A stretch of 64,000 bases of DNA from an uncultured Alphaproteobacteria bacterium (GTDB taxonomy: Bacteria > Pseudomonadota > Alphaproteobacteria > Rs-D84). Positions within the stretch are counted from its first letter, which is position 1. Every line of letters starts with the position of its first letter. The notes under the pieces were generated by a model. That model had not been told where the DNA came from and made no database searches. It saw nothing but the letters and a program-made list of their open reading frames with translations. This document shows positions 1 through 64,000 of the stretch, piece after piece. The position numbers were made by a program, and so were the translations under genes. The stretch spans positions 41,212 through 105,211 of the forward strand of contig CAKQSE010000001.1 of NCBI GenBank assembly GCA_934272785.1, written 5' to 3'.

Positions 1-9911: not shown

Positions 9912-10546
9912 ATTGGCCAAAATCAACAGAAATAGGTAAATTTTTATCCAAAGAAAGCTTTTATTCACATGATGCTGTATCGGGGGCGTTACGTCAGGTG
10001 CTGGTGGATGATGTTGAAAAAATTACGATATCGCACCGTTTTGCCAAAGATACATTGAATGTGGACGCTGGTACAGAATTTCCAGAAATATTGGTTTTGC
10101 ATATTAAATTAAAGCGTTGCGCAATCAACGAAAAATTGTTAAACGCCTTGGATAAATCTATCTGTGCCGGATATGTATTGTTTGTATTGGAATATATAGA
10201 TATGCAGTGCGCCAGCATTTCGCATAAAACAATTAATTCAAAGGGCGATAGCGTAATTGATAAACGGTGGACGACCGATTGGATGGATGATTTGAATCTG
10301 GAGTTACATGGAACAACTTTGGATCGGGTATATCAAGATTTAGTTAAACAAATATCCGGTGGGCGCGTGAAAACAACCGATAATAATCTGATGCAGGCGG
10401 TTGAACGCGATATAGAACGGACGAGTCTTGAAAGACAAATCGCCGATTTGGAAAGAAAACTGCAAAATACCGTTCAAGTAAATAAAAAATTTGAAATAAA
10501 AGACCAAATTCGTAAAATAGAGGCGAAAGTAAAGGATTTGTCATGA
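9908..10546 (+). CDS. hypothetical protein (~212 aa), possibly DUF4391-like, coupled to the SNF2 helicase
   Basis: Its ATG overlaps the helicase stop (ATGA) and its stop overlaps the next start, so it is co-transcribed. I recall DUF4391 proteins of this size recurring between a helicase-related protein and Type III mod genes, but I recognise no DUF4391 signature in the sequence itself. Confidence 0.55.
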   Translation: MNWPKSTEIGKFLSKESFYSHDAVSGALRQVLVDDVEKITISHRFAKDTLNVDAGTEFPEILVLHIKLKRCAINEKLLNALDKSICAGYVLFVLEYIDMQCASISHKTINSKGDSVIDKRWTTDWMDDLNLELHGTTLDRVYQDLVKQISGGRVKTTDNNLMQAVERDIERTSLERQIADLERKLQNTVQVNKKFEIKDQIRKIEAKVKDLS

Positions 10547-12009
10547 CTGATAAAATCAAATCTATTATTGCCAAAGGTGAAGGATTGACGACAGAGTTTA
10601 AATTGGCGTCAAATAATATTCCAAATAATGTTTATGAAAGTGTATGTGCTTTTTTGAACACTAAGGGTGGCGATATTTTGTTGGGGGTCAATGACAATGG
10701 CCAGGTTGTTGGGGTTGATCCTGATAGTGTATTTAAGATGCGACAAACTTTTTCTGCTGCTATAAATAATAGTCAGATTATAAATCCTCCTTGTTATTCT
10801 CAATTAGAATCATATTCAATTGATAAGAAAACAGTGCTGCACGTTTTTGTGCCAGAATCTTCTCAGGTGCATCGGCATAGAAATAGTATTTATATTCGTA
10901 GCCATGACGGTGATATGAATATCACGGATAACCAAAATTTGGTACACCAACTGTATAATCAGAAAAGTTCATCGTATTCAGAAAATAGGATTTTTGCCGC
11001 TGTTACCATGGATGATTTGCGTATGGATTTATTTGATCGAGTGCGCAAAATTGTTAATGTGCGCAGCAATGGAACACACCAATGGTTGACAATGGATAAT
11101 ATGCACATATTGCAAAATATGGGGTTGTATCAAAAAGATCTAAATACCGGCGAGACGGGCTTTACGTTGGCCTGCATATTGTTATTTGGCAAAGATGAAA
11201 TAATTCATTCGGCGGTGCCTGCATATAAAGTCGATTTAATAAAACGTGTTATAAACAAAGAACGTTATGATGATCGTGAGGTTTTATCAACAAACCTTAT
11301 TGAAACCTATGACAGGGCAATGGCATTTATAGAAAAGCATTTGCCGTCGCCGTTCTATCTGGAAAAAGATGAACGAATAGACCTAAGAAGTATTATATTT
11401 CGTGAAATTATAGCCAATACGATTGTGCACAAGGAGTATTCTGGGGCAGAACCGACAAAAATTGTCATAGAAGAAGACAGAATTTATACAGAAAATAGTA
11501 ATAAACCATATGTAAATGGGTTAATTACTATGAAAAACACTACATCGCATCCAAAAAATCCGAATATAGCGCGTTTTTTTAGAGAATTGGGCCTGGTTGA
11601 AGAGCTGGGATCTGGTTTTACAAAGTTATTTCATTACGCGCGTGCTTATGCAGGTAATGATCCCGTTATACAAGACTTGTCGACCTTCAGGGTTACTTTG
11701 CAAATACCATTTTTTGCGCAAAAACAATCAGATGGTGCGGCTATGGATGCAAATAGTGATCAAGTTACTCAACAAGTTACTCAACAAGTTACTCAACAAG
11801 TTACTCAACAAGTTCAGCGCATTTTGGATTTTTGTGTGGAACCACGATCTGCATTGGAAATTATGAGAATTTTAAACTTGCATGACAGGGCGTATACGAT
11901 GAAACATCTGTTGAAGCCACTGATTCAACGGGGATTGATACAACAAATGTATCCGGATAAACCAAATCATCCATATCAGAAATATGTTACAATCAAAGGA
12001 CGGAAATAA
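10543..12009 (+). CDS. AlbA_2 (Schlafen-like 'divergent AAA') DNA-binding domain protein with C-terminal HATPase_c_4-like domain
   Basis: The N-terminus KSIIAKGEGLTTEFKLASNNIPNNVYESVCAFLNTKGGDILLGVNDNGQVVGVD is the typical AlbA_2 signature, often annotated as RecG-like or transcriptional regulator. The C-terminus has a winged-helix-like tail. It contains an in-frame (QVTQ)n repeat. Confidence 0.75.
   Translation: MTDKIKSIIAKGEGLTTEFKLASNNIPNNVYESVCAFLNTKGGDILLGVNDNGQVVGVDPDSVFKMRQTFSAAINNSQIINPPCYSQLESYSIDKKTVLHVFVPESSQVHRHRNSIYIRSHDGDMNITDNQNLVHQLYNQKSSSYSENRIFAAVTMDDLRMDLFDRVRKIVNVRSNGTHQWLTMDNMHILQNMGLYQKDLNTGETGFTLACILLFGKDEIIHSAVPAYKVDLIKRVINKERYDDREVLSTNLIETYDRAMAFIEKHLPSPFYLEKDERIDLRSIIFREIIANTIVHKEYSGAEPTKIVIEEDRIYTENSNKPYVNGLITMKNTTSHPKNPNIARFFRELGLVEELGSGFTKLFHYARAYAGNDPVIQDLSTFRVTLQIPFFAQKQSDGAAMDANSDQVTQQVTQQVTQQVTQQVQRILDFCVEPRSALEIMRILNLHDRAYTMKHLLKPLIQRGLIQQMYPDKPNHPYQKYVTIKGRK
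11761..11814. repeat. 12-bp tandem repeat caagttactcaa x4 plus a partial copy, in-frame inside the AlbA_2 gene
   Basis: Four perfect copies are seen directly, followed by caagtt. They encode (QVTQ)4. The 12-bp unit keeps the reading frame under copy-number change. Confidence 0.9.
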
Positions 12010-13925
12010 TGATTGAAAAATTGAAAATGGAGCAAAATCCATTGTCTGCCACGGTAGAAAAAATCAAAGAAATTTGCCCTGGTGCGATAACCAGCGATGG
12101 TAAGATAGACTTTGAACAGTTAAAAACGGCCCTTTGCGATGATGTTGCGGCGGATACGATTGAAAAGTACGAATTTACATGGGTTGGGAAAAACGCGGCC
12201 CGGGCAGAGGCCAATCGTCCAATTCGTAAAACCTTGCGTCCGGTTGTAGAGGATTCCAAGAATTGGGATACGACCAAGAATTTGTATATCCAGGGCGACA
12301 ACCTGGATGCATTGAAATTATTGCAGGAATCATATTTGGGCAAGGTAAAAATGATTTACATTGATCCACCATACAATACCGGTAGCGATTTTGTTTATTG
12401 TGATGAATTTGCGGCGGGTTGTGAAGAATACCTGGCTAAAAAGGGGCTGTGTGATGCCGATGGCAACCGTTTGTTTAAAAACACCGAAACAAATGGCCGT
12501 TTCCATTCTGATTGGTGCAGCATGATGTATCCCCGCCTGAAAATTGCCCGTGATTTATTGTCCGATGACGGGGTGATATTTGTTAGCATCAGCGTCAAAG
12601 AATTTGCAACACTAAGAAAAATAATGGATGAAATTTTCGGTGAACAAAACTTTTTATACCATTTATCGGTGGTCAATAAATTGAACGGTAATGATAATTC
12701 TAGCGGTATGATGGAAACAGAAGAATTTTGTTTAATTTATTCCAAAAGTAAAGATACTTTTGAAATGGGGGTTCTGCCTATAGACGATCAGGAAGAGGCA
12801 GATGAGTGGCAACAGGATGAAAAAGGATATTGGAAATTAGGAGGTAGTTTAAAGGCAACAGGTGTAAATGCCCCAAGGGCTGCAAGACCAAATTTGTTTT
12901 TCCCAATCTATATAAATCCACATACCTTAGAATGGTCATTGGACCCGTTAGCTGGTATTGAAGACCAATACCATCTCATTCCCTTGACCGAAGGTCAGGA
13001 AATGAGCTGGTATTGGTCTAAGGGTAGATTTGAGAAAGATAGAAGCGAGGTTATTGTCAAAAAGGTGGGCGACACATATTCTTTGTATAAAAAACAAAGA
13101 CCCCAACTTGGGGATTTGCCTAGCAAACGTGGAAAGACTACTTTCTATAATTCTAGTTATTCTACAGCTAATAGTAATGCTGAGATAAAGAAATTATTTG
13201 AAAACAAAAAAGTATTTGATTATACAAAATCTATGTATTTGATAAAAGATTTTGTGTCATTAGCAAATACTAAACCAGACGATACAGTTCTCGATTTTTT
13301 CTCTGGCTCCGCAACTACTGCGCATGCGGTTATGCAGTTGAATGCCGAAGACGGTGGTAACAGAAGATTTATCATGGTTCAATTACCAGAAAAGTGCGAT
13401 GCAGATTCTGAAGCGTTTAAGGCTGGATATAAAAACATTTGTGAAATCGGTATGGAACGCATCCGGCGTGCGGGTGAAAAAATCAAGGCGGAAAATCCAG
13501 ACAAAGATATAGATATTGGATTCCGTGTTCTGCGTATTGATTCAACCAATATGAAGGATGTTTATTATAAACCATCAGACACAACCCAAAAAACTTTGTT
13601 AGATGCCGTTGATAATATTAAATCAGATCGTTCAGATATGGATTTGTTGTTTGGTGTTATGGTTGATTGTGGGTTGCCGCTGGATATGCCAATTGAAACC
13701 CAAACTTGCGATGGTAAAAAATACTATGTTGTAAACGGTGGTGATTATTTGGTCGCGTGTTTTGAACCGGAGATAACGGAAAAGTTGGTTTATGAAATTG
13801 CTAATTTAAAACCGACAATGGCTGTGTTCCGCGACAGTTCTTTTGCAGATGCCAAAGATAAAGTGAACGTGTCCGAGATATTTAAAAACATTACCGGTCG
13901 TGATGATTGTGTAAAAGTATTATAA
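12009..13925 (+). CDS. mod: Type III restriction-modification system methyltransferase (Mod), beta-class N6-adenine/N4-cytosine MTase
   Basis: Motif IV MIYIDPPYNTGSDF comes before motif I DFFSGSATTAHAV, the beta-class order. Size ~640 aa, and it sits immediately upstream of res with overlapping start/stop codons. Confidence 0.9.
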   Translation: MIEKLKMEQNPLSATVEKIKEICPGAITSDGKIDFEQLKTALCDDVAADTIEKYEFTWVGKNAARAEANRPIRKTLRPVVEDSKNWDTTKNLYIQGDNLDALKLLQESYLGKVKMIYIDPPYNTGSDFVYCDEFAAGCEEYLAKKGLCDADGNRLFKNTETNGRFHSDWCSMMYPRLKIARDLLSDDGVIFVSISVKEFATLRKIMDEIFGEQNFLYHLSVVNKLNGNDNSSGMMETEEFCLIYSKSKDTFEMGVLPIDDQEEADEWQQDEKGYWKLGGSLKATGVNAPRAARPNLFFPIYINPHTLEWSLDPLAGIEDQYHLIPLTEGQEMSWYWSKGRFEKDRSEVIVKKVGDTYSLYKKQRPQLGDLPSKRGKTTFYNSSYSTANSNAEIKKLFENKKVFDYTKSMYLIKDFVSLANTKPDDTVLDFFSGSATTAHAVMQLNAEDGGNRRFIMVQLPEKCDADSEAFKAGYKNICEIGMERIRRAGEKIKAENPDKDIDIGFRVLRIDSTNMKDVYYKPSDTTQKTLLDAVDNIKSDRSDMDLLFGVMVDCGLPLDMPIETQTCDGKKYYVVNGGDYLVACFEPEITEKLVYEIANLKPTMAVFRDSSFADAKDKVNVSEIFKNITGRDDCVKVL

Positions 13926-13943
13926 ACCAAGGGGCGATACACA

Positions 13944-16900
13944 ATGGTCATGAAGATAAAATATAAAAGCCAAGATTTCCAAACAGATGCAACAAATGCC
14001 ATCTGTGATGTATTTGTTGGGCAACCAAAGCAACGTGCGCAATCATACATTTTGGATCCGGGGCAATCAAACGATAATACCAGCGATTTGATTCATTTTG
14101 ATGCGTATGCGAATCCTGCCGTGGCGATAAATAATGATGTTGTATTAGAAAATATAAACAAACAACAAATCAAGGTTGGAATAAAGCCAAACGAAGAACC
14201 AATAAACGGATTGCTTAATTTATCTGTGGAAATGGAAACTGGTACCGGTAAAACATACACTTATACCAAGACGATGTATGAATTGAATAAGCGGTACGGA
14301 TGGTCAAAATTTATCGTTATTGTCCCATCGGTTGCAATTCGTGAAGGGGTGTATAAATCTTTTCAATCAACCGCAGAACACTTCAAAGATCAATACGGCA
14401 AAGCGATAAGATTCTTTATCTATAATTCTGCACATCCAAACGATATTGAAGGTTTCGCAACGGATTCAAACATTCATGTAATGATCATAAATATGCAGGC
14501 ATTTGCATCACGGGGTGAAGATGCACGCCGCATTTATATGAAATTGGATACATTTCGTTCGCGTCGCCCGATCGATGTTTTGGCGGCAACACATCCTATA
14601 TTGATTTTGGATGAACCGCAATCTATGGGTGGGCCGGTTGTTACAAGAATGATGCAGAGTTTTAATCCATTGTTTATATTGCGTTATTCGGCGACGCATC
14701 GTGACCCACATTATATGGTGTATCGTTTGGATGCGCTGGATGCCTATAACCGTAAATTGGTTAAAAAGATCGCGGTTCGTGGTATATCTGTTTTGGGCGA
14801 TACGGCAACAAATGGATATATTTATGTATCAAAAATCAATGTATTTCCAAACAAAAACCCCACGGTTACGATGGAAATAGATTATCAAAACGCAACACAA
14901 ATTACCAAAAGAACGTTGAATTTTGAACATGGCGACAATTTGTATGACAGATCTAACAGATTGGAAGAATATAAAGATCGCTGGGTTATAACCGATATTG
15001 ATGCACGTGATGATTCAGTGCACTTTGAAAATGGTACAGTATTGCATGTCGGTGATGGTGTCGGTAATATGAACGAAGAACAAATTCGTCGTATTCAGAT
15101 TCGTGAAACAATCAACGCCCATTTGGAACAAGAAGAAAGGTTGTTTGAACGTGGCATCAAAGTATTATCCTTGTTCTTTATTGACGAAGTAGCCAAATAT
15201 CGTACCGCCGATGATCAGGGTGGTGTCTACGCCCAGATGTTCGAACAGGAATATGTTGCCGCAGTACAAGATCGGTTGTCACAACTGGGGTTGAATCCAG
15301 AATATGAAAAATTCCTGAGGGGGACAGATGCACATAAATCGCATGCTGGATATTTCTCCATTGATAAAAAGGGTAAAATCCAAGACAGTAAAGTTGGGCG
15401 TTCAGAAACTTCTGCCAGCAAAGAGGGTGATGTCGCCGCATACGATTTGATTATGAAGGATAAAGAACGCCTGTTATCTCGCGAAGAACCAGTGCGGTTC
15501 ATATTTTCGCACTCTGCATTACGCGAAGGTTGGGATAATCAGAACGTGTTCCAAATTTGCACATTGAAACAAAGCACCAACGATGTGTCCAGGCGGCAAG
15601 AGTTGGGCCGTGGTATGCGTTTGTGTGTAAATCAAAATGGCGATCGTATGGATTATTCTGTTTTGGGCGATAGTATTCATAAGATAAACGTTTTGACAGT
15701 TGTTGCATCTGAAAGTTACGAGGCCTTTGCAAAGGGGTTACAATCTGAATATAACGAAGAATTGAAAAACCGTCCGCGTGTTATAACGCCGCAGTTGTTT
15801 AAACAGGCAATTAGATTAGAAACCGGTGAAACGCATCCGGTGACCGAAGAAGAATCCAGGCGTATCTATAATCATCTCATTCGCAAAAACTACATTGATG
15901 ATAATGGCAATTTAACGCAAGATTTTTATACCGCGAAAACAACTGGTGTGCTGGTCATGCCAGAAGGATTCCCTGCGGATGAAATCATCAGAATAGCAGA
16001 ATCTGTTTATAGGCCGATTGAGATTGAAAATCGCAATAAAACCCGTGTCAATATTGACATCAATAAAAAGAACTTTGCAAAACAAGAATTCCAAGAATTA
16101 TGGAACAGAATCAACAAAAAATCTGCATATACAGTTGATTTTGCATCTGATGAATTGGAAAGAAAAGCAATTGAAAGCCTTAATGATAATCTGCATATAA
16201 CCCCAGTAACGGTCGTAGTAACGGGTGGTTTCATCAAAGAAATAACAGAAAATGGTTTTGTAGATGGCGACCGAGTGGCCAGAAGAACCGTCGTAAAAAC
16301 TGCAGAAGTCGGCTTGAAATATGATCTGATTGGAAAAATAGCAGAAGGGACACAATTAACTAGAAAATGTGTGGCGAATATCTTACGTGGTATTCGTAAA
16401 GAAACCTTTGAACAATTTAAAGCCAATCCGCAAGATTTTATCACCAAGGCGATAGGTTTGATAAACAATGAAAAAGCAACAACGGTTATTGAGCATATAA
16501 CCTATAATCCTGTTGATGACCACTTTGATATGAGTATATTTACCGAGCCAGGGAAGCAGATTTTGGCAGATAAAGCCGTAAAAACAGATAAACATCACAT
16601 TTATAACTATGTGGATGCAGATTCTGATATTGAAAAGAATATGGCAACTGAGCTGGAACATCAAGATGATGTGTGTGTTTATGCCAAATTACCGCGCGGT
16701 TTTTATATAAATACCCCAGTCGGTAAGTATAATCCGGACTGGGCCATTGCATTTAAACAGGGGGCTGTGAAACACGTCTACTTTGTTGCCGAAACCAAGG
16801 GAACAATGGAAACACTGAACTTGAAACCTGTTGAATTGGCAAAAATTAACTGCGCCAAGAAACATTTCCAAGCTATCAGTGGCGATAATGTTAAATATGA

Positions 16901-16946
16901 TGTTGTGGACACTTATGAACATTTGATGGATATTGTAACCAAATAA
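13944..16946 (+). CDS. res: Type III restriction enzyme Res subunit (SF2 helicase + PD-(D/E)xK nuclease)
   Basis: Walker A LSVEMETGTGKTYTYTKT, a motif II variant ILILDEPQSMGG, and a C-terminal nuclease motif YNPDW…VYFVAETKG (PD…ExK). Size ~1000 aa, typical for Type III Res. Confidence 0.9.
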   Translation: MVMKIKYKSQDFQTDATNAICDVFVGQPKQRAQSYILDPGQSNDNTSDLIHFDAYANPAVAINNDVVLENINKQQIKVGIKPNEEPINGLLNLSVEMETGTGKTYTYTKTMYELNKRYGWSKFIVIVPSVAIREGVYKSFQSTAEHFKDQYGKAIRFFIYNSAHPNDIEGFATDSNIHVMIINMQAFASRGEDARRIYMKLDTFRSRRPIDVLAATHPILILDEPQSMGGPVVTRMMQSFNPLFILRYSATHRDPHYMVYRLDALDAYNRKLVKKIAVRGISVLGDTATNGYIYVSKINVFPNKNPTVTMEIDYQNATQITKRTLNFEHGDNLYDRSNRLEEYKDRWVITDIDARDDSVHFENGTVLHVGDGVGNMNEEQIRRIQIRETINAHLEQEERLFERGIKVLSLFFIDEVAKYRTADDQGGVYAQMFEQEYVAAVQDRLSQLGLNPEYEKFLRGTDAHKSHAGYFSIDKKGKIQDSKVGRSETSASKEGDVAAYDLIMKDKERLLSREEPVRFIFSHSALREGWDNQNVFQICTLKQSTNDVSRRQELGRGMRLCVNQNGDRMDYSVLGDSIHKINVLTVVASESYEAFAKGLQSEYNEELKNRPRVITPQLFKQAIRLETGETHPVTEEESRRIYNHLIRKNYIDDNGNLTQDFYTAKTTGVLVMPEGFPADEIIRIAESVYRPIEIENRNKTRVNIDINKKNFAKQEFQELWNRINKKSAYTVDFASDELERKAIESLNDNLHITPVTVVVTGGFIKEITENGFVDGDRVARRTVVKTAEVGLKYDLIGKIAEGTQLTRKCVANILRGIRKETFEQFKANPQDFITKAIGLINNEKATTVIEHITYNPVDDHFDMSIFTEPGKQILADKAVKTDKHHIYNYVDADSDIEKNMATELEHQDDVCVYAKLPRGFYINTPVGKYNPDWAIAFKQGAVKHVYFVAETKGTMETLNLKPVELAKINCAKKHFQAISGDNVKYDVVDTYEHLMDIVTK

Positions 16947-16973
16947 TAATTCTTTAATAACTTGACTTATACC

Positions 16974-17008
16974 CCTTTGTAAGCAGTAATTGTGCAACCT
17001 TACAAAGG
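16974..17008. other. perfect 10-bp-stem hairpin (cctttgtaag / cttacaaagg, 15-nt loop) at the junction between res and the phage-like remnant
   Basis: Seen directly. There is no T-tract, and the 3' arm supplies aaaggag as an RBS for the downstream ORF. Confidence 0.5.
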
Positions 17009-17015
17009 AGTAATT

Positions 17016-17219
17016 ATGGGGTATAAAAATCCGCCGGTGGAATATCGGTTTCGACCCGGACAATCGGGCAATCCATACGGGCGAATGGGGCGCCGTGTGT
17101 CCGAACACGAACGGCAATGTCTGTTGCGTATGATGGTGGATGCGATATGCGATTATCGTCCGAAAAACAACACGCGTTTACGCAAAATTATGGGGATATT
17201 GCATGAAACAATTGACTAG
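17016..17219 (+). CDS. DUF5681-like phage-associated small protein (probable fragment)
   Basis: MGYKNPPVEYRFRPGQSGNPYGRMGR: the P-x-E-Y-R-F-x-P-G-Q-S-G-N-P-x-G-R motif is characteristic of DUF5681 proteins found next to phage terminase or recombinase genes. Only ~67 aa. Confidence 0.4.
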   Translation: MGYKNPPVEYRFRPGQSGNPYGRMGRRVSEHERQCLLRMMVDAICDYRPKNNTRLRKIMGILHETID

Positions 17220-17646
17220 TATGCCGAGCAGTTTCTCGGATTTGCAAAAGATGTCTAAAACCGCACGGACCGCCCTTTGGGCGAGATATGTGCCACATTC
17301 GTTTGCGGGACAAAACAAGGTCCTGTGGTACTATATTCAGTGCGAGCAAATGGATGTACGCATACTGCCGAAACATATGGTTAAATTGCGTAAGTACAGG
17401 GATAAGCCTGCTGATTGTATGACACGGGTTTGTAAAACAAAATATCGTTTGGCAACTGGCACGACTATAACCAAGTCTTTTCGTGGTGTGGCGCATCGCG
17501 TGATGGTCTGTGATGACGGCATGTTTGAATATAATGGTCAGAAATTCAGAACACTATCTGGTGTGGCGAGCAGTATCGCAGGGATAAAAATATCCGGCCC
17601 CGACTTCTTTGGTTTTAGCAAAAGGAAAAAGAATGCCGAAAATTAG
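17203..17646 (+). CDS. DUF2924 domain protein (recombinase-associated)
   Basis: The C-terminus …FEYNGQKFRTLSGVASSIAGIKISGPDFFGF matches the DUF2924 signature, and the gene lies immediately upstream of a large serine recombinase, as in alphaproteobacterial prophages. Confidence 0.65.
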   Translation: MKQLTSMPSSFSDLQKMSKTARTALWARYVPHSFAGQNKVLWYYIQCEQMDVRILPKHMVKLRKYRDKPADCMTRVCKTKYRLATGTTITKSFRGVAHRVMVCDDGMFEYNGQKFRTLSGVASSIAGIKISGPDFFGFSKRKKNAEN

Positions 17647-19198
17647 GTGTGCGATTTACACACGAAAATCAACCGAACACGGTCTGGAATTAGAATTTAA
17701 TTCACTGCAAAATCAAGAAGAGGCATGTAAGGCGTATATTGCATCCCAATCATTTAATGGTTGGGAATATTATAAAACATATACCGATGCGGCTATATCA
17801 GGCGGGACAATGTCGCGCCCTGCATTACAGCAGATGTAGGATGATATGTCGCGTGGCCTGATAAATGTGGTTGTTGTATACAAGGTTGATCGTCTGTCAC
17901 GTTCTATTCTGGATTTTCACAGTATGATGAAATACTTTGAAAAATATAATGCCAATTTCGTATCTATTACCCAGTCGTTTGATACATCAAATTCTATGGG
18001 CAAATTGACATTAAATATGCTGCTGTCGTTTGCTCAGTTTGAACGTGAAGTTGCGTCTGAACGCGTGCGCGATAAAATCCGCGCCAGCAAGTCCAAAGGT
18101 ATGTGGCTGGGCGGCGCGCCACGCTTGGGCTATGATTTGAAAGATAAAAAACTGATAATAAATGAACAAGAGGCCGAACAAATCCGTGATTTATTTAACG
18201 CATATCTGCGCCTGGGCAGTGTGTCGGCCCTGATTGACTATGCGGCAGATAAAAATATATTTAATAAACAGTGGAAATCAAAGCGCGGTGCCGTATGGGG
18301 CGGGCGGGAACTCACCAAACATTCGCTGCATCGCATTTTGCGGGACAAAATTTATATCGGAATGATAGAAAGCAAGGTCGCTAATATCTGCGCCCCGGGC
18401 GAGCATCAGGCTATTATAGACACAGAAACATTTAATCACGTGCAGGAAATGCTGACCAAAAATGGCAACGATAAGACTGCACGCGGTGGCTCGCCAAACC
18501 TGATTACGGGAAAGTTATTCAATGCGGCGGGTGTAAAATTTACCAATCAGCGTACCTGTGGTGCGGGCAAGACGCCAAAATATTATTACGCCACACGGGG
18601 ATTTTATCTGCCAGCGCCGGAATTGGATACGATTGTTGCGCGTGCCATAAATGACTTTATGGATTCCGATATGTCAAACCTTGGTGACGGTATTGCAACG
18701 ACATTGAAACGTATTGATACGCACACCATGGAGTATGATGCGCGGCGTAAATTCATTCGCACAATGATACGCAAGGTCGTGTACACTGAAAATCAGATAA
18801 TGATATTTATAAACCTCAGTGCTGGTGAATTACAAAAATATACGGGCGATACTTTTAATCAAAATTCTAAGCCTATGGAATACACGACAGACGCCGATGG
18901 GGTAATCATAAAATGCCCGGTATTTTTGAAAAAGTACAGCAAGACAAACTCGCTGCTAAACATCGTTGATAACAACCATTTAATCGTGCGTGCTTTTGCT
19001 ACGGCGTTTCACTATCGTGATGTGTACGAGCGCGGGCGCACCGTCCCGGAAATTGCAACAGATGAACACGCATCAGAAACCACAGTGCGGCGATATCTGA
19101 AACTGGCGTATATCAATCCGCAAATCATAAATGATGTTTTAGATGCAAAAACGCCATATCGTGTGGACGACCTGTTCCGAATATCGCCAATGTTTTGA
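17609..19198 (+). pseudogene. large serine recombinase interrupted by an in-frame TAG at 17837-17839
   Basis: ORF 17609-17839 encodes the N-terminal catalytic region (IYTRKSTE…RPALQQM*). ORF 17846-19198 continues in the same frame with the resolvase core DRLSRS…ANFVSITQSFDTS…FAQFEREVASERVRDKI and the large-recombinase/zinc-ribbon region. Both ORFs are in frame 2, and the STDEQ box has degenerated to STEHGLE. Confidence 0.75.
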
Positions 19199-19370
19199 CG
19201 CATTCCGCCACTATAAAAAACGGGGTTGTATGTAACCCCGCTTGTTTTTGCGGTTTGGTGTCTTGCGCCGCCACATACAAAATATCAAAACAAAAAATAC
19301 CCCGAAAATCACGCAGAATTCCGGGGTGTTAAAATCACAATTAAACCATAGTGATTTCAATAAATTATCT

Positions 19371-19444
19371 TGGTTGGGGCGCACGGATTCGAACCATGAT
19401 AAAGAGAACCAAAATCTCTTGTCCTACCATTAGACGACACCCCA
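19371..19444 (-). tRNA. tRNA-Gln (anticodon UUG)
   Basis: The reverse complement TGGGGTGTCGTCTAATGGTAGGACAAGAGATTTTGGTTCTCTTTATCATGGTTCGAATCCGTGCGCCCCAACCA folds as a cloverleaf with anticodon stem AGAGA/TCTCT, loop TTTTGGT, T-arm CATGG-TTCGAAT-CCGTG and acceptor TGGGGTG/CGCCCCA. Confidence 0.85.
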
Positions 19445-19656
19445 AAGGCGTCTATGATTATAAATATCTTTTGATTTTTTGCAATAATAAAAATTTAATA
19501 TTTTGAATATGCAATTAAAAAAATCTGATTTTTTTGCTATTTTATACTTGCATTAAACTGTTTAGAATATATAATTATTCAGTTTTTTAATGATTAAAAG
19601 CCTTTTAATTATTAAAACGCTTACCATTACATTTTGCCGCAAAAGGGGCACGAGAT

Positions 19657-20106
19657 ATGGCACGTAAAGAATTTATTCGTTTGTTGGAATCAAATATTTT
19701 GACATTGGACCGGTTGGCGGAACGCCTGCGCAAGGAACCGTTGGATGCGGGACTGTATCCCAAAAACCAGATGACGGTTTTGGTGCGGTTGCATATGGGC
19801 GGCCGTGCGCGATTGAAAGAAATCGCACGTCGTGAATTGGTCCCGACGCCAAATTTATGTGCGACGTTTCGCAAACTGGAACGTGACGGGTTGGTAACGC
19901 GGACGGTTGATGAAAACGATCGTCGTAACACATGGTATGAATGCACGCCGGCGGGTGAAAAATTGGCGGACAAGGCACTGGAAATGTTTCGTTGTGCAAT
20001 ATCACGTCTGTTTGAAAATATTGCCCCCGCGGACGAGGTGGCATTGACAGGTGCACTGAAAACAATGAACGAAATACTGACAAAGATGGAGATAAAGCAT
20101 GTTTAA
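19657..20106 (+). CDS. MarR-family transcriptional regulator
   Basis: Winged-HTH MarR pattern …LKEIARRELVPTPNLCATFRKLERDGLVTRTVDENDRRNTWYECTPAGEK. It is the first gene of the efflux operon and follows an AT-rich promoter region. Confidence 0.8.
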   Translation: MARKEFIRLLESNILTLDRLAERLRKEPLDAGLYPKNQMTVLVRLHMGGRARLKEIARRELVPTPNLCATFRKLERDGLVTRTVDENDRRNTWYECTPAGEKLADKALEMFRCAISRLFENIAPADEVALTGALKTMNEILTKMEIKHV

Positions 20107-21427
20107 AATCGGACGTATTACCGCGATTTTCTGTGGTGTGATTGCGGGCGCGACAAATGCGAATGCAATGGATTTGTCGTTGGCCACGGCGGTGGACAAG
20201 ATTGTTACCGAATCCCAGGATTTAAAAAAGGCCGATGCAAATGTTAAAAAGGCCCAGGCGTCCCTGGATGCGGCAAATGCCAATCGTTGGTTCACGGTTG
20301 ATGGTACGGTGACGTATATGAATCTGATAAATGTTAAAAAGCCGTTCGAATCATATGGAGTGGATTTAACCCCGGAAATGGGGGGCGTGTTGGCACGCGT
20401 CTTGGGCACAGACATTGATCATATAGAGGTTCCTGATAATATCTTTATGGCGGGGGTTACGGTAACCCAGCCGATTTATACATTTGGTAAAATTGGCAAT
20501 GCCGTTGACGGTGTGCGCAGTGCGATAAAGATGGCCGATGCCAGTCGTGAAATGACCTTGCGCGCGGTGAAATACAGCGCGGCAGACATTTATTGGACGG
20601 CGAAAATGACCGATGAAATTGTTAAAATTGCGCAACAGGATTTGAATTCTGCCCGCAATGCACAAAAGAGTTTAACGTCCGCCGGTCGTGCCAATCGCAG
20701 CAATTTGGTTAAAATTGAATCTGATATCGCGGCCAAAGAAATCAATCTGTCTGACGCTGAATTCAATCGCGACACCGCGCACAGAATGCTGAAAATCTTG
20801 GCCGGAATTGATATGAACGAAGAATTGAATTTAACCGATGATTTTCCGGCAACGTTTTCTGATTTAAGCGCGGGCGAATTGAAATCAACGCCCCAGTGGC
20901 GCGTCCTGGACGAACAGGTCATGATGTATGAAAAACAGGCCCGGTCCCAGCGTGCGGGTGGATACCCGACATTGGCGGCGGTTGGTTCATACAACTATCT
21001 GGCGATGGACCAGGATTTTAACAATATGTTTAATCGCACGAATTCCCAGTCTGCATATTGGGGGCTGGCGTTACAGGTGCCGATTTTCAGTGGTGGTCTG
21101 CATCGCGCAAATGCCACGGCCCAGGCCATGAATGCCGAGGCCGCCCGCCAAGACCTGGACAAGGCGAAAAAGATGACCAGCGAAGAATATTCGCGCGCAA
21201 TTGATAAGTACAATCACCTGCGTGGGAATCTGAAAACGTTGGAAAATGCGCGTAACCTGGCGGCCAAGGCATATGGTATATCCAGTGATCGTTTCGCCGC
21301 GGGTCAAACATCCGCGGTCGAATTGGCCGAGGTTTCTGCCGGTCTGTATCAATTGGATATGGCGTTGTTAAATGCAAAATACAACATACTGATGTCTGCG
21401 GAATCGGTGAAAAAGTTGGGTGAATAA
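20099..21427 (+). CDS. TolC-like outer membrane efflux protein (OMF family)
   Basis: N-terminal signal peptide, then two OEP-like repeats with coiled-coil periodicity, ~440 aa, positioned in front of the MFP and RND genes. Confidence 0.75.
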   Translation: MFKIGRITAIFCGVIAGATNANAMDLSLATAVDKIVTESQDLKKADANVKKAQASLDAANANRWFTVDGTVTYMNLINVKKPFESYGVDLTPEMGGVLARVLGTDIDHIEVPDNIFMAGVTVTQPIYTFGKIGNAVDGVRSAIKMADASREMTLRAVKYSAADIYWTAKMTDEIVKIAQQDLNSARNAQKSLTSAGRANRSNLVKIESDIAAKEINLSDAEFNRDTAHRMLKILAGIDMNEELNLTDDFPATFSDLSAGELKSTPQWRVLDEQVMMYEKQARSQRAGGYPTLAAVGSYNYLAMDQDFNNMFNRTNSQSAYWGLALQVPIFSGGLHRANATAQAMNAEAARQDLDKAKKMTSEEYSRAIDKYNHLRGNLKTLENARNLAAKAYGISSDRFAAGQTSAVELAEVSAGLYQLDMALLNAKYNILMSAESVKKLGE

Positions 21428-22061
21428 TATGAAGAATACTGTAAATAAACTGATGTCAAAAATCAATGAACTGGTTGCGTTTATGAAAACGCCACGTGGT
21501 CGCAAGTACACGTCAATCGGCGCGGTTGGAATCATTATTTTGTGGACCGTGTTTCGTTTTTCCATGATTGGTATTGAACACGCGCGCGTTGTGTTTAATG
21601 CATCGCGTGATGCCGCAGAAAATGGTGTCCCGGTTGTTACAATCACAATGTCACGCACGTCGGGCGATTTACGTGAACCAATCGCGGTCAAGGATAACCG
21701 TGCCTATGTTTCGTCGGGTCGTATAGATAAATTTGGTGCCGGCCAGCATGTTGGTGATGGCGTAATCGTATCTGTATCTGGGGGAATTGATTTGGATTCG
21801 GGTATGCATGTTATTCGCACGCGTGGTGTGGCCGATGGCCTGCAATATGCCCAGTATCGCGCCACGGGATACTTTGTGCCGGTCTATGCCATAAACAACG
21901 GCGTCGTTATGGTTGCCGATGGTGACGTTGCACGTGCGCGCAATGTTCGTGTCGGTCGCCAAGACGCCGAAAACGCATTGGTTGAATCGGGCCTGCGCGA
22001 TGGTGATATTGTCATTTTGACGCGTGTGTCTGATGGCGACAAGATTCAAATTAAACAGTAA
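21420..22061 (+). CDS. efflux RND periplasmic adaptor (membrane fusion protein), unusually short (213 aa)
   Basis: N-terminal transmembrane anchor, then beta-rich lipoyl-like and beta-barrel segments (VVTITMSRTSGDL…, GDGVIVSVSGGIDLD…). No segment long enough to form an alpha-helical hairpin. It sits between the OMF and RND genes. Confidence 0.55.
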   Translation: MNNMKNTVNKLMSKINELVAFMKTPRGRKYTSIGAVGIIILWTVFRFSMIGIEHARVVFNASRDAAENGVPVVTITMSRTSGDLREPIAVKDNRAYVSSGRIDKFGAGQHVGDGVIVSVSGGIDLDSGMHVIRTRGVADGLQYAQYRATGYFVPVYAINNGVVMVADGDVARARNVRVGRQDAENALVESGLRDGDIVILTRVSDGDKIQIKQ

Positions 22062-22082
22062 AACAGTGGGGAGATTTCAGTC

Positions 22083-25000
22083 ATGTTAAAATTTTTCGTC
22101 CGCAGACCTGTTACAACAGTTATGTTTGTTTTGTTATGGGTTGCGTTGGGTTTGGTATCATTTCCAAAGATGAACGTTGAACGCACGCCGTCATTGGATT
22201 TCCCAATGGTTACGGCAACATTTATATATCCTGGTGCGTCGCCTGCGGAAATTGAATCCCAGGTTATTAAAAAGGCCGAAGACGCGATGTCCGAGGTTGC
22301 CGGATTAAAAAAGATTACGTCCCAGGCATATGAAAACGGTGGATACGTGATGGCGGAATTCAACCTGGGGGTGAACGTCAACGATAAATCCAGCGAGGTT
22401 AAATCCAAGATTGACGCACTGTCGTCTGAATTCCCCGACGCGTTAAAGCAGCCTGTTGTGGAAAAATTAAACCCGTTACAGGAATCGGTGGTTGATATTG
22501 TTCTGCGTGGTGCATCGCCCCGCGATATGCAGGAATATGTCGATAACACATTGTCGAACAAAATCACCGCAATCAAGGGCGTGGCCAGCGTGTCCGTATT
22601 CGGTGGCGAAGACAGAGCGGTTCGCGTTGAAATGAATCCAGAACTGATGGCGGCGCGTGGCGCAACCGTGATGGATGTTGTCGCGGCATTGGGCGCGCGC
22701 AATCTGAACGTGCCGGGCGGTAAAATTGAAACATCGGCAAATGCATCTAATGTTCGTTTTATTGGTGAATTTGAATCGGTTGATGAAATCGCGAATCTGC
22801 ATCTGACCACGGTCGAAGGTGCACGTTTCAAATTGTCTGATGTTGCGACCGTAACCGACGCCGCGCGTGATATCGAAACCGGTGCGCGTTACAATGGTGA
22901 ACCGGTTGTTATCGCATCTGTGGTCAAGGCATCTGATGGTAACGCAATTAAAATTTCCCAGGCACTGCGCAAAAAAATGCCAGAATTACAGGCCGATATG
23001 CAGGCGCGTTTCCCGAACGCAACGATGGAAATTATTTCTGATTCATCGACCGCGGTATCTGATGAAACCAACAGCACAATTTGGGGTATTATCCAGGGTA
23101 TTATATTTACAGTCTTGGTATTGTTGGCGTTCACGCGTAACTGGCGTTCAACAATTATCGCAGGTGTCGTGATTCCTGCGTCGTTGATTGCTGGATTCTT
23201 CTTTATGAACGGCAGTGGATTTACAATCAATGCAATGACATTGTTGGCGTATTCATCGGCGTTGGGAACGTTGGTGTCAAACGCGATTATTATGATTGAA
23301 TCTGCATTGCAAGAAATGCGCGCGGGCAAAGACCCAGAAACGGCCGCAATTGATGGCACGAAAAAGGTCGGTGTATCTGTTCTGGCTGGTGTTGGAACAA
23401 ACGTCGTGGTGTTCTTGCCGTTGGCGTTTATGAGTGGTATTGTCGGCCAATTCATGGTCCAGTTTGGTTTGACCGTTGTGTATCTGACACTGTTGTCATT
23501 GCTGTTCAGTTTTACACTGACCCCGATGATGATTGCCAAGATTTTGCGTCTGACCGGCACCCAGAATACCAAGAAAAAATCCGCCACATCCAAAGATGCG
23601 GCTCCATCACCCGCAATGGTGAAATTGCGCAAATGGTTTGATTTCCAGCATTCACATCCGTGGCGTGTGATTGGGTTGGCGGTTGCCATATTCTTGGGCA
23701 CGACAATGTTGATGAAATTCGTCGGTAACGAATTTGCACCATCAACCGATGATAATGAAATCACAATTACGGCACGTGCGCCGATGGGGGCCACGTTCGA
23801 GAAATCGCGCAGCATTTCCGAACAGATAGAGGCCGAATTGAAACAGTTCCCCGAAGTCACAGCAACATCTGTGAAAATCGGTGAACGTGGTTTGCAAAAT
23901 ATCACGGTCAAGGTTGACCTGGTTGATCGTGCGGACCGCCGTCTGACCGACAAAGAATTGGCGCGTCGTATGTTGCCACGCCTGGCGGCGATTCCGGACG
24001 TTGAAATCCAGATTCGCGCGGGCTCATCTATGTCGTCGTCTGTGTCGTCTGATATCGTCTTGAACATCAAGGGCGAAGATGATGAAAAACGTGAGGCATA
24101 TGCAACGCGCGCCCTGGAATTGATAAACCAGATTCCAGAAGTGCAAAGTGCCGTTCGTGCCCAGCAGACGCCGGGACGTGAAATCCGCTTTGTCCCAGAT
24201 GAAAACAAAATGAATTTCTGGGGCGTCAAGAATTCTTATGCGGGTTCAACACTGCGCACCGCGTTGTATGGTAACGACGATTACAAATACAAAGAACGCG
24301 GCGAAGAATACCCGATTATTCTGGAATTTGCACGTCCGTTTAAAACCGCCGAAATGTTTGACAATGTGTATGTAAATTCACAAAAGGGTATGGTTGCATT
24401 GTCATCACTGGGTAAAATTGAAAACGTGACTGCAACCCCGAACATCAGTCGTCTGGGCAAAAGCAGAATTACCGAAATTGACATCAATATTGGTAAATCA
24501 ACACTGGGCCCGGTCCAGGCCAAGATTCAATCTGCATTGGATTCAATGGCGTGGGATATGGGTTACAGCGCGGAATTCGGTGGTATGTCTGAAATCCAGG
24601 ACGAAACAACCGGCGAAATCGGCCAGGCGTTCTTGCTGGCGACAATATTAACGTTTATGTTGCTGGCCGCGATTATGAATTCGTTGGCGCATCCGTTCAC
24701 GATTGCGACATCAATTCTGACATCGTTCGCAGGCGTGTTTGTCGTAATGTTCTTGACCGGTGCAACGATGAATGTTGGTGCGATGTTGGCGTTCGTTATG
24801 TTGGTCGGATTGGTGGTGAACAATAACATTCTGGTGTTGGAACCGACAATCGGACGTATCAATAATGGCGAAAGCGCGCGCGATGCACTGTGGGCGGAAA
24901 TGAACGATAAACGTTACATGATTCTGATGACGTCTATTGCGGTTATGACCGGTATGGTGCCCCAGTTGTGGTCTGTTGACGGTATGAAGGTCGCGATGGC

Positions 25001-25118
25001 CGCCGTTATGATTGGTGGTATGTTGGCCAGTTTGATATTTACATTCACACTGACGCCGGCGTTGTTTTTCTTGATAGAACGCGCGCGCGAAAAATTATCG
25101 GGCAAGAAAGCCAAATAA
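22083..25118 (+). CDS. RND efflux transporter permease (AcrB/AcrD/CzcA-like)
   Basis: 1011 aa and 12-TM architecture. MLKFFVRRPVTTVMFVLLWVALGLVSFPKMNVERTPSLDFPMVTATFIYPGASPAEIESQV is the canonical RND N-terminus. Confidence 0.9.
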   Translation: MLKFFVRRPVTTVMFVLLWVALGLVSFPKMNVERTPSLDFPMVTATFIYPGASPAEIESQVIKKAEDAMSEVAGLKKITSQAYENGGYVMAEFNLGVNVNDKSSEVKSKIDALSSEFPDALKQPVVEKLNPLQESVVDIVLRGASPRDMQEYVDNTLSNKITAIKGVASVSVFGGEDRAVRVEMNPELMAARGATVMDVVAALGARNLNVPGGKIETSANASNVRFIGEFESVDEIANLHLTTVEGARFKLSDVATVTDAARDIETGARYNGEPVVIASVVKASDGNAIKISQALRKKMPELQADMQARFPNATMEIISDSSTAVSDETNSTIWGIIQGIIFTVLVLLAFTRNWRSTIIAGVVIPASLIAGFFFMNGSGFTINAMTLLAYSSALGTLVSNAIIMIESALQEMRAGKDPETAAIDGTKKVGVSVLAGVGTNVVVFLPLAFMSGIVGQFMVQFGLTVVYLTLLSLLFSFTLTPMMIAKILRLTGTQNTKKKSATSKDAAPSPAMVKLRKWFDFQHSHPWRVIGLAVAIFLGTTMLMKFVGNEFAPSTDDNEITITARAPMGATFEKSRSISEQIEAELKQFPEVTATSVKIGERGLQNITVKVDLVDRADRRLTDKELARRMLPRLAAIPDVEIQIRAGSSMSSSVSSDIVLNIKGEDDEKREAYATRALELINQIPEVQSAVRAQQTPGREIRFVPDENKMNFWGVKNSYAGSTLRTALYGNDDYKYKERGEEYPIILEFARPFKTAEMFDNVYVNSQKGMVALSSLGKIENVTATPNISRLGKSRITEIDINIGKSTLGPVQAKIQSALDSMAWDMGYSAEFGGMSEIQDETTGEIGQAFLLATILTFMLLAAIMNSLAHPFTIATSILTSFAGVFVVMFLTGATMNVGAMLAFVMLVGLVVNNNILVLEPTIGRINNGESARDALWAEMNDKRYMILMTSIAVMTGMVPQLWSVDGMKVAMAAVMIGGMLASLIFTFTLTPALFFLIERAREKLSGKKAK

Positions 25119-25200
25119 TTAAAACGGGGCATTTGCCCCGTTTTTTTATTGCCCCCTGCGCAAAGCCTGTTATAATACGCCCGAAAAATATCAAAAGGAT

Positions 25201-25809
25201 TTGTATATGTTGATGAAACAAGACATTGTTGTGTTTGATTTTGATGGAACGTTATCGGCGCATGATTCCAATGTGGAATTTGGTCGGTATTGTTTTCGCC
25301 ACTCGCTGCGGCCATGGTTGTTTTTGCCGTTGATGGGTGTCGCGGCGATTGCGCGGATGTTCAATCCATCGGGGCTGTGGTGGCGCGAAAGCATGCGTCG
25401 CTTTTTAACCGCGGACATGGTTGCGCGTTTTGCACCTGATTTTATAAAGCAACATAAAATGGAACGCTTTGGCTGGGCCAAGGAACAGGTCGCTGCCGAA
25501 CGTGCGGCGGGGCGTCGTGTTGTTCTGGTTTCGGCCAGCACAGATTATCTGGTCCCGCAATTGGTGCGTGATATTAAATTTGATGCGGTTTTAACATCCC
25601 AGATGGATGCCGCGCGGCCGTGGAAATATAAATTCCTGTGCTGGGGCCGGAACAAGGTTGTTGCGCTGGATACATGGGCGGCGAAAAATAAAATAATCCC
25701 GCGTGTCGTGCGCAGTTATTCCGACAGCCCATCTGATATGCCGATGATGGAAATTGCCGCCGAACAGGTATGGGTCGACGCAAAAACAGGTTTGCGAAAA
25801 CATGCCTAA
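25201..25809 (+). CDS. HAD-IB family hydrolase (phosphoserine-phosphatase-like)
   Basis: Motif I VVFDFDGTL and downstream HAD motifs, in a cap-containing IB-like layout. Confidence 0.6.
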   Translation: MYMLMKQDIVVFDFDGTLSAHDSNVEFGRYCFRHSLRPWLFLPLMGVAAIARMFNPSGLWWRESMRRFLTADMVARFAPDFIKQHKMERFGWAKEQVAAERAAGRRVVLVSASTDYLVPQLVRDIKFDAVLTSQMDAARPWKYKFLCWGRNKVVALDTWAAKNKIIPRVVRSYSDSPSDMPMMEIAAEQVWVDAKTGLRKHA

Positions 25810-25843
25810 GGGAAAATGAATAAAAATCCGTTATAATCATCGC

Positions 25844-26101
25844 ATGGCTATAACGGATTTTTTATATGATTTTAGTGTCGGCGTTGCGTGCGCATTGGTC
25901 GGCGCGTTGATAAGTATGATGCTGTCGCGTCGCAAAACGCGGCGTTTGACCAGTGAAATTGTCTTGCGACGTCAAGACCTGGAAACACTGCGCCTGGAAA
26001 ATAATCGATTATTGGAAACGATAAAAACGCGCGAAAACGAAATTCTGGAATTACAGAAACAGATTCTGGACGCCCACCCCAAACCCAAACGAAAAAAATA
26101 G
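25844..26101 (+). CDS. hypothetical membrane-anchored coiled-coil protein
   Basis: N-terminal hydrophobic helix followed by a heptad coiled coil (…LETLRLENNRLLETIKTRENEILELQKQIL). I recognise no family. Confidence 0.4.
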   Translation: MAITDFLYDFSVGVACALVGALISMMLSRRKTRRLTSEIVLRRQDLETLRLENNRLLETIKTRENEILELQKQILDAHPKPKRKK

Positions 26102-26515
26102 AGAGAGTAGGGAATAAGAGAGCAGAGTATAGAGAGCAATGAAAAGTGAGTAAGTGACAGAGTGATAAAGTGATACAGTTTTAGAATAGAAAACTTAAAA
26201 ACTTGTCATTCCTGCGCAGGCAGGAATAGGGTCTTTAAAATTACTTCTGTTCACTGTTGCACAAATATTCAGCAAAAATGGCCTGATAACCGTTATCAAA
26301 TAACACCGCAACATTCTGTGTTTGGCTCGCGTTCGCTCGCACTGCACGGTCCCTATTCCTGCCTTTGCCCACCCACGGAATTTATCAATTCCGCGGGGCC
26401 CGGAGCAGGAATGACAAGTTTTTAAGTTCTCTATTCTAAAACTATATCACTTTATCACTCTGTCACTTACTCACTTTATCATTGCTCTCTGCTCTCTACA
26501 CTCTGCTCTCTATAA
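26101..26515. repeat. MITE-like palindromic repeat element (copy A) with ~40-bp terminal inverted repeats
   Basis: Seen directly: left arm gagagagtagggaataagagagcagagtatagagagcaatgaaaagtgagtaagtgacagagtgataaagtgatacag, and right arm …ctgtatcactttatcactctgtcacttactcactttatcattgctctctgctctctacactctgctctcta. Internal hairpins gtcattcctgcgcaggcaggaataggg and cccacccacggaatttatcaattccgcggggcccgg are shared with the elements at 60.2 and 62 kb. Confidence 0.75.
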
Positions 26516-26538
26516 AAAGCGGGGCTGTGCCCCGTTTT

Positions 26539-27441
26539 TTAATCTTCGCCAAAATCCATATCACGCAGTTTTTCGGCACGTGGTGTTATCTTGCCGATGG
26601 ACGTTTGCAACTGTTCAATGTCGGTCGTCGTTTGATTAAAATGTTGGGACACGCGCGCCGCGCGATCGGACAGACGCCCCAGGTCGGTCAGCAACATATC
26701 CAGTTCTTTTTTTATCTTGGCCGCAACGCGTTTGATTTTTATATCGGACAACACCGCGCGAATTGTGTTCAGCGTCGCCCACAATGTTGATGGCGACACA
26801 ATAAACACCTTGCGCCGGGCGGCATATTCAACCGCCCCCGGGAATTCACGGTGCAACGTTTCAAATATCGATTCCGACGCGATAAACATCATCGCCGATT
26901 CTGCTGTTTTGCCGGGTATGATATATTTTTCGGCGATTGCGTCAATATGCTTGCGCACGTCCAGTTCAAATTGCTTGCGCGCCAGGCCGTCGTTCGCATC
27001 CGTCTGCATGCGGTTAAATGATTCCAGTGGAAATTTGCTGTCGATAATCATATCGCCCGGCGGATAGGGCAGGCGTATAATGCAATCTGGTCGCACACCG
27101 GTGTCCATAACGGCCTGGAACGCGTATGATTCTGGGGGCATAATGTCGGCAACCAAATCTTCCAGTTGGCGTTCGCCAAATGTGCCGCGCGCCTGTTTAT
27201 TGCCCATCAAAATATTTTTGAAATTCGCGATGTCGCCACTGATGTTTTTCAATTCAATCGCGTTTTGGGACAGTGCCCCCAGGCGTTCTGCCAACCGTTC
27301 GCGCAGGCGGGCATTATCCTCGCGCAATGCAGAAATATCCACCGTTGGTCGCCGCATTAAAATCGCCAGCAACAATGCAATTATGATAAACAGCAGTAAA
27401 AAAATATAGGTTGTCATTTGTCTTTCCTTTGCTAGAATCAA
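26539..27441 (-). CDS. rmuC: DNA recombination protein RmuC
   Basis: N-terminal TM helix (MTTYIFLLLFIIIALLLAIL), long coiled coil and a C-terminal RmuC nuclease-like domain, ~300 aa. Confidence 0.8.
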   Translation of the reverse strand: MILAKERQMTTYIFLLLFIIIALLLAILMRRPTVDISALREDNARLRERLAERLGALSQNAIELKNISGDIANFKNILMGNKQARGTFGERQLEDLVADIMPPESYAFQAVMDTGVRPDCIIRLPYPPGDMIIDSKFPLESFNRMQTDANDGLARKQFELDVRKHIDAIAEKYIIPGKTAESAMMFIASESIFETLHREFPGAVEYAARRKVFIVSPSTLWATLNTIRAVLSDIKIKRVAAKIKKELDMLLTDLGRLSDRAARVSQHFNQTTTDIEQLQTSIGKITPRAEKLRDMDFGED

Positions 27442-27459
27442 TTATAAGAGGATTTATAA

Positions 27460-27963
27460 ATGTTGCAAATGAAACTTTGTGGGGATTTGGTTCTGCGCGA
27501 GAAATGTGCGCCAATCACAGAAATTACCCCTGATATTTTAAACGCGATGGATGAAATGGTCGCCATGATGCGGGACCAGTCGGGTGTTGGCCTGGCCGCG
27601 CCCCAGGTTGGATTTTTGCAGCGTTTCTTGGTTATGATGGACCCGGATACAGAAACCGTGTTCAAGATGGTGAATCCAAAAATCATCACGCGCAGCGCGG
27701 ATACCTGCACAATGGAAGAGGGTTGTCTGTCCGTCCTGGGGCCGGACGGTCTGCCGGTTTATTCGCGCGTTACGCGTCCGAAATCGGTGACGGTGGAATG
27801 GATCGACGAAAATGGCACGCCCCATGGGGCCGAAATGTCGGGTCTGCCGGCACGTATTGTTCAACATGAAACAGACCACCTGAACGGGATATTGTTTATT
27901 GATTACCTGTCGCCGGTTCATCGTGAAATGGTTATGCGCAAGGTCAGGAAACGTAAATTATGA
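27460..27963 (+). CDS. def: peptide deformylase
   Basis: Motifs GVGLAAPQVG, EGCLSV and HETDHLNG. Confidence 0.9.
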   Translation: MLQMKLCGDLVLREKCAPITEITPDILNAMDEMVAMMRDQSGVGLAAPQVGFLQRFLVMMDPDTETVFKMVNPKIITRSADTCTMEEGCLSVLGPDGLPVYSRVTRPKSVTVEWIDENGTPHGAEMSGLPARIVQHETDHLNGILFIDYLSPVHREMVMRKVRKRKL

Positions 27964-28769
27964 AATTGGTTTTAATGGGAACACCGGAATTTGTGGTCCC
28001 AATCTTTGATGCGATTTATAACGCGGGTCACGAAGTTATGGCCGTGTTCACCCGTGGGCCAAAGCCTGTGGGTCGCAAACATATTTTAACGAAATCGCCG
28101 GTGCACCTGTGGGCAGAATCCAAGGGTATCCCGGTATATAATCGCGCGTCTGAATATAATTTTTCGCCAGACATGGTTGTCGTTGTATCATATGGCGTGA
28201 TATTGCGTGATAATGTTTTGTCGTCTGCGCCGTGTGTAAATATTCACCCCAGTTGTCTGCCTAAATATCGTGGGCCATCGCCGATTAAAACGGCGATATA
28301 TAACGGCGATACGCACAGTGCGGTCTGTTTAATGCAGATTGCGCCCGAATTGGATTCTGGGGATATTTTAATGCGTCGCGATTTTGAAATTGGCGAAAAT
28401 GAAACAAACGATGATATTGAATCACGCGTTTCAAAAATTGGCGCAGAAATGTTGACCGAATATTTGGCGGCACCTGCAAACTTTGCGCCCACACCGCAAA
28501 AGGGCACGCCAACATTTACGCACAAATGGTCGGGTGCGGATGAAATCATTGATTGGTCACGTGGCGCGCGCAATATTCATAACCAGATTCGTGCACTGGG
28601 GGCGGGGCGTACAAAAATCAATGGCATTGATGTGAAAATTCTGCAAACCCGCATTGCGCCAAATGGCGACCTGGAAATATTACAGATTCAACCCGCGGGC
28701 AAGCGACCCATGGATTGGCAGAGTTTTAAAAACGGCCTGCACGCTGAGCAAATAAAGATAGGGGAATAA
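27960..28769 (+). CDS. fmt: methionyl-tRNA formyltransferase (short, 269 aa)
   Basis: MKLVLMGTPEFVVPIFDAI…, a formyltransferase core with a short C-terminal domain, overlapping def by ATGA. Confidence 0.85.
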   Translation: MKLVLMGTPEFVVPIFDAIYNAGHEVMAVFTRGPKPVGRKHILTKSPVHLWAESKGIPVYNRASEYNFSPDMVVVVSYGVILRDNVLSSAPCVNIHPSCLPKYRGPSPIKTAIYNGDTHSAVCLMQIAPELDSGDILMRRDFEIGENETNDDIESRVSKIGAEMLTEYLAAPANFAPTPQKGTPTFTHKWSGADEIIDWSRGARNIHNQIRALGAGRTKINGIDVKILQTRIAPNGDLEILQIQPAGKRPMDWQSFKNGLHAEQIKIGE

Positions 28770-28770
28770 A

Positions 28771-28974
28771 ATGGCTGATAAAAAATCAACTGAATATCCA
28801 CCGCGCTGGTGCAAATATTGTCGCTATTTTGGTGAATATCAGGTTTGGTATGTCTGTTATCGTCCGCTGTTGGTGCGCGTTGGATTTTTGCAACCCGAAA
28901 CAGTGCCGTTTTCTGGTTGCTGTGAACATTTCAAATTTGCAAAACGTTATACCACGAAACAAAAGACCAGATAA
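28771..28974 (+). CDS. hypothetical Cys-rich mini-protein (67 aa)
   Basis: WCKYCRYF…YVCY…SGCCEHF has two Cys pairs. It fits tightly between fmt (ends 28769) and truA (starts 28978). Confidence 0.4.
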   Translation: MADKKSTEYPPRWCKYCRYFGEYQVWYVCYRPLLVRVGFLQPETVPFSGCCEHFKFAKRYTTKQKTR

Positions 28975-28977
28975 CCC

Positions 28978-29721
28978 ATGACACGATTTCGCGTAACACT
29001 GGAATATGACGGCACAGATCTAATCGGCTGGCAAGAAAATCGCCAGGGCCCATCGGTCCAGTCTGTGTTGCGTGATGCGATTTATGCGTTTTGTGGTGCG
29101 CGTCCTGATGTTGTCGCGGCGGGGCGTACCGATGCCGGTGTGCATGCGATTGCAATGGTGGCGCATTTTGATTTGCCTGGCGATTACACCGCAAACACGG
29201 TTATGCGTGCGGTGAATTTTTATCTGGTGGGTCGGCCTGTTGTGATTACATCGTGTGACATGGTGGCCGATGATTTTAATGCACGATTTGATTGCACGGC
29301 GCGCCATTATAAATACATTGTTTTGAATCGCAGTGCCGCCCCGGTATTAAATAAAAATCGCGTGTGGTGGGTGCCGCGTGCGCTGGACATTGATGCAATG
29401 CGCGGTGCCGCGTCACGTCTGGTGGGGCATCACGATTTTACCAGTTTTCGCGCCACCCAGTGCCAGGCCAAAAGTCCGATAAAAACACTGGATTCATGCA
29501 GCGTTACAAAAAACGGCGATGAAATAATTTTTGAATTTTCGGCGCGTTCATTTCTGCATCACCAGGTGCGAAATATGGTTGGGACATTGGTTGAAATTGG
29601 CCTGGGCAAACCATACGACATTGATGAAATATTCGCCGCGCGATCGCGCAGTGCCGCCGGCCCCACCGCCCCGGCGTCGGGATTGTATTTTATTGCGGCC
29701 GACTATGCCACGGACGATTGA
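28978..29721 (+). CDS. truA: tRNA pseudouridine(38-40) synthase
   Basis: RFRVTLEYDGTDLIGWQ…AAGRTDAGVHA places the catalytic Asp in the GRTDAGVHA motif. Confidence 0.9.
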   Translation: MTRFRVTLEYDGTDLIGWQENRQGPSVQSVLRDAIYAFCGARPDVVAAGRTDAGVHAIAMVAHFDLPGDYTANTVMRAVNFYLVGRPVVITSCDMVADDFNARFDCTARHYKYIVLNRSAAPVLNKNRVWWVPRALDIDAMRGAASRLVGHHDFTSFRATQCQAKSPIKTLDSCSVTKNGDEIIFEFSARSFLHHQVRNMVGTLVEIGLGKPYDIDEIFAARSRSAAGPTAPASGLYFIAADYATDD

Positions 29722-31660
29722 TAGGCACGTATTGAACGCGACCTGATGGATATATCACAAATCCATTGCGCAGTATTTTATGATTACAGTGTGGCGCATC
29801 AATATTAAAATATGACACGATGTATTTCACACTGTCGTCGCGACACAGTTGAACAATATTTTTGGCCAGTGGCACAAATTTCTGGATATAAACCAATTTG
29901 AATTTTGGTGTGGTAAAGGTATAGACGCCATGGTCGTGCTTTTTACGAATGTTTGGTGTATCTGTTTTGTCGCCACGCAATTGTTTCCAGGTATCAAATG
30001 CAAAGTAATGATTTGACGCGCGCGATTTGTTAAATACCAATTTGCCGTCCTGGACAAAACCGACCAGTTCATGATCATACGTCGCCATAAATACCGGACG
30101 CGGATTGGCAATGGTAACAATAATACCGACCATGGCAATTGCGGCAAACAGCGCACAGTTTATTTTGCGCGTGCGAAATTTTAATAACACCAACGCCATA
30201 AATGCCAGAATGAATATAACCAGTGCCGCATTTGGAATATGTGGCATACCAACCGTTGCACCGGGTATCGCGACAATTTTGTGCGCGATGGCCAATGTCG
30301 CATTATAAACATTGTCGGCCCAGTCCAATGGAAACCTCAGTCCAAATGTTGTGGTAACCGTTCCCACAATTACCAGTGGCATAATCGCAACCGAAAATAT
30401 CGGCAACAATACCAGATTCCCAATCAGTCCATATAACGGAAATGAATAAAAGTGCGCAACAACAAACGGTGCCGTAAATATCGTTGCGACGACGGATGTC
30501 ATTGTCGCGGTATAGATAAATTTTAAAATCTTGTTTTCTGGGGTGCGTGGTCGCACCACGCCCCAAAACCATACCAGGCCAAAAATCGCGGCAAACGATA
30601 ATTGAAAACCGGCCTGCATTACATAATGCGGATTGATACAGAATATGACCAACATTGCCATACACACATTGCGCAATGAAATTGCGTCACGCCCCATTAT
30701 GATTGCGGTGAACACAAATGACGCCATCAGAAACGCGCGCATTGTCGCAACGTCGCACCCTGATAAAAATAAATAGAATCCCAATCCAACCCATGCACAT
30801 ATTGTTGCGGGAATTCGTGCCGGCATGCGACGCGTAACGGGTGCAATCAACCGAAATATGCCAAAGAATATCGCAAACAGCCAACCCGATACCAGGGTTA
30901 CGTGAAATCCGCTGATTGACCAAACGTGGCCGATTCCGACCGCGGTCCATACCGGCCCATCATCACGTGGCACGGCGTTTTTATAGCCCAGGACCAAACT
31001 GTCACTAAGAAACGAATTTGTTTTTGTATGCAGATAATTGCGCAGTTTTGCAATATGTGCGCCGCCGCCAGATGTTATGATTTTAAAATCTTTGATATAT
31101 CCTGTGGCGGTCAGATTATTAAAATATGACCAACGCGCATAATCAAATGCGGTCGGTGCATACGCGGGGCTGGGGCGATACAGATTTACGGTTGCCGAAA
31201 TTGTGTCGCCGATTTCTGGGGTTGCGTTTGTCAGTTGGGTTGATACGCGAATTGTTGCACTGCTTGTGGTAATTTGGTTCGGCGCGGTGCGAATAAATAT
31301 GCGCGCCCGGTCGTCGGTATAGTCGATGTTTCGAACGGTGCCGATAACCGTAACATCACGCAGTGGGTGCGCGATTTGTGGCGTCTGGAACGTGTGCGTG
31401 AACGCCATCGCATACATAAAACCAAACGCAAATGTTGCGCCGCCGCGCAACAATATTGGCGCGCGTCGCCACAATGCAATCGCGCCAAAAAATATGACAA
31501 AAATCCACGGGAAAATTATTCTGGGTTCCACGTTACATGTGAAATACAGTGCGGCACCAAATGCCATCAAAAACGGCACCCATAAAAATTTATTATCTGA
31601 TTGATTTTCCCAGAATTCATGCATGTGAAAATTATAGGAATTTATTTCACCCACATGCAA
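29690..31660 (-). CDS. comEC: ComEC/Rec2 family DNA internalisation channel protein
   Basis: 656 aa polytopic membrane protein with the competence-domain pattern. Its 3' end overlaps the truA 3' end convergently. Confidence 0.75.
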   Translation of the reverse strand: MHVGEINSYNFHMHEFWENQSDNKFLWVPFLMAFGAALYFTCNVEPRIIFPWIFVIFFGAIALWRRAPILLRGGATFAFGFMYAMAFTHTFQTPQIAHPLRDVTVIGTVRNIDYTDDRARIFIRTAPNQITTSSATIRVSTQLTNATPEIGDTISATVNLYRPSPAYAPTAFDYARWSYFNNLTATGYIKDFKIITSGGGAHIAKLRNYLHTKTNSFLSDSLVLGYKNAVPRDDGPVWTAVGIGHVWSISGFHVTLVSGWLFAIFFGIFRLIAPVTRRMPARIPATICAWVGLGFYLFLSGCDVATMRAFLMASFVFTAIIMGRDAISLRNVCMAMLVIFCINPHYVMQAGFQLSFAAIFGLVWFWGVVRPRTPENKILKFIYTATMTSVVATIFTAPFVVAHFYSFPLYGLIGNLVLLPIFSVAIMPLVIVGTVTTTFGLRFPLDWADNVYNATLAIAHKIVAIPGATVGMPHIPNAALVIFILAFMALVLLKFRTRKINCALFAAIAMVGIIVTIANPRPVFMATYDHELVGFVQDGKLVFNKSRASNHYFAFDTWKQLRGDKTDTPNIRKKHDHGVYTFTTPKFKLVYIQKFVPLAKNIVQLCRDDSVKYIVSYFNIDAPHCNHKILRNGFVIYPSGRVQYVPINRPWHSRPQ

Positions 31661-31677
31661 TTGAAAAATGCCAAAAT

Positions 31678-31992
31678 TTATTTGCCAAATATAAACGACG
31701 TATCGGCGGTCAGGCGGATTATTTCGTCCATATTGTCATCGTCCGATGTATGTTGGCGGATGATTTTCCCACACTGTTCACATTTGTGTGTGATAACAAA
31801 TCGTGCGCCGTCCGGGGCACATTCAATCGGGCGCATCATTCCGCCACAAATCGCTGCGCGGTCGCCCGGTGCGTTATCCACGTGGCGTGACCATAAACAC
31901 ACGGGGCAATGATTTGTATAACCATTGCCCCGAACATGTGCGCCACAGTGGGCGCATGTGAAATCTTCGACTGTCTTGGTAAAGCGTTTCAT
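31678..31992 (-). CDS. RNHCP domain-containing protein
   Basis: FTCAHCGAHVRGNGYTNHCPVCLWSRHVD is the R-N-H-C-P motif with four Cys pairs. It is coupled to gapR. Confidence 0.7.
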   Translation of the reverse strand: MKRFTKTVEDFTCAHCGAHVRGNGYTNHCPVCLWSRHVDNAPGDRAAICGGMMRPIECAPDGARFVITHKCEQCGKIIRQHTSDDDNMDEIIRLTADTSFIFGK

Positions 31993-32240
31993 TACAGCCC
32001 CAGTGCGCTGCGATACATCTGGGTCAATTCGTCCGCTTCGTCCAATTCATCTGGGTCCAGTTTACGCAGGCGTATCATCTGGCGAATATATTTCGGATCG
32101 AACCCGGCGGATTTCGCCTCGCTATAAATTTCTTTGATATCGGCGGCGATGTTCGCGGCATCTTCGTTTAATTTTTCAATGCGTTGAATTACGCTAAGTA
32201 ATTGTTGGTTGTCAATTGCGCCGTGATTTGCGTTTTTCAT
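31992..32240 (-). CDS. gapR: GapR-like nucleoid-associated protein (DUF2312)
   Basis: QLLSVIQRIEKLNEDAANIAADIKEIYSEAKSAGFDPKYIRQMIRLRKLDPDELDE closely parallels Caulobacter GapR (…[50 protein letters not shown]…). Confidence 0.8.
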   Translation of the reverse strand: MKNANHGAIDNQQLLSVIQRIEKLNEDAANIAADIKEIYSEAKSAGFDPKYIRQMIRLRKLDPDELDEADELTQMYRSALGL

Positions 32241-32333
32241 GTCCTTTTCCCCTTGTTTATCTGTCCATTTTATGATATATCATAAATCGTAAAAATCAAG
32301 AAAAACGAAACTAAAAAACAAAGCGGAAAAATT

Positions 32334-33704
32334 ATGAATAAATTTACAAAAATCACTGCATCTATTGGCCCAAAGTGCGAGGATTATGATACACTGGCCC
32401 GTATGGTGCGCGCGGGAATGAACGTATGCCGATTGAATTTCAGCCACGATACTGGCGATGTCCAGGGGGCCAAGATTGATTTAATTCGCCGTGTGGCGTC
32501 TGATTTAAATACACCTGTGGCAATTATGATTGACTTGCAGGGGCCAAAACATCGCATTGGAAATTTTGCGACCGAGGATAAATATCCACTGACCATCGGG
32601 CAAAAATTCGTATTTGATGATGACCCGACGCCGGGCGACGCAACGCGTGTCCAGTTGCCAGATACCGATGTTATGAAATCGTTAAATCCGGGCGACAGAA
32701 TCCTGTTAAACGATGGTAAAATTGAAATGACGGTGGACAGTGTTGCAAACAATAAAATCGTTGCAACGGTTGTTCGTGGGGACGAAATTTGGTCCCGCCG
32801 TGGGTTTAATTTGCCCGATACGGATATCGCGACATCTGTCTTGACGCCCAAGGATCGTGCGGATTTGGAATATGCAATTACGAAAAATCCGGATTGGGTT
32901 GCCATCTCGTTTGTTCAACGGCCCGAAGATGTGGCCGAGGTTCGCGATTTCATCACCGCCCGCACGTCACACCCGATAAAAATCATTGCCAAGATTGAAC
33001 GTCCAAACGCGGTTGAACGCATTGCAGAAATTGCCGCCGCCGCCGATGGTATTATGGTTGCGCGTGGTGACCTGGCCGTAGAGGTTCCGTTTGAACAGGT
33101 CCCAGCCATTTCGCGTCACATTATTCGCACGTGCCGTATGTTAAATCGCCCGGTTATTATGGCGACCCAGATGTTGGGCACCATGGTGGCCAGTGAATTT
33201 CCAACCCGTGCCGAAATCAGCGACGTTGCAAATGCGGCGTATCTGCGCACGGATTCAACCATGACATCCGAAGAAACAACAATCGGCATCAATCCGGTGA
33301 ACGTTATTGAAACCATGGCCAAGATTGTAACCTATGCCGACTATGATGCGATTTCGCACCCCAGTGATTGGTTGCGCACAGAAAACGTTCCTGAAAACGA
33401 TTGGTCGCGTTCGGTTGCGTCAATGGCGTATCTGAATCACGCATCGGCGATTGTTGTGTTTGCACGTGATACAGATATCGCGACCAAGATTTCTTGTCGC
33501 AAGCCTGATATTCCAATCATCGCGGTATGCCGTGACGCGGTTGTCGCAAACCAGTTGTGTCTGTCGCGTGGCGTGTTCCCAATTTGCGATGACACATTGT
33601 TTGGCCAGCGTGATGGATTTAATTCCGCGCGTCGTTTTGGAATTGCGTCCGGGCAATTGGTAATTGTCGATGACGAGAAAATTAGTCTGCGTTCGATGGA
33701 TTAA
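32334..33704 (+). CDS. pyk: pyruvate kinase
   Basis: KITASIGPKCEDYDTLARMVRAGMNVCRLNFSHDTGD plus the MVARGDLAVEVPFEQVP active-site region. Confidence 0.9.
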   Translation: MNKFTKITASIGPKCEDYDTLARMVRAGMNVCRLNFSHDTGDVQGAKIDLIRRVASDLNTPVAIMIDLQGPKHRIGNFATEDKYPLTIGQKFVFDDDPTPGDATRVQLPDTDVMKSLNPGDRILLNDGKIEMTVDSVANNKIVATVVRGDEIWSRRGFNLPDTDIATSVLTPKDRADLEYAITKNPDWVAISFVQRPEDVAEVRDFITARTSHPIKIIAKIERPNAVERIAEIAAAADGIMVARGDLAVEVPFEQVPAISRHIIRTCRMLNRPVIMATQMLGTMVASEFPTRAEISDVANAAYLRTDSTMTSEETTIGINPVNVIETMAKIVTYADYDAISHPSDWLRTENVPENDWSRSVASMAYLNHASAIVVFARDTDIATKISCRKPDIPIIAVCRDAVVANQLCLSRGVFPICDDTLFGQRDGFNSARRFGIASGQLVIVDDEKISLRSMD

Positions 33705-33778
33705 ATTCAGTGCGCCCCAGGGCGCACTTATTTGTTGACCCGTATGCGCATTTTTTACTAACATTGATATCATCAAAG

Positions 33779-34933
33779 ATGAGAAGGGTTTTAATCGCAT
33801 TTTTTATCGGTGTGTTTTTGTCTGGTGGCGCGATGGCGGCACAATATCGTGCGGCCTTGGTCGCCAATATGGACAATGGCCGCGTTTTGATAAAAGAAAA
33901 TTCGGACCAGTTAAATTATCCCGCGTCACTGACCAAAATTATGACGTTGTATTTAACGTTTGACGCATTGGAACATGGTCGGTTGCATTTGGACGATTAC
34001 TTGATTGTATCAAATTCGGCCGCGGCCGCATCGCCGGTAAAACTGGGCATTGCCGCCGGCAGCAAGATTAGCGTCGAAGACGCGATAAAGGCCGTTGCGG
34101 TATTGAGTGCGAATGATGTCGCACGCGTCCTGGCCGAAAATTTAAAGGGCGGCAAAGAAGGCAATTTTGCCGATATGATGACGCGCGTTGCAAATGAAAT
34201 TGGCCTGACAAATACTAATTTTGAAAATTCATCTGGACTGCCAAATGACGACCATATGTCAACGGCGCGCGATATTGCGTTGCTGTCTATGGCGGTGTAT
34301 AAACACTTTCCGCAATATTGGAAATATTTCGGTATCAGAACGTGGACATATAACGGCAAAACATACACAAACGGAAATCGTCTGTTGGCGTCATACCCGG
34401 GGTGTGACGGTATGAAAACCGGTTTCACGAACAAGTCGCGTTATTCTCTGGTTGCCACGGCAAAGCGTGATGGCACGCATTTGATTGTTGTCGTCTTGGG
34501 GGCGGAAAACAAGGACGTGCGCGCATCTGTCGCGACCCAGTTATTAAATCGCGGTTTTGCAATGTTGGGGACGGATGCCACAACAGTCGTAAAGAATTCG
34601 CCGGTGGCATCGAATGCCGCCCCACAAACAATGTCGGCGGCATACAGTGCGGCAACCGCATCTGCGGCACCAACGTATAACGTCACACCTGCGCGCACGG
34701 TGCCGGCAACGTCGGCGGGAAATGCGGGCGTGCAATTTGGTGCATTTTCGTCCCAGAACGCCGCCGCGACCCAGGTTGCAAATGTGAAAAATAAACTGGG
34801 CGTTACCGCCACGATTGAGCCCACCGCAAATGGCATGTATCGCGTTCGTGCAAACGGTTTGTCGGATGCCACTGCCGCCGATATTCGCACGCGCGCGTCG
34901 GCAATGGGAATTGACTGTTACGTATTTCATTGA
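33779..34933 (+). CDS. D-alanyl-D-alanine carboxypeptidase (PBP5/DacC-like) fused to a C-terminal SPOR domain
   Basis: Signal peptide MRRVLIAFFIGVFLSGGAMA, S-x-x-K motif PASLTKIM, S-x-N motif LSANDV and a KTG box. A Ser/Ala/Thr-rich linker leads to GVQFGAFSSQNAAATQ…YRVRANGLSDATAADIRTRASAMGIDCYVF, a SPOR fold signature. Confidence 0.8.
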   Translation: MRRVLIAFFIGVFLSGGAMAAQYRAALVANMDNGRVLIKENSDQLNYPASLTKIMTLYLTFDALEHGRLHLDDYLIVSNSAAAASPVKLGIAAGSKISVEDAIKAVAVLSANDVARVLAENLKGGKEGNFADMMTRVANEIGLTNTNFENSSGLPNDDHMSTARDIALLSMAVYKHFPQYWKYFGIRTWTYNGKTYTNGNRLLASYPGCDGMKTGFTNKSRYSLVATAKRDGTHLIVVVLGAENKDVRASVATQLLNRGFAMLGTDATTVVKNSPVASNAAPQTMSAAYSAATASAAPTYNVTPARTVPATSAGNAGVQFGAFSSQNAAATQVANVKNKLGVTATIEPTANGMYRVRANGLSDATAADIRTRASAMGIDCYVFH

Positions 34934-34948
34934 TAAGGTGCGTTTGCA

Positions 34949-35548
34949 ATGAATCCACTGATTGAAAAATTGATTAAACAATTTGCGCGTCTGCCACGTG
35001 TTGGTGCCCGCGGGGGCCAGCGTATTGCCCTGGCACTGTTACAGGATAAAACCGGTCGCGCCGAAATGTTGGCGGCGGCAATTCATGACGCGGTTGAAAA
35101 TATTGCGCCGTGCCCGAATTGTGGCGTGCTGACCGACCGGGCGTCGGGGCGGTGTGAATTCTGTCGCAATGCCGCGCGTGCAAATGGCGCGTTGTGCATC
35201 GTGCGTGATTTGTCAGATGTTTGGACATTGGAAAAGTCGGGCGTTTTTCACGGGCGGTATCATATCTTGGGTGGATTGTTGTCTGGGGCGACCGGCACAA
35301 CACCCGATGATTTAAATATCGGAACATTGCCCGCCCGCATCGTGGACGAGGGGGTGCACGAAATCATATTCGCATTACCCAACACGGTCGAGGGGAAAAC
35401 AACCCAGCATTATGTTATGTCGGTAATCGGCAACCCGGGGAATGTTACATTTTCTGAATTGGCATCTGGGGTGCCATTGGGTGGTGATTTAGATTACCTG
35501 GACGATGGGACGTTATCATTGGCATTTGGGGGACGCAAAACAATATGA
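34949..35548 (+). CDS. recR: recombination protein RecR
   Basis: LIKQFARLPRVGARGGQRIAL helix-hairpin-helix, a C4 zinc finger CPNCG…CEFC and a Toprim domain. Confidence 0.9.
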   Translation: MNPLIEKLIKQFARLPRVGARGGQRIALALLQDKTGRAEMLAAAIHDAVENIAPCPNCGVLTDRASGRCEFCRNAARANGALCIVRDLSDVWTLEKSGVFHGRYHILGGLLSGATGTTPDDLNIGTLPARIVDEGVHEIIFALPNTVEGKTTQHYVMSVIGNPGNVTFSELASGVPLGGDLDYLDDGTLSLAFGGRKTI

Positions 35549-36369
35549 CAGACGCAATAAAATCTTTGCCGCCGGTTGCCGAAATGATGCGCGCATCGGG
35601 GCTGGAGCCCAAAAAGCAATTCGGACAAAATTTCTTGTTTGATTTGAATTTGACGGGACGCATCGCGCGCAGTGTGCCGGACATTGAACACACCGACGTT
35701 ATGGAAATTGGACCGGGACCGGGCGGTCTGACCCGCGCATTATTGATGGCGGGTGCGCGCCGCGTTATCGCAATTGAAAAAGACCCAACAACAAAACCCA
35801 TTTTAGATAAAATTGCCGCCGCCGCAGATGGTCGTTTGACCGTTATTTATGGTGACGCATTGCGTGTTGATACGCGCGCACTGGATTTAACCGAATACGC
35901 AATATGCGCAAATTTGCCATATAACGTTGGCACAGAATTATTTACGCGGTGGCTGGTCGCGGTGGCGTCTGGCGCGCCAATAAAATCCATGACATTGATG
36001 TTCCAGCGCGAGGTGGCGCAACGTATCACCGCGCGCGTGGGCGATGAACAATACGGTCGCCTGGCGGTTTTAACGTCACTGATTGCTGATGCCAAGATTT
36101 TGTTTGATGTGCCCAATACCGCGTTTGTTCCGCGCCCACGCGTTCAATCGGCGGTCGTATCGGTAATTCCAAATTCGGCCAAGATTCACAATATCGGCGA
36201 CGTGCAAAAATTGGAACAAATCACCGCCAAATTATTTGGCCAGCGTCGCAAGATGATACGTGGAATTATTCCAAACGTTGATTGGGCAAAATATGGATTG
36301 ACTGGGACCGAACGCGCCGAAGAATTATCGCCTGAAAAATTTTTACAATTGTCACGCGATTTGATATAA
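35545..36369 (+). CDS. rsmA: 16S rRNA (adenine1518/1519-N6)-dimethyltransferase
   Basis: QNFLFDLNLTGRIARSV…VMEIGPGPGGLTRALL SAM-binding motifs and the NLPYNVGT catalytic motif. Confidence 0.9.
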   Translation: MTDAIKSLPPVAEMMRASGLEPKKQFGQNFLFDLNLTGRIARSVPDIEHTDVMEIGPGPGGLTRALLMAGARRVIAIEKDPTTKPILDKIAAAADGRLTVIYGDALRVDTRALDLTEYAICANLPYNVGTELFTRWLVAVASGAPIKSMTLMFQREVAQRITARVGDEQYGRLAVLTSLIADAKILFDVPNTAFVPRPRVQSAVVSVIPNSAKIHNIGDVQKLEQITAKLFGQRRKMIRGIIPNVDWAKYGLTGTERAEELSPEKFLQLSRDLI

Positions 36370-36410
36370 TACCTGTGACATAAATCAATGGGGGAGAGGG
36401 GGACCACACT

Positions 36411-38114
36411 ATGACAGCATCATTGTCAATATTACTGTTTATCACGGTTGTTTTTGCATTGGTTTTTGCACTGCGCCTGGCGCGGATTGGGGCACTGGTT
36501 GCGTTTTTATTGGCGGGTATAATCGCCGGTCCATATGTGTTGAATTTATTCCAATTGACAGATAATTGGTCCACGCTGGGCAATCTGGGAATAATGTTCC
36601 TGTGGTTCATGTTGGGACTGGGGATAAATATGCGTCGCCTGTGGGGATTGCGTCGTGCGATATTTGGTTTTGGCGCGGCCCAGGTTTTAATGGTTGTGGC
36701 GATGTTGTTCCCGTTGCTGTTTGGGTTGACCGGCTGGTCCATTATGGGATGCGTTATGGTGGCGTTGATGCTGTCAATGTCCAGCACATCCGAAGATATG
36801 CAATTACTGGCAGACCGTAACCAGATAAACACGGAAATGGGTCGGCAAACATTTTCTATTTTGTTATTCCAAGATTTACTGGCGATTCCGCTGTTGGCGA
36901 TGATGCCGGTGCTGGCGGGGAAATCATTTAACTTTGGCGCAATGGCGATTGACGTATTGGTGTGGTCGGTTGTCCTGGTGCTGGGCGTGGTGGTTATTGG
37001 TCGGTTCGTTTTAAACCCACTGATGCGCCAGGTCGCGCGCCTGAAATCCAAAGAGGCATTTTTGCTGGCGATTTTGTTGAATATTGCACTGTGGGCGGGC
37101 ATTGCCGATTGGATTGGTATGCCGGTCGGATTGGGCGCGTTCTTGGCGGGTATGTTGCTGTCTGAAACGATTTATAATCACCAGGTCAACGCCGAAATCA
37201 GTCCGTATGCGATGTTGTTCCTGGCGTTCTTTTTCATATCATTGGGTATGAGTTTGAATTTATCCGTCCTGGGGCATTATTGGTATATCGTGCTGGCGGG
37301 TGTTATTGGTTTGGTCGCGGCAAAGTTTGTTGCGATATTTATGGTCGCGCGTGTCCGTCGTGTTGGTGTGCCAGATGCGGTGATGATTGCGCTGGTCCTG
37401 TCCCAGGCGGGCGAATTCGGTTTGTTGATGTTACAGACAATGCGCACATCAGGCATTGACGCAATCCCTGCATCGCACCAAGAGGTTCTGACGGCGATAA
37501 TCATGCTGTCGATAATGGCGACGCCACTATTGTTGGCGGTGTTTGACCGTCTGCAACGCACCGGGAAATTATTCAGCCCCAGCATTATGCCATCGCGTCC
37601 ACGTGCGTCTGATCGTCCGGCGGTTGTGATTTGCGGGTTTGGCCGTGTGGGTCAAATCGTTGCCCAAATGTTACAGGCCCAGAAAATATCATACGTTGCG
37701 CTGGATATGGATGTAAATACTGTAATGTTGGGACGCGAACACGGATATAACGTTGTCTATGGCAATTCAACAAATGCCGATGTTTTGACGGATGTTGGCC
37801 TGACCCCGCGCAAGACGCGTGCGGTTGTGGTCGCGTTGGACAATGCGTCAACGGCGCGTGATGCCGTTATCACGGTGCGTGAAATTGCGCCACGTGTGCG
37901 TGTGTTTGCGCGTGCGCGTAACCTGACGGAATCAAAGTTATTGTTAAAAGAGGGGGCGCAAATCGCATTGCCCGAAACAATTGAAAGTTCGCTGTTCCTG
38001 GGCTATGGCGTGTTGGAACACATGGGTGTGTCCCAGGGCGCAATCACCCGAATATTGAACGAATTGCGCGACGATAATTACGCCCGCGTTGATAACCCAG
38101 TGTCGGATAAATAG
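36411..38114 (+). CDS. CPA2 family K+/H+ antiporter with C-terminal RCK/TrkA-N domain (KefB/KefC-like)
   Basis: About 12-13 TM Na+/H+-exchanger domain, then a Rossmann region VVICGFGRVGQIVAQML. Confidence 0.85.
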   Translation: MTASLSILLFITVVFALVFALRLARIGALVAFLLAGIIAGPYVLNLFQLTDNWSTLGNLGIMFLWFMLGLGINMRRLWGLRRAIFGFGAAQVLMVVAMLFPLLFGLTGWSIMGCVMVALMLSMSSTSEDMQLLADRNQINTEMGRQTFSILLFQDLLAIPLLAMMPVLAGKSFNFGAMAIDVLVWSVVLVLGVVVIGRFVLNPLMRQVARLKSKEAFLLAILLNIALWAGIADWIGMPVGLGAFLAGMLLSETIYNHQVNAEISPYAMLFLAFFFISLGMSLNLSVLGHYWYIVLAGVIGLVAAKFVAIFMVARVRRVGVPDAVMIALVLSQAGEFGLLMLQTMRTSGIDAIPASHQEVLTAIIMLSIMATPLLLAVFDRLQRTGKLFSPSIMPSRPRASDRPAVVICGFGRVGQIVAQMLQAQKISYVALDMDVNTVMLGREHGYNVVYGNSTNADVLTDVGLTPRKTRAVVVALDNASTARDAVITVREIAPRVRVFARARNLTESKLLLKEGAQIALPETIESSLFLGYGVLEHMGVSQGAITRILNELRDDNYARVDNPVSDK

Positions 38115-38203
38115 CGACCCATAAAACAATGTCCCGGAAACGGGACATTTTATTTGCATTTGCGTGCGCACATTGGTATATTTCGGCGTATAGGGACGGA
38201 AAA

Positions 38204-38749
38204 ATGAAAAAGAATATATTACTGTGTATTGCAATTATTGTGGCGGCGGTCGCGCTGGACGCGGTGACCAAGGGGGCATTGCTGTATCTGATAACAGGTG
38301 GCGTGCCGGTGTCGGGCCCGGCGTGGGACATTGTGCCGGTGCCGTATTTGATGGCACATGTGACCGATTGGTTTAACATTGTGTTCACATGGAACCCGGG
38401 CGCATCGTTTTCAATGCTGCGCACTGTGGGCGAGGGGGCGCCCCTGCTTATCGTGCTGGCCACGGGATTTATAATCGGCTTTATCGGGTATTACCTGTTT
38501 GCACGCGCAGAAAAATATGAACGCGTGCCACTGGCGTTGATTGTTGGTGGGGCGTTGGGAAATCTGATTGACCGTGTGCGTTTTGGCGCGGTGGTGGATT
38601 TCTTAGACTTTCATATTGGTGGGGCACATTGGCCGGCATTTAATGTCGCCGACATTTGCATTTGTGTGGGTGTTGCACTATATATCTTGAACTGGGTTAT
38701 TGCGCGTCGTCGTTGCATGGCGTCTGTTAAATCAAAGGGTAAAAAGTAA
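38204..38749 (+). CDS. lspA: lipoprotein signal peptidase II
   Basis: Four TM segments with conserved WNPGASFS and NLIDR motifs. Its stop overlaps the yidC start. Confidence 0.85.
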   Translation: MKKNILLCIAIIVAAVALDAVTKGALLYLITGGVPVSGPAWDIVPVPYLMAHVTDWFNIVFTWNPGASFSMLRTVGEGAPLLIVLATGFIIGFIGYYLFARAEKYERVPLALIVGGALGNLIDRVRFGAVVDFLDFHIGGAHWPAFNVADICICVGVALYILNWVIARRRCMASVKSKGKK

Positions 38750-40317
38750 TGGTAAAATATTTGGATAATAATTCGGGCTTTGCCCAGTGGAATGCGAATA
38801 AAAACGCCACGACCAAGAAATCAATGTTTGGATCGTTCTTGTGGTGGTGCGTGCTGTTTTTTGCGGCGTGGTGGGCAATTGGCGCAATCATGTCACCAAA
38901 GCAGCAGGCCCCCGTTGCCACCGAACCAGAACCTGTGTTGGATTTGTCGGCGGTCCCGGCGCACACCACGGCGTCTGATAAAATCACGGCAACGGTGCGC
39001 GGCCTGCGCGTATCAAACGTCACATTGGCTGATTTCGCGGACCAGGGCGATGCGTCTGACGCGGCGCGCGTAACATTATTGAACGGCCCACACGATTTTG
39101 CCGAGGTTGGCGTCATCGCCACCGGAACATCGGCCCCAACACCGGAAACCGTTTGGAATAAAAACGGTGATGCGTTCACATGGCGTAATTCTGATGGTGT
39201 TGAATATCGCCGCACGGTGACGGTCGATGGATACATTGTCACAATCAACGATGAAATCAAGAACAAGTCCGCGCACGATATCACGGTTACACCATATGCG
39301 CGCGTTGTGCGTGACGCCGGTCAGAAATCGTCCAGTGGCGTTTATACCGGTATGGTTGCGTATGTAAATTCTGATGTAGAACACAACGATTGGTATAAAC
39401 TGGACAAGAAATCATACGCGTATTCAACGACAAATGGTTTTGCGGGCTTTGCCGACCAGTATTGGGAAACGATTGTTCAACTGGACAGCCCGGATCAAAC
39501 CATACGTGGCAAAAAGGCGTTTGGCACCACATATCAAACAGACGTTGCCGCGGCGGCGGTTCCTGTGCCGGCGGGTGGCGACAAAACAATTACAACGCGC
39601 ATATTTGCCGGCCCACGTGACCAGAACGTTTTGTCGGGTGCATCTGGCGTAATTGCGGGAATTGATGAAACCGTGGATTATGGTTGGTTCTGGTTCTTGG
39701 CACGACCAATGCTGTGGGCGTTAAACGGGCTGTATGCGATTGTTGGCAATTACGGGATTGCGATTATCCTGTTCACATTGCTGTTGCGTTTGGCGATATG
39801 GCCACTGACGCGCAAGTCATACACATCAATGATTACCATGCAAAAGATGCAGCCGGAAATGGCGCGTATCCAGAAACTGTATGCGAACGATAAAATGCGT
39901 CTGCAAATGGAAATGGTGCGCCTGTATCAGACACACAAGACATCACCGATGTCGGGCTGTCTGCCGATGTTGATCCAGATTCCGATATTCTTTGCGTTAT
40001 ACAAGGCGTTACTGGTATCCGTTCCAATGCGCAGTGCGGGATTCCTGTGGATATCTGATTTGGCGGCGATGGATCCATACTTTATATTGCCGATATTGAT
40101 GGGGGCGACGATGTGGTGGCAATCGCGTCTGCAAACCGTTGCCCGGACCGCATCTGGCAATGACGCCGTTGCCCAGACCCAGCGCGTTATGAAATGGATG
40201 CCGGTGATATTCACGTTCTTGTTTGCATGGATGCCGGCGGGATTGGTGCTGTATTGGACGGTATCGAACCTGTTTGGTATTGCCCAGATGCAGATAATTA
40301 AACGCACATCAAAATAA
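38749..40317 (+). CDS. yidC: membrane protein insertase YidC
   Basis: Periplasmic P1 domain plus a 5-TM core, with the conserved C-terminus …LVLYWTVSNLFGIAQMQIIKR. Confidence 0.9.
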   Translation: MVKYLDNNSGFAQWNANKNATTKKSMFGSFLWWCVLFFAAWWAIGAIMSPKQQAPVATEPEPVLDLSAVPAHTTASDKITATVRGLRVSNVTLADFADQGDASDAARVTLLNGPHDFAEVGVIATGTSAPTPETVWNKNGDAFTWRNSDGVEYRRTVTVDGYIVTINDEIKNKSAHDITVTPYARVVRDAGQKSSSGVYTGMVAYVNSDVEHNDWYKLDKKSYAYSTTNGFAGFADQYWETIVQLDSPDQTIRGKKAFGTTYQTDVAAAAVPVPAGGDKTITTRIFAGPRDQNVLSGASGVIAGIDETVDYGWFWFLARPMLWALNGLYAIVGNYGIAIILFTLLLRLAIWPLTRKSYTSMITMQKMQPEMARIQKLYANDKMRLQMEMVRLYQTHKTSPMSGCLPMLIQIPIFFALYKALLVSVPMRSAGFLWISDLAAMDPYFILPILMGATMWWQSRLQTVARTASGNDAVAQTQRVMKWMPVIFTFLFAWMPAGLVLYWTVSNLFGIAQMQIIKRTSK

Positions 40318-40345
40318 AAACGCCCCATCGGGGCGTTTTTGTAAA
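40318..40345 (+). terminator. rho-independent terminator after yidC
   Basis: aaaacgccccatcggggcgtttttg. The same hairpin sequence recurs after plsX at 60137. Confidence 0.6.
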
Positions 40346-40375
40346 ATTATTAGATAATACAGATTGGGGGACGCT

Positions 40376-40750
40376 ATGAATGCAGAGTTAGAATCCGAAA
40401 TCATCAAGGTAATTAAATCCTGTGATGTTAAATACAATGAATTGCGGGGCAATTACATATATACCGTTCATGATGCAACGGGTATGAAAATAATAGAGGT
40501 ATGCGGTGGTCCCGGATTTGATCTGCAAACGGTCCGGGTAAATGGCCAGATTGTCGGCAGTTATCGTTTCACCGTGGCCGCGTGTGTCCCGCCCGCGATT
40601 TTGCAAGAATCCCGCAGTGTCCACAACATTACCATGGCGTGCCAGACCAGATATCGTGAACTGGAAACAATGAAAAAGAATAAGGAATCAACAGAAAACG
40701 CAGACCAAATTGCGCTGGCGTTCTTGCGTTCACGGGTCAAGACAAAATAG
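40376..40750 (+). CDS. hypothetical protein
   Basis: Track ORF with protein-like composition (MNAELESEIIKVIKSCDVKYNELRGNYIYTVHDATGMKIIEV…). I recognise no family. Confidence 0.4.
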   Translation: MNAELESEIIKVIKSCDVKYNELRGNYIYTVHDATGMKIIEVCGGPGFDLQTVRVNGQIVGSYRFTVAACVPPAILQESRSVHNITMACQTRYRELETMKKNKESTENADQIALAFLRSRVKTK

Positions 40751-41102
40751 TGTCACAGCAACGGGCCAGGTATTTAAACAGTGCGTCCGGCGTTTGAATT
40801 CGTTTGTGGCGCAGGCCGATAACGCGCTTTGTAAAATCAACACATGTTATGCCACCGCGCGCGCCCACATCGGGGGTGATATTTGGCGCGCAAATAAATT
40901 CCCATCCATGCGCGCGCAGTATGTTTATATCGCGCGCATTTAATGTAACCCGCGCAATATTGCGACGGGTTACGAATTGATACATAACAAACGGTTTCTG
41001 TGCGCCGGGGCGGACAATTATGGGGGCGCAGTGCCGAAAGTGACGACATAATATTCGTGGCAAAATTTTTGACGTTTTCACAGAAAATGCAATTATAACC
41101 AT
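40737..41102 (-). CDS. hypothetical protein
   Basis: Track ORF with an RBS-like aaaaaggat upstream, co-directional with the upstream small gene. Weak. Confidence 0.3.
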   Translation of the reverse strand: MVIIAFSVKTSKILPRILCRHFRHCAPIIVRPGAQKPFVMYQFVTRRNIARVTLNARDINILRAHGWEFICAPNITPDVGARGGITCVDFTKRVIGLRHKRIQTPDALFKYLARCCDTILS

Positions 41103-41117
41103 TGTGACAATCCTTTT

Positions 41118-41471
41118 TTATTCCTGGGAAATCCAACCGCGTGCGATTGCGGCATCACCGATTGTCTGCATTGCACGCCGCCATAAATCTGCCGCCCGAT
41201 TTTCGGCCCAGATATATTGATGTGGTGCGCGTCGGCGGTCCCCGAATTCCTTCATCACGCGTAATTGTTCATCAGATAATTTCCCACACAGATATAATTT
41301 TGTTACCAGCGTTTCCACATCGACCAATTCGGCAACGCGGCGTGTGGCACAGTCGCGTGGTCGCATAAATGCATTGCGAACAGATTTAGAATACAGAAAC
41401 CAAAACCACATTTGTTCTGCACTGTGAAATTTTTCTGGTGCGTATTCTGGTTGAATGTGTTGTGCTGTCAT
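41118..41471 (-). CDS. hypothetical protein
   Basis: A strong RBS aggagg precedes the ATG and the composition is protein-like. I recognise no family. Confidence 0.5.
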   Translation of the reverse strand: MTAQHIQPEYAPEKFHSAEQMWFWFLYSKSVRNAFMRPRDCATRRVAELVDVETLVTKLYLCGKLSDEQLRVMKEFGDRRRAPHQYIWAENRAADLWRRAMQTIGDAAIARGWISQE

Positions 41472-41749
41472 TTTTTTCTCCTCCTGTTGTATTTAATTTA
41501 TGTGGCACAGGAATAAATTCCTGTGCCATGATATATAGACCAACAATTGACGTATGTAAAATATTACAACCGTTGGTTGAAATCAGAATCGGAAAACCGA
41601 TTCATTACGCGATTTTTAATTTATATAAACGAATCGCGAAATAAATAAAAAACGCGCCACGGCGCGTTTGGTATTTGTGGGTGATGGTATGGTGATGTGT
41701 AACGGACTCCTTTGGTATAAAAATAAACCCGCCATGTGGCGGGTGTGGA

Positions 41750-44152
41750 TTACAATATCGGCGGGAAACAGTCGCCCCCGGTATCAGGACAACAATTGAA
41801 TCCCTGGTCGCCCATATCAGTGAACGTTTCCCCGGTGCAGCATCCGTTTGCGTCGGGCGTTGTGCCATCTTCGCACGTGATAACGGATTGCACGGTGTCT
41901 TCTTCGACCTTGGCCGTTTGGAACGGATTTTGAATCGAGCCATCATCGTTGTATTTCAGTCCCAAAACATTTTCATTGTATGTTTTGCTGCCGACACCAC
42001 CTGTGCTGGCGATACTGTTAGAATTACTCGCGTCTTGCTGATTTTCATATACCGCCGCCTGGCGTGCATTATTGATAGCCTGATAGTTTTTAGATTTGCA
42101 ATACGCCAACACCGTGCGATAGTCATACCCAGAGCTGTATATTTGTTCAGTCATACTGCCATTGATATCATATATGCCTTTGTCGTCTGCTTTGCAATAT
42201 TGGTCAAAATTAAATGAGCGAACCTGGCCAACCCATGAGTCATCATCGGCTTTGCGACCACGCGTAAAGCTTTCCCAGTTGGCGCGCACGTTGCGATTGA
42301 TATCTGCTTTTTGAGAGGCCGCAGTCACTTTAGCTACAGAACAATTTTTCGTCGTATCTTTACCGCATGTGATGACCAAATCAGTTGGTGAAAATACCGT
42401 TATACGCGTGCCGGCCGCAATTGAAAATGGGGGAACGGTATTGTCCAGCATATCCACAATAAACTTTTGGGCAACCTGGTTCCATGCGGTGATAATTTCA
42501 TTTTTCGCCAATTCAGACGAACGCACAGTGCCCGATTGCACAACCGTATTGTTATCCAGGTCAATTTGATTCACAAATTTATCGGTAATCGGCGCAATCA
42601 TATTCACCGCCGCCGGCACCACCGCGGTCAGTAATGGCAACACCATTTGTTCGATATAATCCGTGCTGCCATATCCGGGAACGCCCGCGCGACCCTGGGA
42701 ATCGCCAGAAAATGGGGTCGATTCTTGACTGGCAAAATTAAATTCAACGCCACTGGGTAAAATAAATTGATACCAACGAATATCCATACGACCAACGGTT
42801 TTATATGGCCCGGGAATATCACCCGTGACATACCCCAGTAACAACGTTCCTGCCGGAATTACAACCGTGCGACCATTATCAGAATACACATTGCGATCAA
42901 CCGTTGCACGCACCGGCAATGTTTTTGCGCCTTCTGTATACAATGATGGATCGGCGCGAACCTCGGACACAATGGTGGCCGGAATTGGCTTGTATTGCCG
43001 CAATACAAATGTGCGGTCAAACGGGTCAGATGAAAATATCGCCTGACCACTGGTCCCAATGATAACGTCGTCTGAATTATCCTTCATCGTGATGCCACTG
43101 CGAAAACGGGTGACGTCTTCGGTGCCGGAATCCGCCCCAGACATTTTTTCAATTTCATCGGTCGTCAATTGATATGCGCGATTTTTAACGCGCGATACCG
43201 GATTGGATAATTGTGGCAACGCGCCATCCGAATTGATTGCGGTGTATCCGATATGTTCGGCGTCGGTCCCAATCTTTTTACCAGTGTTGTTTATATCGGT
43301 GATGATACCACTGTCGGGATTATAGACGCCCGTTGGATTGTTGCATTTTTTATCTGAAAACGGGTGAAAGTAATACGCGCCGCGTTCTGGACGAATCCAT
43401 CCGATTTGCGTGCCGTTTGAATTGTACCCCGGAAATGCAAATTCAGAACACGCAACAGCCGGCGTGTCATTGACCACCGTTTCCGCTGGCGCATTATCAC
43501 GTGCGTCGGCAAATGGATCGGCGGGGGCCAATGTCTCAACCTGGGTTTTAATCTCTTCCTGGACCGGTTTAGGCTCTGGCATTGGTGCGGGGGCGACAAC
43601 CGGTTCTGGTTCCTTGACAGATACCGGCGCAACCGCTGATAATACCAAAGCAATCTTTTCAGAATTAGACATGTCTTTGGGTTGGCGCGCATCGTGCCAA
43701 TCAACAAACATTGCCAATGTTTTACTTTCCATTGCCGACGTTGGCGCGAATTCCAGTGTGATACTGCAAGCGGTAACTTGGTTTATTTCGGCCATTTTTT
43801 TGCAGGTGTCCTTGACGCTCAATCCCGCAACACTTTCGTGATAGCGAACATCTTCGATTTTTGCCGGGGCCGTTGCATTAAAACGCAATGTGATTTTTTT
43901 TGTTGTGCCAATCGTAACATCGGTCCATGTCAACGTGTTTTTATCCCAGTCATCGGTCGGATTCGCCGTGATAACCAATTGGATTGGATTGTCATCAGCG
44001 GTGCTCTGGACAGTGGATGATTTGCCACGCCCGCCCAACAACAAAATCAGCAATATCATCACGACAATAAATGCCGCCGCCAGCAACATCCACTGGATAT
44101 GCTTTGGTGTTGTCTTTCGAATATTCGTAATTTGCTGTTTGATACCGCTCAT
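41750..44152 (-). CDS. virB10: type IV secretion system VirB10/TrbI-like protein with ~210-aa Cys-rich C-terminal extension
   Basis: N-terminal TM helix (WMLLAAAFIVVMILLILLLGG), a Pro-rich linker (EPEPVVAPAPMPEPKPV), and a VirB10 beta-barrel signature (IPAGTLLLGYVTGDI…GRMDIRWYQFILPSGVEFNF…GRAGVPGYG…AAGTRITVFSPTDLVI). An extra tail with ~10 Cys follows (…GCCTGETFTDMGDQGFNCCPDTGGDCFPPIL). Confidence 0.75.
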   Translation of the reverse strand: MSGIKQQITNIRKTTPKHIQWMLLAAAFIVVMILLILLLGGRGKSSTVQSTADDNPIQLVITANPTDDWDKNTLTWTDVTIGTTKKITLRFNATAPAKIEDVRYHESVAGLSVKDTCKKMAEINQVTACSITLEFAPTSAMESKTLAMFVDWHDARQPKDMSNSEKIALVLSAVAPVSVKEPEPVVAPAPMPEPKPVQEEIKTQVETLAPADPFADARDNAPAETVVNDTPAVACSEFAFPGYNSNGTQIGWIRPERGAYYFHPFSDKKCNNPTGVYNPDSGIITDINNTGKKIGTDAEHIGYTAINSDGALPQLSNPVSRVKNRAYQLTTDEIEKMSGADSGTEDVTRFRSGITMKDNSDDVIIGTSGQAIFSSDPFDRTFVLRQYKPIPATIVSEVRADPSLYTEGAKTLPVRATVDRNVYSDNGRTVVIPAGTLLLGYVTGDIPGPYKTVGRMDIRWYQFILPSGVEFNFASQESTPFSGDSQGRAGVPGYGSTDYIEQMVLPLLTAVVPAAVNMIAPITDKFVNQIDLDNNTVVQSGTVRSSELAKNEIITAWNQVAQKFIVDMLDNTVPPFSIAAGTRITVFSPTDLVITCGKDTTKNCSVAKVTAASQKADINRNVRANWESFTRGRKADDDSWVGQVRSFNFDQYCKADDKGIYDINGSMTEQIYSSGYDYRTVLAYCKSKNYQAINNARQAAVYENQQDASNSNSIASTGGVGSKTYNENVLGLKYNDDGSIQNPFQTAKVEEDTVQSVITCEDGTTPDANGCCTGETFTDMGDQGFNCCPDTGGDCFPPIL

Positions 44153-44176
44153 ATTAAATCCCGCCTGGAATATCAG

Positions 44177-45730
44177 TTATTGAATACGCACAACGCTGCA
44201 ACTGGCCCCGCTGAATTTCAACAGTTGGTCGCACAGTTTCTGGGCCGTGTCAATGTCGGCCATTGGACCGATGCGCAAACGATACAGACGCGCCGCGCGT
44301 GATGTTGCACCCAATTCGCCAACACCCTGTTCGTCAACGGCAAAGAACACCTTGTCCTTGTACGGGGTCAGCAATCCAACACCATCATCGCCGCTGAATT
44401 TCGCCAGCAATCCCGTCCAATAATCGTCCAGTGCCTTGACCGATGTGTCCGATTTCAATTCAACGGCAACACCGTTCTGGTTGCTGGTAATCAGTGGAAT
44501 ATTCGTCTGGGGCAGGTAAGAGCCCGCCGTCACGCGTTCGGTCGGCATCATATTTACACCAGTGGTGCCCGACGACATAGCCGGCATTGTGGCGGTTGTC
44601 GCAACAGACGCCGGCATGTAATATCCCGTGCCCGCAATCGCGTTTGTGTTCGAAATGTATGTCGGCGTCCCGGTGTAATTTACACCCGCCGTATTGATTG
44701 CATTTTGATCCATTGAATACGCAATGTTATTCAGTGATTGTCCCGACATCATGGATTGTGCAACGTTCGCCTCGGCCAATGCCATGACCGACGCCGTGTC
44801 GGCAATCAAGAACGGCTTTTCGCGCTTTTTAATACACACAATGCGTTGCCCACTGCGCAGGACCATGTCGCCTACGGCCTCTACTATCAACAGGCGGCCA
44901 TCGTCACCATCGGTGCGGAATCCAACCGGGGATTCACCACCCTCGACCAACAATGAAACCACCGGACGCTGGGTCATGGCAATAACCTTGTCGCCAAAGT
45001 CAATGTATGTGAATATACGATCGCGCCATACGCGTTCTGGGGCGATAACATAATCGTCTGGGTTTGGAACAAAGATATCCAAATCAAAACGGAATTCCGA
45101 TGGATCAATCTTCATTGATTTAATCCAACCGTAATCTTCGCCATCGGCACCAACCGTGCTGGTGGTTTTGGCGGCCCTTTTAAATATAGATGATGCGCCA
45201 CTGGTCGCGTCGTTCGCACTTGTTGCACCTGGCAAAGTCGTATTGCCGTCCAGAACAACCTCTACCTGGGAATAGGTGATTTCGCTGGAATTAGATGGTT
45301 CACTGCGCAGATAGAAAATATATTTATTACCAGATTTGCCCGTCACAATCAGGTTTGTGTCCGAACCCTGGTTGCTGGCGGTGGGGCTGATAATCATTGT
45401 GCGATCGCCCTGGTTCGCCTCTATCGTGAACAGACCCTGGTTTCCGATAACCGCGTCGGCAATTTGTTCGCCATTCGGCAGGGACACCATCGTCACCATA
45501 CCGTTACGCAGTTTGATGGGCAATACACTGCCCGTGGTCCATGACAATTGGGCGTATCCGGGTTTTGTGCTGCCCGCGGCCATATTTGCGGTTGGGTTAT
45601 CCCATGCGTCCTGGACACCATAGTTCACCGCGATCGCCGGTGCAATCATGCACATCGACGCCAGGCAAAACACAGATATGTTTAACTTGATTGCTGTCTT
45701 AAAACTCATGCCCAATTCCTTACCTTTCAA
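44177..45730 (-). CDS. virB9: type IV secretion system VirB9/TrbG-like protein with ~150-aa C-terminal extension
   Basis: Signal peptide, an N-terminal VirB9 domain (LFTIEANQGDRTMIISP…NLIVTGKSGNKYIFYL) and a C-terminal VirB9 domain (…DRIFTYIDFGDKVIAMTQRPVVSLLVEGGESPVGFRTDGDDGRLLIVEAVGDMVLRSGQRIVCI), then an extra S/T/N-rich tail. Confidence 0.7.
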   Translation of the reverse strand: MKGKELGMSFKTAIKLNISVFCLASMCMIAPAIAVNYGVQDAWDNPTANMAAGSTKPGYAQLSWTTGSVLPIKLRNGMVTMVSLPNGEQIADAVIGNQGLFTIEANQGDRTMIISPTASNQGSDTNLIVTGKSGNKYIFYLRSEPSNSSEITYSQVEVVLDGNTTLPGATSANDATSGASSIFKRAAKTTSTVGADGEDYGWIKSMKIDPSEFRFDLDIFVPNPDDYVIAPERVWRDRIFTYIDFGDKVIAMTQRPVVSLLVEGGESPVGFRTDGDDGRLLIVEAVGDMVLRSGQRIVCIKKREKPFLIADTASVMALAEANVAQSMMSGQSLNNIAYSMDQNAINTAGVNYTGTPTYISNTNAIAGTGYYMPASVATTATMPAMSSGTTGVNMMPTERVTAGSYLPQTNIPLITSNQNGVAVELKSDTSVKALDDYWTGLLAKFSGDDGVGLLTPYKDKVFFAVDEQGVGELGATSRAARLYRLRIGPMADIDTAQKLCDQLLKFSGASCSVVRIQ

Positions 45731-45754
45731 TTCATGTCGTGCGATGGGGACATA

Positions 45755-46432
45755 TTACTGTCCGTCATCAAGATATCCCGTGTCCAGCGGGTCCCCGTTC
45801 CCAGATTCCACGCGGTATTCCGATACGCGCACACCCAGCGGGTTATCCAGACGTTCCGACCACTTTAATTTTGTGTCGTCGTCCATTTGTAATTTCAATA
45901 CGATTGTATAATCTTTTTTGGCGGTCTGTCCACCACTATCTTCACAAAAATACTTAAATTTTACCGCGAACGTATCCGCCGTGCGTGGTGTGACCGCACC
46001 GTTTTCGAATTCCACGCTGCAACTGAATTCAAAATCAGGCGCGCTGTTCATTATGGCGTTCCACATATTTGTCTGGGTAAATGCGTCATAAACCGCGTCC
46101 GTGGACCATGTGTGAACGATGCCCGTCGCGTCATTGTTCCATTTGCGCAACATTACGCGTCCATCAGGCACGATTTCATTACGCGCCTTGATATATTCGC
46201 GAATAAATGCGCGTTTATACCATTTGACATTTTCGTCGGTTGTCGGCAACTGGTGAACGACAACGTCCCGGTCGGCACGCAGTTCGGAATTCAAAAAGAA
46301 CACCTGGGGCCGGTTCAGCGGGAACATTTTATACAGTGTATATCCTAACACCCCCAGCACGACAATCGCGCCAGCCAGCACAAACGTCATCAGTCGTGAT
46401 AATAAAATTGGCGGTTCTATGCGGTCTTGCAA
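45755..46432 (-). CDS. virB8: type IV secretion system VirB8/TrbF-like protein
   Basis: Bitopic layout with an N-terminal TM helix and a periplasmic NTF2-like domain carrying a conserved NPLG motif (…RLDNPLGVRVSEYRV). TTG start with RBS gagagaggaag. It is directly upstream of virB9 and virB10. Confidence 0.65.
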   Translation of the reverse strand: MQDRIEPPILLSRLMTFVLAGAIVVLGVLGYTLYKMFPLNRPQVFFLNSELRADRDVVVHQLPTTDENVKWYKRAFIREYIKARNEIVPDGRVMLRKWNNDATGIVHTWSTDAVYDAFTQTNMWNAIMNSAPDFEFSCSVEFENGAVTPRTADTFAVKFKYFCEDSGGQTAKKDYTIVLKLQMDDDTKLKWSERLDNPLGVRVSEYRVESGNGDPLDTGYLDDGQ

Positions 46433-46539
46433 TGACTTCCTCTCTCTGTTTTTAACAAATCATAGACAAAAAGTGGCACTGCGTGCAAGTAAAAAGTGCG
46501 AAAAATCAAAAAAAATCAGACCGGTTTTTCAGATTTTGC

Positions 46540-46568
46540 TTGCGCGCGACGCGTTAAAATCATATAAT
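46540..46568 (+). promoter_or_regulatory. sigma70-like promoter (TTGCGC - 17 bp - TATAAT) upstream of tRNA-Trp/secE-nusG
   Basis: Hexamers and spacing read directly, ~100 bp upstream of tRNA-Trp. Confidence 0.4.
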
Positions 46569-46669
46569 ATGTGCGCTTTTTCTGCTTGCTTTTTCGTTTG
46601 TGTGTGCTATCCTGGCGCAGACTATCGGGATGGTTGCGTGATTGTGCAGGCATAAAAGCGACCAAAAAC

Positions 46670-46743
46670 AGGGGCATAGTTCAACGGTAGAATATCGGTC
46701 TCCAAAACCGCGGATAAGGGTTCGATTCCTTTTGCCCCTGCCA
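46670..46743 (+). tRNA. tRNA-Trp (anticodon CCA)
   Basis: AGGGGCATAGTTCAACGGTAGAATATCGGTCTCCAAAACCGCGGATAAGGGTTCGATTCCTTTTGCCCCTGCCA has anticodon loop CTCCAAA and sits in the canonical position before secE. Confidence 0.9.
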
Positions 46744-46777
46744 AGATTTCTGATGGTCGGACATAGTGGGCGAATTT

Positions 46778-46957
46778 ATGAAAAAAGTTATTGATTATAT
46801 TAAATCTGTGCGCAGTGAGTGGTTTAAAATCGTATGGCCATCACGCGACACTGTTGTTCGTGCAACTATTATGATTCTGGTATTTTCTGCGGCGGCGGCA
46901 TTGTTCTTCTTTGCGGTGGACAGTGTGCTGAACGCAATTGTTGGTTGGATTTTCTAA
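46778..46957 (+). CDS. secE: preprotein translocase subunit SecE
   Basis: MKKVIDYIKSVRSEWFKIVWPSRDTVVRATIMILVFSAAAALFFFAVD: a single TM helix in a conserved operon position. Confidence 0.85.
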   Translation: MKKVIDYIKSVRSEWFKIVWPSRDTVVRATIMILVFSAAAALFFFAVDSVLNAIVGWIF

Positions 46958-46982
46958 AACAAAACGGGCAAAGGATACGCAT

Positions 46983-47516
46983 ATGGAAGATAAAATGCAA
47001 TGGTTTGTTGTAAATGTTCATACCGGCTGTGAAGACAAGGTTGCCCGCGGCCTGCGCGAACAGATTGATAAACGCCGCTTGAATGCGTTGTTTGGTGAAA
47101 TTTTGGTCCCAACACGCGAAGTGACCGAAATCAAGGGTGGCAAACGTGTAAAATCTGAAAAGAAATTCTTTCCGGGTTATATCGTTGTCCAGATGGTTTT
47201 GAACAATGAAACGTTTTCATTGGTTAAATTGATGCCCCAGGTTGTTATGTTCTTGGGTGCGAAGAACAAGCCAATCGCCGTCAGCGAAGAAGAAGCGCGT
47301 CGCCTGCAAAAACAGGTGGAAGAGGGCGCGGTTTCTGTCGAAGATGTCGAGTACGAGATTGGGCAAGAAGTTCATGTTATCGATGGGCCGTTCAATGGTT
47401 TCAATGGTATCGTGGCCGAGGTTGATAATCTGAAACAAAAAATGACCGCGACGATTTTAGTATTTGGCCGTGAAACCAGTGTAGAACTGAGCTTTGCCGA
47501 GGTTGAACGCGTCTAA
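46983..47516 (+). CDS. nusG: transcription termination/antitermination factor NusG
   Basis: WFVVNVHTGCEDKV…FFPGYIVVQM NGN domain and a C-terminal KOW (GQEVHVIDGPFNGFNGIVAEVD). Confidence 0.9.
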   Translation: MEDKMQWFVVNVHTGCEDKVARGLREQIDKRRLNALFGEILVPTREVTEIKGGKRVKSEKKFFPGYIVVQMVLNNETFSLVKLMPQVVMFLGAKNKPIAVSEEEARRLQKQVEEGAVSVEDVEYEIGQEVHVIDGPFNGFNGIVAEVDNLKQKMTATILVFGRETSVELSFAEVERV

Positions 47517-47623
47517 ATAAAAAAAAGAGTTTTTGGATTTTTGCGAAATGGTTTCGCTAAAAATCCGGGCGGCAGATGCGCCACATCGAACCGCCACACA
47601 ACCAAAAGAAATGGAGTGAACAA

Positions 47624-48055
47624 ATGGCAAAGAAAGAACTGAAAGGGATTGTCAAACTGGTCGTCCCTGCAAAGCAAGCAAATCCTGCGCCACCAATTGG
47701 GCCAGTGTTGGGTGCCAACGGTGTGAACATCGCAGAATTCTGTAAACAATTTAACGACAAAACAGCTGACAAAGAACCGGGTATGCCGATTCCGTGTATT
47801 ATCACTGTTTATACTGACCGCAGCTTTGAATTTATTATGAAGTTGCCGCCGGTGTCGTATTACATTAAAAAGGCGTTGAAACTGAAATCTGGTTCCAAAA
47901 AGCCGGGTCGTGATTTCGTTGGAACGATTTCCAAAGACCAGGTAAAACAGATTGCAGAAAGCAAAATGCCGGACTTGAATTGCTCTACCATTGAATCCGC
48001 AATGAACATCGTCGCGGGTCAGTGCCGTTCTATGGGCGTAAAGGTGGAGGAATAA
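47624..48055 (+). CDS. rplK: 50S ribosomal protein L11
   Basis: [44 protein letters not shown]. Confidence 0.95.
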
Positions 48056-48058
48056 GAT

Positions 48059-48733
48059 ATGAAACTGACAAAAAGACAAAAAACATGGGCAAACCTGGAC
48101 ACAGACAAAGTGTATTCTTTGACTGATGCGATCGAGGCCCTGCGCGGTTACACATCGAAAAAGTTCGACGAAAGCTTGGAAATCGCAATCAGATTGGGTA
48201 TTGATGTTACCAAGGCTGACCAGAATATTCGTGGTATGTTGTCCTTGCCAAACGGCACAGGTAAAACAGTCCGCGTCGCAGTATTTACTGTCAACAGTGC
48301 TGACGATGCTAAAAAGGCGGGCGCAGATGTTGTTGGTGGCGAAGAACTGATTGAAAAGGTTGCCGGTGGCGAAATCAATTTCGACCGCGTTATTGCAACA
48401 CCAGATATGATGCCGAAAATGTCAAAAATCGCACGTATCTTGGGGCCAAAGGGCTTGATGCCGAATCCGAAATTGGGCACGGTTACAAACAACGTTGCCG
48501 AAGCGGTCAAGGTTGCCAAGGCTGGCCAGATTGAATATCGTGCGGAAAAGAAAGGTATCATTCACGCCGGTATTGGTAAAATGTCATTCACAACTGAACA
48601 ATTGGTTGAAAATGCGACTGCATTGGTTGACCAGTTGAAAAAGGTGAAACCTGCATCGTCCAAGGGTCAGTATATCTTGGGTGCGTCTGTTGCGACAACC
48701 CAGGGACCAGGCTTGAAAGTTGATGTAAGATAA
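48059..48733 (+). CDS. rplA: 50S ribosomal protein L1
   Basis: Conserved L1 sequence (…MLSLPNGTGKTVRVAVF…PDMMPKMSKIARILGPKGLMPNPKLGTVT…). Confidence 0.95.
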   Translation: MKLTKRQKTWANLDTDKVYSLTDAIEALRGYTSKKFDESLEIAIRLGIDVTKADQNIRGMLSLPNGTGKTVRVAVFTVNSADDAKKAGADVVGGEELIEKVAGGEINFDRVIATPDMMPKMSKIARILGPKGLMPNPKLGTVTNNVAEAVKVAKAGQIEYRAEKKGIIHAGIGKMSFTTEQLVENATALVDQLKKVKPASSKGQYILGASVATTQGPGLKVDVR

Positions 48734-48945
48734 GTTATGTCCTGGTGCGGCAAATGTCGTACCAGGGCAAAGTAGAGATTTCTGTCCGAGACTGATGGTG
48801 TTGGCAACAACTTAATTCCCATCATAGACAAAGAAAAAATTCTTTGGGGCAGGAACCGCAGCCCCATCCCGGGAAACCGGATGGAAAGTTTAACAAAGCA
48901 GGGATTCCGGGGGTAACCCTGAAATCTGGAAGTAAAGGATAAAAT
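48734..48945 (+). promoter_or_regulatory. rplJ (L10) leader region
   Basis: A 212-nt structured intergenic stretch between rplA and rplJ holds several short palindromes (e.g. cctggtgcggcaaatgtcgtaccagg). This is the position of the autoregulatory L10(L12)4 leader in bacteria. Assigned by position and structure, not by a covariance model. Confidence 0.35.
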
Positions 48946-49422
48946 ATGAGACGCGAAGAAAAATCAGATTTGATTTCAGCGTTGCAGTCGTCCTTGAAAG
49001 ATGCAAACGGTGTTTTCGTCGTTGAAAACCACGGTCTGACCGTAAAGGAAATGGAAAGCCTGCGCAACGAATTGCGCCCACTGGTTTCCGTTTTCAAAGT
49101 CGTTAAAAACCGTTTGATGAAATTGGCGTTGAAAGACACCGATTTCGAACCTGTGTCCGAAATGATGAAGCGTCCGACCGCAGTTGCCGTTGCAACAGAT
49201 GGTCTGGCGGTCACCAAGGTTTTGGCAAAGTTCGCCGAGGCGCACCCAAACCTGACCATCATTGGTGGTAAAATGGACGCAGATGTCTTGGACAAAGACG
49301 GCATTGTGCAATTATCCAAACTGCCATCCCTGTTGGAAATCCGTGGCACTATCGCGCGTATCTTGGTCGAACCAGCATCGCGCCTGGCCCGCGTTTCTGC
49401 AGAGTATGGAAAGAAAAATTAA
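48946..49422 (+). CDS. rplJ: 50S ribosomal protein L10
   Basis: Conserved L10 sequence and operon position. Confidence 0.9.
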   Translation: MRREEKSDLISALQSSLKDANGVFVVENHGLTVKEMESLRNELRPLVSVFKVVKNRLMKLALKDTDFEPVSEMMKRPTAVAVATDGLAVTKVLAKFAEAHPNLTIIGGKMDADVLDKDGIVQLSKLPSLLEIRGTIARILVEPASRLARVSAEYGKKN

Positions 49423-49472
49423 ATATCAAAGTGGCAACATTTTGATTTACCTAAACTAATAGGAGCTAAAAA

Positions 49473-49838
49473 ATGGCAGACATTCAGAAATTAGTTGAAG
49501 AATTGTCAAAATTGACCGTTTTGGAAGCAGTTGAACTGTCCAAAGCGTTGGAAGAAACATGGGGCGTTTCCGCCGCCGCCGCAGTTGCAGTTGCAGCTGG
49601 TCCGGCCGCTGCTGCCGCCGAAGAAAAAACAGAATTCGACGTTGTTTTGGCCGAAATCGGTGCAAACAAATTGGCCGTTATCAAGGCTGTCAAAGAAATG
49701 ACAGGTCTGGGCCTGAGCGAAGCGAAAGCTTTGGTCGAATCTGCACCAAAGGCAGTGAAAGAAGCTGTTGCCAAAGATGAAGCTGAAAAAATGAAGGCTA
49801 CATTGGAAGCAGCAGGTGCCAAGGTTGAATTGAAATAA
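49473..49838 (+). CDS. rplL: 50S ribosomal protein L7/L12
   Basis: The alanine-rich hinge [22 protein letters not shown] and C-terminal domain …[22 protein letters not shown]…KVELK. Confidence 0.95.
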
Positions 49839-49844
49839 TTCATC

Positions 49845-49940
49845 CCGTCGGGCGGACGCCTGACACAATAAAAAGTCGCGGCATTGCCGCGCAAACGCCG
49901 GCCCACCAGGGGAATTTTCCCCGGTGGGCGCAAAGGCGTA
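49845..49940 (+). promoter_or_regulatory. rplL-rpoB intergenic hairpins (attenuator-like)
   Basis: gcggcattgccgc and ccaccaggggaattttccccggtggg stem-loops lie between rplL and rpoB, where a partial terminator/attenuator is known in other bacteria. Confidence 0.35.
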
Positions 49941-49996
49941 AAAACAGTATTAAATAGTTTCGTTTGCAAAACGCACAAAAAAAAGGATTGATACCC

Positions 49997-52900
49997 ATGG
50001 CAGTTATCCAGAAATTTAGAAAATCTTTTGGAAAAAGTTTTTTGCAAACTCCGCTTCCTGATCTGGTTGAAATTCAATATAATTCATACAAAGATTTCTT
50101 ACAGGCTGATGTAGATCCGCAGAACCGCAAAAACATCGGTCTGCAAAATGTGTTCACGTCTATGTTCCCAATCAAAGACTATGCCGGCATTGCCGACCTG
50201 GAATTCGTGGAATACACGTTGGACAAACCTGTATATAACGTAAAAGAATGCATGCTGCGCAATATGACATATTCCAGCAAGCTGAAATTGAAGCTGAGAT
50301 TGATTTTATGGGATATCGCCGAAGACGGCAAAAAAACGTTGCGCGATATCAAAGAACAAGAAATATTTATGGGCGAAGTGCCGTTGATGACAGAACGCGG
50401 CAGCTTTATCGCATCGGGTGTTGAACGTGTTATTGTTTCCCAGATGCATCGTGCCCAAGGTGTCGTTTTTGCAACCACCAAAGAAGCGAAAATCGCCGGT
50501 AACCCGATTACATATACCGCGCGTATTATCCCAGAACACGGCAGCTGGATTGATTTCGAAGAATCCAAGGGCGTTATTTATGTCCGTATCGACCGTCGCC
50601 GCAAGGTTCCGGCAACCGTGCTGTTGCGTTGCCTGCCGGCCGCCGAAGATGAAAAGAAATTCGCCGCCGATCCGCGTAAATCAACAATCCGCGGAATGAG
50701 CGATACAGAAATTCTGTCGGCGTTCTATAACCGCATTCCGTTGAAATTTGACGGCAAAATGTGGGCGGGCGAAACCGCGGCATTTGCGGGTCTGGATAAA
50801 TACCGTTTGAATTATGATTTAATCAATCCAAAAGATAAAAAGGTCTTGGCGTCCAAGGGTGATCGTCTGAACGCAAAGCGTATGGCGAAAATCACATCTG
50901 CGTCCAAAGAATTCGGTATCTTGCCGGAATCGCTGATTGGTGAATACCTGTTTGACCCGATTATGTCCGGGGACGAGGTTGTATTCCAATCCGGCACCGA
51001 AATCACCGAAGAAGTTTTGGCTGATTTGGACAAGATGGGTGTCAAAGAAATTTCCTTGATTGCGATTGATAACACAACGGTTACCGCGCACATGCGTAAC
51101 ACGTTGGTTGCAGATAAAACAACCAATCGCGAAGAGGCATTGATAGAAGTTTATAACATCATCCGTCCGGGTGAACGTCCAACACTGGAAGCGGCAATCA
51201 ACTTGTTCCTGCGCCAGGGATTTGACGCGGCGTTCTATGACCTGTCGGCGGTTGGTCGTTTCAAGATGAACAAACGTTTGAAAATTGATTCTGGCAAAAA
51301 GCCCGAAGATGAACGTTTGCTGACGAAATCTGATTTCTTGGCGGTTTTGAAAACACTGACAAATATTATCGACCACAAAGACACCGTTGATGATATTGAT
51401 AACCTGTCAAATCGTCGCGTGCGCGCGGTTGGTGAATTGTTGGAACAGAATTTCCGCACCGGTATGGTTCGTATCGAACGTCTGGTCCGCGAAAGCCTGT
51501 CGTCGCCAAACATTGCAAATATGCAGCCCCAGGACGTTATCAATGTAAAGCCATTGATGTCGCTGGTTGCTGAATTCTTGGGAACGTCCCAGTTGTCCCA
51601 GTTTATGGATGCGTATAACCCGCTGTCTGAATTGGAACACAAGCGTCGTATTTCTGCGTTGGGTCCGGGCGGATTGAACCGTGATCGCGCCGGCATCGAC
51701 GTCCGCGACGTTCATCCGACACACTATGGTCGTCTGTGCCCAATTCACACACCCGAAGGTGCAAATATTGGTCTGATAAACCACATGGCGACATATGCAC
51801 GTGTCAACCCATATGGATTTATTGAAACACCGTATTACGTTGTTGAAAACGGTCGTGTCACGGGCAAGATGGTATATCTGACCGCGGACGAAGAATTGGG
51901 TCACAAAATTGCCCAGGGTAACACCCCAACAACCAAAGATGGCGCATTGGCCGAAGATACCGTGACCGCACGTGTTGACGGTGAATTTACAATGGTGCCA
52001 AAAGAAGAAATTGATTTAATCGACGTTGCCCCACGCCAGGTGGTGTCCATCGCAACCGGTTTGATTCCGTTCGTTGAAAACGACGACGCGAACCGTGCGT
52101 TGATGGGTTCGAACATGCAACGCCAGGGCGTTCCATTGCTGCGTGTCCAGGCCCCATTGGTCGGAACCGGTATTGAACGCGAGGTTGCACGTGATTCCCG
52201 CACCGGCAAGGTTGCAAAACACAGTGGTGTTGTTGAATCTGTGGATGCAAATCGTATCGTGGTTAAATGTATGAACAGCCGCAATGTCGTGACCGGTGTT
52301 GATATTTACAACCTGGAAAAATTTGAACGCAGCAACAGTGAAACATTGATTCACCAAAAACCATTGGTCAAGGTTGGCGACCGTATTTCTGCGGGCGACA
52401 TCATTGCCGACGGTTCGTCGATGAACTATGGTGAATTGGCGTTGGGTCGTAACGTGTTGGTCGCATTCGTGCCATGGCGTGGTTATAACTATGAAGACGC
52501 GATTGTGATTTCCGAACGTATTTCCCGCGAAGATATGTTCACATCGGTTAAAATCGTTGAAAAAGAATTCAAGGTCCGTGATACCCAGTTGGGCCCAGAA
52601 AGCTTTACCCGCGATATTCCAAACGTCGGCGAAGAAGCACTGAAAAACCTGGACGAATCCGGTATCATTTACGTTGGTGCACGCGTGAAACAGGGCGACA
52701 TTTTGGTCGGTCGTGTTTCGCCGAAATCCGAAACATTGCTGACCCCCGAAGAGGCGTTATTGCGCAACATCTTTGGTGAAAAGGCACTGAACGTCAAGGA
52801 TACATCACTGCGTGTGGGACCAAACGAAGAAGGAACCGTTATCGGGGTGAACGTCTTGACCCGTCATGGGGTAAAGAAAGACGAACGTACCCAGATGATT

Positions 52901-54133
52901 GAACTGCAAAAGATTGAACAAATCAATAAAGACCGCGATGAAGAAACATCTATCATCGAAAAGGGCTTTGCAGACCAGGTATTCCAGATTGCCGAAGGCG
53001 AAACAATCGACGCCGGCACAGGCAGCCTGAAACCATTTGTTGGCAAAAAATTGACCGCCGAAGTATTCGAAGGTATTAAACCGGCCGACATCAAGAAAAT
53101 GGTTGTTCGCAACAAAGAAGCCCAGGCCAAGATTGACGAACTGCGTGAACAGCATGTTGCAAAGCTGAAGGCATTGAACGAAAAAGCCGATGCCGAAGTT
53201 TCCAAGGCAACAGAAAGCAATTCGCTGAACGCGGGCGTCTTGAAAGAGGTCAAGGTCTATATCGCACACAAGATGAAATTGCAGCCCGGTGATAAAATGG
53301 CGGGCCGTCACGGAAACAAGGGTATTGTATCCAAGGTTGTTCCAATCGAAGACATGCCATACATGGAAGATGGAACCCCGGTCGATATCGTTCTGAATCC
53401 GTTGGGTGTGCCGTCACGTATGAACATCGGCCAGATTTTGGAAACCCACTTGGGTATGGCGGGACGCGCCCTGGGCCAGCAGATTGGCGAAGTATTAGAA
53501 GAAGTCAAGGCGAAACGCGCCGTGACGGACGACCTGCGTGCCATCATGGGCAAGATTTATGGCAAAGAAACCGCGGACAAGTTGGAAAAAATGACCGACA
53601 CAGATGTCCGTGCCGAAGCGGCCCTGTTGCGCGATGGTGTTCCAATGGCAACCCCGACATTCGACGGTGCGACCCCAGAAGACATCCGCAGCATGCTGAA
53701 ATTGGCAAAACTGCCTGAATCTGGTCAGTTCACGATGTATGATGGTATGACGGGTGAAAAGTTTGCACGTCCGGTTACCGTTGGCGTTATGTACATGATG
53801 AAACTGCATCACTTTGTTGATGAAAAGATTCACGCACGTTCAATTGGTAACTATTCGTTGGTAACACAACAGCCATTGTCCGGTAAGGCACACATGGGTG
53901 GCCAGCGTTTGGGTGAAATGGAAGTGTGGGCATTGGAAGCACACGGTGCGGCGCACCTGCTGCGCGAAATGCTGACTGTCAAGTCTGACGATATCGTCGG
54001 CCGTAACAAGATGTATGAAGCCATCATATCCGGCAGCAATGATATCCAGACCGGCACACCAGAAGCATTCAACGTGTTCGTCCGCGAATTGCGTGGTTTG
54101 GGTCTGGCGATGACACCAAAGAAAATTGACTAA
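49997..54133 (+). CDS. rpoB: DNA-directed RNA polymerase subunit beta
   Basis: MAVIQKFRKSFGK… and the full-length beta subunit. The start is taken as the internal Met of track ORF 49964-54133. Confidence 0.95.
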   Translation: MAVIQKFRKSFGKSFLQTPLPDLVEIQYNSYKDFLQADVDPQNRKNIGLQNVFTSMFPIKDYAGIADLEFVEYTLDKPVYNVKECMLRNMTYSSKLKLKLRLILWDIAEDGKKTLRDIKEQEIFMGEVPLMTERGSFIASGVERVIVSQMHRAQGVVFATTKEAKIAGNPITYTARIIPEHGSWIDFEESKGVIYVRIDRRRKVPATVLLRCLPAAEDEKKFAADPRKSTIRGMSDTEILSAFYNRIPLKFDGKMWAGETAAFAGLDKYRLNYDLINPKDKKVLASKGDRLNAKRMAKITSASKEFGILPESLIGEYLFDPIMSGDEVVFQSGTEITEEVLADLDKMGVKEISLIAIDNTTVTAHMRNTLVADKTTNREEALIEVYNIIRPGERPTLEAAINLFLRQGFDAAFYDLSAVGRFKMNKRLKIDSGKKPEDERLLTKSDFLAVLKTLTNIIDHKDTVDDIDNLSNRRVRAVGELLEQNFRTGMVRIERLVRESLSSPNIANMQPQDVINVKPLMSLVAEFLGTSQLSQFMDAYNPLSELEHKRRISALGPGGLNRDRAGIDVRDVHPTHYGRLCPIHTPEGANIGLINHMATYARVNPYGFIETPYYVVENGRVTGKMVYLTADEELGHKIAQGNTPTTKDGALAEDTVTARVDGEFTMVPKEEIDLIDVAPRQVVSIATGLIPFVENDDANRALMGSNMQRQGVPLLRVQAPLVGTGIEREVARDSRTGKVAKHSGVVESVDANRIVVKCMNSRNVVTGVDIYNLEKFERSNSETLIHQKPLVKVGDRISAGDIIADGSSMNYGELALGRNVLVAFVPWRGYNYEDAIVISERISREDMFTSVKIVEKEFKVRDTQLGPESFTRDIPNVGEEALKNLDESGIIYVGARVKQGDILVGRVSPKSETLLTPEEALLRNIFGEKALNVKDTSLRVGPNEEGTVIGVNVLTRHGVKKDERTQMIELQKIEQINKDRDEETSIIEKGFADQVFQIAEGETIDAGTGSLKPFVGKKLTAEVFEGIKPADIKKMVVRNKEAQAKIDELREQHVAKLKALNEKADAEVSKATESNSLNAGVLKEVKVYIAHKMKLQPGDKMAGRHGNKGIVSKVVPIEDMPYMEDGTPVDIVLNPLGVPSRMNIGQILETHLGMAGRALGQQIGEVLEEVKAKRAVTDDLRAIMGKIYGKETADKLEKMTDTDVRAEAALLRDGVPMATPTFDGATPEDIRSMLKLAKLPESGQFTMYDGMTGEKFARPVTVGVMYMMKLHHFVDEKIHARSIGNYSLVTQQPLSGKAHMGGQRLGEMEVWALEAHGAAHLLREMLTVKSDDIVGRNKMYEAIISGSNDIQTGTPEAFNVFVRELRGLGLAMTPKKID

Positions 54134-54208
54134 AAATCCAGCCGTGGCGGCGCAACCCGTCGCCATGGCACAAGCATTTTGAACAGCGACTTGAAAGGAG
54201 CAAAATTT

Positions 54209-57200
54209 ATGACCAATATGTTGCAGAAGATTTTCGGACAAATTGAAACCAAGGAACAGTTTGACGCCCTGCGCATCACCATCGCGTCACCAGAAGAAAT
54301 TCTGTCCTGGTCCCATGGCGAGGTAAAAAAGCCCGAAACTATCAACTATCACTCTTTGAAACCAGAAGCAGAAGGCCTGTTCTGCCAGCAGATTTTTGGT
54401 CCGGTCAAAGATTATGAATGCGCATGCGGAAAATATAAAAGAATTAAATTCCGTGGCGTCGTTTGCGAACGTTGCGGGGTCGAGGTTGGATCTTCGTCTG
54501 TGCGTCGTGAACGTATGGGACACATTAAATTGGCAATGCCTGTGGCACACACATGGTTCCTGCGCGAAGGTAAAATTGCCACATTGTTGAACAATCTGCC
54601 CCAGAAGAAATTGGAACAGGTTATTTCGTATGATGCATACATCGTTATTGAACCGGGTTTAACCAACCTGAAACAGTATGATGTCATCAGCGAAGATGAA
54701 TATCAAAACGCCGTCGAAGAATTTGGCCCAGACGCGTTCCGCGTTGGCATCGGCGCCGAAGGCGTGCGCAGCATTATCGCCAACCTGGATATGGGTGACG
54801 AACGCACACGTTTGCGCGCAGAATTGGCGGAAACAAAATCCGAAGCGAAACGCAAGGGTTTAATCAAACAATTGAAACTGGTCGAAGCGTTCTTGGATTC
54901 CAAGACCGACCCAGCGTGGATGTTGCCGGATATTATCCCGGTTATCCCACCAGATATGCGTCCATTGGTCACATTGGATGCGGGCCACGTTGCGGCATCT
55001 GACCTGAACGATTTGTATCGTCGTGTTATCATCCGTAACAATCGTTTGAAAAGATTTATTGAAATGCACGCGCCGGATATTATCGTCCGCAATGAAAAAC
55101 GTATGCTGCAAGAAGCCGTTGATTCATTGTTCGATAATGGTCACAAGGCACGCCCAATGGTTTCCCAGAACCGTCGTCCGCTGAAATCACTGTCTGATTC
55201 ACTGCGCGGTAAATCTGGACGTTTCCGTATGAACATGTTGGGTAAACGTGTGGACTATTCCGGTCGTTCGGTTATTGTGTCGGGCCCATCCCTGAAATTG
55301 CACCAGGTTGGTTTGCCAAAAACAATGGCACTGGAATTGTTTAAACCATTTGTTTATGCACGTTTGTTGGCGGGTGATTATGCAAACACATTAAAGACCG
55401 CGCGCAAGATGGTTGAAAACGGCGAAGATGTCGTTTGGGAAATCCTGGAAAAGGTTATTTACCAGCATCCTGTTCTGTTGAACCGTGCGCCATCATTGCA
55501 CCGTCTGTCACTGTTGGCATTTGAACCTGTTTTGATAGAAGGCAAGGCAATTCGTCTGCACCCATTGGTCTGCAAGGGATTCAATGCGGACTTTGACGGT
55601 GACCAGATGTCTGTGCACGTTCCTATTTCATTAGAGGCGCAATTAGAAGCACGCACATTGATGCTGTCGTCGAACAACGTTTTGTCACCTGCAAACGGTG
55701 AACCAATGATTGTTCCGGCCCAGGACATGGTGTTGGGTGTTTATTACATTTCGCTGATTGATGGTGAACACACCGATAAATCGCCACGTTTTGCCAACAT
55801 GGACGAGGTTAAACTGGCGTTGGAAAATCACTCTATCACGTTGCACACACCAATCGTTGCACGTATCAATGGCAAGATTTACAAGACAACCGCCGGTCGT
55901 ATGATTTTGGGCGAATTGTTGCCGAAATCTGACAAAATGCCGTTCGATTTGGTGAACAAGGTTATGCCGGTCAAAGAAATCAAGGCACTGTTGGCAACAA
56001 CGTATGAACGTTGCGGCGACAAGGCGATGATTATGCTGGCGGATAACCTGAAGAACACCGGTTTTGAACAGGCGGCACGCAGTGGTATTTCCATCGGGTT
56101 TGATGATATTATCATTCCAGAAGAAAAGAAAACCATGATTGCCGATGCTGAAAAGGCGGCTGAAGAAATTGAAACACAGTATCAGAACGGTTTGCTGTCT
56201 GGCGGTGAACGTCACAATAAACTGATTGACCTGTGGCAGAAAACAACCGATAAACTGGGTGACTTGGCGTATGCCGCGCTGGGCAAGACAACGGGCGAAA
56301 ATTGGAATTCTGTTCTGATGATGGCTCTGTCTGGGGCGCGTGGTTCCAAACGTCAGATTCAGCAGTTGGCGGGTATGCGTGGTATGATGCAGAAGCCAGA
56401 CGGTTCGATTATCGAAGTTCCTATTATTTCGAACTTTAAAGAAGGTCTGACCATGTCCGAATACTTTACGTCCACCCACGGTGCGCGCAAGGGTATGTCG
56501 GATACCGCGTTGAAAACTGCGTCTGCTGGTTACCTGACCCGTCGTTTGGTTGAATTGTCCCAGAATACGGTTATCACCGAACACGATTGCGGCACGACCG
56601 AATACATCACGGCGAAACCTGTGTACCAGGGTTCAACCCTGTCGGTTGCGCTGGGCGATGTTGTGTTGGGACGCACGGCGGCACACGATATTATTCATCC
56701 GATTACCAAGGAAGTTATCGTTCCGGCCGGCGAACTGATTACCAAGACCGCGGCAAAGCAAATCAATGAATCTGGTCTGCCATCTGTTGATGTGCGCAGT
56801 GTTCTGACATGTTGCAGTGACGGTCTGTGTGCGAAATGCTATGGTATGGATTTGTCGCGTAATGCGTTGGTCCATGTTGGCGAAGCGGTCGGTGTTATCG
56901 CGGGCCAGTCCATTGGTGAACCTGGAACACAGTTGACACTGCGAACCTTCCACATTGGTGGTGTTGCGGCCGGTGGCACGGAAAATCACTTTATCGAAGT
57001 GCCAGTTGCCGGTAAAATTAAACTGACAGGTGTCAACACAATTAAAAACACATCTGGACGTGTTGTTGTTCTGTCGCGTAACGGTGAATTGGCGGTTGTC
57101 GATGACAAGGGCGAAACATTGTTCTCGTGCGCGTTGCCATATGCGGCAATGTTGATTGTCAACGATGGTGACAGTGTTGAAAAGGGTGCCAAGGTTGCAG

Positions 57201-58318
57201 AATGGGATCCATATTCGAACACAATCATCGCCGAAAAAGATGGTATCGTCAGCTTTAATGACCTGGTTGAAAACGTATCTTACCAGGAAGAAGTTGATTC
57301 CATGACCGGTATCGTTTCGCGCAAGGTTATCAACTGGAAGGCGAACACCAAAAAGGCGTTACAGCCGGCAATCCGCCTGGTTGACGCAAATGGTAACGTC
57401 ATTTCCTTGGGCGGGAAAAAGATTGCAGAATATATGCTGCCGATGTATTCGGTGCTGAACGTTGCAAACGGTGCAACCGTTGTGGCGGGCGATGTTCTGG
57501 CGCGTATCCCGGTCCAGGCGAAAAAGACAGGCGATATTACCGGCGGTCTGCCACGTGTTGAAGAATTACTGGAAGTGCGCCGTCCATCCAATCCTGCGTT
57601 GCTGGCAGAAATTGACGGCACGGTCGAACTGGAAGATGCAAAGTCAAAAATCATCATCCGTATTGACCCCGAAGATGGCACAGCCCCGGTTGAATATGCG
57701 GTGCCAAAGGGAACAAATCTGTTGGTGCGCAGCGGTGATGTTGTGCGCAAGGCCGATAAATTGGTCGACGGTGACCCGGTCCCACAGGATATTTTGCGTA
57801 TCTTGGGCCAGAAAGCCTTGGCAACATTTATGGTCGAACAGATTCAACAGGTTTATCGCCTGCAGGGCGTGGTCATCAACGACAAGCACATTGAAATCTT
57901 GATTCGTGAAATGACACGTCGTGTGGAAATCACAAATCCGGGCGATACAGGGTTCCTGATGGGCCAGGTTGTTGATCGTGTCGATTTCGAAGAAGAAAAT
58001 GCACGCGTTGCACACGATGGCGGCAAGGTGGCCGAAGCTTCTCAGGTCTTGGTCGGTTTGACCCGCGCATCACTGACATCACGTTCATTTATATCGAACG
58101 CATCGTTCCAACAGACAACCAAGGTATTGGTTGATGCGGCAATCAGCGGTGCAACCGATAAACTGGTCGGTATCAATGAAAACCTGATTGTTGGCCGTCT
58201 GATTCCAATCGGCACTGGCGCATATGTCCGCCGTGTCCGTGAAATCGCCAAGGCCGAAGAACGTGAAGAACGTTTGGCCCGCGAAGGAAACACCCAACAA
58301 CAGTTGTTGGATATCTAG
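54209..58318 (+). CDS. rpoC: DNA-directed RNA polymerase subunit beta'
   Basis: MTNMLQKIFGQ… preceded by RBS aaaggag. Zinc-binding CxC…CxRC, NADFDGD catalytic loop and trigger loop are present. Confidence 0.95.
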   Translation: MTNMLQKIFGQIETKEQFDALRITIASPEEILSWSHGEVKKPETINYHSLKPEAEGLFCQQIFGPVKDYECACGKYKRIKFRGVVCERCGVEVGSSSVRRERMGHIKLAMPVAHTWFLREGKIATLLNNLPQKKLEQVISYDAYIVIEPGLTNLKQYDVISEDEYQNAVEEFGPDAFRVGIGAEGVRSIIANLDMGDERTRLRAELAETKSEAKRKGLIKQLKLVEAFLDSKTDPAWMLPDIIPVIPPDMRPLVTLDAGHVAASDLNDLYRRVIIRNNRLKRFIEMHAPDIIVRNEKRMLQEAVDSLFDNGHKARPMVSQNRRPLKSLSDSLRGKSGRFRMNMLGKRVDYSGRSVIVSGPSLKLHQVGLPKTMALELFKPFVYARLLAGDYANTLKTARKMVENGEDVVWEILEKVIYQHPVLLNRAPSLHRLSLLAFEPVLIEGKAIRLHPLVCKGFNADFDGDQMSVHVPISLEAQLEARTLMLSSNNVLSPANGEPMIVPAQDMVLGVYYISLIDGEHTDKSPRFANMDEVKLALENHSITLHTPIVARINGKIYKTTAGRMILGELLPKSDKMPFDLVNKVMPVKEIKALLATTYERCGDKAMIMLADNLKNTGFEQAARSGISIGFDDIIIPEEKKTMIADAEKAAEEIETQYQNGLLSGGERHNKLIDLWQKTTDKLGDLAYAALGKTTGENWNSVLMMALSGARGSKRQIQQLAGMRGMMQKPDGSIIEVPIISNFKEGLTMSEYFTSTHGARKGMSDTALKTASAGYLTRRLVELSQNTVITEHDCGTTEYITAKPVYQGSTLSVALGDVVLGRTAAHDIIHPITKEVIVPAGELITKTAAKQINESGLPSVDVRSVLTCCSDGLCAKCYGMDLSRNALVHVGEAVGVIAGQSIGEPGTQLTLRTFHIGGVAAGGTENHFIEVPVAGKIKLTGVNTIKNTSGRVVVLSRNGELAVVDDKGETLFSCALPYAAMLIVNDGDSVEKGAKVAEWDPYSNTIIAEKDGIVSFNDLVENVSYQEEVDSMTGIVSRKVINWKANTKKALQPAIRLVDANGNVISLGGKKIAEYMLPMYSVLNVANGATVVAGDVLARIPVQAKKTGDITGGLPRVEELLEVRRPSNPALLAEIDGTVELEDAKSKIIIRIDPEDGTAPVEYAVPKGTNLLVRSGDVVRKADKLVDGDPVPQDILRILGQKALATFMVEQIQQVYRLQGVVINDKHIEILIREMTRRVEITNPGDTGFLMGQVVDRVDFEEENARVAHDGGKVAEASQVLVGLTRASLTSRSFISNASFQQTTKVLVDAAISGATDKLVGINENLIVGRLIPIGTGAYVRRVREIAKAEEREERLAREGNTQQQLLDI

Positions 58319-58365
58319 GCAATATTTCCGGGGCGCGCCGCGCCCCGGAATATACTGGACGGGCA

Positions 58366-58764
58366 ATGACAGAAATACCGGCAATCTTTTGTGACATAGA
58401 CGGCGTTGTGAACCAGAAATTCGCAATTGCCAACTATGACCGTTTTGGTGAGCCGAATACGAACATGATACGTATTCTGGAAACATTGGGACGGGATTTC
58501 ACAATTGTGTTTATCACCGGTCGTTGGGCCATGGGCCAGGACAAGGTCCAGCGTCACATCGACAATCTGTTGCCAAATATCAAAAAGCGCGTTTTCTGCA
58601 AGCCGCACGATTATCCCGGCACAACCGCAGAATTCAAATTGGCAACAATCGTGGCACTGGAACAACAGGGATATAAATTCTATATGGGACTGGACGATCA
58701 CAGCGCGGTTATTGGCCTGATGCATAATCACGGTATGTTCGTCGCCCAGGTGATATCAGATTAA
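58366..58764 (+). CDS. HAD-like small hydrolase (132 aa), hypothetical
   Basis: N-terminal IFCDIDGVV (DxDGV, HAD motif I) and a later K/D-containing region. It resembles the mini-HAD phosphatase domains seen in phage polynucleotide-kinase-like proteins. Confidence 0.5.
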   Translation: MTEIPAIFCDIDGVVNQKFAIANYDRFGEPNTNMIRILETLGRDFTIVFITGRWAMGQDKVQRHIDNLLPNIKKRVFCKPHDYPGTTAEFKLATIVALEQQGYKFYMGLDDHSAVIGLMHNHGMFVAQVISD

Positions 58765-58830
58765 AGTTTTCCTTGCATTTGCAATGGATTTTAATAAAAT
58801 ATCAAACTGTAAATTAAAAAGGATAGTAAA

Positions 58831-58980
58831 ATGGCAACGCCAAAAAGTAAAACAAGTAAAGCACGCACAGCACAACGTCGTTCTCATGACGCATTGTCCA
58901 TTATGCCATGCACAGTATGCAAGGCCTGTGGCGAAAAGAAACGTCCACATCACGTTTGCCCAGCGTGTGGTGCAAAATAA
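58831..58980 (+). CDS. rpmF: 50S ribosomal protein L32
   Basis: MATPKSKTSKARTAQRRSHDALSIMPCTVCKACGEKKRPHHVCPACGAK: the conserved RRSHDAL motif and Cys zinc ribbon, directly upstream of plsX. Too short for the ORF track. Confidence 0.85.
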   Translation: MATPKSKTSKARTAQRRSHDALSIMPCTVCKACGEKKRPHHVCPACGAK

Positions 58981-59059
58981 TTATGGCACAGAAAATATAA
59001 AAGGCAGATTTGGCGCACTGTTCTGTGCCACTCTGCTTTTTTAATATGAAAAAAATACC

Positions 59060-60136
59060 ATGACAGATACGAATACGAAAAAGATAATTTCCGTTGATGC
59101 AATGGGCGGGGACAAGGGCCCCAAGGCCGTTCTGGGGGGCATGAACCAGTTTCTGTATCAAAATGGCGAGGACAAGGTTGCGTTCCGCCTGTTTGGTGAT
59201 GCGGCGCGTCTGAACCGTATGTTGACCAAGTATCCGCGTGTCGCGCGTAATTGCACGGTTGTGCATGCGCCTGGGGTAATTCGTGGCACGGACAAGGTTC
59301 GCGATGTCATCCGCCATGCCCAGGATACGTCAATGTATATGGCGATCAAGGATGTCCGCGAAGGAAACGCGTCTGCGGTGGTCAGTGCTGGTAATACCGG
59401 CATTTTGATGTCGCTGTCGAAACTGATGCTGAAAACAACCGCGGGAATTGCGCGCCCGGCAATCACGACGATGTTGCCATCGGGTGGTGGTGATTCACGC
59501 GTGGTTGTGTTGGACCTGGGCGCAAATGTCCAGTGTGATGAAACGGTTTTGTTTGATTTCTCTATTTTGGGCAGTGTCTATGCCGAGGTTATTGGTAAAA
59601 TGCCACGTCCGAAATTGGGTGTGTTGAACATCGGTGCCGAAGATACCAAGGGCAACGAAACACTGCAACACCTGAACCGCGTATTGACCGAACATCGCGA
59701 TGAATTGCCATACGAATACATCGGATTTGTCGAAGGAAACGACATCAGTGGCGGTAATGTCCAGGTTGTTGTGACCGACGGTTTTACCGGCAATATCGTT
59801 CTAAAAACGGTCGAAGGCACGGCAAAACTGATTAAACGCGTGCTGGTCGATAATTTCAAGAAATCGATTCTGGCGATGGTTGGGGCGTTTTTCTTGGTGC
59901 ATGTATTTAAACGCCTGAAACATAAAATTGACCCACGTTCGTATGCGGGGGCGGTGTTCCTGGGACTGCAAGGATTTGCGGTTAAAACCCACGGGAACAG
60001 TGATGCGCTGGCATTTGCAAATGCGTTAAAGTATGCCACCGATTTGACCGAGGCGAACCTGAACGACACAATCGCATCACGTGCGTCGTCGGTTACAAGT
60101 ATTCGTGACGAATTTAAAATCGCCGTCGAACAATAA
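59060..60136 (+). CDS. plsX: phosphate acyltransferase PlsX
   Basis: ISVDAMGGDKGP… and the overall PlsX pattern, in the canonical rpmF-plsX arrangement. Confidence 0.9.
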   Translation: MTDTNTKKIISVDAMGGDKGPKAVLGGMNQFLYQNGEDKVAFRLFGDAARLNRMLTKYPRVARNCTVVHAPGVIRGTDKVRDVIRHAQDTSMYMAIKDVREGNASAVVSAGNTGILMSLSKLMLKTTAGIARPAITTMLPSGGGDSRVVVLDLGANVQCDETVLFDFSILGSVYAEVIGKMPRPKLGVLNIGAEDTKGNETLQHLNRVLTEHRDELPYEYIGFVEGNDISGGNVQVVVTDGFTGNIVLKTVEGTAKLIKRVLVDNFKKSILAMVGAFFLVHVFKRLKHKIDPRSYAGAVFLGLQGFAVKTHGNSDALAFANALKYATDLTEANLNDTIASRASSVTSIRDEFKIAVEQ

Positions 60137-60165
60137 AAACGCCCCATCGGGGCGGTTTTTATTAG
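60137..60165 (+). terminator. rho-independent terminator after plsX
   Basis: aaaacgccccatcggggcggtttttatt. Confidence 0.6.
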
Positions 60166-60692
60166 AGAGTAAAGTGCAGAGAGCAGAGAGCAATGTTGCG
60201 CGCCATCGGCGCGCTTGTTTTTATCGTTGCGGACTAAATTCTCCTTCGCTGGCGAAGGGGTGTCCACGCAGTGGACGGGGTAGTGGTGCGGTCCCTGCGG
60301 GGCAATGGACCCCGGCCTGGTAACCACCCACGGAATTTAACAATTCCGCGGGGCCCGGGCCGGGGTGACGACTAAAAAATAGCAAATAACATAAATTTGA
60401 ACAATGTTTGTAAATTGTGGTGCCCACCCACACAACACCGTCATACCGGCGCAGGCCGGTATCTATTGTGTTCCCTTGGCAGGTCGCAATTGAGCGATTA
60501 GTCCCCAATAATAAAATCTGCGATTGCTCGGACACGGCTCGCGTTAGCTCGCACTGCATAGTCCCTATTCCTGCGCAGGCAGGAATAACAAGAGTAAAAA
60601 AAGACAAGTTCCCCTCTGGCCAGAGGGGTGCCCGCAGGGCCGGGTCTCGTCATTGCTCTCTGCACTCTGCGCTCTGCTCTCTAAAAAACGGG
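60166..60692. repeat. MITE-like palindromic repeat element (copy B), mosaic of shared modules
   Basis: TIRs agagagtaaagtgcagagagcagagagcaatg … cattgctctctgcactctgcgctctgctctct. Internal modules are shared with the other copies: the gttccccttcgctggcgaaggggtg…ggggcaatgga ~80-bp unit (also at 62430), ccacccacggaatttaacaattccgcggggcccgg, and a ~95-bp unit 60494-60590 that recurs inverted at 62166-62260. Confidence 0.75.
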
Positions 60693-60709
60693 GCGTTGCC
60701 CCGTTTTTT

Positions 60710-61159
60710 TTATTCCCCAATTTTCAGATTTGGGCGCGTGGCGCGTAAATTTTTCAGTGATTGTTCCTGGGCGGCGCGGAATGCGTCCGGATTCCAGATT
60801 TGAAAACTGTTCCCGCGACCAACGAATACGGCGCGGTCGGTAATGCCGGCGTGTTGCAACAAGTCGGCCGGAATCACAATGCGGCCCGTAACGTCAAACG
60901 CCAACTGGCGCGCATCGGCAAACAACATCGCCGACAGGTCGTCCAGCGCGTCATCAAACACACTCATTTTGTCGGTTGCGGCGGCCATCTGTTCCATGCG
61001 GGACATGGACAGTCCCTCGATACAATTGTGCGTGAACGAACGATATAAAACAACACCCGGAAATTTTTCATTGGATACCGAAGCGCGGAAAGAGGCCGGC
61101 ACAGAAATACGCCCCTTGGTATCCAAACGATTTTCATAAGATGAGAGAAACAATGACAT
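60710..61159 (-). CDS. mraZ: transcriptional regulator MraZ
   Basis: Two DxxGR(I/V)xxP repeats (LDTKGRISVPASFR and DVTGRIVIPADL), ~150 aa. Confidence 0.85.
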   Translation of the reverse strand: MSLFLSSYENRLDTKGRISVPASFRASVSNEKFPGVVLYRSFTHNCIEGLSMSRMEQMAAATDKMSVFDDALDDLSAMLFADARQLAFDVTGRIVIPADLLQHAGITDRAVFVGRGNSFQIWNPDAFRAAQEQSLKNLRATRPNLKIGE

Positions 61160-61543
61160 TCTTTATGGTCCTTGTTTTTGGGGCGTAACGCCCGGATTCT
61201 CTTTCCGACTTCATGCGAAATGTAGCACGGGTATTTATGGTTGTCAATGACAAATTATAGTTATTTTATGGGATTTTATGGTTTTGGAAATAAAAATAAA
61301 TTTTTTTCAAATAAAATTAAAATAAATCAATTTTCCGCTTGACCTGCGATTCGTTTTTGTTCTAAGATGTTTGTATAGACAAGGAGAAAAGGTTTCAAAG
61401 TCCCAGAAATCCGCCAAAAACCGGAAAACTGGCAAAAACAAAAAACAACAAAAGATTTGGTTGATAAAAATGTAAATACGTATGTAAATACACCCGTCGA
61501 CCCGATTTTTTCTTTAAAACCCAAGCAAAGGAGGGACCCACGC

Positions 61544-61879
61544 ATGCCAAAGAACATTAAAGAAATTATGATTGCCTTGAACAAAGTTTTAACGACAACT
61601 GTTTGGGTGAACGAAGATCGCCAGATTATATCCCTGGCCGATGAATTGAAAATCGGTTTGGGCAATGTGCCACGCAGTATCGAAGATTTGCCACGCACAT
61701 CGCTGGTTGGTGCATATGTTTCGTTGCAAATCCGCACCGATAATTTTGATGTTGCCGCCGAAAGCATGGACACAAAAACATTGGCCTTGCGTGTCAAGGG
61801 CATGGTCTTTGCCGAAGCGAAAAAGATAATGGATGCCGCCGACGTTGCCGACAAGGGCGTCGTTGCGCGTGCCGCATAA
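61544..61879 (+). CDS. hypothetical protein (111 aa)
   Basis: Strong RBS aaaggaggg before ATG 61544 and protein-like composition. It is followed by a hairpin plus T-tract at ~61945-61980. The overlapping minus-strand 278-aa ORF crosses repeat DNA and looks spurious. Confidence 0.45.
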   Translation: MPKNIKEIMIALNKVLTTTVWVNEDRQIISLADELKIGLGNVPRSIEDLPRTSLVGAYVSLQIRTDNFDVAAESMDTKTLALRVKGMVFAEAKKIMDAADVADKGVVARAA

Positions 61880-61984
61880 CGCGCGTGTGCCGCGTGGGCA
61901 CATGGCATCATAACAGTTTCTGGGTATACCAGAAGGAAGGGAGTAGCCACCGTCGAGTAATCGCCGGTGGTTATTTTTTTAGTG

Positions 61985-62845
61985 AGAAAGTGATAGAGTG
62001 ATAAAGTGAAAAAATAAAGTTCCCCTCTGGCGGAACCACCCACGGAATTTATCAATTCCGTGGGGCCGGGGTCGGGGTGGTGCGAAGCACCGGGGTGTCG
62101 TTTTTTCAGAGAGCAGAGTGCAGAGAGCGGAGAGCAATGTTTGTGTCCGCCGATGGCGGGCACTCTTTGTTGTCATTCCCGCGTAGGCGTGAATAGGGAC
62201 TATACAGTGCGAGCGGACGCGAGCCAAACCCACGCAATCGCGGATTTATTATTGGGGACCATATTTACGTATATTGTGCAACAATGGGCGGGAGTAATTT
62301 CTTAGACCCTATTCATGCCTTTGCCCACCCACAAAATCTTGCGATTTTGTGGGGCCCAGAGCAGGAATGACAAGGGCGGTGTATTTGTGTTTATTTTATG
62401 ACCATAGCTTATGTCTTGGTTGCGGCCCAAGTTCCCCTTCGCTGGCGAAGGGGTGGCCACGTAGTGGACGGGGTAGTGGTATTATAAGTCCCTGCGGGGC
62501 AATGGATACCGGCCTCCGCCGGTATGACGGGTGGTATGTGGTTAGAATCATATTTTACGAACATTGTGCAACAATGGGCGAGAGTAATTTTAAAGACCCT
62601 ATTCCTGCCTGCGCAGGAATGACAATAAGGTGCGCTTCGCGCAACACCATAAACCTGGATCCTGTGGTCAAGCCACAGGATGACAATGGCGGTGTATTGG
62701 TGTTTATTTTATGAACATCGTTCAAAATTATGTTGTGAACTTTTTCGTATGTGTCATCCTGTGGCTTGACCACAGGATCCAGGTCATTAGAGTTGTCCGC
62801 CATTGGCGGACACATTCATTGCTCTATGCGCGTTGCTCTCTAATA
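61985..62845. repeat. composite/nested palindromic repeat region (copy C)
   Basis: Begins with gtgagaaagtgatagagtgataaagtg… like the copy-A arm. It contains agagagcagagtgcagagagcggagagcaatg, the ~95-bp unit inverted relative to copy B, the gttccccttcgctggcgaaggggtggccacgtagtggacgggg unit, and duplicated sub-blocks (62258-62330 ≈ 62547-62610; 62378-62428 ≈ 62690-62750). It ends with inverted repeat ggatcctgtggtcaagccacaggatgac / gtcatcctgtggcttgaccacaggatcc and cattgctctatgcgcgttgctctct. Confidence 0.7.
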
Positions 62846-62867
62846 AAACGCCGCGTGGGGCGGCGTT

Positions 62868-64000
62868 TTATACAAACTTTTCTGGGACCAGGCGCATCAT
62901 AATCTTCCACCCGCGGCGGAATATTGTTGTGTCCGGACTGTGATGATATTCGCGTGGTGCAACGTCGCCGGGGCGTTCGCCGGTCCATACCGGGTCATCG
63001 TTTTCGTCCAGTGTCACATGCCACGATGTTTGCGCGTCGCGCAAAATCATCTCGCGCAGTTTTTTTGCAAATTCGCGGCTTTCAAATATTGCGACGTTTT
63101 CGGTGTTAAAGTATGCGCTGCGTGGGTCCAAATTAAAACTGCCAATCCACGAGATTTTATCATCAAACACCATTGTTTTACTGTGCAGAACCGAAAAACT
63201 GGACCGCTTGCGTTCGCGGTCGTGTTCCTGGCCGCGCAGGTTTTCCGCCGACAGCATAAATTCATACACGTCTGCCCCCGATTCAATCAGGCGTTTGCGG
63301 TATTTTTCCCACTTTGCATAGACCGTCGGCGCGTTTGTTGACGCCAGTGAATTTGTAACAATCGTCATATGGACGCCCGATTTTTCTTCGTGCATCATGT
63401 GTTCCAGTCCACCCTGGCCGGGGACAAAATACGCCGCCGAAATATACACAGAATCATCGGTTTCGCGCCACAGGTGTTGCAACGCACGCACAATGTCGCC
63501 ACGATATTCCTGCTTTTGTGCCATGGTCATTTCAACCTTGGCCGGCGGGTCGGCCAAGAATTTCCCGTGCCCCCAGCTGAAATCAAAATTCTTTTGTTTA
63601 TATTTGCGCATGGCGACCTGGATAATGGTGTTATACATGCGGGTGTCTTCGGCACTGCGTTCCTGGATTTCTTTAAATTTCTCTTCCAGTTTGCGCATGT
63701 CTTTTTTGGATTTCGCCTTGGGGAAAACGTCCGCCGGTATTGCCAGGTGGTGATTCCAGTATTCGTCAAAACTGGCAGTGGCGTATTTTGTCATGTCGCC
63801 CAGGAACAGCACGTCTGTATCAGAAAAATTCGACGCGGTTTCTGGATAGAAATAATTACTGCCCACGTTGCGTCCGCCGGTGATATAGGCGACATTGTCC
63901 ACGATAAACAGTTTATTGTGCATGCGCGAATTCAGTCGGTTAAAATCCAACATAAATTGCGGATAGTATAAAACCTTGGCCCGGTTGGCGACGGTGTTGA
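62868..64000 (-). CDS. phospholipase D / cardiolipin synthase family protein (two HKD motifs), N-terminus probably beyond window
   Basis: HNKLFIVDNVAYITGGRNVGSNYF (HxK…D…GG.N) and VLHSKTMVFDDKISWIGSFNLDPRS (second HKD). The frame stays open from the listed Met (63953) to the window edge. Confidence 0.75.
   Translation of the reverse strand, partial: NTVANRAKVLYYPQFMLDFNRLNSRMHNKLFIVDNVAYITGGRNVGSNYFYPETASNFSDTDVLFLGDMTKYATASFDEYWNHHLAIPADVFPKAKSKKDMRKLEEKFKEIQERSAEDTRMYNTIIQVAMRKYKQKNFDFSWGHGKFLADPPAKVEMTMAQKQEYRGDIVRALQHLWRETDDSVYISAAYFVPGQGGLEHMMHEEKSGVHMTIVTNSLASTNAPTVYAKWEKYRKRLIESGADVYEFMLSAENLRGQEHDRERKRSSFSVLHSKTMVFDDKISWIGSFNLDPRSAYFNTENVAIFESREFAKKLREMILRDAQTSWHVTLDENDDPVWTGERPGDVAPREYHHSPDTTIFRRGWKIMMRLVPEKFV

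Follow-up and report, generated by a model that had tools for sequence, protein, structure and literature searches.

A 13,262-bp integrative island at a tRNA-Gln gene with a nonsense codon in its large serine recombinase gene

The region analysed here, which lies within a 64-kb stretch of DNA referred to as the window, is very probably the integration module of a modular integrative island of 13,262 bp that was inserted at a tRNA-Gln gene by a large serine recombinase (LSR) and has since become stuck there through a single T to A exchange that creates a TAG codon. The module is an operon at 17016-19198, located at the tRNA-proximal end of the island, and is composed of a 67-aa ORF, a DUF2924 gene and the LSR gene (Table 1).

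Table 1. Features of the island and of its insertion site, in window coordinates.
Feature	Position	Strand	Basis or remark
tRNA-Gln terminator hairpin, now apart from the tRNA	6058-6126	minus	32-nt inverted repeat I1; equals the host (B) arm of attL
attL core TTGGTTGGG, left repeat copy	6108-6116		Where the two blocks of the alignment to the empty sites L006 and L009 overlap; junctions read directly
Island left end, conserved (P' arm)	6117-6408		78% identity to the corresponding end in L014, an island with other cargo
Five CAGGGAATT repeats (4 direct, 1 inverted)	6183-6341		Candidate binding sites for an accessory protein
HKD nuclease + Snf2 helicase	6657-9911	+	PADLOC PDLC01075 'HKD+Snf2', E 1.5e-113, full length; Pfam SNF2-rel_dom, Helicase_C
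DUF4391 protein	9890-10546	+	Pfam PF14335, E 1.6e-43
Schlafen/AlbA_2 + HATPase_c_4 + Fic-like_C protein	10543-12009	+	Pfam
Type III methyltransferase (Mod)	12009-13925	+	PADLOC MTase_III, E 1.5e-204
Type III restriction enzyme (Res)	13944-16946	+	PADLOC REase_III, E 1.7e-291; Pfam ResIII + RE_endonuc
Conserved module start / operon leader	16958-17015	+	100% identity to L001 over the segment
67-aa ORF, N-terminal motif in common with DUF5681	17016-17219	+	17-nt overlap with DUF2924 start; phrog_26239, residues 1-24 only
DUF2924 protein	17203-17646	+	Pfam PF11149, E 8.8e-18; phrog_11806, E 4e-19; 14-nt overlap with LSR start
LSR N-terminal fragment, 68 aa, holds catalytic Ser13	17633-17836	+	Pfam, alignments
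In-frame TAG	17837-17839	+	T to A at 17838, Leu69 codon TTG; base-by-base alignment with L001
LSR remainder: rest of catalytic domain, Recombinase domain, C-terminal domains	17840-19198	+	Pfam, model
Island right end (P arm)	19199-19369		97.1% identity to L001; host DNA past the tRNA just 70-80%
Two-way terminator-like hairpin	19218-19243		3' of LSR gene
attR core TTGGTTGGG	19370-19378		Last 8 nt of tRNA-Gln (CCA included) + 1 nt
tRNA-Gln(ttg), intact	19371-19444	minus	ARAGORN; Rfam 57.7 bits; 100% identity to L001

The region 6117-19378 is a tRNA-associated integrative island, as it has a repeat of the tRNA 3' end at its far border, an empty counterpart in relatives and a deviant composition, its GC fraction being 0.386 compared with ~0.48-0.49 (0.483-0.492) in the flanks. 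An earlier note on this DNA had placed the module next to tRNA-Gln, and indeed the 3' end of the tRNA-Gln(ttg) gene faces the module. The note had further suggested looking for a duplicated 3' part of the tRNA near 6.0-6.7 kb, where we found the left copy of a 9-bp direct repeat, TTGGTTGGG, that flanks the island, and comparing the locus with island-free relatives, which fixed the exact borders. Two conspecific contigs, L006 and L009, which encode an identical MarR protein and whose flanks are 97-98% identical to the window, join window positions 1-6116 to 19363-26142 with an overlap of 14 bp and lack both module and cargo. In these empty sites a terminator hairpin directly follows the tRNA-Gln 3' end, and their uninterrupted attB is identical in sequence to the attB rebuilt from attL and attR of the window.

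By analogy with studied LSRs, the enzyme would have inserted the island by site-specific recombination between attP and attB, the latter spanning the CCA end of tRNA-Gln and the terminator of the tRNA. The attP junction would read ...AATAAATTATC-TTGGTTGGG-TACAAGGTGTT... and the attB junction ...TTTAATTTT-TGGTTGGG-GCGCACGG... Since the two sites would have only the 9-bp core in common, insertion is expected to leave the tRNA intact and its terminator behind at the left junction. The P' arm contains the motif ACGGT (6130-6134), which lies 21-26 nt from TGG in all seven elements examined (ACGAT in L062). In the P arm, ACCGT occurs as its mirror image, but at a spacing that varies between subgroups, for which reason no crossover dinucleotide was assigned. 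Exact-pattern searches, with two patterns for JGI metagenome contigs and a single one for viral contigs, returned neither an excised circle (attP junction) nor further copies of the left arm, and no second copy of the module is present within the window. Two observations concern genes near the left border: a minus-strand ORF at ~6330-6533, read by eye, was rejected as a gene, homology with L014 ending at 6408, and the exact protein of the left-flank gene at 5170-6033 is not on record.

The P' arm also contains five CAGGGAATT repeats, which begin 65 bp and end 225 bp into the arm and lie just inside the island end far from the tRNA. By chance, a comparable cluster would arise somewhere in the window with an estimated probability of ~4e-6, and the same layout recurs in L014, L017, L031, L073, L074 and L062, at 40-220 bp inwards from their left repeat. 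An automated search for left-end repeats over 51 loci gave 17 matches, several of them plainly chance 9-mers, and left-end repeats were only used if they were backed by the repeat array or at least 13 bp long.

At the other end of the island, the three genes of the module would be expressed as a translationally coupled operon. The earlier note had taken the first one for a fragment of DUF5681, which stands as far as the N-terminal motif is concerned: residues 10-24 correspond to positions 3-17 of the 77 positions of the profile (PF18932). This match of 22 bits is, however, below the cut-off of 27.5, whereas a true DUF5681 member (122 aa, in L017) reaches 83.8 bits over positions 1-75, and the 67-aa ORF has its full length in close relatives (98.5% nucleotide identity to L001, 97% amino acid identity to L014). 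A small ORF with 32-45% identity is located directly upstream of DUF2924 in at least six distant elements. Judging from this conservation, the ORF is a conserved small gene and no debris. A 10-bp palindrome over its ribosome-binding site (~16973-17009) folds no better than shuffled sequences (z = -0.58), and hence we make no regulatory claim for it.

The DUF2924 gene, also named in the note, is clearly present, with 65.3 bits against a curated cut-off of 31.2 and profile positions 37-134 of 135. The structural model of the protein (pLDDT 77) has a helical N-terminal half and a RAMA-like C-terminal half. Its best meaningful Foldseek match in the PDB is mouse MPND (7ydt), with a probability of 0.98 and an rmsd of 1.5 A over 46 columns, but an E value of 0.5; a RAMA domain is part of MPND. 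DUF2924 is also said to match the RAMA DNA-binding domain in part (PMC11342252). Sequence comparison with the PDB gave matches to WD40 repeats only, of which no stretch passed alone, and these were rejected as spurious. From our point of view, the DUF2924 protein is a putative DNA-binding accessory factor.

The combination of DUF2924 and LSR had been described in the note as a recurrent integration module, and our survey agrees with this, as 76 of 80 related loci have DUF2924 ahead of the LSR; the same order occurs in Wolbachia phage WO (PMC10299305). Within 4.5 kb of the LSR, 66 of the 80 loci have a tRNA gene whose 3' end points towards it, and in eight of the other 14 the sequence available downstream is shorter than 1.5 kb. 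Family members form elements of 7-14 kb, with the tRNA 3' end directly repeated at their two borders. At the insertion site of the present island, an intact module of 97% identity is found on conspecific contigs and in another species, accompanied by a type I instead of a type III restriction-modification system. The conspecific loci L004 and L008 encode an intact LSR of 521 aa and carry type I cargo, and in L014, likewise at tRNA-Gln, an LSR with 92% identity is combined with type I cargo and a tyrosine recombinase. Following the HsdR cluster representative towards the left border of the type I island led to an unrelated McrBC/KAP island (L094). The element is modular, with both ends common to islands that carry other restriction systems in the same and in another species.

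One could also imagine that the recombinase module is a resident docking platform at tRNA-Gln, beside which cargo cassettes are swapped while whole islands do not move. It would be in line with such a scenario that homology with L001, L002, L004, L008 and L014 starts no more than 2 bp from 16958, about 12 bp past the res stop codon, the last of the cargo, and that an unrelated island without the module contains the hsdR-hsdM cassette of L001 as well. However, module and cargo are absent together from the empty sites, and while the segment 16958-19444 shows 96-100% identity to L001, the host genes of the latter reach only 71% (MarR) and 80% (OEP). A module that is 97% identical across species between flanks of 71-80% argues that the module moves, and since the left end of the island is conserved as well, ordinary homologous exchange between two conserved ends explains the pattern. 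We thus consider a stationary platform unlikely, and prefer an island that arrived as a whole.

The cargo of this island comprises five genes that are all of defence type according to Pfam and PADLOC, and the adjacent Mod and Res genes constitute a type III restriction-modification system, in agreement with the restriction-like cassette recognized in the earlier note. A 12-nt tandem repeat is present at 11754-11814 inside the Schlafen-like gene. The note had seen an immobilised island whose cargo outlasted the integrase, which can be taken as a model of a decayed prophage with the module as its last remnant and the restriction cassette as survivor. Its statement that no phage structural genes remain is correct in so far as the island contains neither virion structural nor packaging genes and no other ORFs of at least 90 aa outside the cargo genes; the former prophage that it implied, by contrast, is not supported, as islands with the same module carry restriction cargo only. 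This applies to the three islands with this module at tRNA-Gln (the window, L004/L001 and L014), of which two could be delimited at both ends, with lengths of 10.6 and 13.3 kb. Links to phages do exist: both the DUF2924 protein and the LSR have matches among phage protein families, the first 24 residues of the 67-aa ORF are shared with DUF5681, and the more distant family member L017 carries a large terminase, a full-length DUF5681 protein and a ParB-methyltransferase. Against a prophage origin of the present island, however, the junctions are clean, the ends are conserved on both sides, the cargo genes are not interspersed with remains of phage genes, and the empty sites lack the entire 13.3 kb as a single unit. 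In our opinion, decay from a prophage is decidedly unlikely, and the insertion of a small defence island accounts for the locus.

The enzyme that presumably made this insertion was identified as an LSR from its domains and its matches. The Resolvase profile (PF00239) is matched at positions 2-55 before the stop codon and at 58-145 after it, in the same frame, followed by a complete Recombinase domain (PF07508; E 2.2e-13, profile positions 1-102 of 102). The catalytic domain aligns with that of the TP901-1 integrase (E 4e-24), and the structural model matches the SPbeta, LI, phiC31 and Bxb1 integrases with E values of 4e-15 to 1e-6; Foldseek alignments over the full length to the SPbeta and phiC31 integrases exist, with low TM-scores (0.2). 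Because AIYTRKST of the window aligns with AIYTRVST of TP901-1, the catalytic Ser13 is in place. The earlier note held that a catalytic STDEQ box had decayed to STEHGLE, which is not the case: C-A-I-Y-x-R-K-S-T-E-H-G-L is invariant or nearly so in 42 intact homologues, with K12-S13-T14 invariant and R11 nearly invariant, and since STEHGLE both contains the catalytic serine and is constant in the intact family, it represents the normal motif. By analogy with known enzymes, it is likely that the LSR catalysed the insertion of the island.

The lesion itself, namely a TAG that interrupts the recombinase frame with both halves in phase, was found exactly as the note had reported it. Leu69, the residue lost, is invariant in relatives (alignments A2 and A4), and in the 90%-identity protein cluster seven members (P0001 and six others) are intact with 521 aa, the only split sequences being the 450-aa/68-aa pair. 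Samples ERZ26859191 and ERZ26858488 have the intact allele. The description of the module as degraded is overstated, as a single lesion accounts for all of its damage, neither the 67-aa ORF nor the DUF2924 gene is disrupted, and synonymous and non-synonymous differences number 38:17 against the intact conspecific copy L004 compared with 31:13 between two intact copies. With one lesion, a normal STEHGLE motif, a conserved 67-aa ORF and no sign of a prophage, the module is, as far as can be judged from its sequence, a young pseudogene with a single lesion.

This conclusion presupposes that the TAG is real and that it is read as a stop. A sequencing or assembly error, with an intact recombinase and an island that is still mobile, was offered in the note as an alternative and would fit the intact state of all other cluster members that cover this part as well as the lack of decay in the rest of the LSR gene. 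It is nevertheless very improbable, since an independent Logan assembly of run ERR7738177 (L013) shows 100% identity along 7,615 bp, the TAG among them, since NCBI, ENA and Logan records contain the two split products, that of 450 aa on 3 contigs and that of 68 aa on 5, all of these being assemblies that possibly derive from one sample, and since assembly artefacts are not typically substitutions. Decoding of the TAG through programmed read-through, a suppressor tRNA or stop reassignment, which would yield a full-length LSR and agrees with the in-frame halves and the otherwise undamaged downstream part, is extremely improbable, given that every relative including a conspecific copy of 97% identity has a Leu codon here, that a stop which is not conserved is a mark of mutation, unlike recoding, that the three tRNAs of the window are ordinary, that TAG terminates four of the 40 long ORFs in the window, and that it ends long ORFs of the host as well as the DUF2924 gene, which overlaps the LSR gene in the operon. 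TAG is an ordinary stop codon in this genome.

As a genuine nonsense codon, it makes the island most likely immobile on its own, as the earlier note had proposed. The exchange would part a 68-residue piece with the catalytic serine from the rest of the LSR, whose split protein is presumably inactive, so that the island would no longer excise by itself. Low-level read-through of the TAG could leave some residual activity, and, as attL and attR look intact, a related intact recombinase could act on the island in trans.

Overall, the island is a clear but fairly ordinary case of a mobile element stuck in its host after recent inactivation of its integrase. What had been a vaguely degraded module is now an exactly delimited island with attL, attR, attB and one datable inactivating mutation, which is of use to annotators and to work on the fixation of defence islands in host genomes. 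The survey further reveals a coherent and abundant serine-integrase family in uncultured gut bacteria, with a DUF2924 partner and insertion at tRNA CCA ends, whose islands keep the element ends and exchange restriction systems; homologues of the enzyme number roughly 8,000. Intact enzymes of this family, should they function as predicted, would provide natural attP/attB pairs with conserved tRNA targets and a test case for accessory DNA sites in serine integrases. One could even speculate, albeit with the balance of probability against it, that this family differs from canonical serine integrases in that a dedicated DNA-binding partner, namely the RAMA-like DUF2924 protein, possibly with help from the 67-aa protein, binds the five CAGGGAATT repeats, that arm-type accessory sites and protein-DNA interactions control directionality as in tyrosine integrases, and that the whole family is specialized for tRNA CCA ends (Ser, Tyr, Pro, Val, Gln), spreading 7-14-kb defence islands in gut Alphaproteobacteria and Elusimicrobia.

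Compared with known systems, the enzyme shares with the LSRs of TP901-1, A118/LI, SPbeta (SprA), phiC31 and Bxb1 the resolvase-type catalytic domain, the serine in Y-x-R-x-S, the Recombinase domain, the location of the gene at one element end and the short identity of attP and attB (9 bp here), and it matches them in sequence and fold. Unlike these LSRs, it has no Pfam match to the zinc-ribbon/coiled-coil domain and lacks the usual cysteine ligands, with only two cysteines after residue 290; the model of this part, of low confidence, shows only short helices and a pLDDT <50 at 278-287 and 305-314. It also has an additional C-terminal helical region and is preceded by DUF2924. For serine-recombinase elements, a review describes targets inside protein-coding genes (PMC5704250), whereas the present family is found at tRNA 3' ends. 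In this respect it resembles the islands of tyrosine integrases of the Islander/TIGER type, with which it has in common the insertion at a preserved tRNA, repeats at both ends, an integrase beside the tRNA, defence cargo of low GC and occupied as well as empty sites among strains; the enzyme, however, is a serine recombinase, and the repeat of only 9 bp is confined to the CCA end. A tRNA gene as attB of a serine recombinase has been reported before, in the Ralstonia filamentous phage phiRSM (tRNA-Ser; PMC4471427) and the Paracoccus phage vB_PamS_Pami6 (tRNA-Met; PMC6536676), although the phiRSM enzyme is of the small resolvase/invertase type and the descriptions of both contain neither a DUF2924 partner nor a family of small defence islands. 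The gene order of the module, finally, is that of Wolbachia phage WO, where the recombinase immediately follows a DUF2924 protein in a genome of ~65 kb, but here it belongs to a 13-kb island with restriction cargo only.

Across 6117-19378 the GC fraction drops to 0.386, from about 0.48-0.49 for the window, and contigs encoding exactly the MarR protein of the window, the product of a host gene in the flank, offer a natural experiment for this stretch. In two of them (L006 and L009, flanks 97-98% identical), window positions 1-6116 directly abut 19363-26142 with a 14-bp overlap. This empty site, in direct reading, is ...GGCCGGTTTAATTTT-TGGTTGGG-GCGCACGGATTCGAACC..., the left junction of the window (attL) is ...TTTAATTT-TTGGTTGGG-TACAAGGTG..., and the right junction (attR) is ...AATAAATTATC-TTGGTTGGG-GCGCACGG... 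Since reconstruction of the host site (attB) from both junctions gives exactly the sequence of the real empty site, the genomic island is 13,262 bp long and bordered by the 9-bp repeat TTGGTTGGG, which comprises the final 8 nt of tRNA-Gln, CCA included, and one further base. The earlier note had proposed looking for a duplicated tRNA 3' portion and pointed to relatives lacking the island as a guide to its limits; the repeat and the two empty contigs bear this out, and the island is real and well bounded. The tRNA-Gln gene is intact after insertion, with its terminator hairpin (6058-6126) stranded 13 kb off. The minus strand at 19296-19340, read away from the tRNA 3' end and into the island, contains a short hairpin rich in GC (CCCCG...CGGGG) and then a T-run, which together could substitute for the terminator lost on integration; a consensus terminator scan made no call for this hairpin.

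Three plus-strand ORFs, overlapping one another, directly adjoin tRNA-Gln on its left (see table). As the Resolvase profile matches at positions 2-55 upstream of the stop and at 58-145 downstream of it (Pfam), both recombinase pieces belong to one gene in one frame, and Pfam, ARAGORN and Rfam agree with the original description of a recombinase frame cut by an in-frame TAG, accompanied by DUF2924, beside the tRNA-Gln 3' end. The predicted model and the sequence of this large serine recombinase (LSR) match the SPbeta, LI, phiC31 and Bxb1 integrases; a zinc ribbon had no Pfam match in it, and the usual cysteines are absent. The STEHGLE motif had been taken for a decayed catalytic box, which is wrong: C-A-I-Y-x-R-K-S-T-E-H-G-L is invariant or nearly so in two alignments, one with 12 and one with 42 intact homologues, and it lines up with AIYTRVST in the solved catalytic domain of the TP901-1 integrase (E 4e-24), so that the nucleophile Ser13 is in place. 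Likewise, calling the 67-aa ORF a DUF5681 fragment finds little backing, as the match covers 15 profile positions only and lies under Pfam's cut-off, and the ORF is kept at full length in close relatives (98.5% nucleotide identity to L001, 97% amino acid identity to L014). A small ORF of 32-45% identity also stands directly upstream of DUF2924 in at least six more distant elements, Elusimicrobia included. The 67-aa ORF is a small gene, with an N-terminal peptide in common with DUF5681, and not debris. Its ribosome-binding site is covered by a perfect 10-bp palindrome, CCTTTGTAAG...CTTACAAAGG at about 16973-17009, within a stretch 100% identical to L001; the folding energy is not better than that of shuffled sequence (z = -0.58).

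Features of the integration module, the far end of the island and other inserts at the same attB
Feature	Location	Strand	Remarks
tRNA-Gln(ttg)	19371-19444	minus	ARAGORN and Rfam; 3' end toward the low-GC trough
67-aa ORF	17016-17219	plus	
DUF2924 protein	17203-17646	plus	Pfam E 8.8e-18
Recombinase (LSR)	17633-19198	plus	Resolvase and Recombinase domains; TAG inside at 17837-17839
Five CAGGGAATT repeats	6183-6341		left end of the island
Insert of ~450 bp	L005 9270-9714; also L010, L003		80-aa GIY-YIG protein (Pfam E 4.7e-15)
ORF-less inserts, ~120-190 bp	L007 6760-6880; L073 1112-1272; L062 4357-4535		

Base-by-base alignment with the locus of P0001, the closest homologue (97% identical, an intact 521-aa protein), traces the TAG to one T-to-A change at 17838 in a TTG codon. 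That it is a sequencing error is unlikely as far as assemblies, rather than reads, can tell, since a Logan assembly (run ERR7738177) matches the window at 100% identity across 7,615 bp, TAG included, and NCBI, ENA and Logan records index the 450-aa and 68-aa split products on 3 and 5 contigs, respectively; seven further proteins in the 90%-identity cluster are intact at 521 aa. Programmed read-through is also improbable, because TAG is a normal stop codon in the window, where it terminates 4 of 40 long ORFs (among them a 1,379-aa host gene and the same-operon DUF2924 gene), and because Leu is invariant at this codon in alignments of intact homologues. The LSR differs from an intact conspecific copy by 38 synonymous and 17 non-synonymous changes, a ratio that also holds when two intact copies are compared with each other (31:13). 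A single substitution, its presence in a second assembly and the unchanged ratio mark the lesion as real, single and recent, and the island integrase is, judging from the sequence, a one-mutation pseudogene.

From known LSR behaviour, dimers would engage attP on the circular excised form and attB where the tRNA ends, cleave both strands at a dinucleotide inside the 9-bp core, and rejoin the cut half-sites after rotation. The LSR of the window is truncated after residue 68, which separates the catalytic serine from the remainder of the catalytic domain, so that self-excision of the island should be lost; attL and attR seem intact.

The cargo comprises HKD-Snf2, DUF4391, a Schlafen/AlbA_2 ATPase and type III Mod and Res. 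Phage structural genes are absent from the island, as the earlier note had stated, and its suggestion that they were once present finds no sign in close relatives. Two contigs of the same species (L004 and L008) carry at this site an intact LSR and, as cargo, a type I restriction system accompanied by additional hsdS genes and a small resolvase. The arrangement recurs in a different species (L001 and L002), in which MarR and OEP, products of the host flank genes, are 71% and 80% identical to the window at the nucleotide level and 16958-19444 is 96-100% identical. L014, with a 92% identical LSR at tRNA-Gln, holds a different type I system, accompanied by a tyrosine recombinase; its right-hand module is 90.6% and about 300 bp of its left end 78% identical to the window. 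In all five contigs homology starts at 16958 or no more than 2 bp from it, about 12 bp past the res stop. The element is thus modular, with two conserved ends and swappable defence cargo, and its module is mobile.

Several hsdS genes in both orientations lie in the type I islands (L001 5866-9301, L004 4347-7277, L014 1512-4822) next to the small resolvase in L001 and L004 and the tyrosine recombinase in L014, a layout expected for specificity-subunit shuffling. The hsdR-hsdM pair of L001 (1181-5836) shares 88.7% nucleotide identity with 10001-14656 of L094, an unrelated defence island (McrBC, KAP NTPase, Dcm) without the LSR module, so restriction cassettes travel between islands independently of the integrase. 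Within the Schlafen/AlbA_2 gene of the window, four to five copies of the 12-nt tandem repeat CAAGTTACTCAA (11754-11814) encode QVTQ repeats; their length might vary among strains.

In conspecific and related contigs, further small inserts occupy the same attB, the tRNA 3' end (see table). These start by repeating the tRNA 3' fragment, continue with ATTCCCTCGG...CTGCGG and contain a second terminator copy; the site seems to be a hotspot that serves at least two unrelated types of element. A short stretch at 26125-26425, between a HAD-family gene and rmuC, is missing or rearranged in all conspecific contigs, and small inverted BLAST matches there suggest another variable spot.

At the far end, ACGGT (ACGAT in L062) lies just inside the left repeat, 21-26 nt from the core TGG, in all seven elements examined. 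It is followed by the CAGGGAATT array, namely a tandem pair at 11-bp spacing, an inverted pair and a fifth copy. At least six related elements with LSRs only about 60% identical keep the arrangement at the corresponding end, regardless of the orientation of the neighbouring gene, and the probability that such a cluster would arise by chance somewhere in the window is estimated at about 4e-6. One could speculate that DUF2924 binds this array. Its predicted model (pLDDT 77) is helical in the N-terminal and beta-rich in the C-terminal half, and among meaningful PDB matches mouse MPND ranks first (7ydt; prob 0.98 and rmsd 1.5 A over 46 columns, though with an E of 0.5).

With one genome scanned per species, 80 loci of the LSR family were recovered, most of them in gut Alphaproteobacteria (Candidatus Enterousia and relatives, 56-62% identity) and some in Elusimicrobia (42-44%). 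DUF2924 lies directly upstream of the LSR in 76 loci, and in 66 a tRNA (Ser-GGA, Ser-TGA, Ser-CGA, Tyr, Pro, Val or Gln) within 4.5 kb has its 3' end toward the LSR; eight of the remaining 14 have less than 1.5 kb of downstream sequence. Elements whose far end was captured (L017, L031, L062, L073, L074) are 7-14 kb long and delimited by a repeat that copies 8-20 bp of the tRNA 3' end. Family cargo includes restriction enzymes, methyltransferases and a 1,429-aa helicase-nuclease, and the large terminase, full-length DUF5681 and ParB-methyltransferase of L017 point to phage or satellite connections. In the literature searched, serine-recombinase elements are described as inserting within genes, tRNA 3' ends being the habit of tyrosine recombinases (PMC5704250), whereas the present family sits at tRNA 3' ends. 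Precedents for serine recombinases at tRNA genes are phiRSM at tRNA-Ser (PMC4471427) and one Paracoccus phage at tRNA-Met (PMC6536676). The obligatory DUF2924 pairing, the targeting of tRNA CCA ends and the repeat array are family-level traits that deserve note and experiment, and not a categorical novelty.

Follow-up and report, generated by a model that had tools for sequence, protein, structure and literature searches.

A virB8-virB9-virB10 operon with a SPOR-tailed VirB9 and a cysteine-rich VirB10 extension at a fixed chromosomal site of gut Alphaproteobacteria

Three type IV secretion system (T4SS) genes, virB8, virB9 and virB10, form an isolated and strongly conserved block in the window, i.e. 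the whole 64 kb stretch of DNA that was analysed. The triad is probably (rough probability 0.6) a scaffold that spans the envelope, part of a split T4SS-type machine that is inherited vertically, has a fixed place in the chromosome and has its ATPases encoded elsewhere. The three proteins would form a core complex and transport some cargo. VirB8 would be the inner-membrane assembly subunit, while VirB9 and VirB10 would build the outer-membrane core, with a near-invariant two-helix antenna of VirB10 as the outer-membrane pore. Through a SPOR domain that follows a flexible linker, VirB9 would tie the core to peptidoglycan. VirB10 would be decorated by an Ig-like domain, by a further conserved domain and by a C-terminal extension of 205 residues, presumably rich in disulfides, in which a recombining hypervariable cassette precedes a strictly conserved 6-Cys module for docking or anchoring. 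By analogy with split rvh systems, the energising ATPases, VirB4 at least, would be encoded at other loci. The features of the region are the following:

41750-46432, minus strand: virB8-virB9-virB10 block, three intact open reading frames
45755..46432, minus strand: virB8 (225 aa), N-terminal transmembrane helix and periplasmic VirB8 domain
44177..45730, minus strand: virB9 (517 aa), with a signal peptide, the VirB9/CagX domains, a linker and a tail ending in SPOR
44531..44770, minus strand: VirB9 linker, residues ~321-400, S/T/A/G/N/M-rich, of variable length
44180..44530, minus strand: VirB9 C-terminal tail, residues 401-517, with the SPOR domain at its end
41750..44152, minus strand: virB10 (800 aa), with a short N-terminus in the cytoplasm, a transmembrane helix (21-40), a periplasmic region bearing extra domains, the TrbI barrel and a C-terminal extension
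43628..43987, minus strand: VirB10 Ig-like (ASH/PapD-like) beta-sandwich, residues ~56-175, between the transmembrane helix and a Pro-rich region
43223..43450, minus strand: VirB10 beta-rich conserved domain, residues ~235-310, fold not recognised, invariant C235 and C270
42368..43000, minus strand: VirB10 TrbI barrel (Pfam TrbI), residues 385-595
42437-42667, minus strand: two long VirB10 helices, residues 496-529 and 545-572, from AF2 secondary structure of low pLDDT
41888..42367, minus strand: VirB10 hypervariable mosaic part, residues 596-755, predicted to be disulfide-framed
41753..41887, minus strand: VirB10 terminal 6-Cys module, residues 756-800, C-x10-CC-x14-CC-x6-C
41727..41744, minus strand: terminator-like hairpin and T-run, directly 3' of the virB10 stop
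41650-41669: second terminator-like hairpin, bidirectional
41118..41471, minus strand: orf117, small cytoplasmic-looking protein, beyond the terminator-like hairpin
40737..41102, minus strand: orf121, small protein with invariant C19, H24 and C87
46433..46669, no strand: intergenic region from virB8 to tRNA-Trp/secE, presumed operon promoter region
46670-46743: tRNA-Trp
29690-31660: comEC

The original prediction of contiguous virB8, virB9 and virB10 genes on the minus strand was confirmed, all three products scoring above the Pfam gathering thresholds: VirB8 with the VirB8 model (1.3e-12, 48.5 bits, cut-off 23.2), VirB9 residues 61-302 with CagX (4.4e-21, 76 bits, cut-off 34.2) and VirB10 residues 385-592 with TrbI (2.9e-15, 57.1 bits, cut-off 35). 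The NCBIfam equivalog cut-offs were not reached by VirB8 (17.3 bits, cut-off 188), VirB9 (51.3 bits, cut-off 217.7) or VirB10 (58.9 bits, cut-off 220). The locus was compared among 79 related genomes of ~0.9 Mb each, the region read being the block and 10 kb on either side. Identical synteny, rplA-rplK-nusG-secE / virB8-virB9-virB10 / orf117-orf121 / yidC-lspA, was found in these 79 species-level genomes; the block has a fixed chromosomal site between secE-nusG and yidC in reduced-genome gut Alphaproteobacteria (Ca. Enterousia, the order Rs-D84 and relatives). These bacteria, common in human and livestock guts, have genomes below 1 Mb, miss most biosynthesis, are described as partner-dependent and are thought to live off partner cells (PMC12306168).

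The GC content of the block is that of its flanks (0.47-0.51). Purifying selection on it is strong: comparisons of close relatives gave dN/dS values of 0.005-0.26 in every block region tested, with 0-0.09 for virB8 and 0.005-0.015 for virB9. A virB8 orthologue is present in 72 of the 79 loci, C138 and C163 being invariant. The gene calls are genuine: 73-77 genomes, each assembled independently, carry full-length orthologues of matching size, which rules out the fusion or sequencing-error artefact considered at the outset. The three-gene unit and its add-ons are kept in all these tiny genomes and therefore represent a real, selected and unusual T4SS variant.

virB8-virB9-virB10 is a single operon, with virB8 as its first gene and its end at the terminator-like hairpin. 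In 73 of 74 loci, a hairpin followed by a T-run lies at most 120 nt from the end of virB10, at its stop codon, compared with 3/74 and 22/74 in controls taken within virB10 and virB9, respectively. At the other end, the interval 46433..46669, for which no consensus promoter was reported, is presumed from its position only to be the operon promoter region, divergent from the tRNA-Trp-secE-nusG unit. The two small open reading frames initially remarked downstream of virB10 proved to be genuine conserved genes located past the hairpin, orf117 in 76 of the 79 loci (34 invariant columns) and orf121 in 75. Searches of Pfam, PHROG, NCBIfam and the PDB gave no match for orf117, nor did searches of family databases (including Pfam and NCBIfam) and the PDB for orf121. 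In the outgroups L082 and L084, neither gene follows virB10, and both probably stand outside the VirB8-9-10 system.

VirB9 and VirB10 had been estimated at ~1.7 and 2 times their canonical sizes; they are indeed large, at ~1.9 times the reference Agrobacterium VirB9 (270 aa) and 2.0 times the VirB10 (403 aa). Their extensions are conserved among orthologues and are not low-complexity junk. Within VirB9, the 73 orthologues show 96-98% identity over residues 200-320. The linker varies from 61 to 89 aa, and residues 361-400 show the lowest conservation apart from the N-terminal signal-peptide region. The tail that follows is again conserved (80-89% identity across the 73 orthologues, dN/dS 0.02-0.045, C500 invariant and C511 in 99%) and matched Pfam SPOR in 12 of 12 orthologue tails (23.5-26.6 bits, cut-off 21, best E 5.3e-7). 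The match is confined to the second half of the 76-position profile (positions 36-76), with an upstream pattern compatible with the beta-alpha-beta-beta-alpha-beta SPOR layout. A sequence search with the tail retrieved no solved SPOR structure, and weak SPOR matches were also detected in VirB9 of L082 and L085. The likeness to FtsN/DamX/RlpA-type proteins lies in the C-terminal ~40 VirB9 residues, above the SPOR gathering score, but the partner fused to SPOR here is an outer-membrane core subunit of a T4SS instead of a divisome or lytic protein. SPOR being a peptidoglycan-binding domain in Pfam, the VirB9 extension is a predicted peptidoglycan anchor in the periplasm rather than a surface module. 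No paper mentioning VirB9 together with a SPOR domain was found in the literature searched.

For VirB10, more than 120 full-length homologues were obtained at 55-100% identity, and 77 full-length orthologues from the 79 loci were aligned. All 14 cysteines are conserved in 97-100% of them. The extra sequence, expected to be C-terminal, is so for about half; some 200 additional residues precede TrbI, which begins at residue 385. They include the Ig-like segment, modelled by AF2 with a pLDDT of 74-82, whose Foldseek matches in the PDB are ASH/Ig-type sandwiches (E 5e-5 to 1e-3) and in which C129 is invariant and C117 present in 97% of orthologues. The second domain (~235-310) has a dN/dS of 0.055-0.105; identity to the window sequence is 74% over residues 241-280 and 59% over 281-320, and the pLDDT is ~66-76 for residues 241-300. 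The two long helices are taken to be a putative outer-membrane antenna, an assignment that leans on the Pfam alignment and on secondary structure because AF2 confidence for the TrbI barrel itself is low. Residues 521-560, in the antenna region, are the most conserved stretch of the protein, with 92% identity across the 77 orthologues.

The C-terminal extension of VirB10 (residues 596-800, 205 aa) contains exactly 10 cysteines, all conserved, in agreement with the ~10 announced for a disulfide-stabilised tail; the disulfides themselves are predicted. Its first part (596-755) has three invariant cysteines (C596, C604, C685) and a fourth, C653, that occurs in 99% of orthologues; a PDB fold search with it gave no significant match (best E 3.2). 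A hypervariable cassette spans codons ~590-740. Between the window and L076, virB10 nucleotide identity is 55-63% inside the cassette against 93-99% around it, with a dS of 1.44 and a dN of 0.36 in the cassette versus a dS of 0.09-0.54 and a dN of at most 0.15 in the rest of the gene. Of 82 pairs of close relatives, 9 show a switch of the cassette allele class. In its behaviour the cassette resembles variable regions known from surface antigens or receptors, and its hypervariability is the sole hint of a contact with something external.

The extension ends with the 6-Cys module (consensus C.DG..PD.NGCC.GE.YTDMG.QGFNCCP..GGDCFPPI), whose six cysteines are invariant in the 77 orthologues (dN/dS 0.03-0.04) and for which Pfam and NCBIfam hold no matching model. 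The same module terminates 116 of the 120 members of an unrelated family of bitopic membrane proteins of ~650-810 aa, and occurs in 2-3 tandem copies in small Sec-type secreted proteins. Its occurrence in bitopic and secreted proteins fits a location in the periplasm or beyond the outer membrane, and the surface exposure claimed for the tail is conjectural. The module, which these bacteria also have in other envelope proteins, probably serves for docking or anchoring, either within the periplasm or at the outer membrane.

The isolation of the block from virB11 and virD4, part of the original prediction, was supported. Agrobacterium VirB1-11 and VirD4 were used as phmmer queries against all open reading frames of the window and of the 79 related loci, and matched VirB9 and VirB10 only. 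VirB4, VirB11, VirD4, VirB6, VirB2 and VirB3 were found neither in the 64 kb window nor within 10 kb of the block in the 79 genomes, nor in two further sampled loci of Rs-D84 type. Homologues of T2SSE or VirD4 are missing downstream of virB10, as are a VirB7-like lipoprotein from the Rs-D84 operon and VirB4 from loci L081-L084. Triads without adjacent ATPase genes recur in two outgroup genomes with different neighbourhoods.

The closest fuller relative of the Rs-D84 triad is L085, an uncharacterised gut alphaproteobacterial T4SS with two virB8 copies, a VirB7-like lipoprotein, a VirB9 with a C-terminal SPOR, a giant VirB10 and then virB11. Its VirB8 and VirB10 are homologous to the window proteins and its VirB9 core is 42% identical over 286 aa to that of the window. 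However, the L085 VirB10 reaches 2266 aa with beta-flower repeats, compared with 800 aa and a 6-Cys tail in the window, and virB11 directly follows virB10, whereas the window has no adjacent virB11. Upstream, L085 also encodes several secreted proteins in a row (255-521 aa). The L085 VirB11, used as query, returned only its own lineage, at 70% identity or more. The L085 gene set therefore points to descent of the triad from a fuller T4SS of the split, rvh-like style. The rvh system of Rickettsiales is likewise a chromosomal, vertically inherited T4SS of host-dependent Alphaproteobacteria, its genes are spread over several loci, and its virB8 is duplicated as in L085. One rvh block begins with virB8-virB9-virB10 and continues to virB11-virD4, whereas the window operon stops at the terminator-like hairpin after virB10. 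Further rvh islands are scattered, with virB3-virB4-virB6 paralogues and duplicated virB8, virB9 and virB4; the regions covered here contain no paralogues. We know of no SPOR fusion in RvhB9 and no Cys-rich C-terminal extension in RvhB10.

The missing ATPase genes could also mean that VirB4, VirB11 and VirD4 have been lost and that the triad is a repurposed complex, a passive conduit, tether or attachment organelle directed towards partner cells, with the hypervariable VirB10 cassette as the contact surface. We regard this as unlikely, while granting it some weight: ATPase genes are missing around the triad in the 79 genomes and the two outgroups, the triad is itself the conserved unit, its VirB10 tail is hypervariable, and SPOR, like the shared 6-Cys module, points to a structural role in the envelope. 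In addition, the genomes are extremely reduced, and a T4SS goes unmentioned in a genomic study of the lineage (PMC12306168). However, the share inspected is ~10% of any such genome, and the related L085 has kept VirB11 beside virB10. Related Alphaproteobacteria normally have their T4SS genes divided among several loci, as in rvh systems. VirB4 is, to our knowledge, regarded as universal in T4SS, and we know of no T4SS-derived machine that is free of it.

The analogy drawn with CagX/CagY turned out to be loose. The Cag core proteins of Helicobacter pylori are oversized too, and a VirB10 profile detected three solved relatives in all, the nearest being CagY (E 1.6e-4, the best) and ComB10 (7e-3), both weak. 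However, CagY is elaborated N-terminally of its VirB10 domain and in a middle repeat region, whereas the variable part of the window VirB10 comes after the barrel; CagX is not known to carry SPOR, and sequence similarity to the Cag core is marginal. The Cag core also has the extra subunits Cag3, CagM and CagT. The recombining variable region of CagY nevertheless parallels the mosaic cassette.

The ComB10 match raises an alternative that we consider quite improbable, in which the triad would be the outer part of an import-mode T4SS without VirB11/VirD4, delivering DNA to ComEC as a nucleotide supply. The comB6-10 operon of Helicobacter, like its Campylobacter counterpart, also ends with B8-B9-B10 and no VirB11 or VirD4, and comEC is present in the window. 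The lineage misses nucleotide biosynthesis (PMC12306168). The NCBIfam T4SS_ComB10 model does match the window VirB10 (4e-12), but with 45.9 bits against an equivalog cut-off of 300, below the score of the VirB10 model. ComB proteins are canonical in size and are not known to carry SPOR or Cys-rich extensions, unlike those of the window; ComB4 (VirB4), ComB6 and ComB7 were not found here, and the nearest fuller relative has VirB11. ComEC is moreover widespread and usually partnered by type IV pili, and a prepilin peptidase gene was seen in one related genome. Finally, a decaying remnant, an assembly or fusion artefact or a piece of a mobile conjugative element, suggested by the missing rest of the operon and the oversized proteins, is contradicted by the intact frames, the dN/dS far below 1 throughout, the same housekeeping site, the matching GC content and, for the mobile element, plasmid VirB10 proteins just 26-30% identical over the barrel only, and hardly deserves credence.

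The split machine with distant ATPases is the preferred reading. The conservation of the block is striking given the small size of the genomes, and an envelope machine of secretion type that is kept so strictly is an obvious candidate when it comes to the interface with partner cells. Through the VirB9-SPOR fusion, the core would be anchored to the wall by a domain type not reported for VirB9, and the 45-residue 6-Cys module, undescribed so far, is common to several envelope proteins. A bolder proposal, which we hold to be doubtful, is that Rs-D84 entirely lacks VirB4, VirB11 and VirD4 and that the triad is a wall-anchored conduit or attachment organelle with which these metabolically dependent cells dock onto partner cells and draw metabolites from them. 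If true, this would be the first T4SS-derived machine to work without ATPases, the recombining VirB10 cassette would be a partner-recognition surface and the 6-Cys module a new envelope docking domain.

Three intact genes form the block, each with a Pfam match above the gathering score:

45755-46432, minus strand, virB8: 225 aa, Pfam VirB8 48.5 bits
44177-45730, minus strand, virB9: 517 aa, Pfam CagX/VirB9 76 bits over residues 61-302
41750-44152, minus strand, virB10: 800 aa, Pfam TrbI/VirB10 57.1 bits over residues 385-592

The original prediction of a minus-strand block isolated from virB11 and virD4 was confirmed, neither gene being found within 10 kb, and the interpretation placed on it is supported in part. 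VirB9 and VirB10 are about twice the canonical size, the corresponding proteins of the Agrobacterium reference operon having 270 and 403 aa, respectively. The block shares the GC content of its flanks, both of which are made of housekeeping genes: a Na+/H+ exchanger/TrkA-N protein (KefB-like), lspA, yidC and two small ORFs on one side, tRNA-Trp, secE, nusG, rplKAJL and rpoBC on the other. Scanning one genome per species recovered 79 related loci, to which the gene order rplA-rplK-nusG-secE / virB8-virB9-virB10-orf117-orf121 / yidC-lspA plus the exchanger gene is common. A terminator-like hairpin followed by a T-run lies after the virB10 stop codon (window 41727-41744). The same signal was detected 3' of virB10 in 73 out of 74 loci, against 3/74 and 22/74 for control windows inside virB10 and virB9, respectively. 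The transcription unit is therefore virB8-virB9-virB10. At the virB9/virB10 junction (window ~44150-44180), the simple hairpin and T-run detector was also positive in 41/74 loci, above the in-gene rate; this may reflect an intercistronic hairpin or a by-product of conserved sequence. A search against Rfam returned tRNAs only.

The two small ORFs downstream of virB10, orf117 and orf121, are conserved among the related loci and gave nothing significant in profile searches against Pfam, PHROGs, NCBIfam and the PDB. A five-gene unit including them, first assumed from synteny, was dropped because the hairpin follows virB10 in nearly all loci, the entire region is syntenic, and the two outgroup loci L082 and L084 carry other genes in their place. 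They were consequently treated as neighbours, not components. Insertions between orf121 and yidC (L050) and between secE and virB8 (L055) were likewise considered as T4SS parts and rejected, as they encode unrelated products: BamB-like, sigma-70 and LpxD genes and a large secreted protein. The latter, divergent, lies between secE and virB8 in some rumen lineages (L055 4671-7613, minus strand; also L058, L060, L067 and L072). It is rich in T, S, A and G, is 980 aa long in L055, corresponds to a homologous open frame of 7.4 kb in L060, matches nothing in Pfam and has a small Cys-rich knot (CIAAGDRCRDGSDCCSGNCVNGLC) at its end. In the window itself, a 128-aa ORF between yidC and orf121 (40364-40750, plus strand) matches no family and has a counterpart in just one of the 79 related loci, that of the closest relative L076; it could be an insertion particular to the strain, or no gene at all. 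Further away, a low-GC island (window 6000-19450; 35-43% versus ~48%), one end of which adjoins tRNA-Gln (19371-19444), encodes an SNF2 helicase, a DUF4391 protein, a Schlafen/AlbA_2 protein, an N6/N4 DNA methylase, a ResIII plus endonuclease protein, a DUF2924 protein and a serine recombinase, and resembles a restriction-modification or defence island that has integrated here.

In VirB9, residues 200-320 of the VirB9 domains are 96-98% identical among orthologues. They are followed by a linker of 61-89 residues rich in S, T, A, G, N and M, and then by a 117-residue tail, 80-89% conserved. The tail matched the Pfam SPOR profile above the gathering score in 12 out of 12 orthologues (best E-value 5.3e-7). 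The match covers the second half of the profile only, and what precedes it is, by eye, compatible with the initial beta-alpha-beta of the SPOR fold. The SPOR assignment makes the extension a predicted peptidoglycan anchor rather than a surface module. A literature search retrieved no paper naming VirB9 and a SPOR domain together. A wall-binding SPOR domain is used elsewhere in this organism, since a neighbouring D-Ala-D-Ala carboxypeptidase (Peptidase_S11; window 33710-34933, plus strand) ends in one (9.4e-8).

VirB10 could be divided as follows.

Domain organisation of VirB10 (residues, region, basis)
1-20, cytoplasmic N-terminus, read from sequence
21-40, transmembrane helix, read from sequence
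56-175, Ig-like (ASH/PapD-like) sandwich, pLDDT 74-82 and Foldseek E-values down to 5e-5
176-200, Pro-rich stretch, read from sequence
235-310, conserved beta-rich domain, conservation and AF2
385-595, TrbI barrel, Pfam
596-800, C-terminal extension, orthologue conservation and Cys pattern

The added sequence had been placed C-terminal to the conserved domains, which holds for only half of the added mass, the rest lying elsewhere. The full-length AF2 model has a mean pLDDT of 49 and is usable only for the Ig-like domain and the 235-300 domain. Within the TrbI barrel, two long helices predicted by AF2 (496-529 and 545-572) are taken to be the antenna forming the outer-membrane pore; no other part of the protein is as conserved as residues 521-560, which lie in this region (92% identical). 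All 14 cysteines are invariant or nearly so among 77 orthologues (C653 in 99%), and their spacing gives plausible pairs, 117/129, 235/270, 596/604 and 653/685, with six more within the last 41 residues; they are probably disulfide-bonded. Modelled alone (AF2, pLDDT 63), the C-terminal 205 residues had no significant fold match in the PDB (best E-value >3); two of the best, insignificant matches are granulin hairpin stacks, a tentative lead.

The C-terminal extension contains a hypervariable cassette. Between the window and L076, its closest long-contig relative, nucleotide identity is 93-99% over virB8, virB9, most of virB10 and the small ORFs, but falls to 55-63% over VirB10 codons ~590-740. 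In this cassette dS reaches 1.44 and dN 0.36, as compared to a dS of 0.09-0.54 and a dN of at most 0.15 in the rest of virB10. Similarly, two other loci (L009 and L024) have identical barrels, yet only 43% identity at residues 640-700. Between C653 and the invariant C685, the loop exists in several forms that recur group-wide and switch between close relatives in 9/82 pairs. Because synonymous divergence is raised as well, the pattern points to an exchange of old alleles, not to relaxed constraint. In contrast to the cassette, the putative extracellular loop of the antenna (530-544) is almost invariant. The variability of the cassette is typical of regions facing a variable outside partner, and it is the one hint found here that the VirB10 tail may be surface-exposed, as had been suggested.

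VirB10 ends in a 6-Cys module (residues 756-800) of pattern C-x10-CC-x14-CC-x6-C, with the consensus C.DG..PD.NGCC.GE.YTDMG.QGFNCCP..GGDCFPPI, which AF2 models as a beta-hairpin with moderate confidence. When 1.84 billion representative proteins were searched exhaustively, the module was found elsewhere in small signal-peptide proteins, as two or three tandem copies, and at the extreme C-terminus of a family of membrane proteins of ~650-810 residues; a second search located it at the C-terminus of 116 out of 120 members of this family. The C-termini of the carriers are periplasmic or further out. One of the small tandem-copy proteins is encoded on JAZRJE010000016.1, whose accession prefix is similar to those of Enterousia assemblies. 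Covered by no Pfam or NCBIfam model, the module is a lineage-restricted domain lacking a family model. Context look-ups found no T4SS genes near the module-bearing families. Around the gene of one module-ending membrane protein (P0275, L081 2668-21833) lie gcrA, a prepilin peptidase (Peptidase_A24), several unknown genes and a gene for a 3072-aa protein with no Pfam match. Directly upstream of virB8 in L082 (GCA_031283185.1; 4305-6740, plus strand), an 811-aa secreted Cys-rich protein, also with no Pfam match, has repeated CC motifs such as YxCCG and HCCGEKF and may be akin in design to the 6-Cys module.

When Agrobacterium VirB1-11 and VirD4 were compared by phmmer with all ORFs of the window and the related loci, only VirB9 and VirB10 were matched. 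No VirB4, VirB11, VirD4, VirB6, VirB3 or VirB2 was found within 10 kb of the block in any of the 79 genomes; the ATPase search covered about 10% of one genome's worth of sequence, drawn from different genomes (window, L081 and L083). In the outgroups L082 ("Rickettsiales bacterium") and L084 (a JGI metagenome), the triad has other genes around it, and no ATPase gene was found within 10 kb there either. The L082 VirB9 has a weak SPOR match and its VirB10 carries the tail; in L084, a 57-residue lipoprotein directly upstream of virB8 is a candidate VirB7-like protein. Both outgroups encode, soon downstream of virB10, a homologous secreted protein of ~121 aa unrelated to orf117 and orf121 (L084 10882-11247, L082 12802-13170), possibly an accessory to the triad that is specific to their lineage.

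After these, the barrels most similar to that of the window are found in giant VirB10 proteins with beta-flower repeats, from a T4SS locus of another gut alphaproteobacterial lineage (L085) that appears uncharacterised:

L085 1-18000, in order: five to six secreted proteins of 255-521 aa, virB8, a 59-residue lipoprotein, a second virB8, VirB9-SPOR, a 2266-residue VirB10 and VirB11

Its VirB9 bears a SPOR domain and is 42% identical to that of the window; the SPOR fusion therefore predates this lineage. Its VirB11, used as a database query, retrieved proteins of at least 70% identity, all from its own lineage. The triad descends from a fuller system, split in the rvh-like style. The block is best read, with a probability of about 0.6, as encoding the scaffold, decorated in a lineage-specific way, of a split T4SS that is inherited vertically. 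That it has been repurposed as a complex working with no ATPase is an unlikely alternative.

The window VirB10 shares only 26-30% identity with canonical plasmid VirB10, over the barrel only, it misses the NCBIfam equivalog cut-offs by wide margins, and the only solved structures detected were CagY (E-value 1.6e-4) and ComB10 (E-value 7e-3). A ComB-like import system is less probable still than the ATPase-free complex. It is favoured by a comEC-type competence channel gene (29690-31660, minus strand; Pfam Competence 8.5e-51 plus DUF4131), 10 kb from the block, which is relevant to a possible role in DNA uptake, though such genes are not restricted to it.

Decay or artefact, including gene fusion and hidden stop codons, has a negligible probability and was excluded, since lengths and reading frames are conserved across 73-77 independent assemblies and pairwise dN/dS values against three close relatives are well under 1 in all regions (VirB9 core 0.005-0.015, VirB9 SPOR tail 0.02-0.045, VirB8 0-0.09, VirB10 barrel 0.06-0.13, VirB10 terminal module 0.03-0.04).

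More than 120 full-length VirB10 homologues were found in metagenomes, with 55-100% identity. The 79 loci were sampled from the guts of humans, ruminants, horses and other hosts and are titled "uncultured Rickettsiales", "Alphaproteobacteria bacterium" or "Candidatus Enterousia". By these similarities, the window itself probably falls within this group. Ca. Enterousia belongs to the order Rs-D84, has genomes below 1 Mb, and its members are thought to be reliant on partner cells (PMC12306168).

Follow-up and report, generated by a model that had tools for sequence, protein, structure and literature searches.

What kind of DNA fills the space between two convergent genes of an uncultured gut alphaproteobacterium when every base of it recurs elsewhere, and how could it have accumulated there? 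The question is raised by an intergenic region near the right end of a 64,000-nt stretch of one contig (the window). A first-pass annotation of the window had described the region as an 860-bp composite of nested and inverted modules, shared with two other elements, and had suggested that independent insertions into one another made it a hotspot. Here, we define the parts of this region, compare it with related loci (labelled L001, L002 and so on), and weigh the readings that could account for it.

Results

A mosaic of palindromic repeats between convergent genes

The cluster, which we call R3, is ~870 bp of non-coding DNA (61981-62847). As it sits between a conserved 111-aa ORF on the + strand (61544-61879) and a PLD-like gene on the - strand (62868-63953), it occupies a convergent, 3'-to-3' junction. 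The 111-aa ORF is without a Pfam match, and exact-protein look-ups with it and with MraZ returned no record. PlsX has relatives at up to 90% identity, and the named ones are 'MAG: Alphaproteobacteria bacterium' or 'Candidatus Enterousia sp.'. Enterousia belongs to the order Rs-D84, with members that have reduced genomes (PMC12306168), and the clade of these relatives is probably that order. Between the terminators of the two genes, R3 is built as a mosaic from short palindromic repeats of at least six families. Its parts, and two sister clusters in the window (R1 and R2), are as follows.

61947-61980, + strand: intrinsic terminator of the 111-aa ORF, a hairpin (ccaccg...cggtgg) and then a T-run; kept in all syntenic relatives; left boundary of R3
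61981-62018, + strand: B-left array, AGTGANNN octamers about four times, with an A-rich linker
62019-62100, + strand: E-type module 1, consisting of hairpin 1 (GTTCCCCTC...GGGG) split by D, hairpin 2 (GGTGC-GAA-GCACC), CGGGGTGTCG and a T-run
62031-62071, + strand: D hairpin in the loop of E hairpin 1; core 62036-62067, CCACCCACGGAATTTATCAATTCCGTGGGGCC
62107-62139, + strand: A-left arm, a AGAGAGCAGAG... array; inverted partner of 62817-62842
62143-62163, + strand: G hairpin, left copy, GTGTCCGCC-GAT-GGCGGGCAC; partner of 62795-62811
62171-62372, no single strand: REP dimer 1, tags outward, with a TGTC-tagged REP at 62171-62197 (+) and a second REP at 62308-62372 (-) whose loop is filled by a D variant (core 62325-62356)
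62375-62430, + strand: linker; its first 31 nt recur at 62687-62718, and its end, GTTGCGGCCCAA, matches the E-dimer spacer
62431-62548, + strand: E-type module 2 (62432-62484), then a CGTC-tagged REP at 62503-62529 (-); direct copy of 60226-60318
62549-62625, no single strand: half REP dimer, in which a copy of the spacer at 62260-62320 is joined to a TGTC-tagged REP without interruption at 62598-62624 (-)
62631-62643, no single strand: small GCGC hairpin, TGCGCTTCGCGCA
62642-62795, no single strand: REP dimer 2 ('F'), tails outward, with TGTC-tagged REPs at 62656-62685 (-) and 62752-62781 (+), each with a 9-bp stem, a 5-nt loop and a CCA tail; fold z = -14
62795-62811, + strand: G hairpin, right copy; partner of 62143-62163
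62817-62842, + strand: A-right arm, CATTGCTCTATGCGCGTTGCTCTCTA
62844-62870, no single strand: terminator of the PLD-like gene; right boundary of R3
60140-60710, no single strand: sister cluster R2, between plsX and mraZ, with A arms, E modules, a REP-like hairpin (60309-60372; CGTC tag, stem starting AC, D in the loop) and a canonical REP at 60439-60465
26100-26525, no single strand: sister cluster R1, between an 85-aa ORF and rmuC, cleanly nested as A arms around B arms around a REP dimer, with D in the loop of the right-hand REP (core 26369-26400)

Copies in related loci cover each base of 61975-62865 at least eight times, so that this interval holds no unique sequence. The repeats that had been listed for it are real and far above chance. 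A ~95-bp unit, said to be inverted relative to its counterpart in R2, corresponds to the left half of REP dimer 1: 62170-62259 aligns to the opposite strand of 60501-60591 with 80% identity over 91 nt. Similarly, the reported ~80-bp unit, at 62419-62515, directly matches 60226-60318 (84.5% over 97 nt), and we recover both internal duplications as direct copies, one of ~60 bp (62260-62320 with 62549-62610, 87%) and one of ~50 bp (62362-62405 with 62676-62718, 91%). An inverted repeat described as 28 bp long, perfect and terminal is indeed perfect, along 33 nt (62653-62685 with 62752-62784), and at 89% identity it can be followed for 44 nt (62642-62685 with 62752-62795). It is not terminal, since the hairpin at 62795-62811 and the outer arm at 62817-62842 lie beyond it. 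It is REP dimer 2, and both of its arms are themselves hairpins. The composite character of the region holds, with its extent corrected from 61985-62845 to 61981-62847.

The same modules build R1 and R2. By our judgement of the ORF list, no convergent junction in the window other than these two and R3 has an appreciable spacer, and all module copies in the window are intergenic. B-left is an orphan: the other half of its inverted pair is found in L061 and in R1. A distant blastn search of the region against the PLSDB plasmids gave no match, and two more distant relatives (L001 and L002, ~84% DNA identity) are without any of the modules.

The tagged hairpins are CGTC-type REPs

CGTC REPs are defined by an unpaired CGTC (often TGTC) tag, an 8-9-bp stem almost always starting with AT, a 4-5-nt loop, and a short tail that is mostly CCA (Di Nocera, De Gregorio and Rocco 2013, PMC3733652). 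They predominate in Alphaproteobacteria, include Neisseria dRS3 and Rickettsia RPE-4 and RPE-6, and are mostly dimeric, lying between convergent or co-directional ORFs without a dedicated transposase (PMC3733652). Searching with this published definition (tag, 8-9-bp stem starting AT, 4-5-nt loop, and a CCA, AGG or CTA tail), we find eight matches in the window, compared to 0.13 expected from shuffles. All but one of the eight fall in the three clusters, and the five in R3 are bona fide CGTC/TGTC-tagged REPs. Stems in the window include ATTCCTGC, ATACCGGC and ATCCTGTGG, with loops GCAG, GGAG and CTTGA. The same search of 632 kb of related loci returned 83 more REPs, ending in CCA (38), AGG (32) or CTA (8). 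When tagged hairpins with perfect stems are counted in the window, six carry CGTC or TGTC, all within the clusters, and none carries GTAG, which argues against membership in the GTAG REPs of REPIN-RAYT systems.

The REPs pair in inverted orientation. We count 36 such pairings, some of which share a REP: 24 have their tags outward and 12 their tails outward. Dimer sizes are uniform, at 150-175 bp for tags outward and 125-126 bp for tails outward. In their tag, stem, loop, tail, inverted dimers, position at gene 3' ends and lack of a known adjacent transposase, these elements are like the CGTC REPs already described. They differ in that their stem sequences are clade-specific, and in that many loops hold D, or a 46-nt module lies between tag and stem. 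Clustering is also the rule here, whereas clusters of CGTC REPs have been called rare except in Neisseria and Wolbachia (PMC3733652).

A 41-nt hairpin sits in the loops of other hairpins

The D module is a hairpin of 41 nt that is sited in the loops of other hairpins. We searched for it with a degenerate pattern, in which upper-stem positions were left free, in a collection of species-representative genomes. The pattern has four matches in the window, against none in 100 shuffles, and occurs at 53 loci in ~15 gut alphaproteobacterial MAG species, probably of the order Rs-D84. These MAGs come from human, sheep and goat gut and are labelled 'Alphaproteobacteria' or 'Rickettsiales'; one D-bearing bin is labelled Bacteroides fragilis, yet is syntenic with the window. 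IMG/VR viral contigs contain no match to the pattern, and thus give no phage link for D.

D is conserved through compensatory changes in its 11-bp stem. The three pairs left free in the search are complementary in 120 of 123 cells, by G-C/A-T and T-A/C-G swaps, while an A.C mismatch in the stem is kept in 36 of 41 copies. Among copies with up to five mismatches at the 23 fixed positions, 79 of 85 have no more than one.

Of 60 D copies, about 55 lie between complementary arms, which fall into at least eight unrelated stem classes. The host classes include REPs and E hairpins and, in L049, the loop of an otherwise ordinary intrinsic terminator. As many copies share host classes, a permutation control for complementarity of the flanks is weak, and we therefore judge loop placement on the count of distinct stem classes. 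Two copies (in L007 and L028) have arms from two different classes, as would be expected if D copies recombine. With respect to genes, D is enriched at convergent junctions, which hold 25 of the 36 classified copies and account for 69 of 333 junctions overall. A hairpin found almost only inside the loops of other hairpins seems to be new, in that we found no prior description of one.

Scored against local GC skew over 8 kb, a noisy proxy, D occupies the G-rich strand in 25 cases and the C-rich strand in 21 (p = 0.66). Transposition as a single strand on the lagging strand is thus without support, and the orientation bias relative to replication that an IS200/IS605-type single-strand element (PATE) calls for is not seen through this proxy. 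An IHF site in the D loop was rejected by eye: WATCAA is present, with TTR not at the right spacing.

Close relatives differ in module content, order and orientation

A search with the L32 ribosomal protein recovered ten syntenic loci. Three are 94.6-95.7% identical to the window over rpoBC-plsX, with L061 and L062 in the ~96% class, and the closest relatives are 91-96% identical in flanking DNA. At R2, the window's 573 bp correspond to just one bidirectional terminator in L061 and L062, where the site counts as empty, as it does in L055; in L064 it is filled with other inner modules. At R3, the site holds 14 bp beyond B-left in L064, 98 bp in L062, 376 bp in L061 and 842 bp in the window. The orthologous E hairpin in L061, with flanks that are ~92% identical, is without D, whereas D is present in the window's copy (62019-62100). 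D is absent from the 20-kb loci of all three closest relatives, compared to three copies in the matching part of the window. Furthermore, the block 62629-62825 is inverted in L061 (83% over 198 nt). The R1 orthologue in L027 (85-87% identical) has kept the outer arms, with different inner modules.

Collectively, the allele sizes, the presence or absence of D and the inverted block argue that R3 is a true hotspot of insertion and rearrangement, and they support the first-pass suggestion of nesting by insertion. Because B-left is present in all close relatives, it is ancestral at R3. The short alleles retain this orphan array and are therefore deletion derivatives, not virgin sites, and R3 was occupied before these lineages split. 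The nested look comes partly from long composite inverted ends and from inversion and deletion between copies, not from serial insertion alone. In addition, as the relatives are only 91-96% identical, the differences may reflect recombination with diverged alleles as well as transposition.

E modules flank DUF559 genes in related genomes

The E-type modules are double hairpins of the form GTTCCCC...GGGGTG. When aligned, those of the window share a design of hairpin 1, GGGGTG, a variable hairpin 2 and CGGGGT; by eye, the variation in hairpin 2 looks compensated. This architecture is common to the window modules and to the inverted ends that flank DUF559 genes in relatives. One apparent long ORF that contains D, in L046, is queA carrying an in-frame insert, a DUF559 domain bracketed by E modules, and homologues that are 59-68% identical are small genes in relatives. 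At least ten distinct representative proteins are annotated with an N-terminus that reads through an E dimer ('KTTSPCGDSSTGGEL...KFPSGGGVA...RGGL').

We find DUF559 flanked by E at five independent places: between uvrB and tsaE, inside queA, beside secA, after rnpB, and between yqeY and dnaG, the last on an unrelated contig from JGI whose 31-nt inverted repeat has this design too. One of the five is a second cassette, of 623 bp with perfect 17-nt terminal inverted repeats, which is present in L074 and L075 and absent from L073; between L074 and L073, the left flank is 99% identical and the right flank 89%. As this right flank is only 89% identical and the uvrB-tsaE gene is syntenic, recombination is an alternative to mobility of the cassette. 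The uvrB-tsaE gene is also single-copy, and a single ancient insertion, or a 5' element with a regulatory role, could account for its linkage to E. A tblastn search with DUF559 found no copy in the window.

DUF559 has been grouped with Vsr and a group I intron homing endonuclease in a survey of PD-(D/E)XK proteins (PMC3424549), and a Caulobacter DUF559 protein acts as a Vsr-like repair nuclease (PMC12907096). We found no publication that connects DUF559 with repeats, and the consistent pairing of a repeat family with a gene for a Vsr-like endonuclease seems to be without prior description. Like the REPtron, in which a single-copy nuclease gene is flanked by cognate hairpins, the arrangement places E around DUF559; unlike it, the flanked gene encodes a PD-(D/E)XK, Vsr-like endonuclease, with another fold and chemistry. 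We regard the pairing as a lead, not proof, that DUF559 and E may be a REPtron analogue, a nuclease with its cognate hairpins.

Discussion

A selfish mosaic as the most probable reading

Our data are best explained, with good though not full confidence, if R3 is non-coding selfish DNA, a mosaic of non-autonomous interspersed hairpin repeats between the terminators of convergent genes. Its kind is known and its modules are new. As in the BIMEs of E. coli and the NIMEs of Neisseria (dRS3 plus RS units), palindromic units of alternating orientation and recurrent linkers are arrayed at gene ends within one intergenic region, and they vary between related genomes. R3 differs from both in its deeper nesting, where inverted repeats enclose further inverted repeats and one hairpin occupies the loop of another, in having at least six module families in 870 bp, and in the strongly reduced genome of its host. 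Nor did we recognise an IHF-site linker in it by eye.

The components of the mosaic are tagged inverted REP dimers, E double hairpins, the D hairpin, and the outer A and B arrays, periodic at 7-8 nt, with small GC hairpins. In the mechanism that we propose, new hairpin modules would land in or beside existing hairpins, so that repeats attract repeats; recombination between inverted copies would invert the segment between them, and recombination between direct copies would delete it. Gene ends beside terminators would tolerate the insertions. In ~0.7 Mb, comprising the window and the related loci, we find no transposase, no HUH-motif ORF (by a crude HUH/Y scan) and no multi-copy ORF, and mobility is for this reason deduced from polymorphism. 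The mover would be a trans-acting nuclease encoded outside the window, for which DUF559 is the sole candidate seen, and for E. We infer, too, the chemistry of insertion and any effect on how the flanking mRNAs form their 3' ends or on their stability.

Alternative explanations

The alternative that survives best, although we consider it unlikely, is that the modules are mainly host-selected 3'-UTR or terminator elements, and not primarily selfish, whose stacked hairpins would be retained because they end convergent transcription or shield mRNAs from 3' exonucleases. Such protection of mRNA has been proposed for the REPs of E. coli. The cluster does lie directly beside terminators and between convergent genes, compensatory changes maintain its hairpins, and the D core is sharply conserved across species. 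In addition, terminator-like sites number 17, compared to 4.8 expected, and R3 is predicted to fold very stably as a single strand (-405 kcal/mol, z = -13). Against this, close relatives have only 14-98 bp at R3, or a single terminator at R2. Content, order and orientation vary even where flanks are 91-96% identical, and dozens of unrelated loci, as well as the queA frame in L046, contain these modules. In a selfish mosaic, a contribution to host termination or mRNA stability would be a plausible by-product, though not a required one, given that close relatives do without most of the cluster.

If the dimers were classical MITEs, that is, internally deleted copies of a DDE-transposase IS moved in trans by the parent IS, then their terminal inverted repeats with TG...CA-type ends (TGTCA...TGACA), their uniform lengths and their presence/absence variation would be readily explained. 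However, none of the 36 inverted REP pairings has direct target-site duplications, the flanks instead continuing the inverted repeat, and on this ground we downgrade a DDE-MITE reading. In the ~0.7 Mb of sampled loci we also found no parent IS or multi-copy ORF, and the ends fold on themselves into tagged hairpins of the kind that the REP definition describes. We therefore think a MITE origin improbable.

An artefact, with repeats collapsed or mis-joined in metagenome assembly, might be suspected in so repeat-rich a region, the more so as some related MAG contigs end ~600 bp past plsX (as in L002), roughly at the position of the cluster elsewhere. But the internal copies are short (30-100 nt) and diverged (80-92% identical), the sole perfect repeat, at 33 nt, is under typical assembly k-mers, and independent assemblies (L027, L061, L064 and L036) have like clusters, with outer arms in common, at these three junctions, so that we give assembly error very little credence.

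Equally hard to credit is a dedicated structured non-coding RNA, or several, encoded by R3: although the folding energy is very low and D and E hairpin 2 covary, the folding is a trivial result of nested inverted repeats, the modules are multi-copy, in both orientations and missing from close relatives, and Rfam 15 (gathering thresholds, and E-values up to 1) passes only tRNAs in the window, with a best score in R3 of 24 bits against a threshold of 140 (E-value 0.1) from a plant microRNA model that merely fits a long hairpin. Of the first-pass remark that the hairpins are stable enough to form structured RNAs, the stability thus stands, and nothing, with no Rfam match beyond chance, speaks for a dedicated RNA gene.

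Relation to known mobile repeats

With a selfish mosaic as the preferred reading, R3 can be set against other systems. The inverted hairpin dimer is the likely mobile unit here, as it is in REPIN-RAYT and REPtron systems. The GTAG REPs of REPIN-RAYT rely on an HUH tyrosine transposase; no RAYT or HUH ORF was seen in the ~0.7 Mb. The placement of D within REP hairpins recalls the insertion sequences that target REPs, namely IS1397 and ISKpn1 of the IS3 family and members of the IS110 family. Insertion of IS1397 is loop-specific. REPs are the specific target of transposition by IS1397, and IS621 goes in on their 3' side (PMC3184786). These are full insertion sequences with a transposase, whereas D is 41 nt long, with no coding capacity and no inverted ends. 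Short hairpins in reduced genomes, with no known transposase, are also found as Rickettsia palindromic elements and as mitochondrial GC clusters or double-hairpin elements. Like these elements, the modules tolerate in-frame insertion into a gene, here E and D in queA of L046. They have no sequence relationship to them, and in the window they are all intergenic.

A bolder reading, possible but on balance doubtful, joins two of our leads: E modules may derive from an unrecognised class of very small mobile DUF559 cassettes, of ~430-620 bp, and D may insert site-specifically into loops, including those of terminators. The only gene of the cassette would then be the DUF559/Vsr-like PD-(D/E)XK nuclease, with double-hairpin inverted repeats as its cognate ends; the cassette would be present in and beyond the gut alphaproteobacterial clade, and the E modules would be its non-autonomous derivatives. 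If true, this would explain how clusters of CGTC REPs without a transposase build up in reduced genomes.

Implications for a clade with reduced genomes

Genomes of this clade (probably Rs-D84) are strongly reduced, to ~0.7-1.6 Mb, and the word 'repeat' is absent from a genomic paper on it (PMC12306168). Our results show that its convergent junctions are hotspots of nested hairpins that differ between genomes 91-96% identical in their flanks. The junction clusters can mark strain-level variation and probably cause contigs to break. They also offer a natural system for the spread of REP-type repeats without a RAYT transposase, with two leads on how this may occur: the loop-dwelling D hairpin, and the E family paired with a Vsr-like endonuclease. 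Should the DUF559 link prove general, a large family of domain-of-unknown-function proteins would gain a function, or a selfish lifestyle.

Position-specific insertion and mixed-class hairpins

A 46-nt module (GAATCCAAGCGAAGCGCAGGATGCGGCAAGGAC..GTCCGCAGGC) was found placed exactly between the stem (..GGAAT) and the GACA tag of REPs, the CGTC/TGTC-tagged hairpin repeats, which makes it the second type of insertion at a specific position in these repeats. The following related loci from other assemblies or MAGs carry it:

L027, ~2000-2060, 46-nt module in REP
L039, ~1030-1080, 46-nt module in REP
L007, L036, L050 and L065, 46-nt module in REPs

The 41-nt hairpin D, which sits in the loops of other (host) hairpins, is in two related loci enclosed by arms of two host classes: the tails-outward REP dimer F with rcE-like in L007 (5904-5935), and the double-hairpin module E with F in L028 (4839-4870). 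These mixed arms match the pattern expected of recombination between D copies residing in different hosts. In L029, D occurs as a tandem pair.

D and the other modules are also present in L018, L032, L042 and L050, which come from a bin (CAVGNU) labelled Bacteroides fragilis. L042 and L050 share synteny, at 79-83% identity, with the window's PLD region (the PLD-like gene bordering cluster R3 on the right). This bin is an alphaproteobacterial genome, mislabelled or contaminated.

Terminators at R2

Intrinsic terminators of the window's genome are stereotyped, taking the form AAAAACGGGGC-NNN-GCCCCGTTTTT or a form with the arms swapped:

25118-25147, terminator
26519-26541, terminator
40318-40340, terminator
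60140-60154, terminator
60689-60710, terminator

At R2, the hairpin-repeat cluster between plsX and mraZ, the filled allele has a second, arm-swapped terminator hairpin on the plsX side and the empty allele does not, as if a terminator-like hairpin had travelled together with the insert. Within R2, the hairpin GGACCCCGGCC..GGCCGGGGTGAC (window 60309-60372) holds D in its loop, and the hairpin at the orthologous position in L064 (~11455-11490), GGATACCGGC..GCCGGTATGAC, is without D. Their stems differ by paired changes, suggesting either that another family member was swapped in or that the stem underwent compensatory evolution.

An AT-rich island in the window

6000-19450, AT-rich island, GC 34-44% against ~48% elsewhere

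Located between tRNA genes (5041-5112 and 19374-19444), this segment appears to be an integrated defence or restriction island. It encodes an SNF2-type helicase, a DUF4391 protein, a Schlafen/AlbA_2 protein, an N6/N4 DNA methylase, a ResIII-endonuclease protein, a DUF2924 protein and a large serine recombinase.

Hairpin-flanked DUF559 genes

DUF559, a Vsr-like PD-(D/E)XK endonuclease domain, occurs in several settings:

L046, 1939-3537, minus strand (CAKQTG MAG), queA frame with in-frame insert
L074, 1915-2537, 623-bp insert relative to L073 (~3969), mostly DUF559 cassette
L076, 3967-4393 (JGI metagenome contig), DUF559 gene between yqeY and dnaG

The queA insert, ~190 codons long and placed after codon ~35, consists of a DUF559 domain between E modules, of which one contains D, and the DUF559-queA combination recurs in proteins P0121, P0139 and P0140 from other samples. 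In being in-frame, it resembles the insertions of Rickettsia palindromic elements.

The L074 cassette ends in perfect 17-nt terminal inverted repeats (ATCACAATTACCCCGTC) and, in this one sample, lies directly after the putative terminator of an apparent RNase P RNA gene. It is missing from L073, from another sample, whose left flank is 99% identical to that of L074; identity falls to 89% in the right flank.

In L076, from an unrelated organism, a 31-nt inverted repeat (87% complementary) lies on both sides of the gene, and in each arm GGGGTGGGTGA follows a CCCCTCCCTT/AAGGGAGGGG hairpin. DUF559 is therefore paired with hairpins beyond the window's clade as well.
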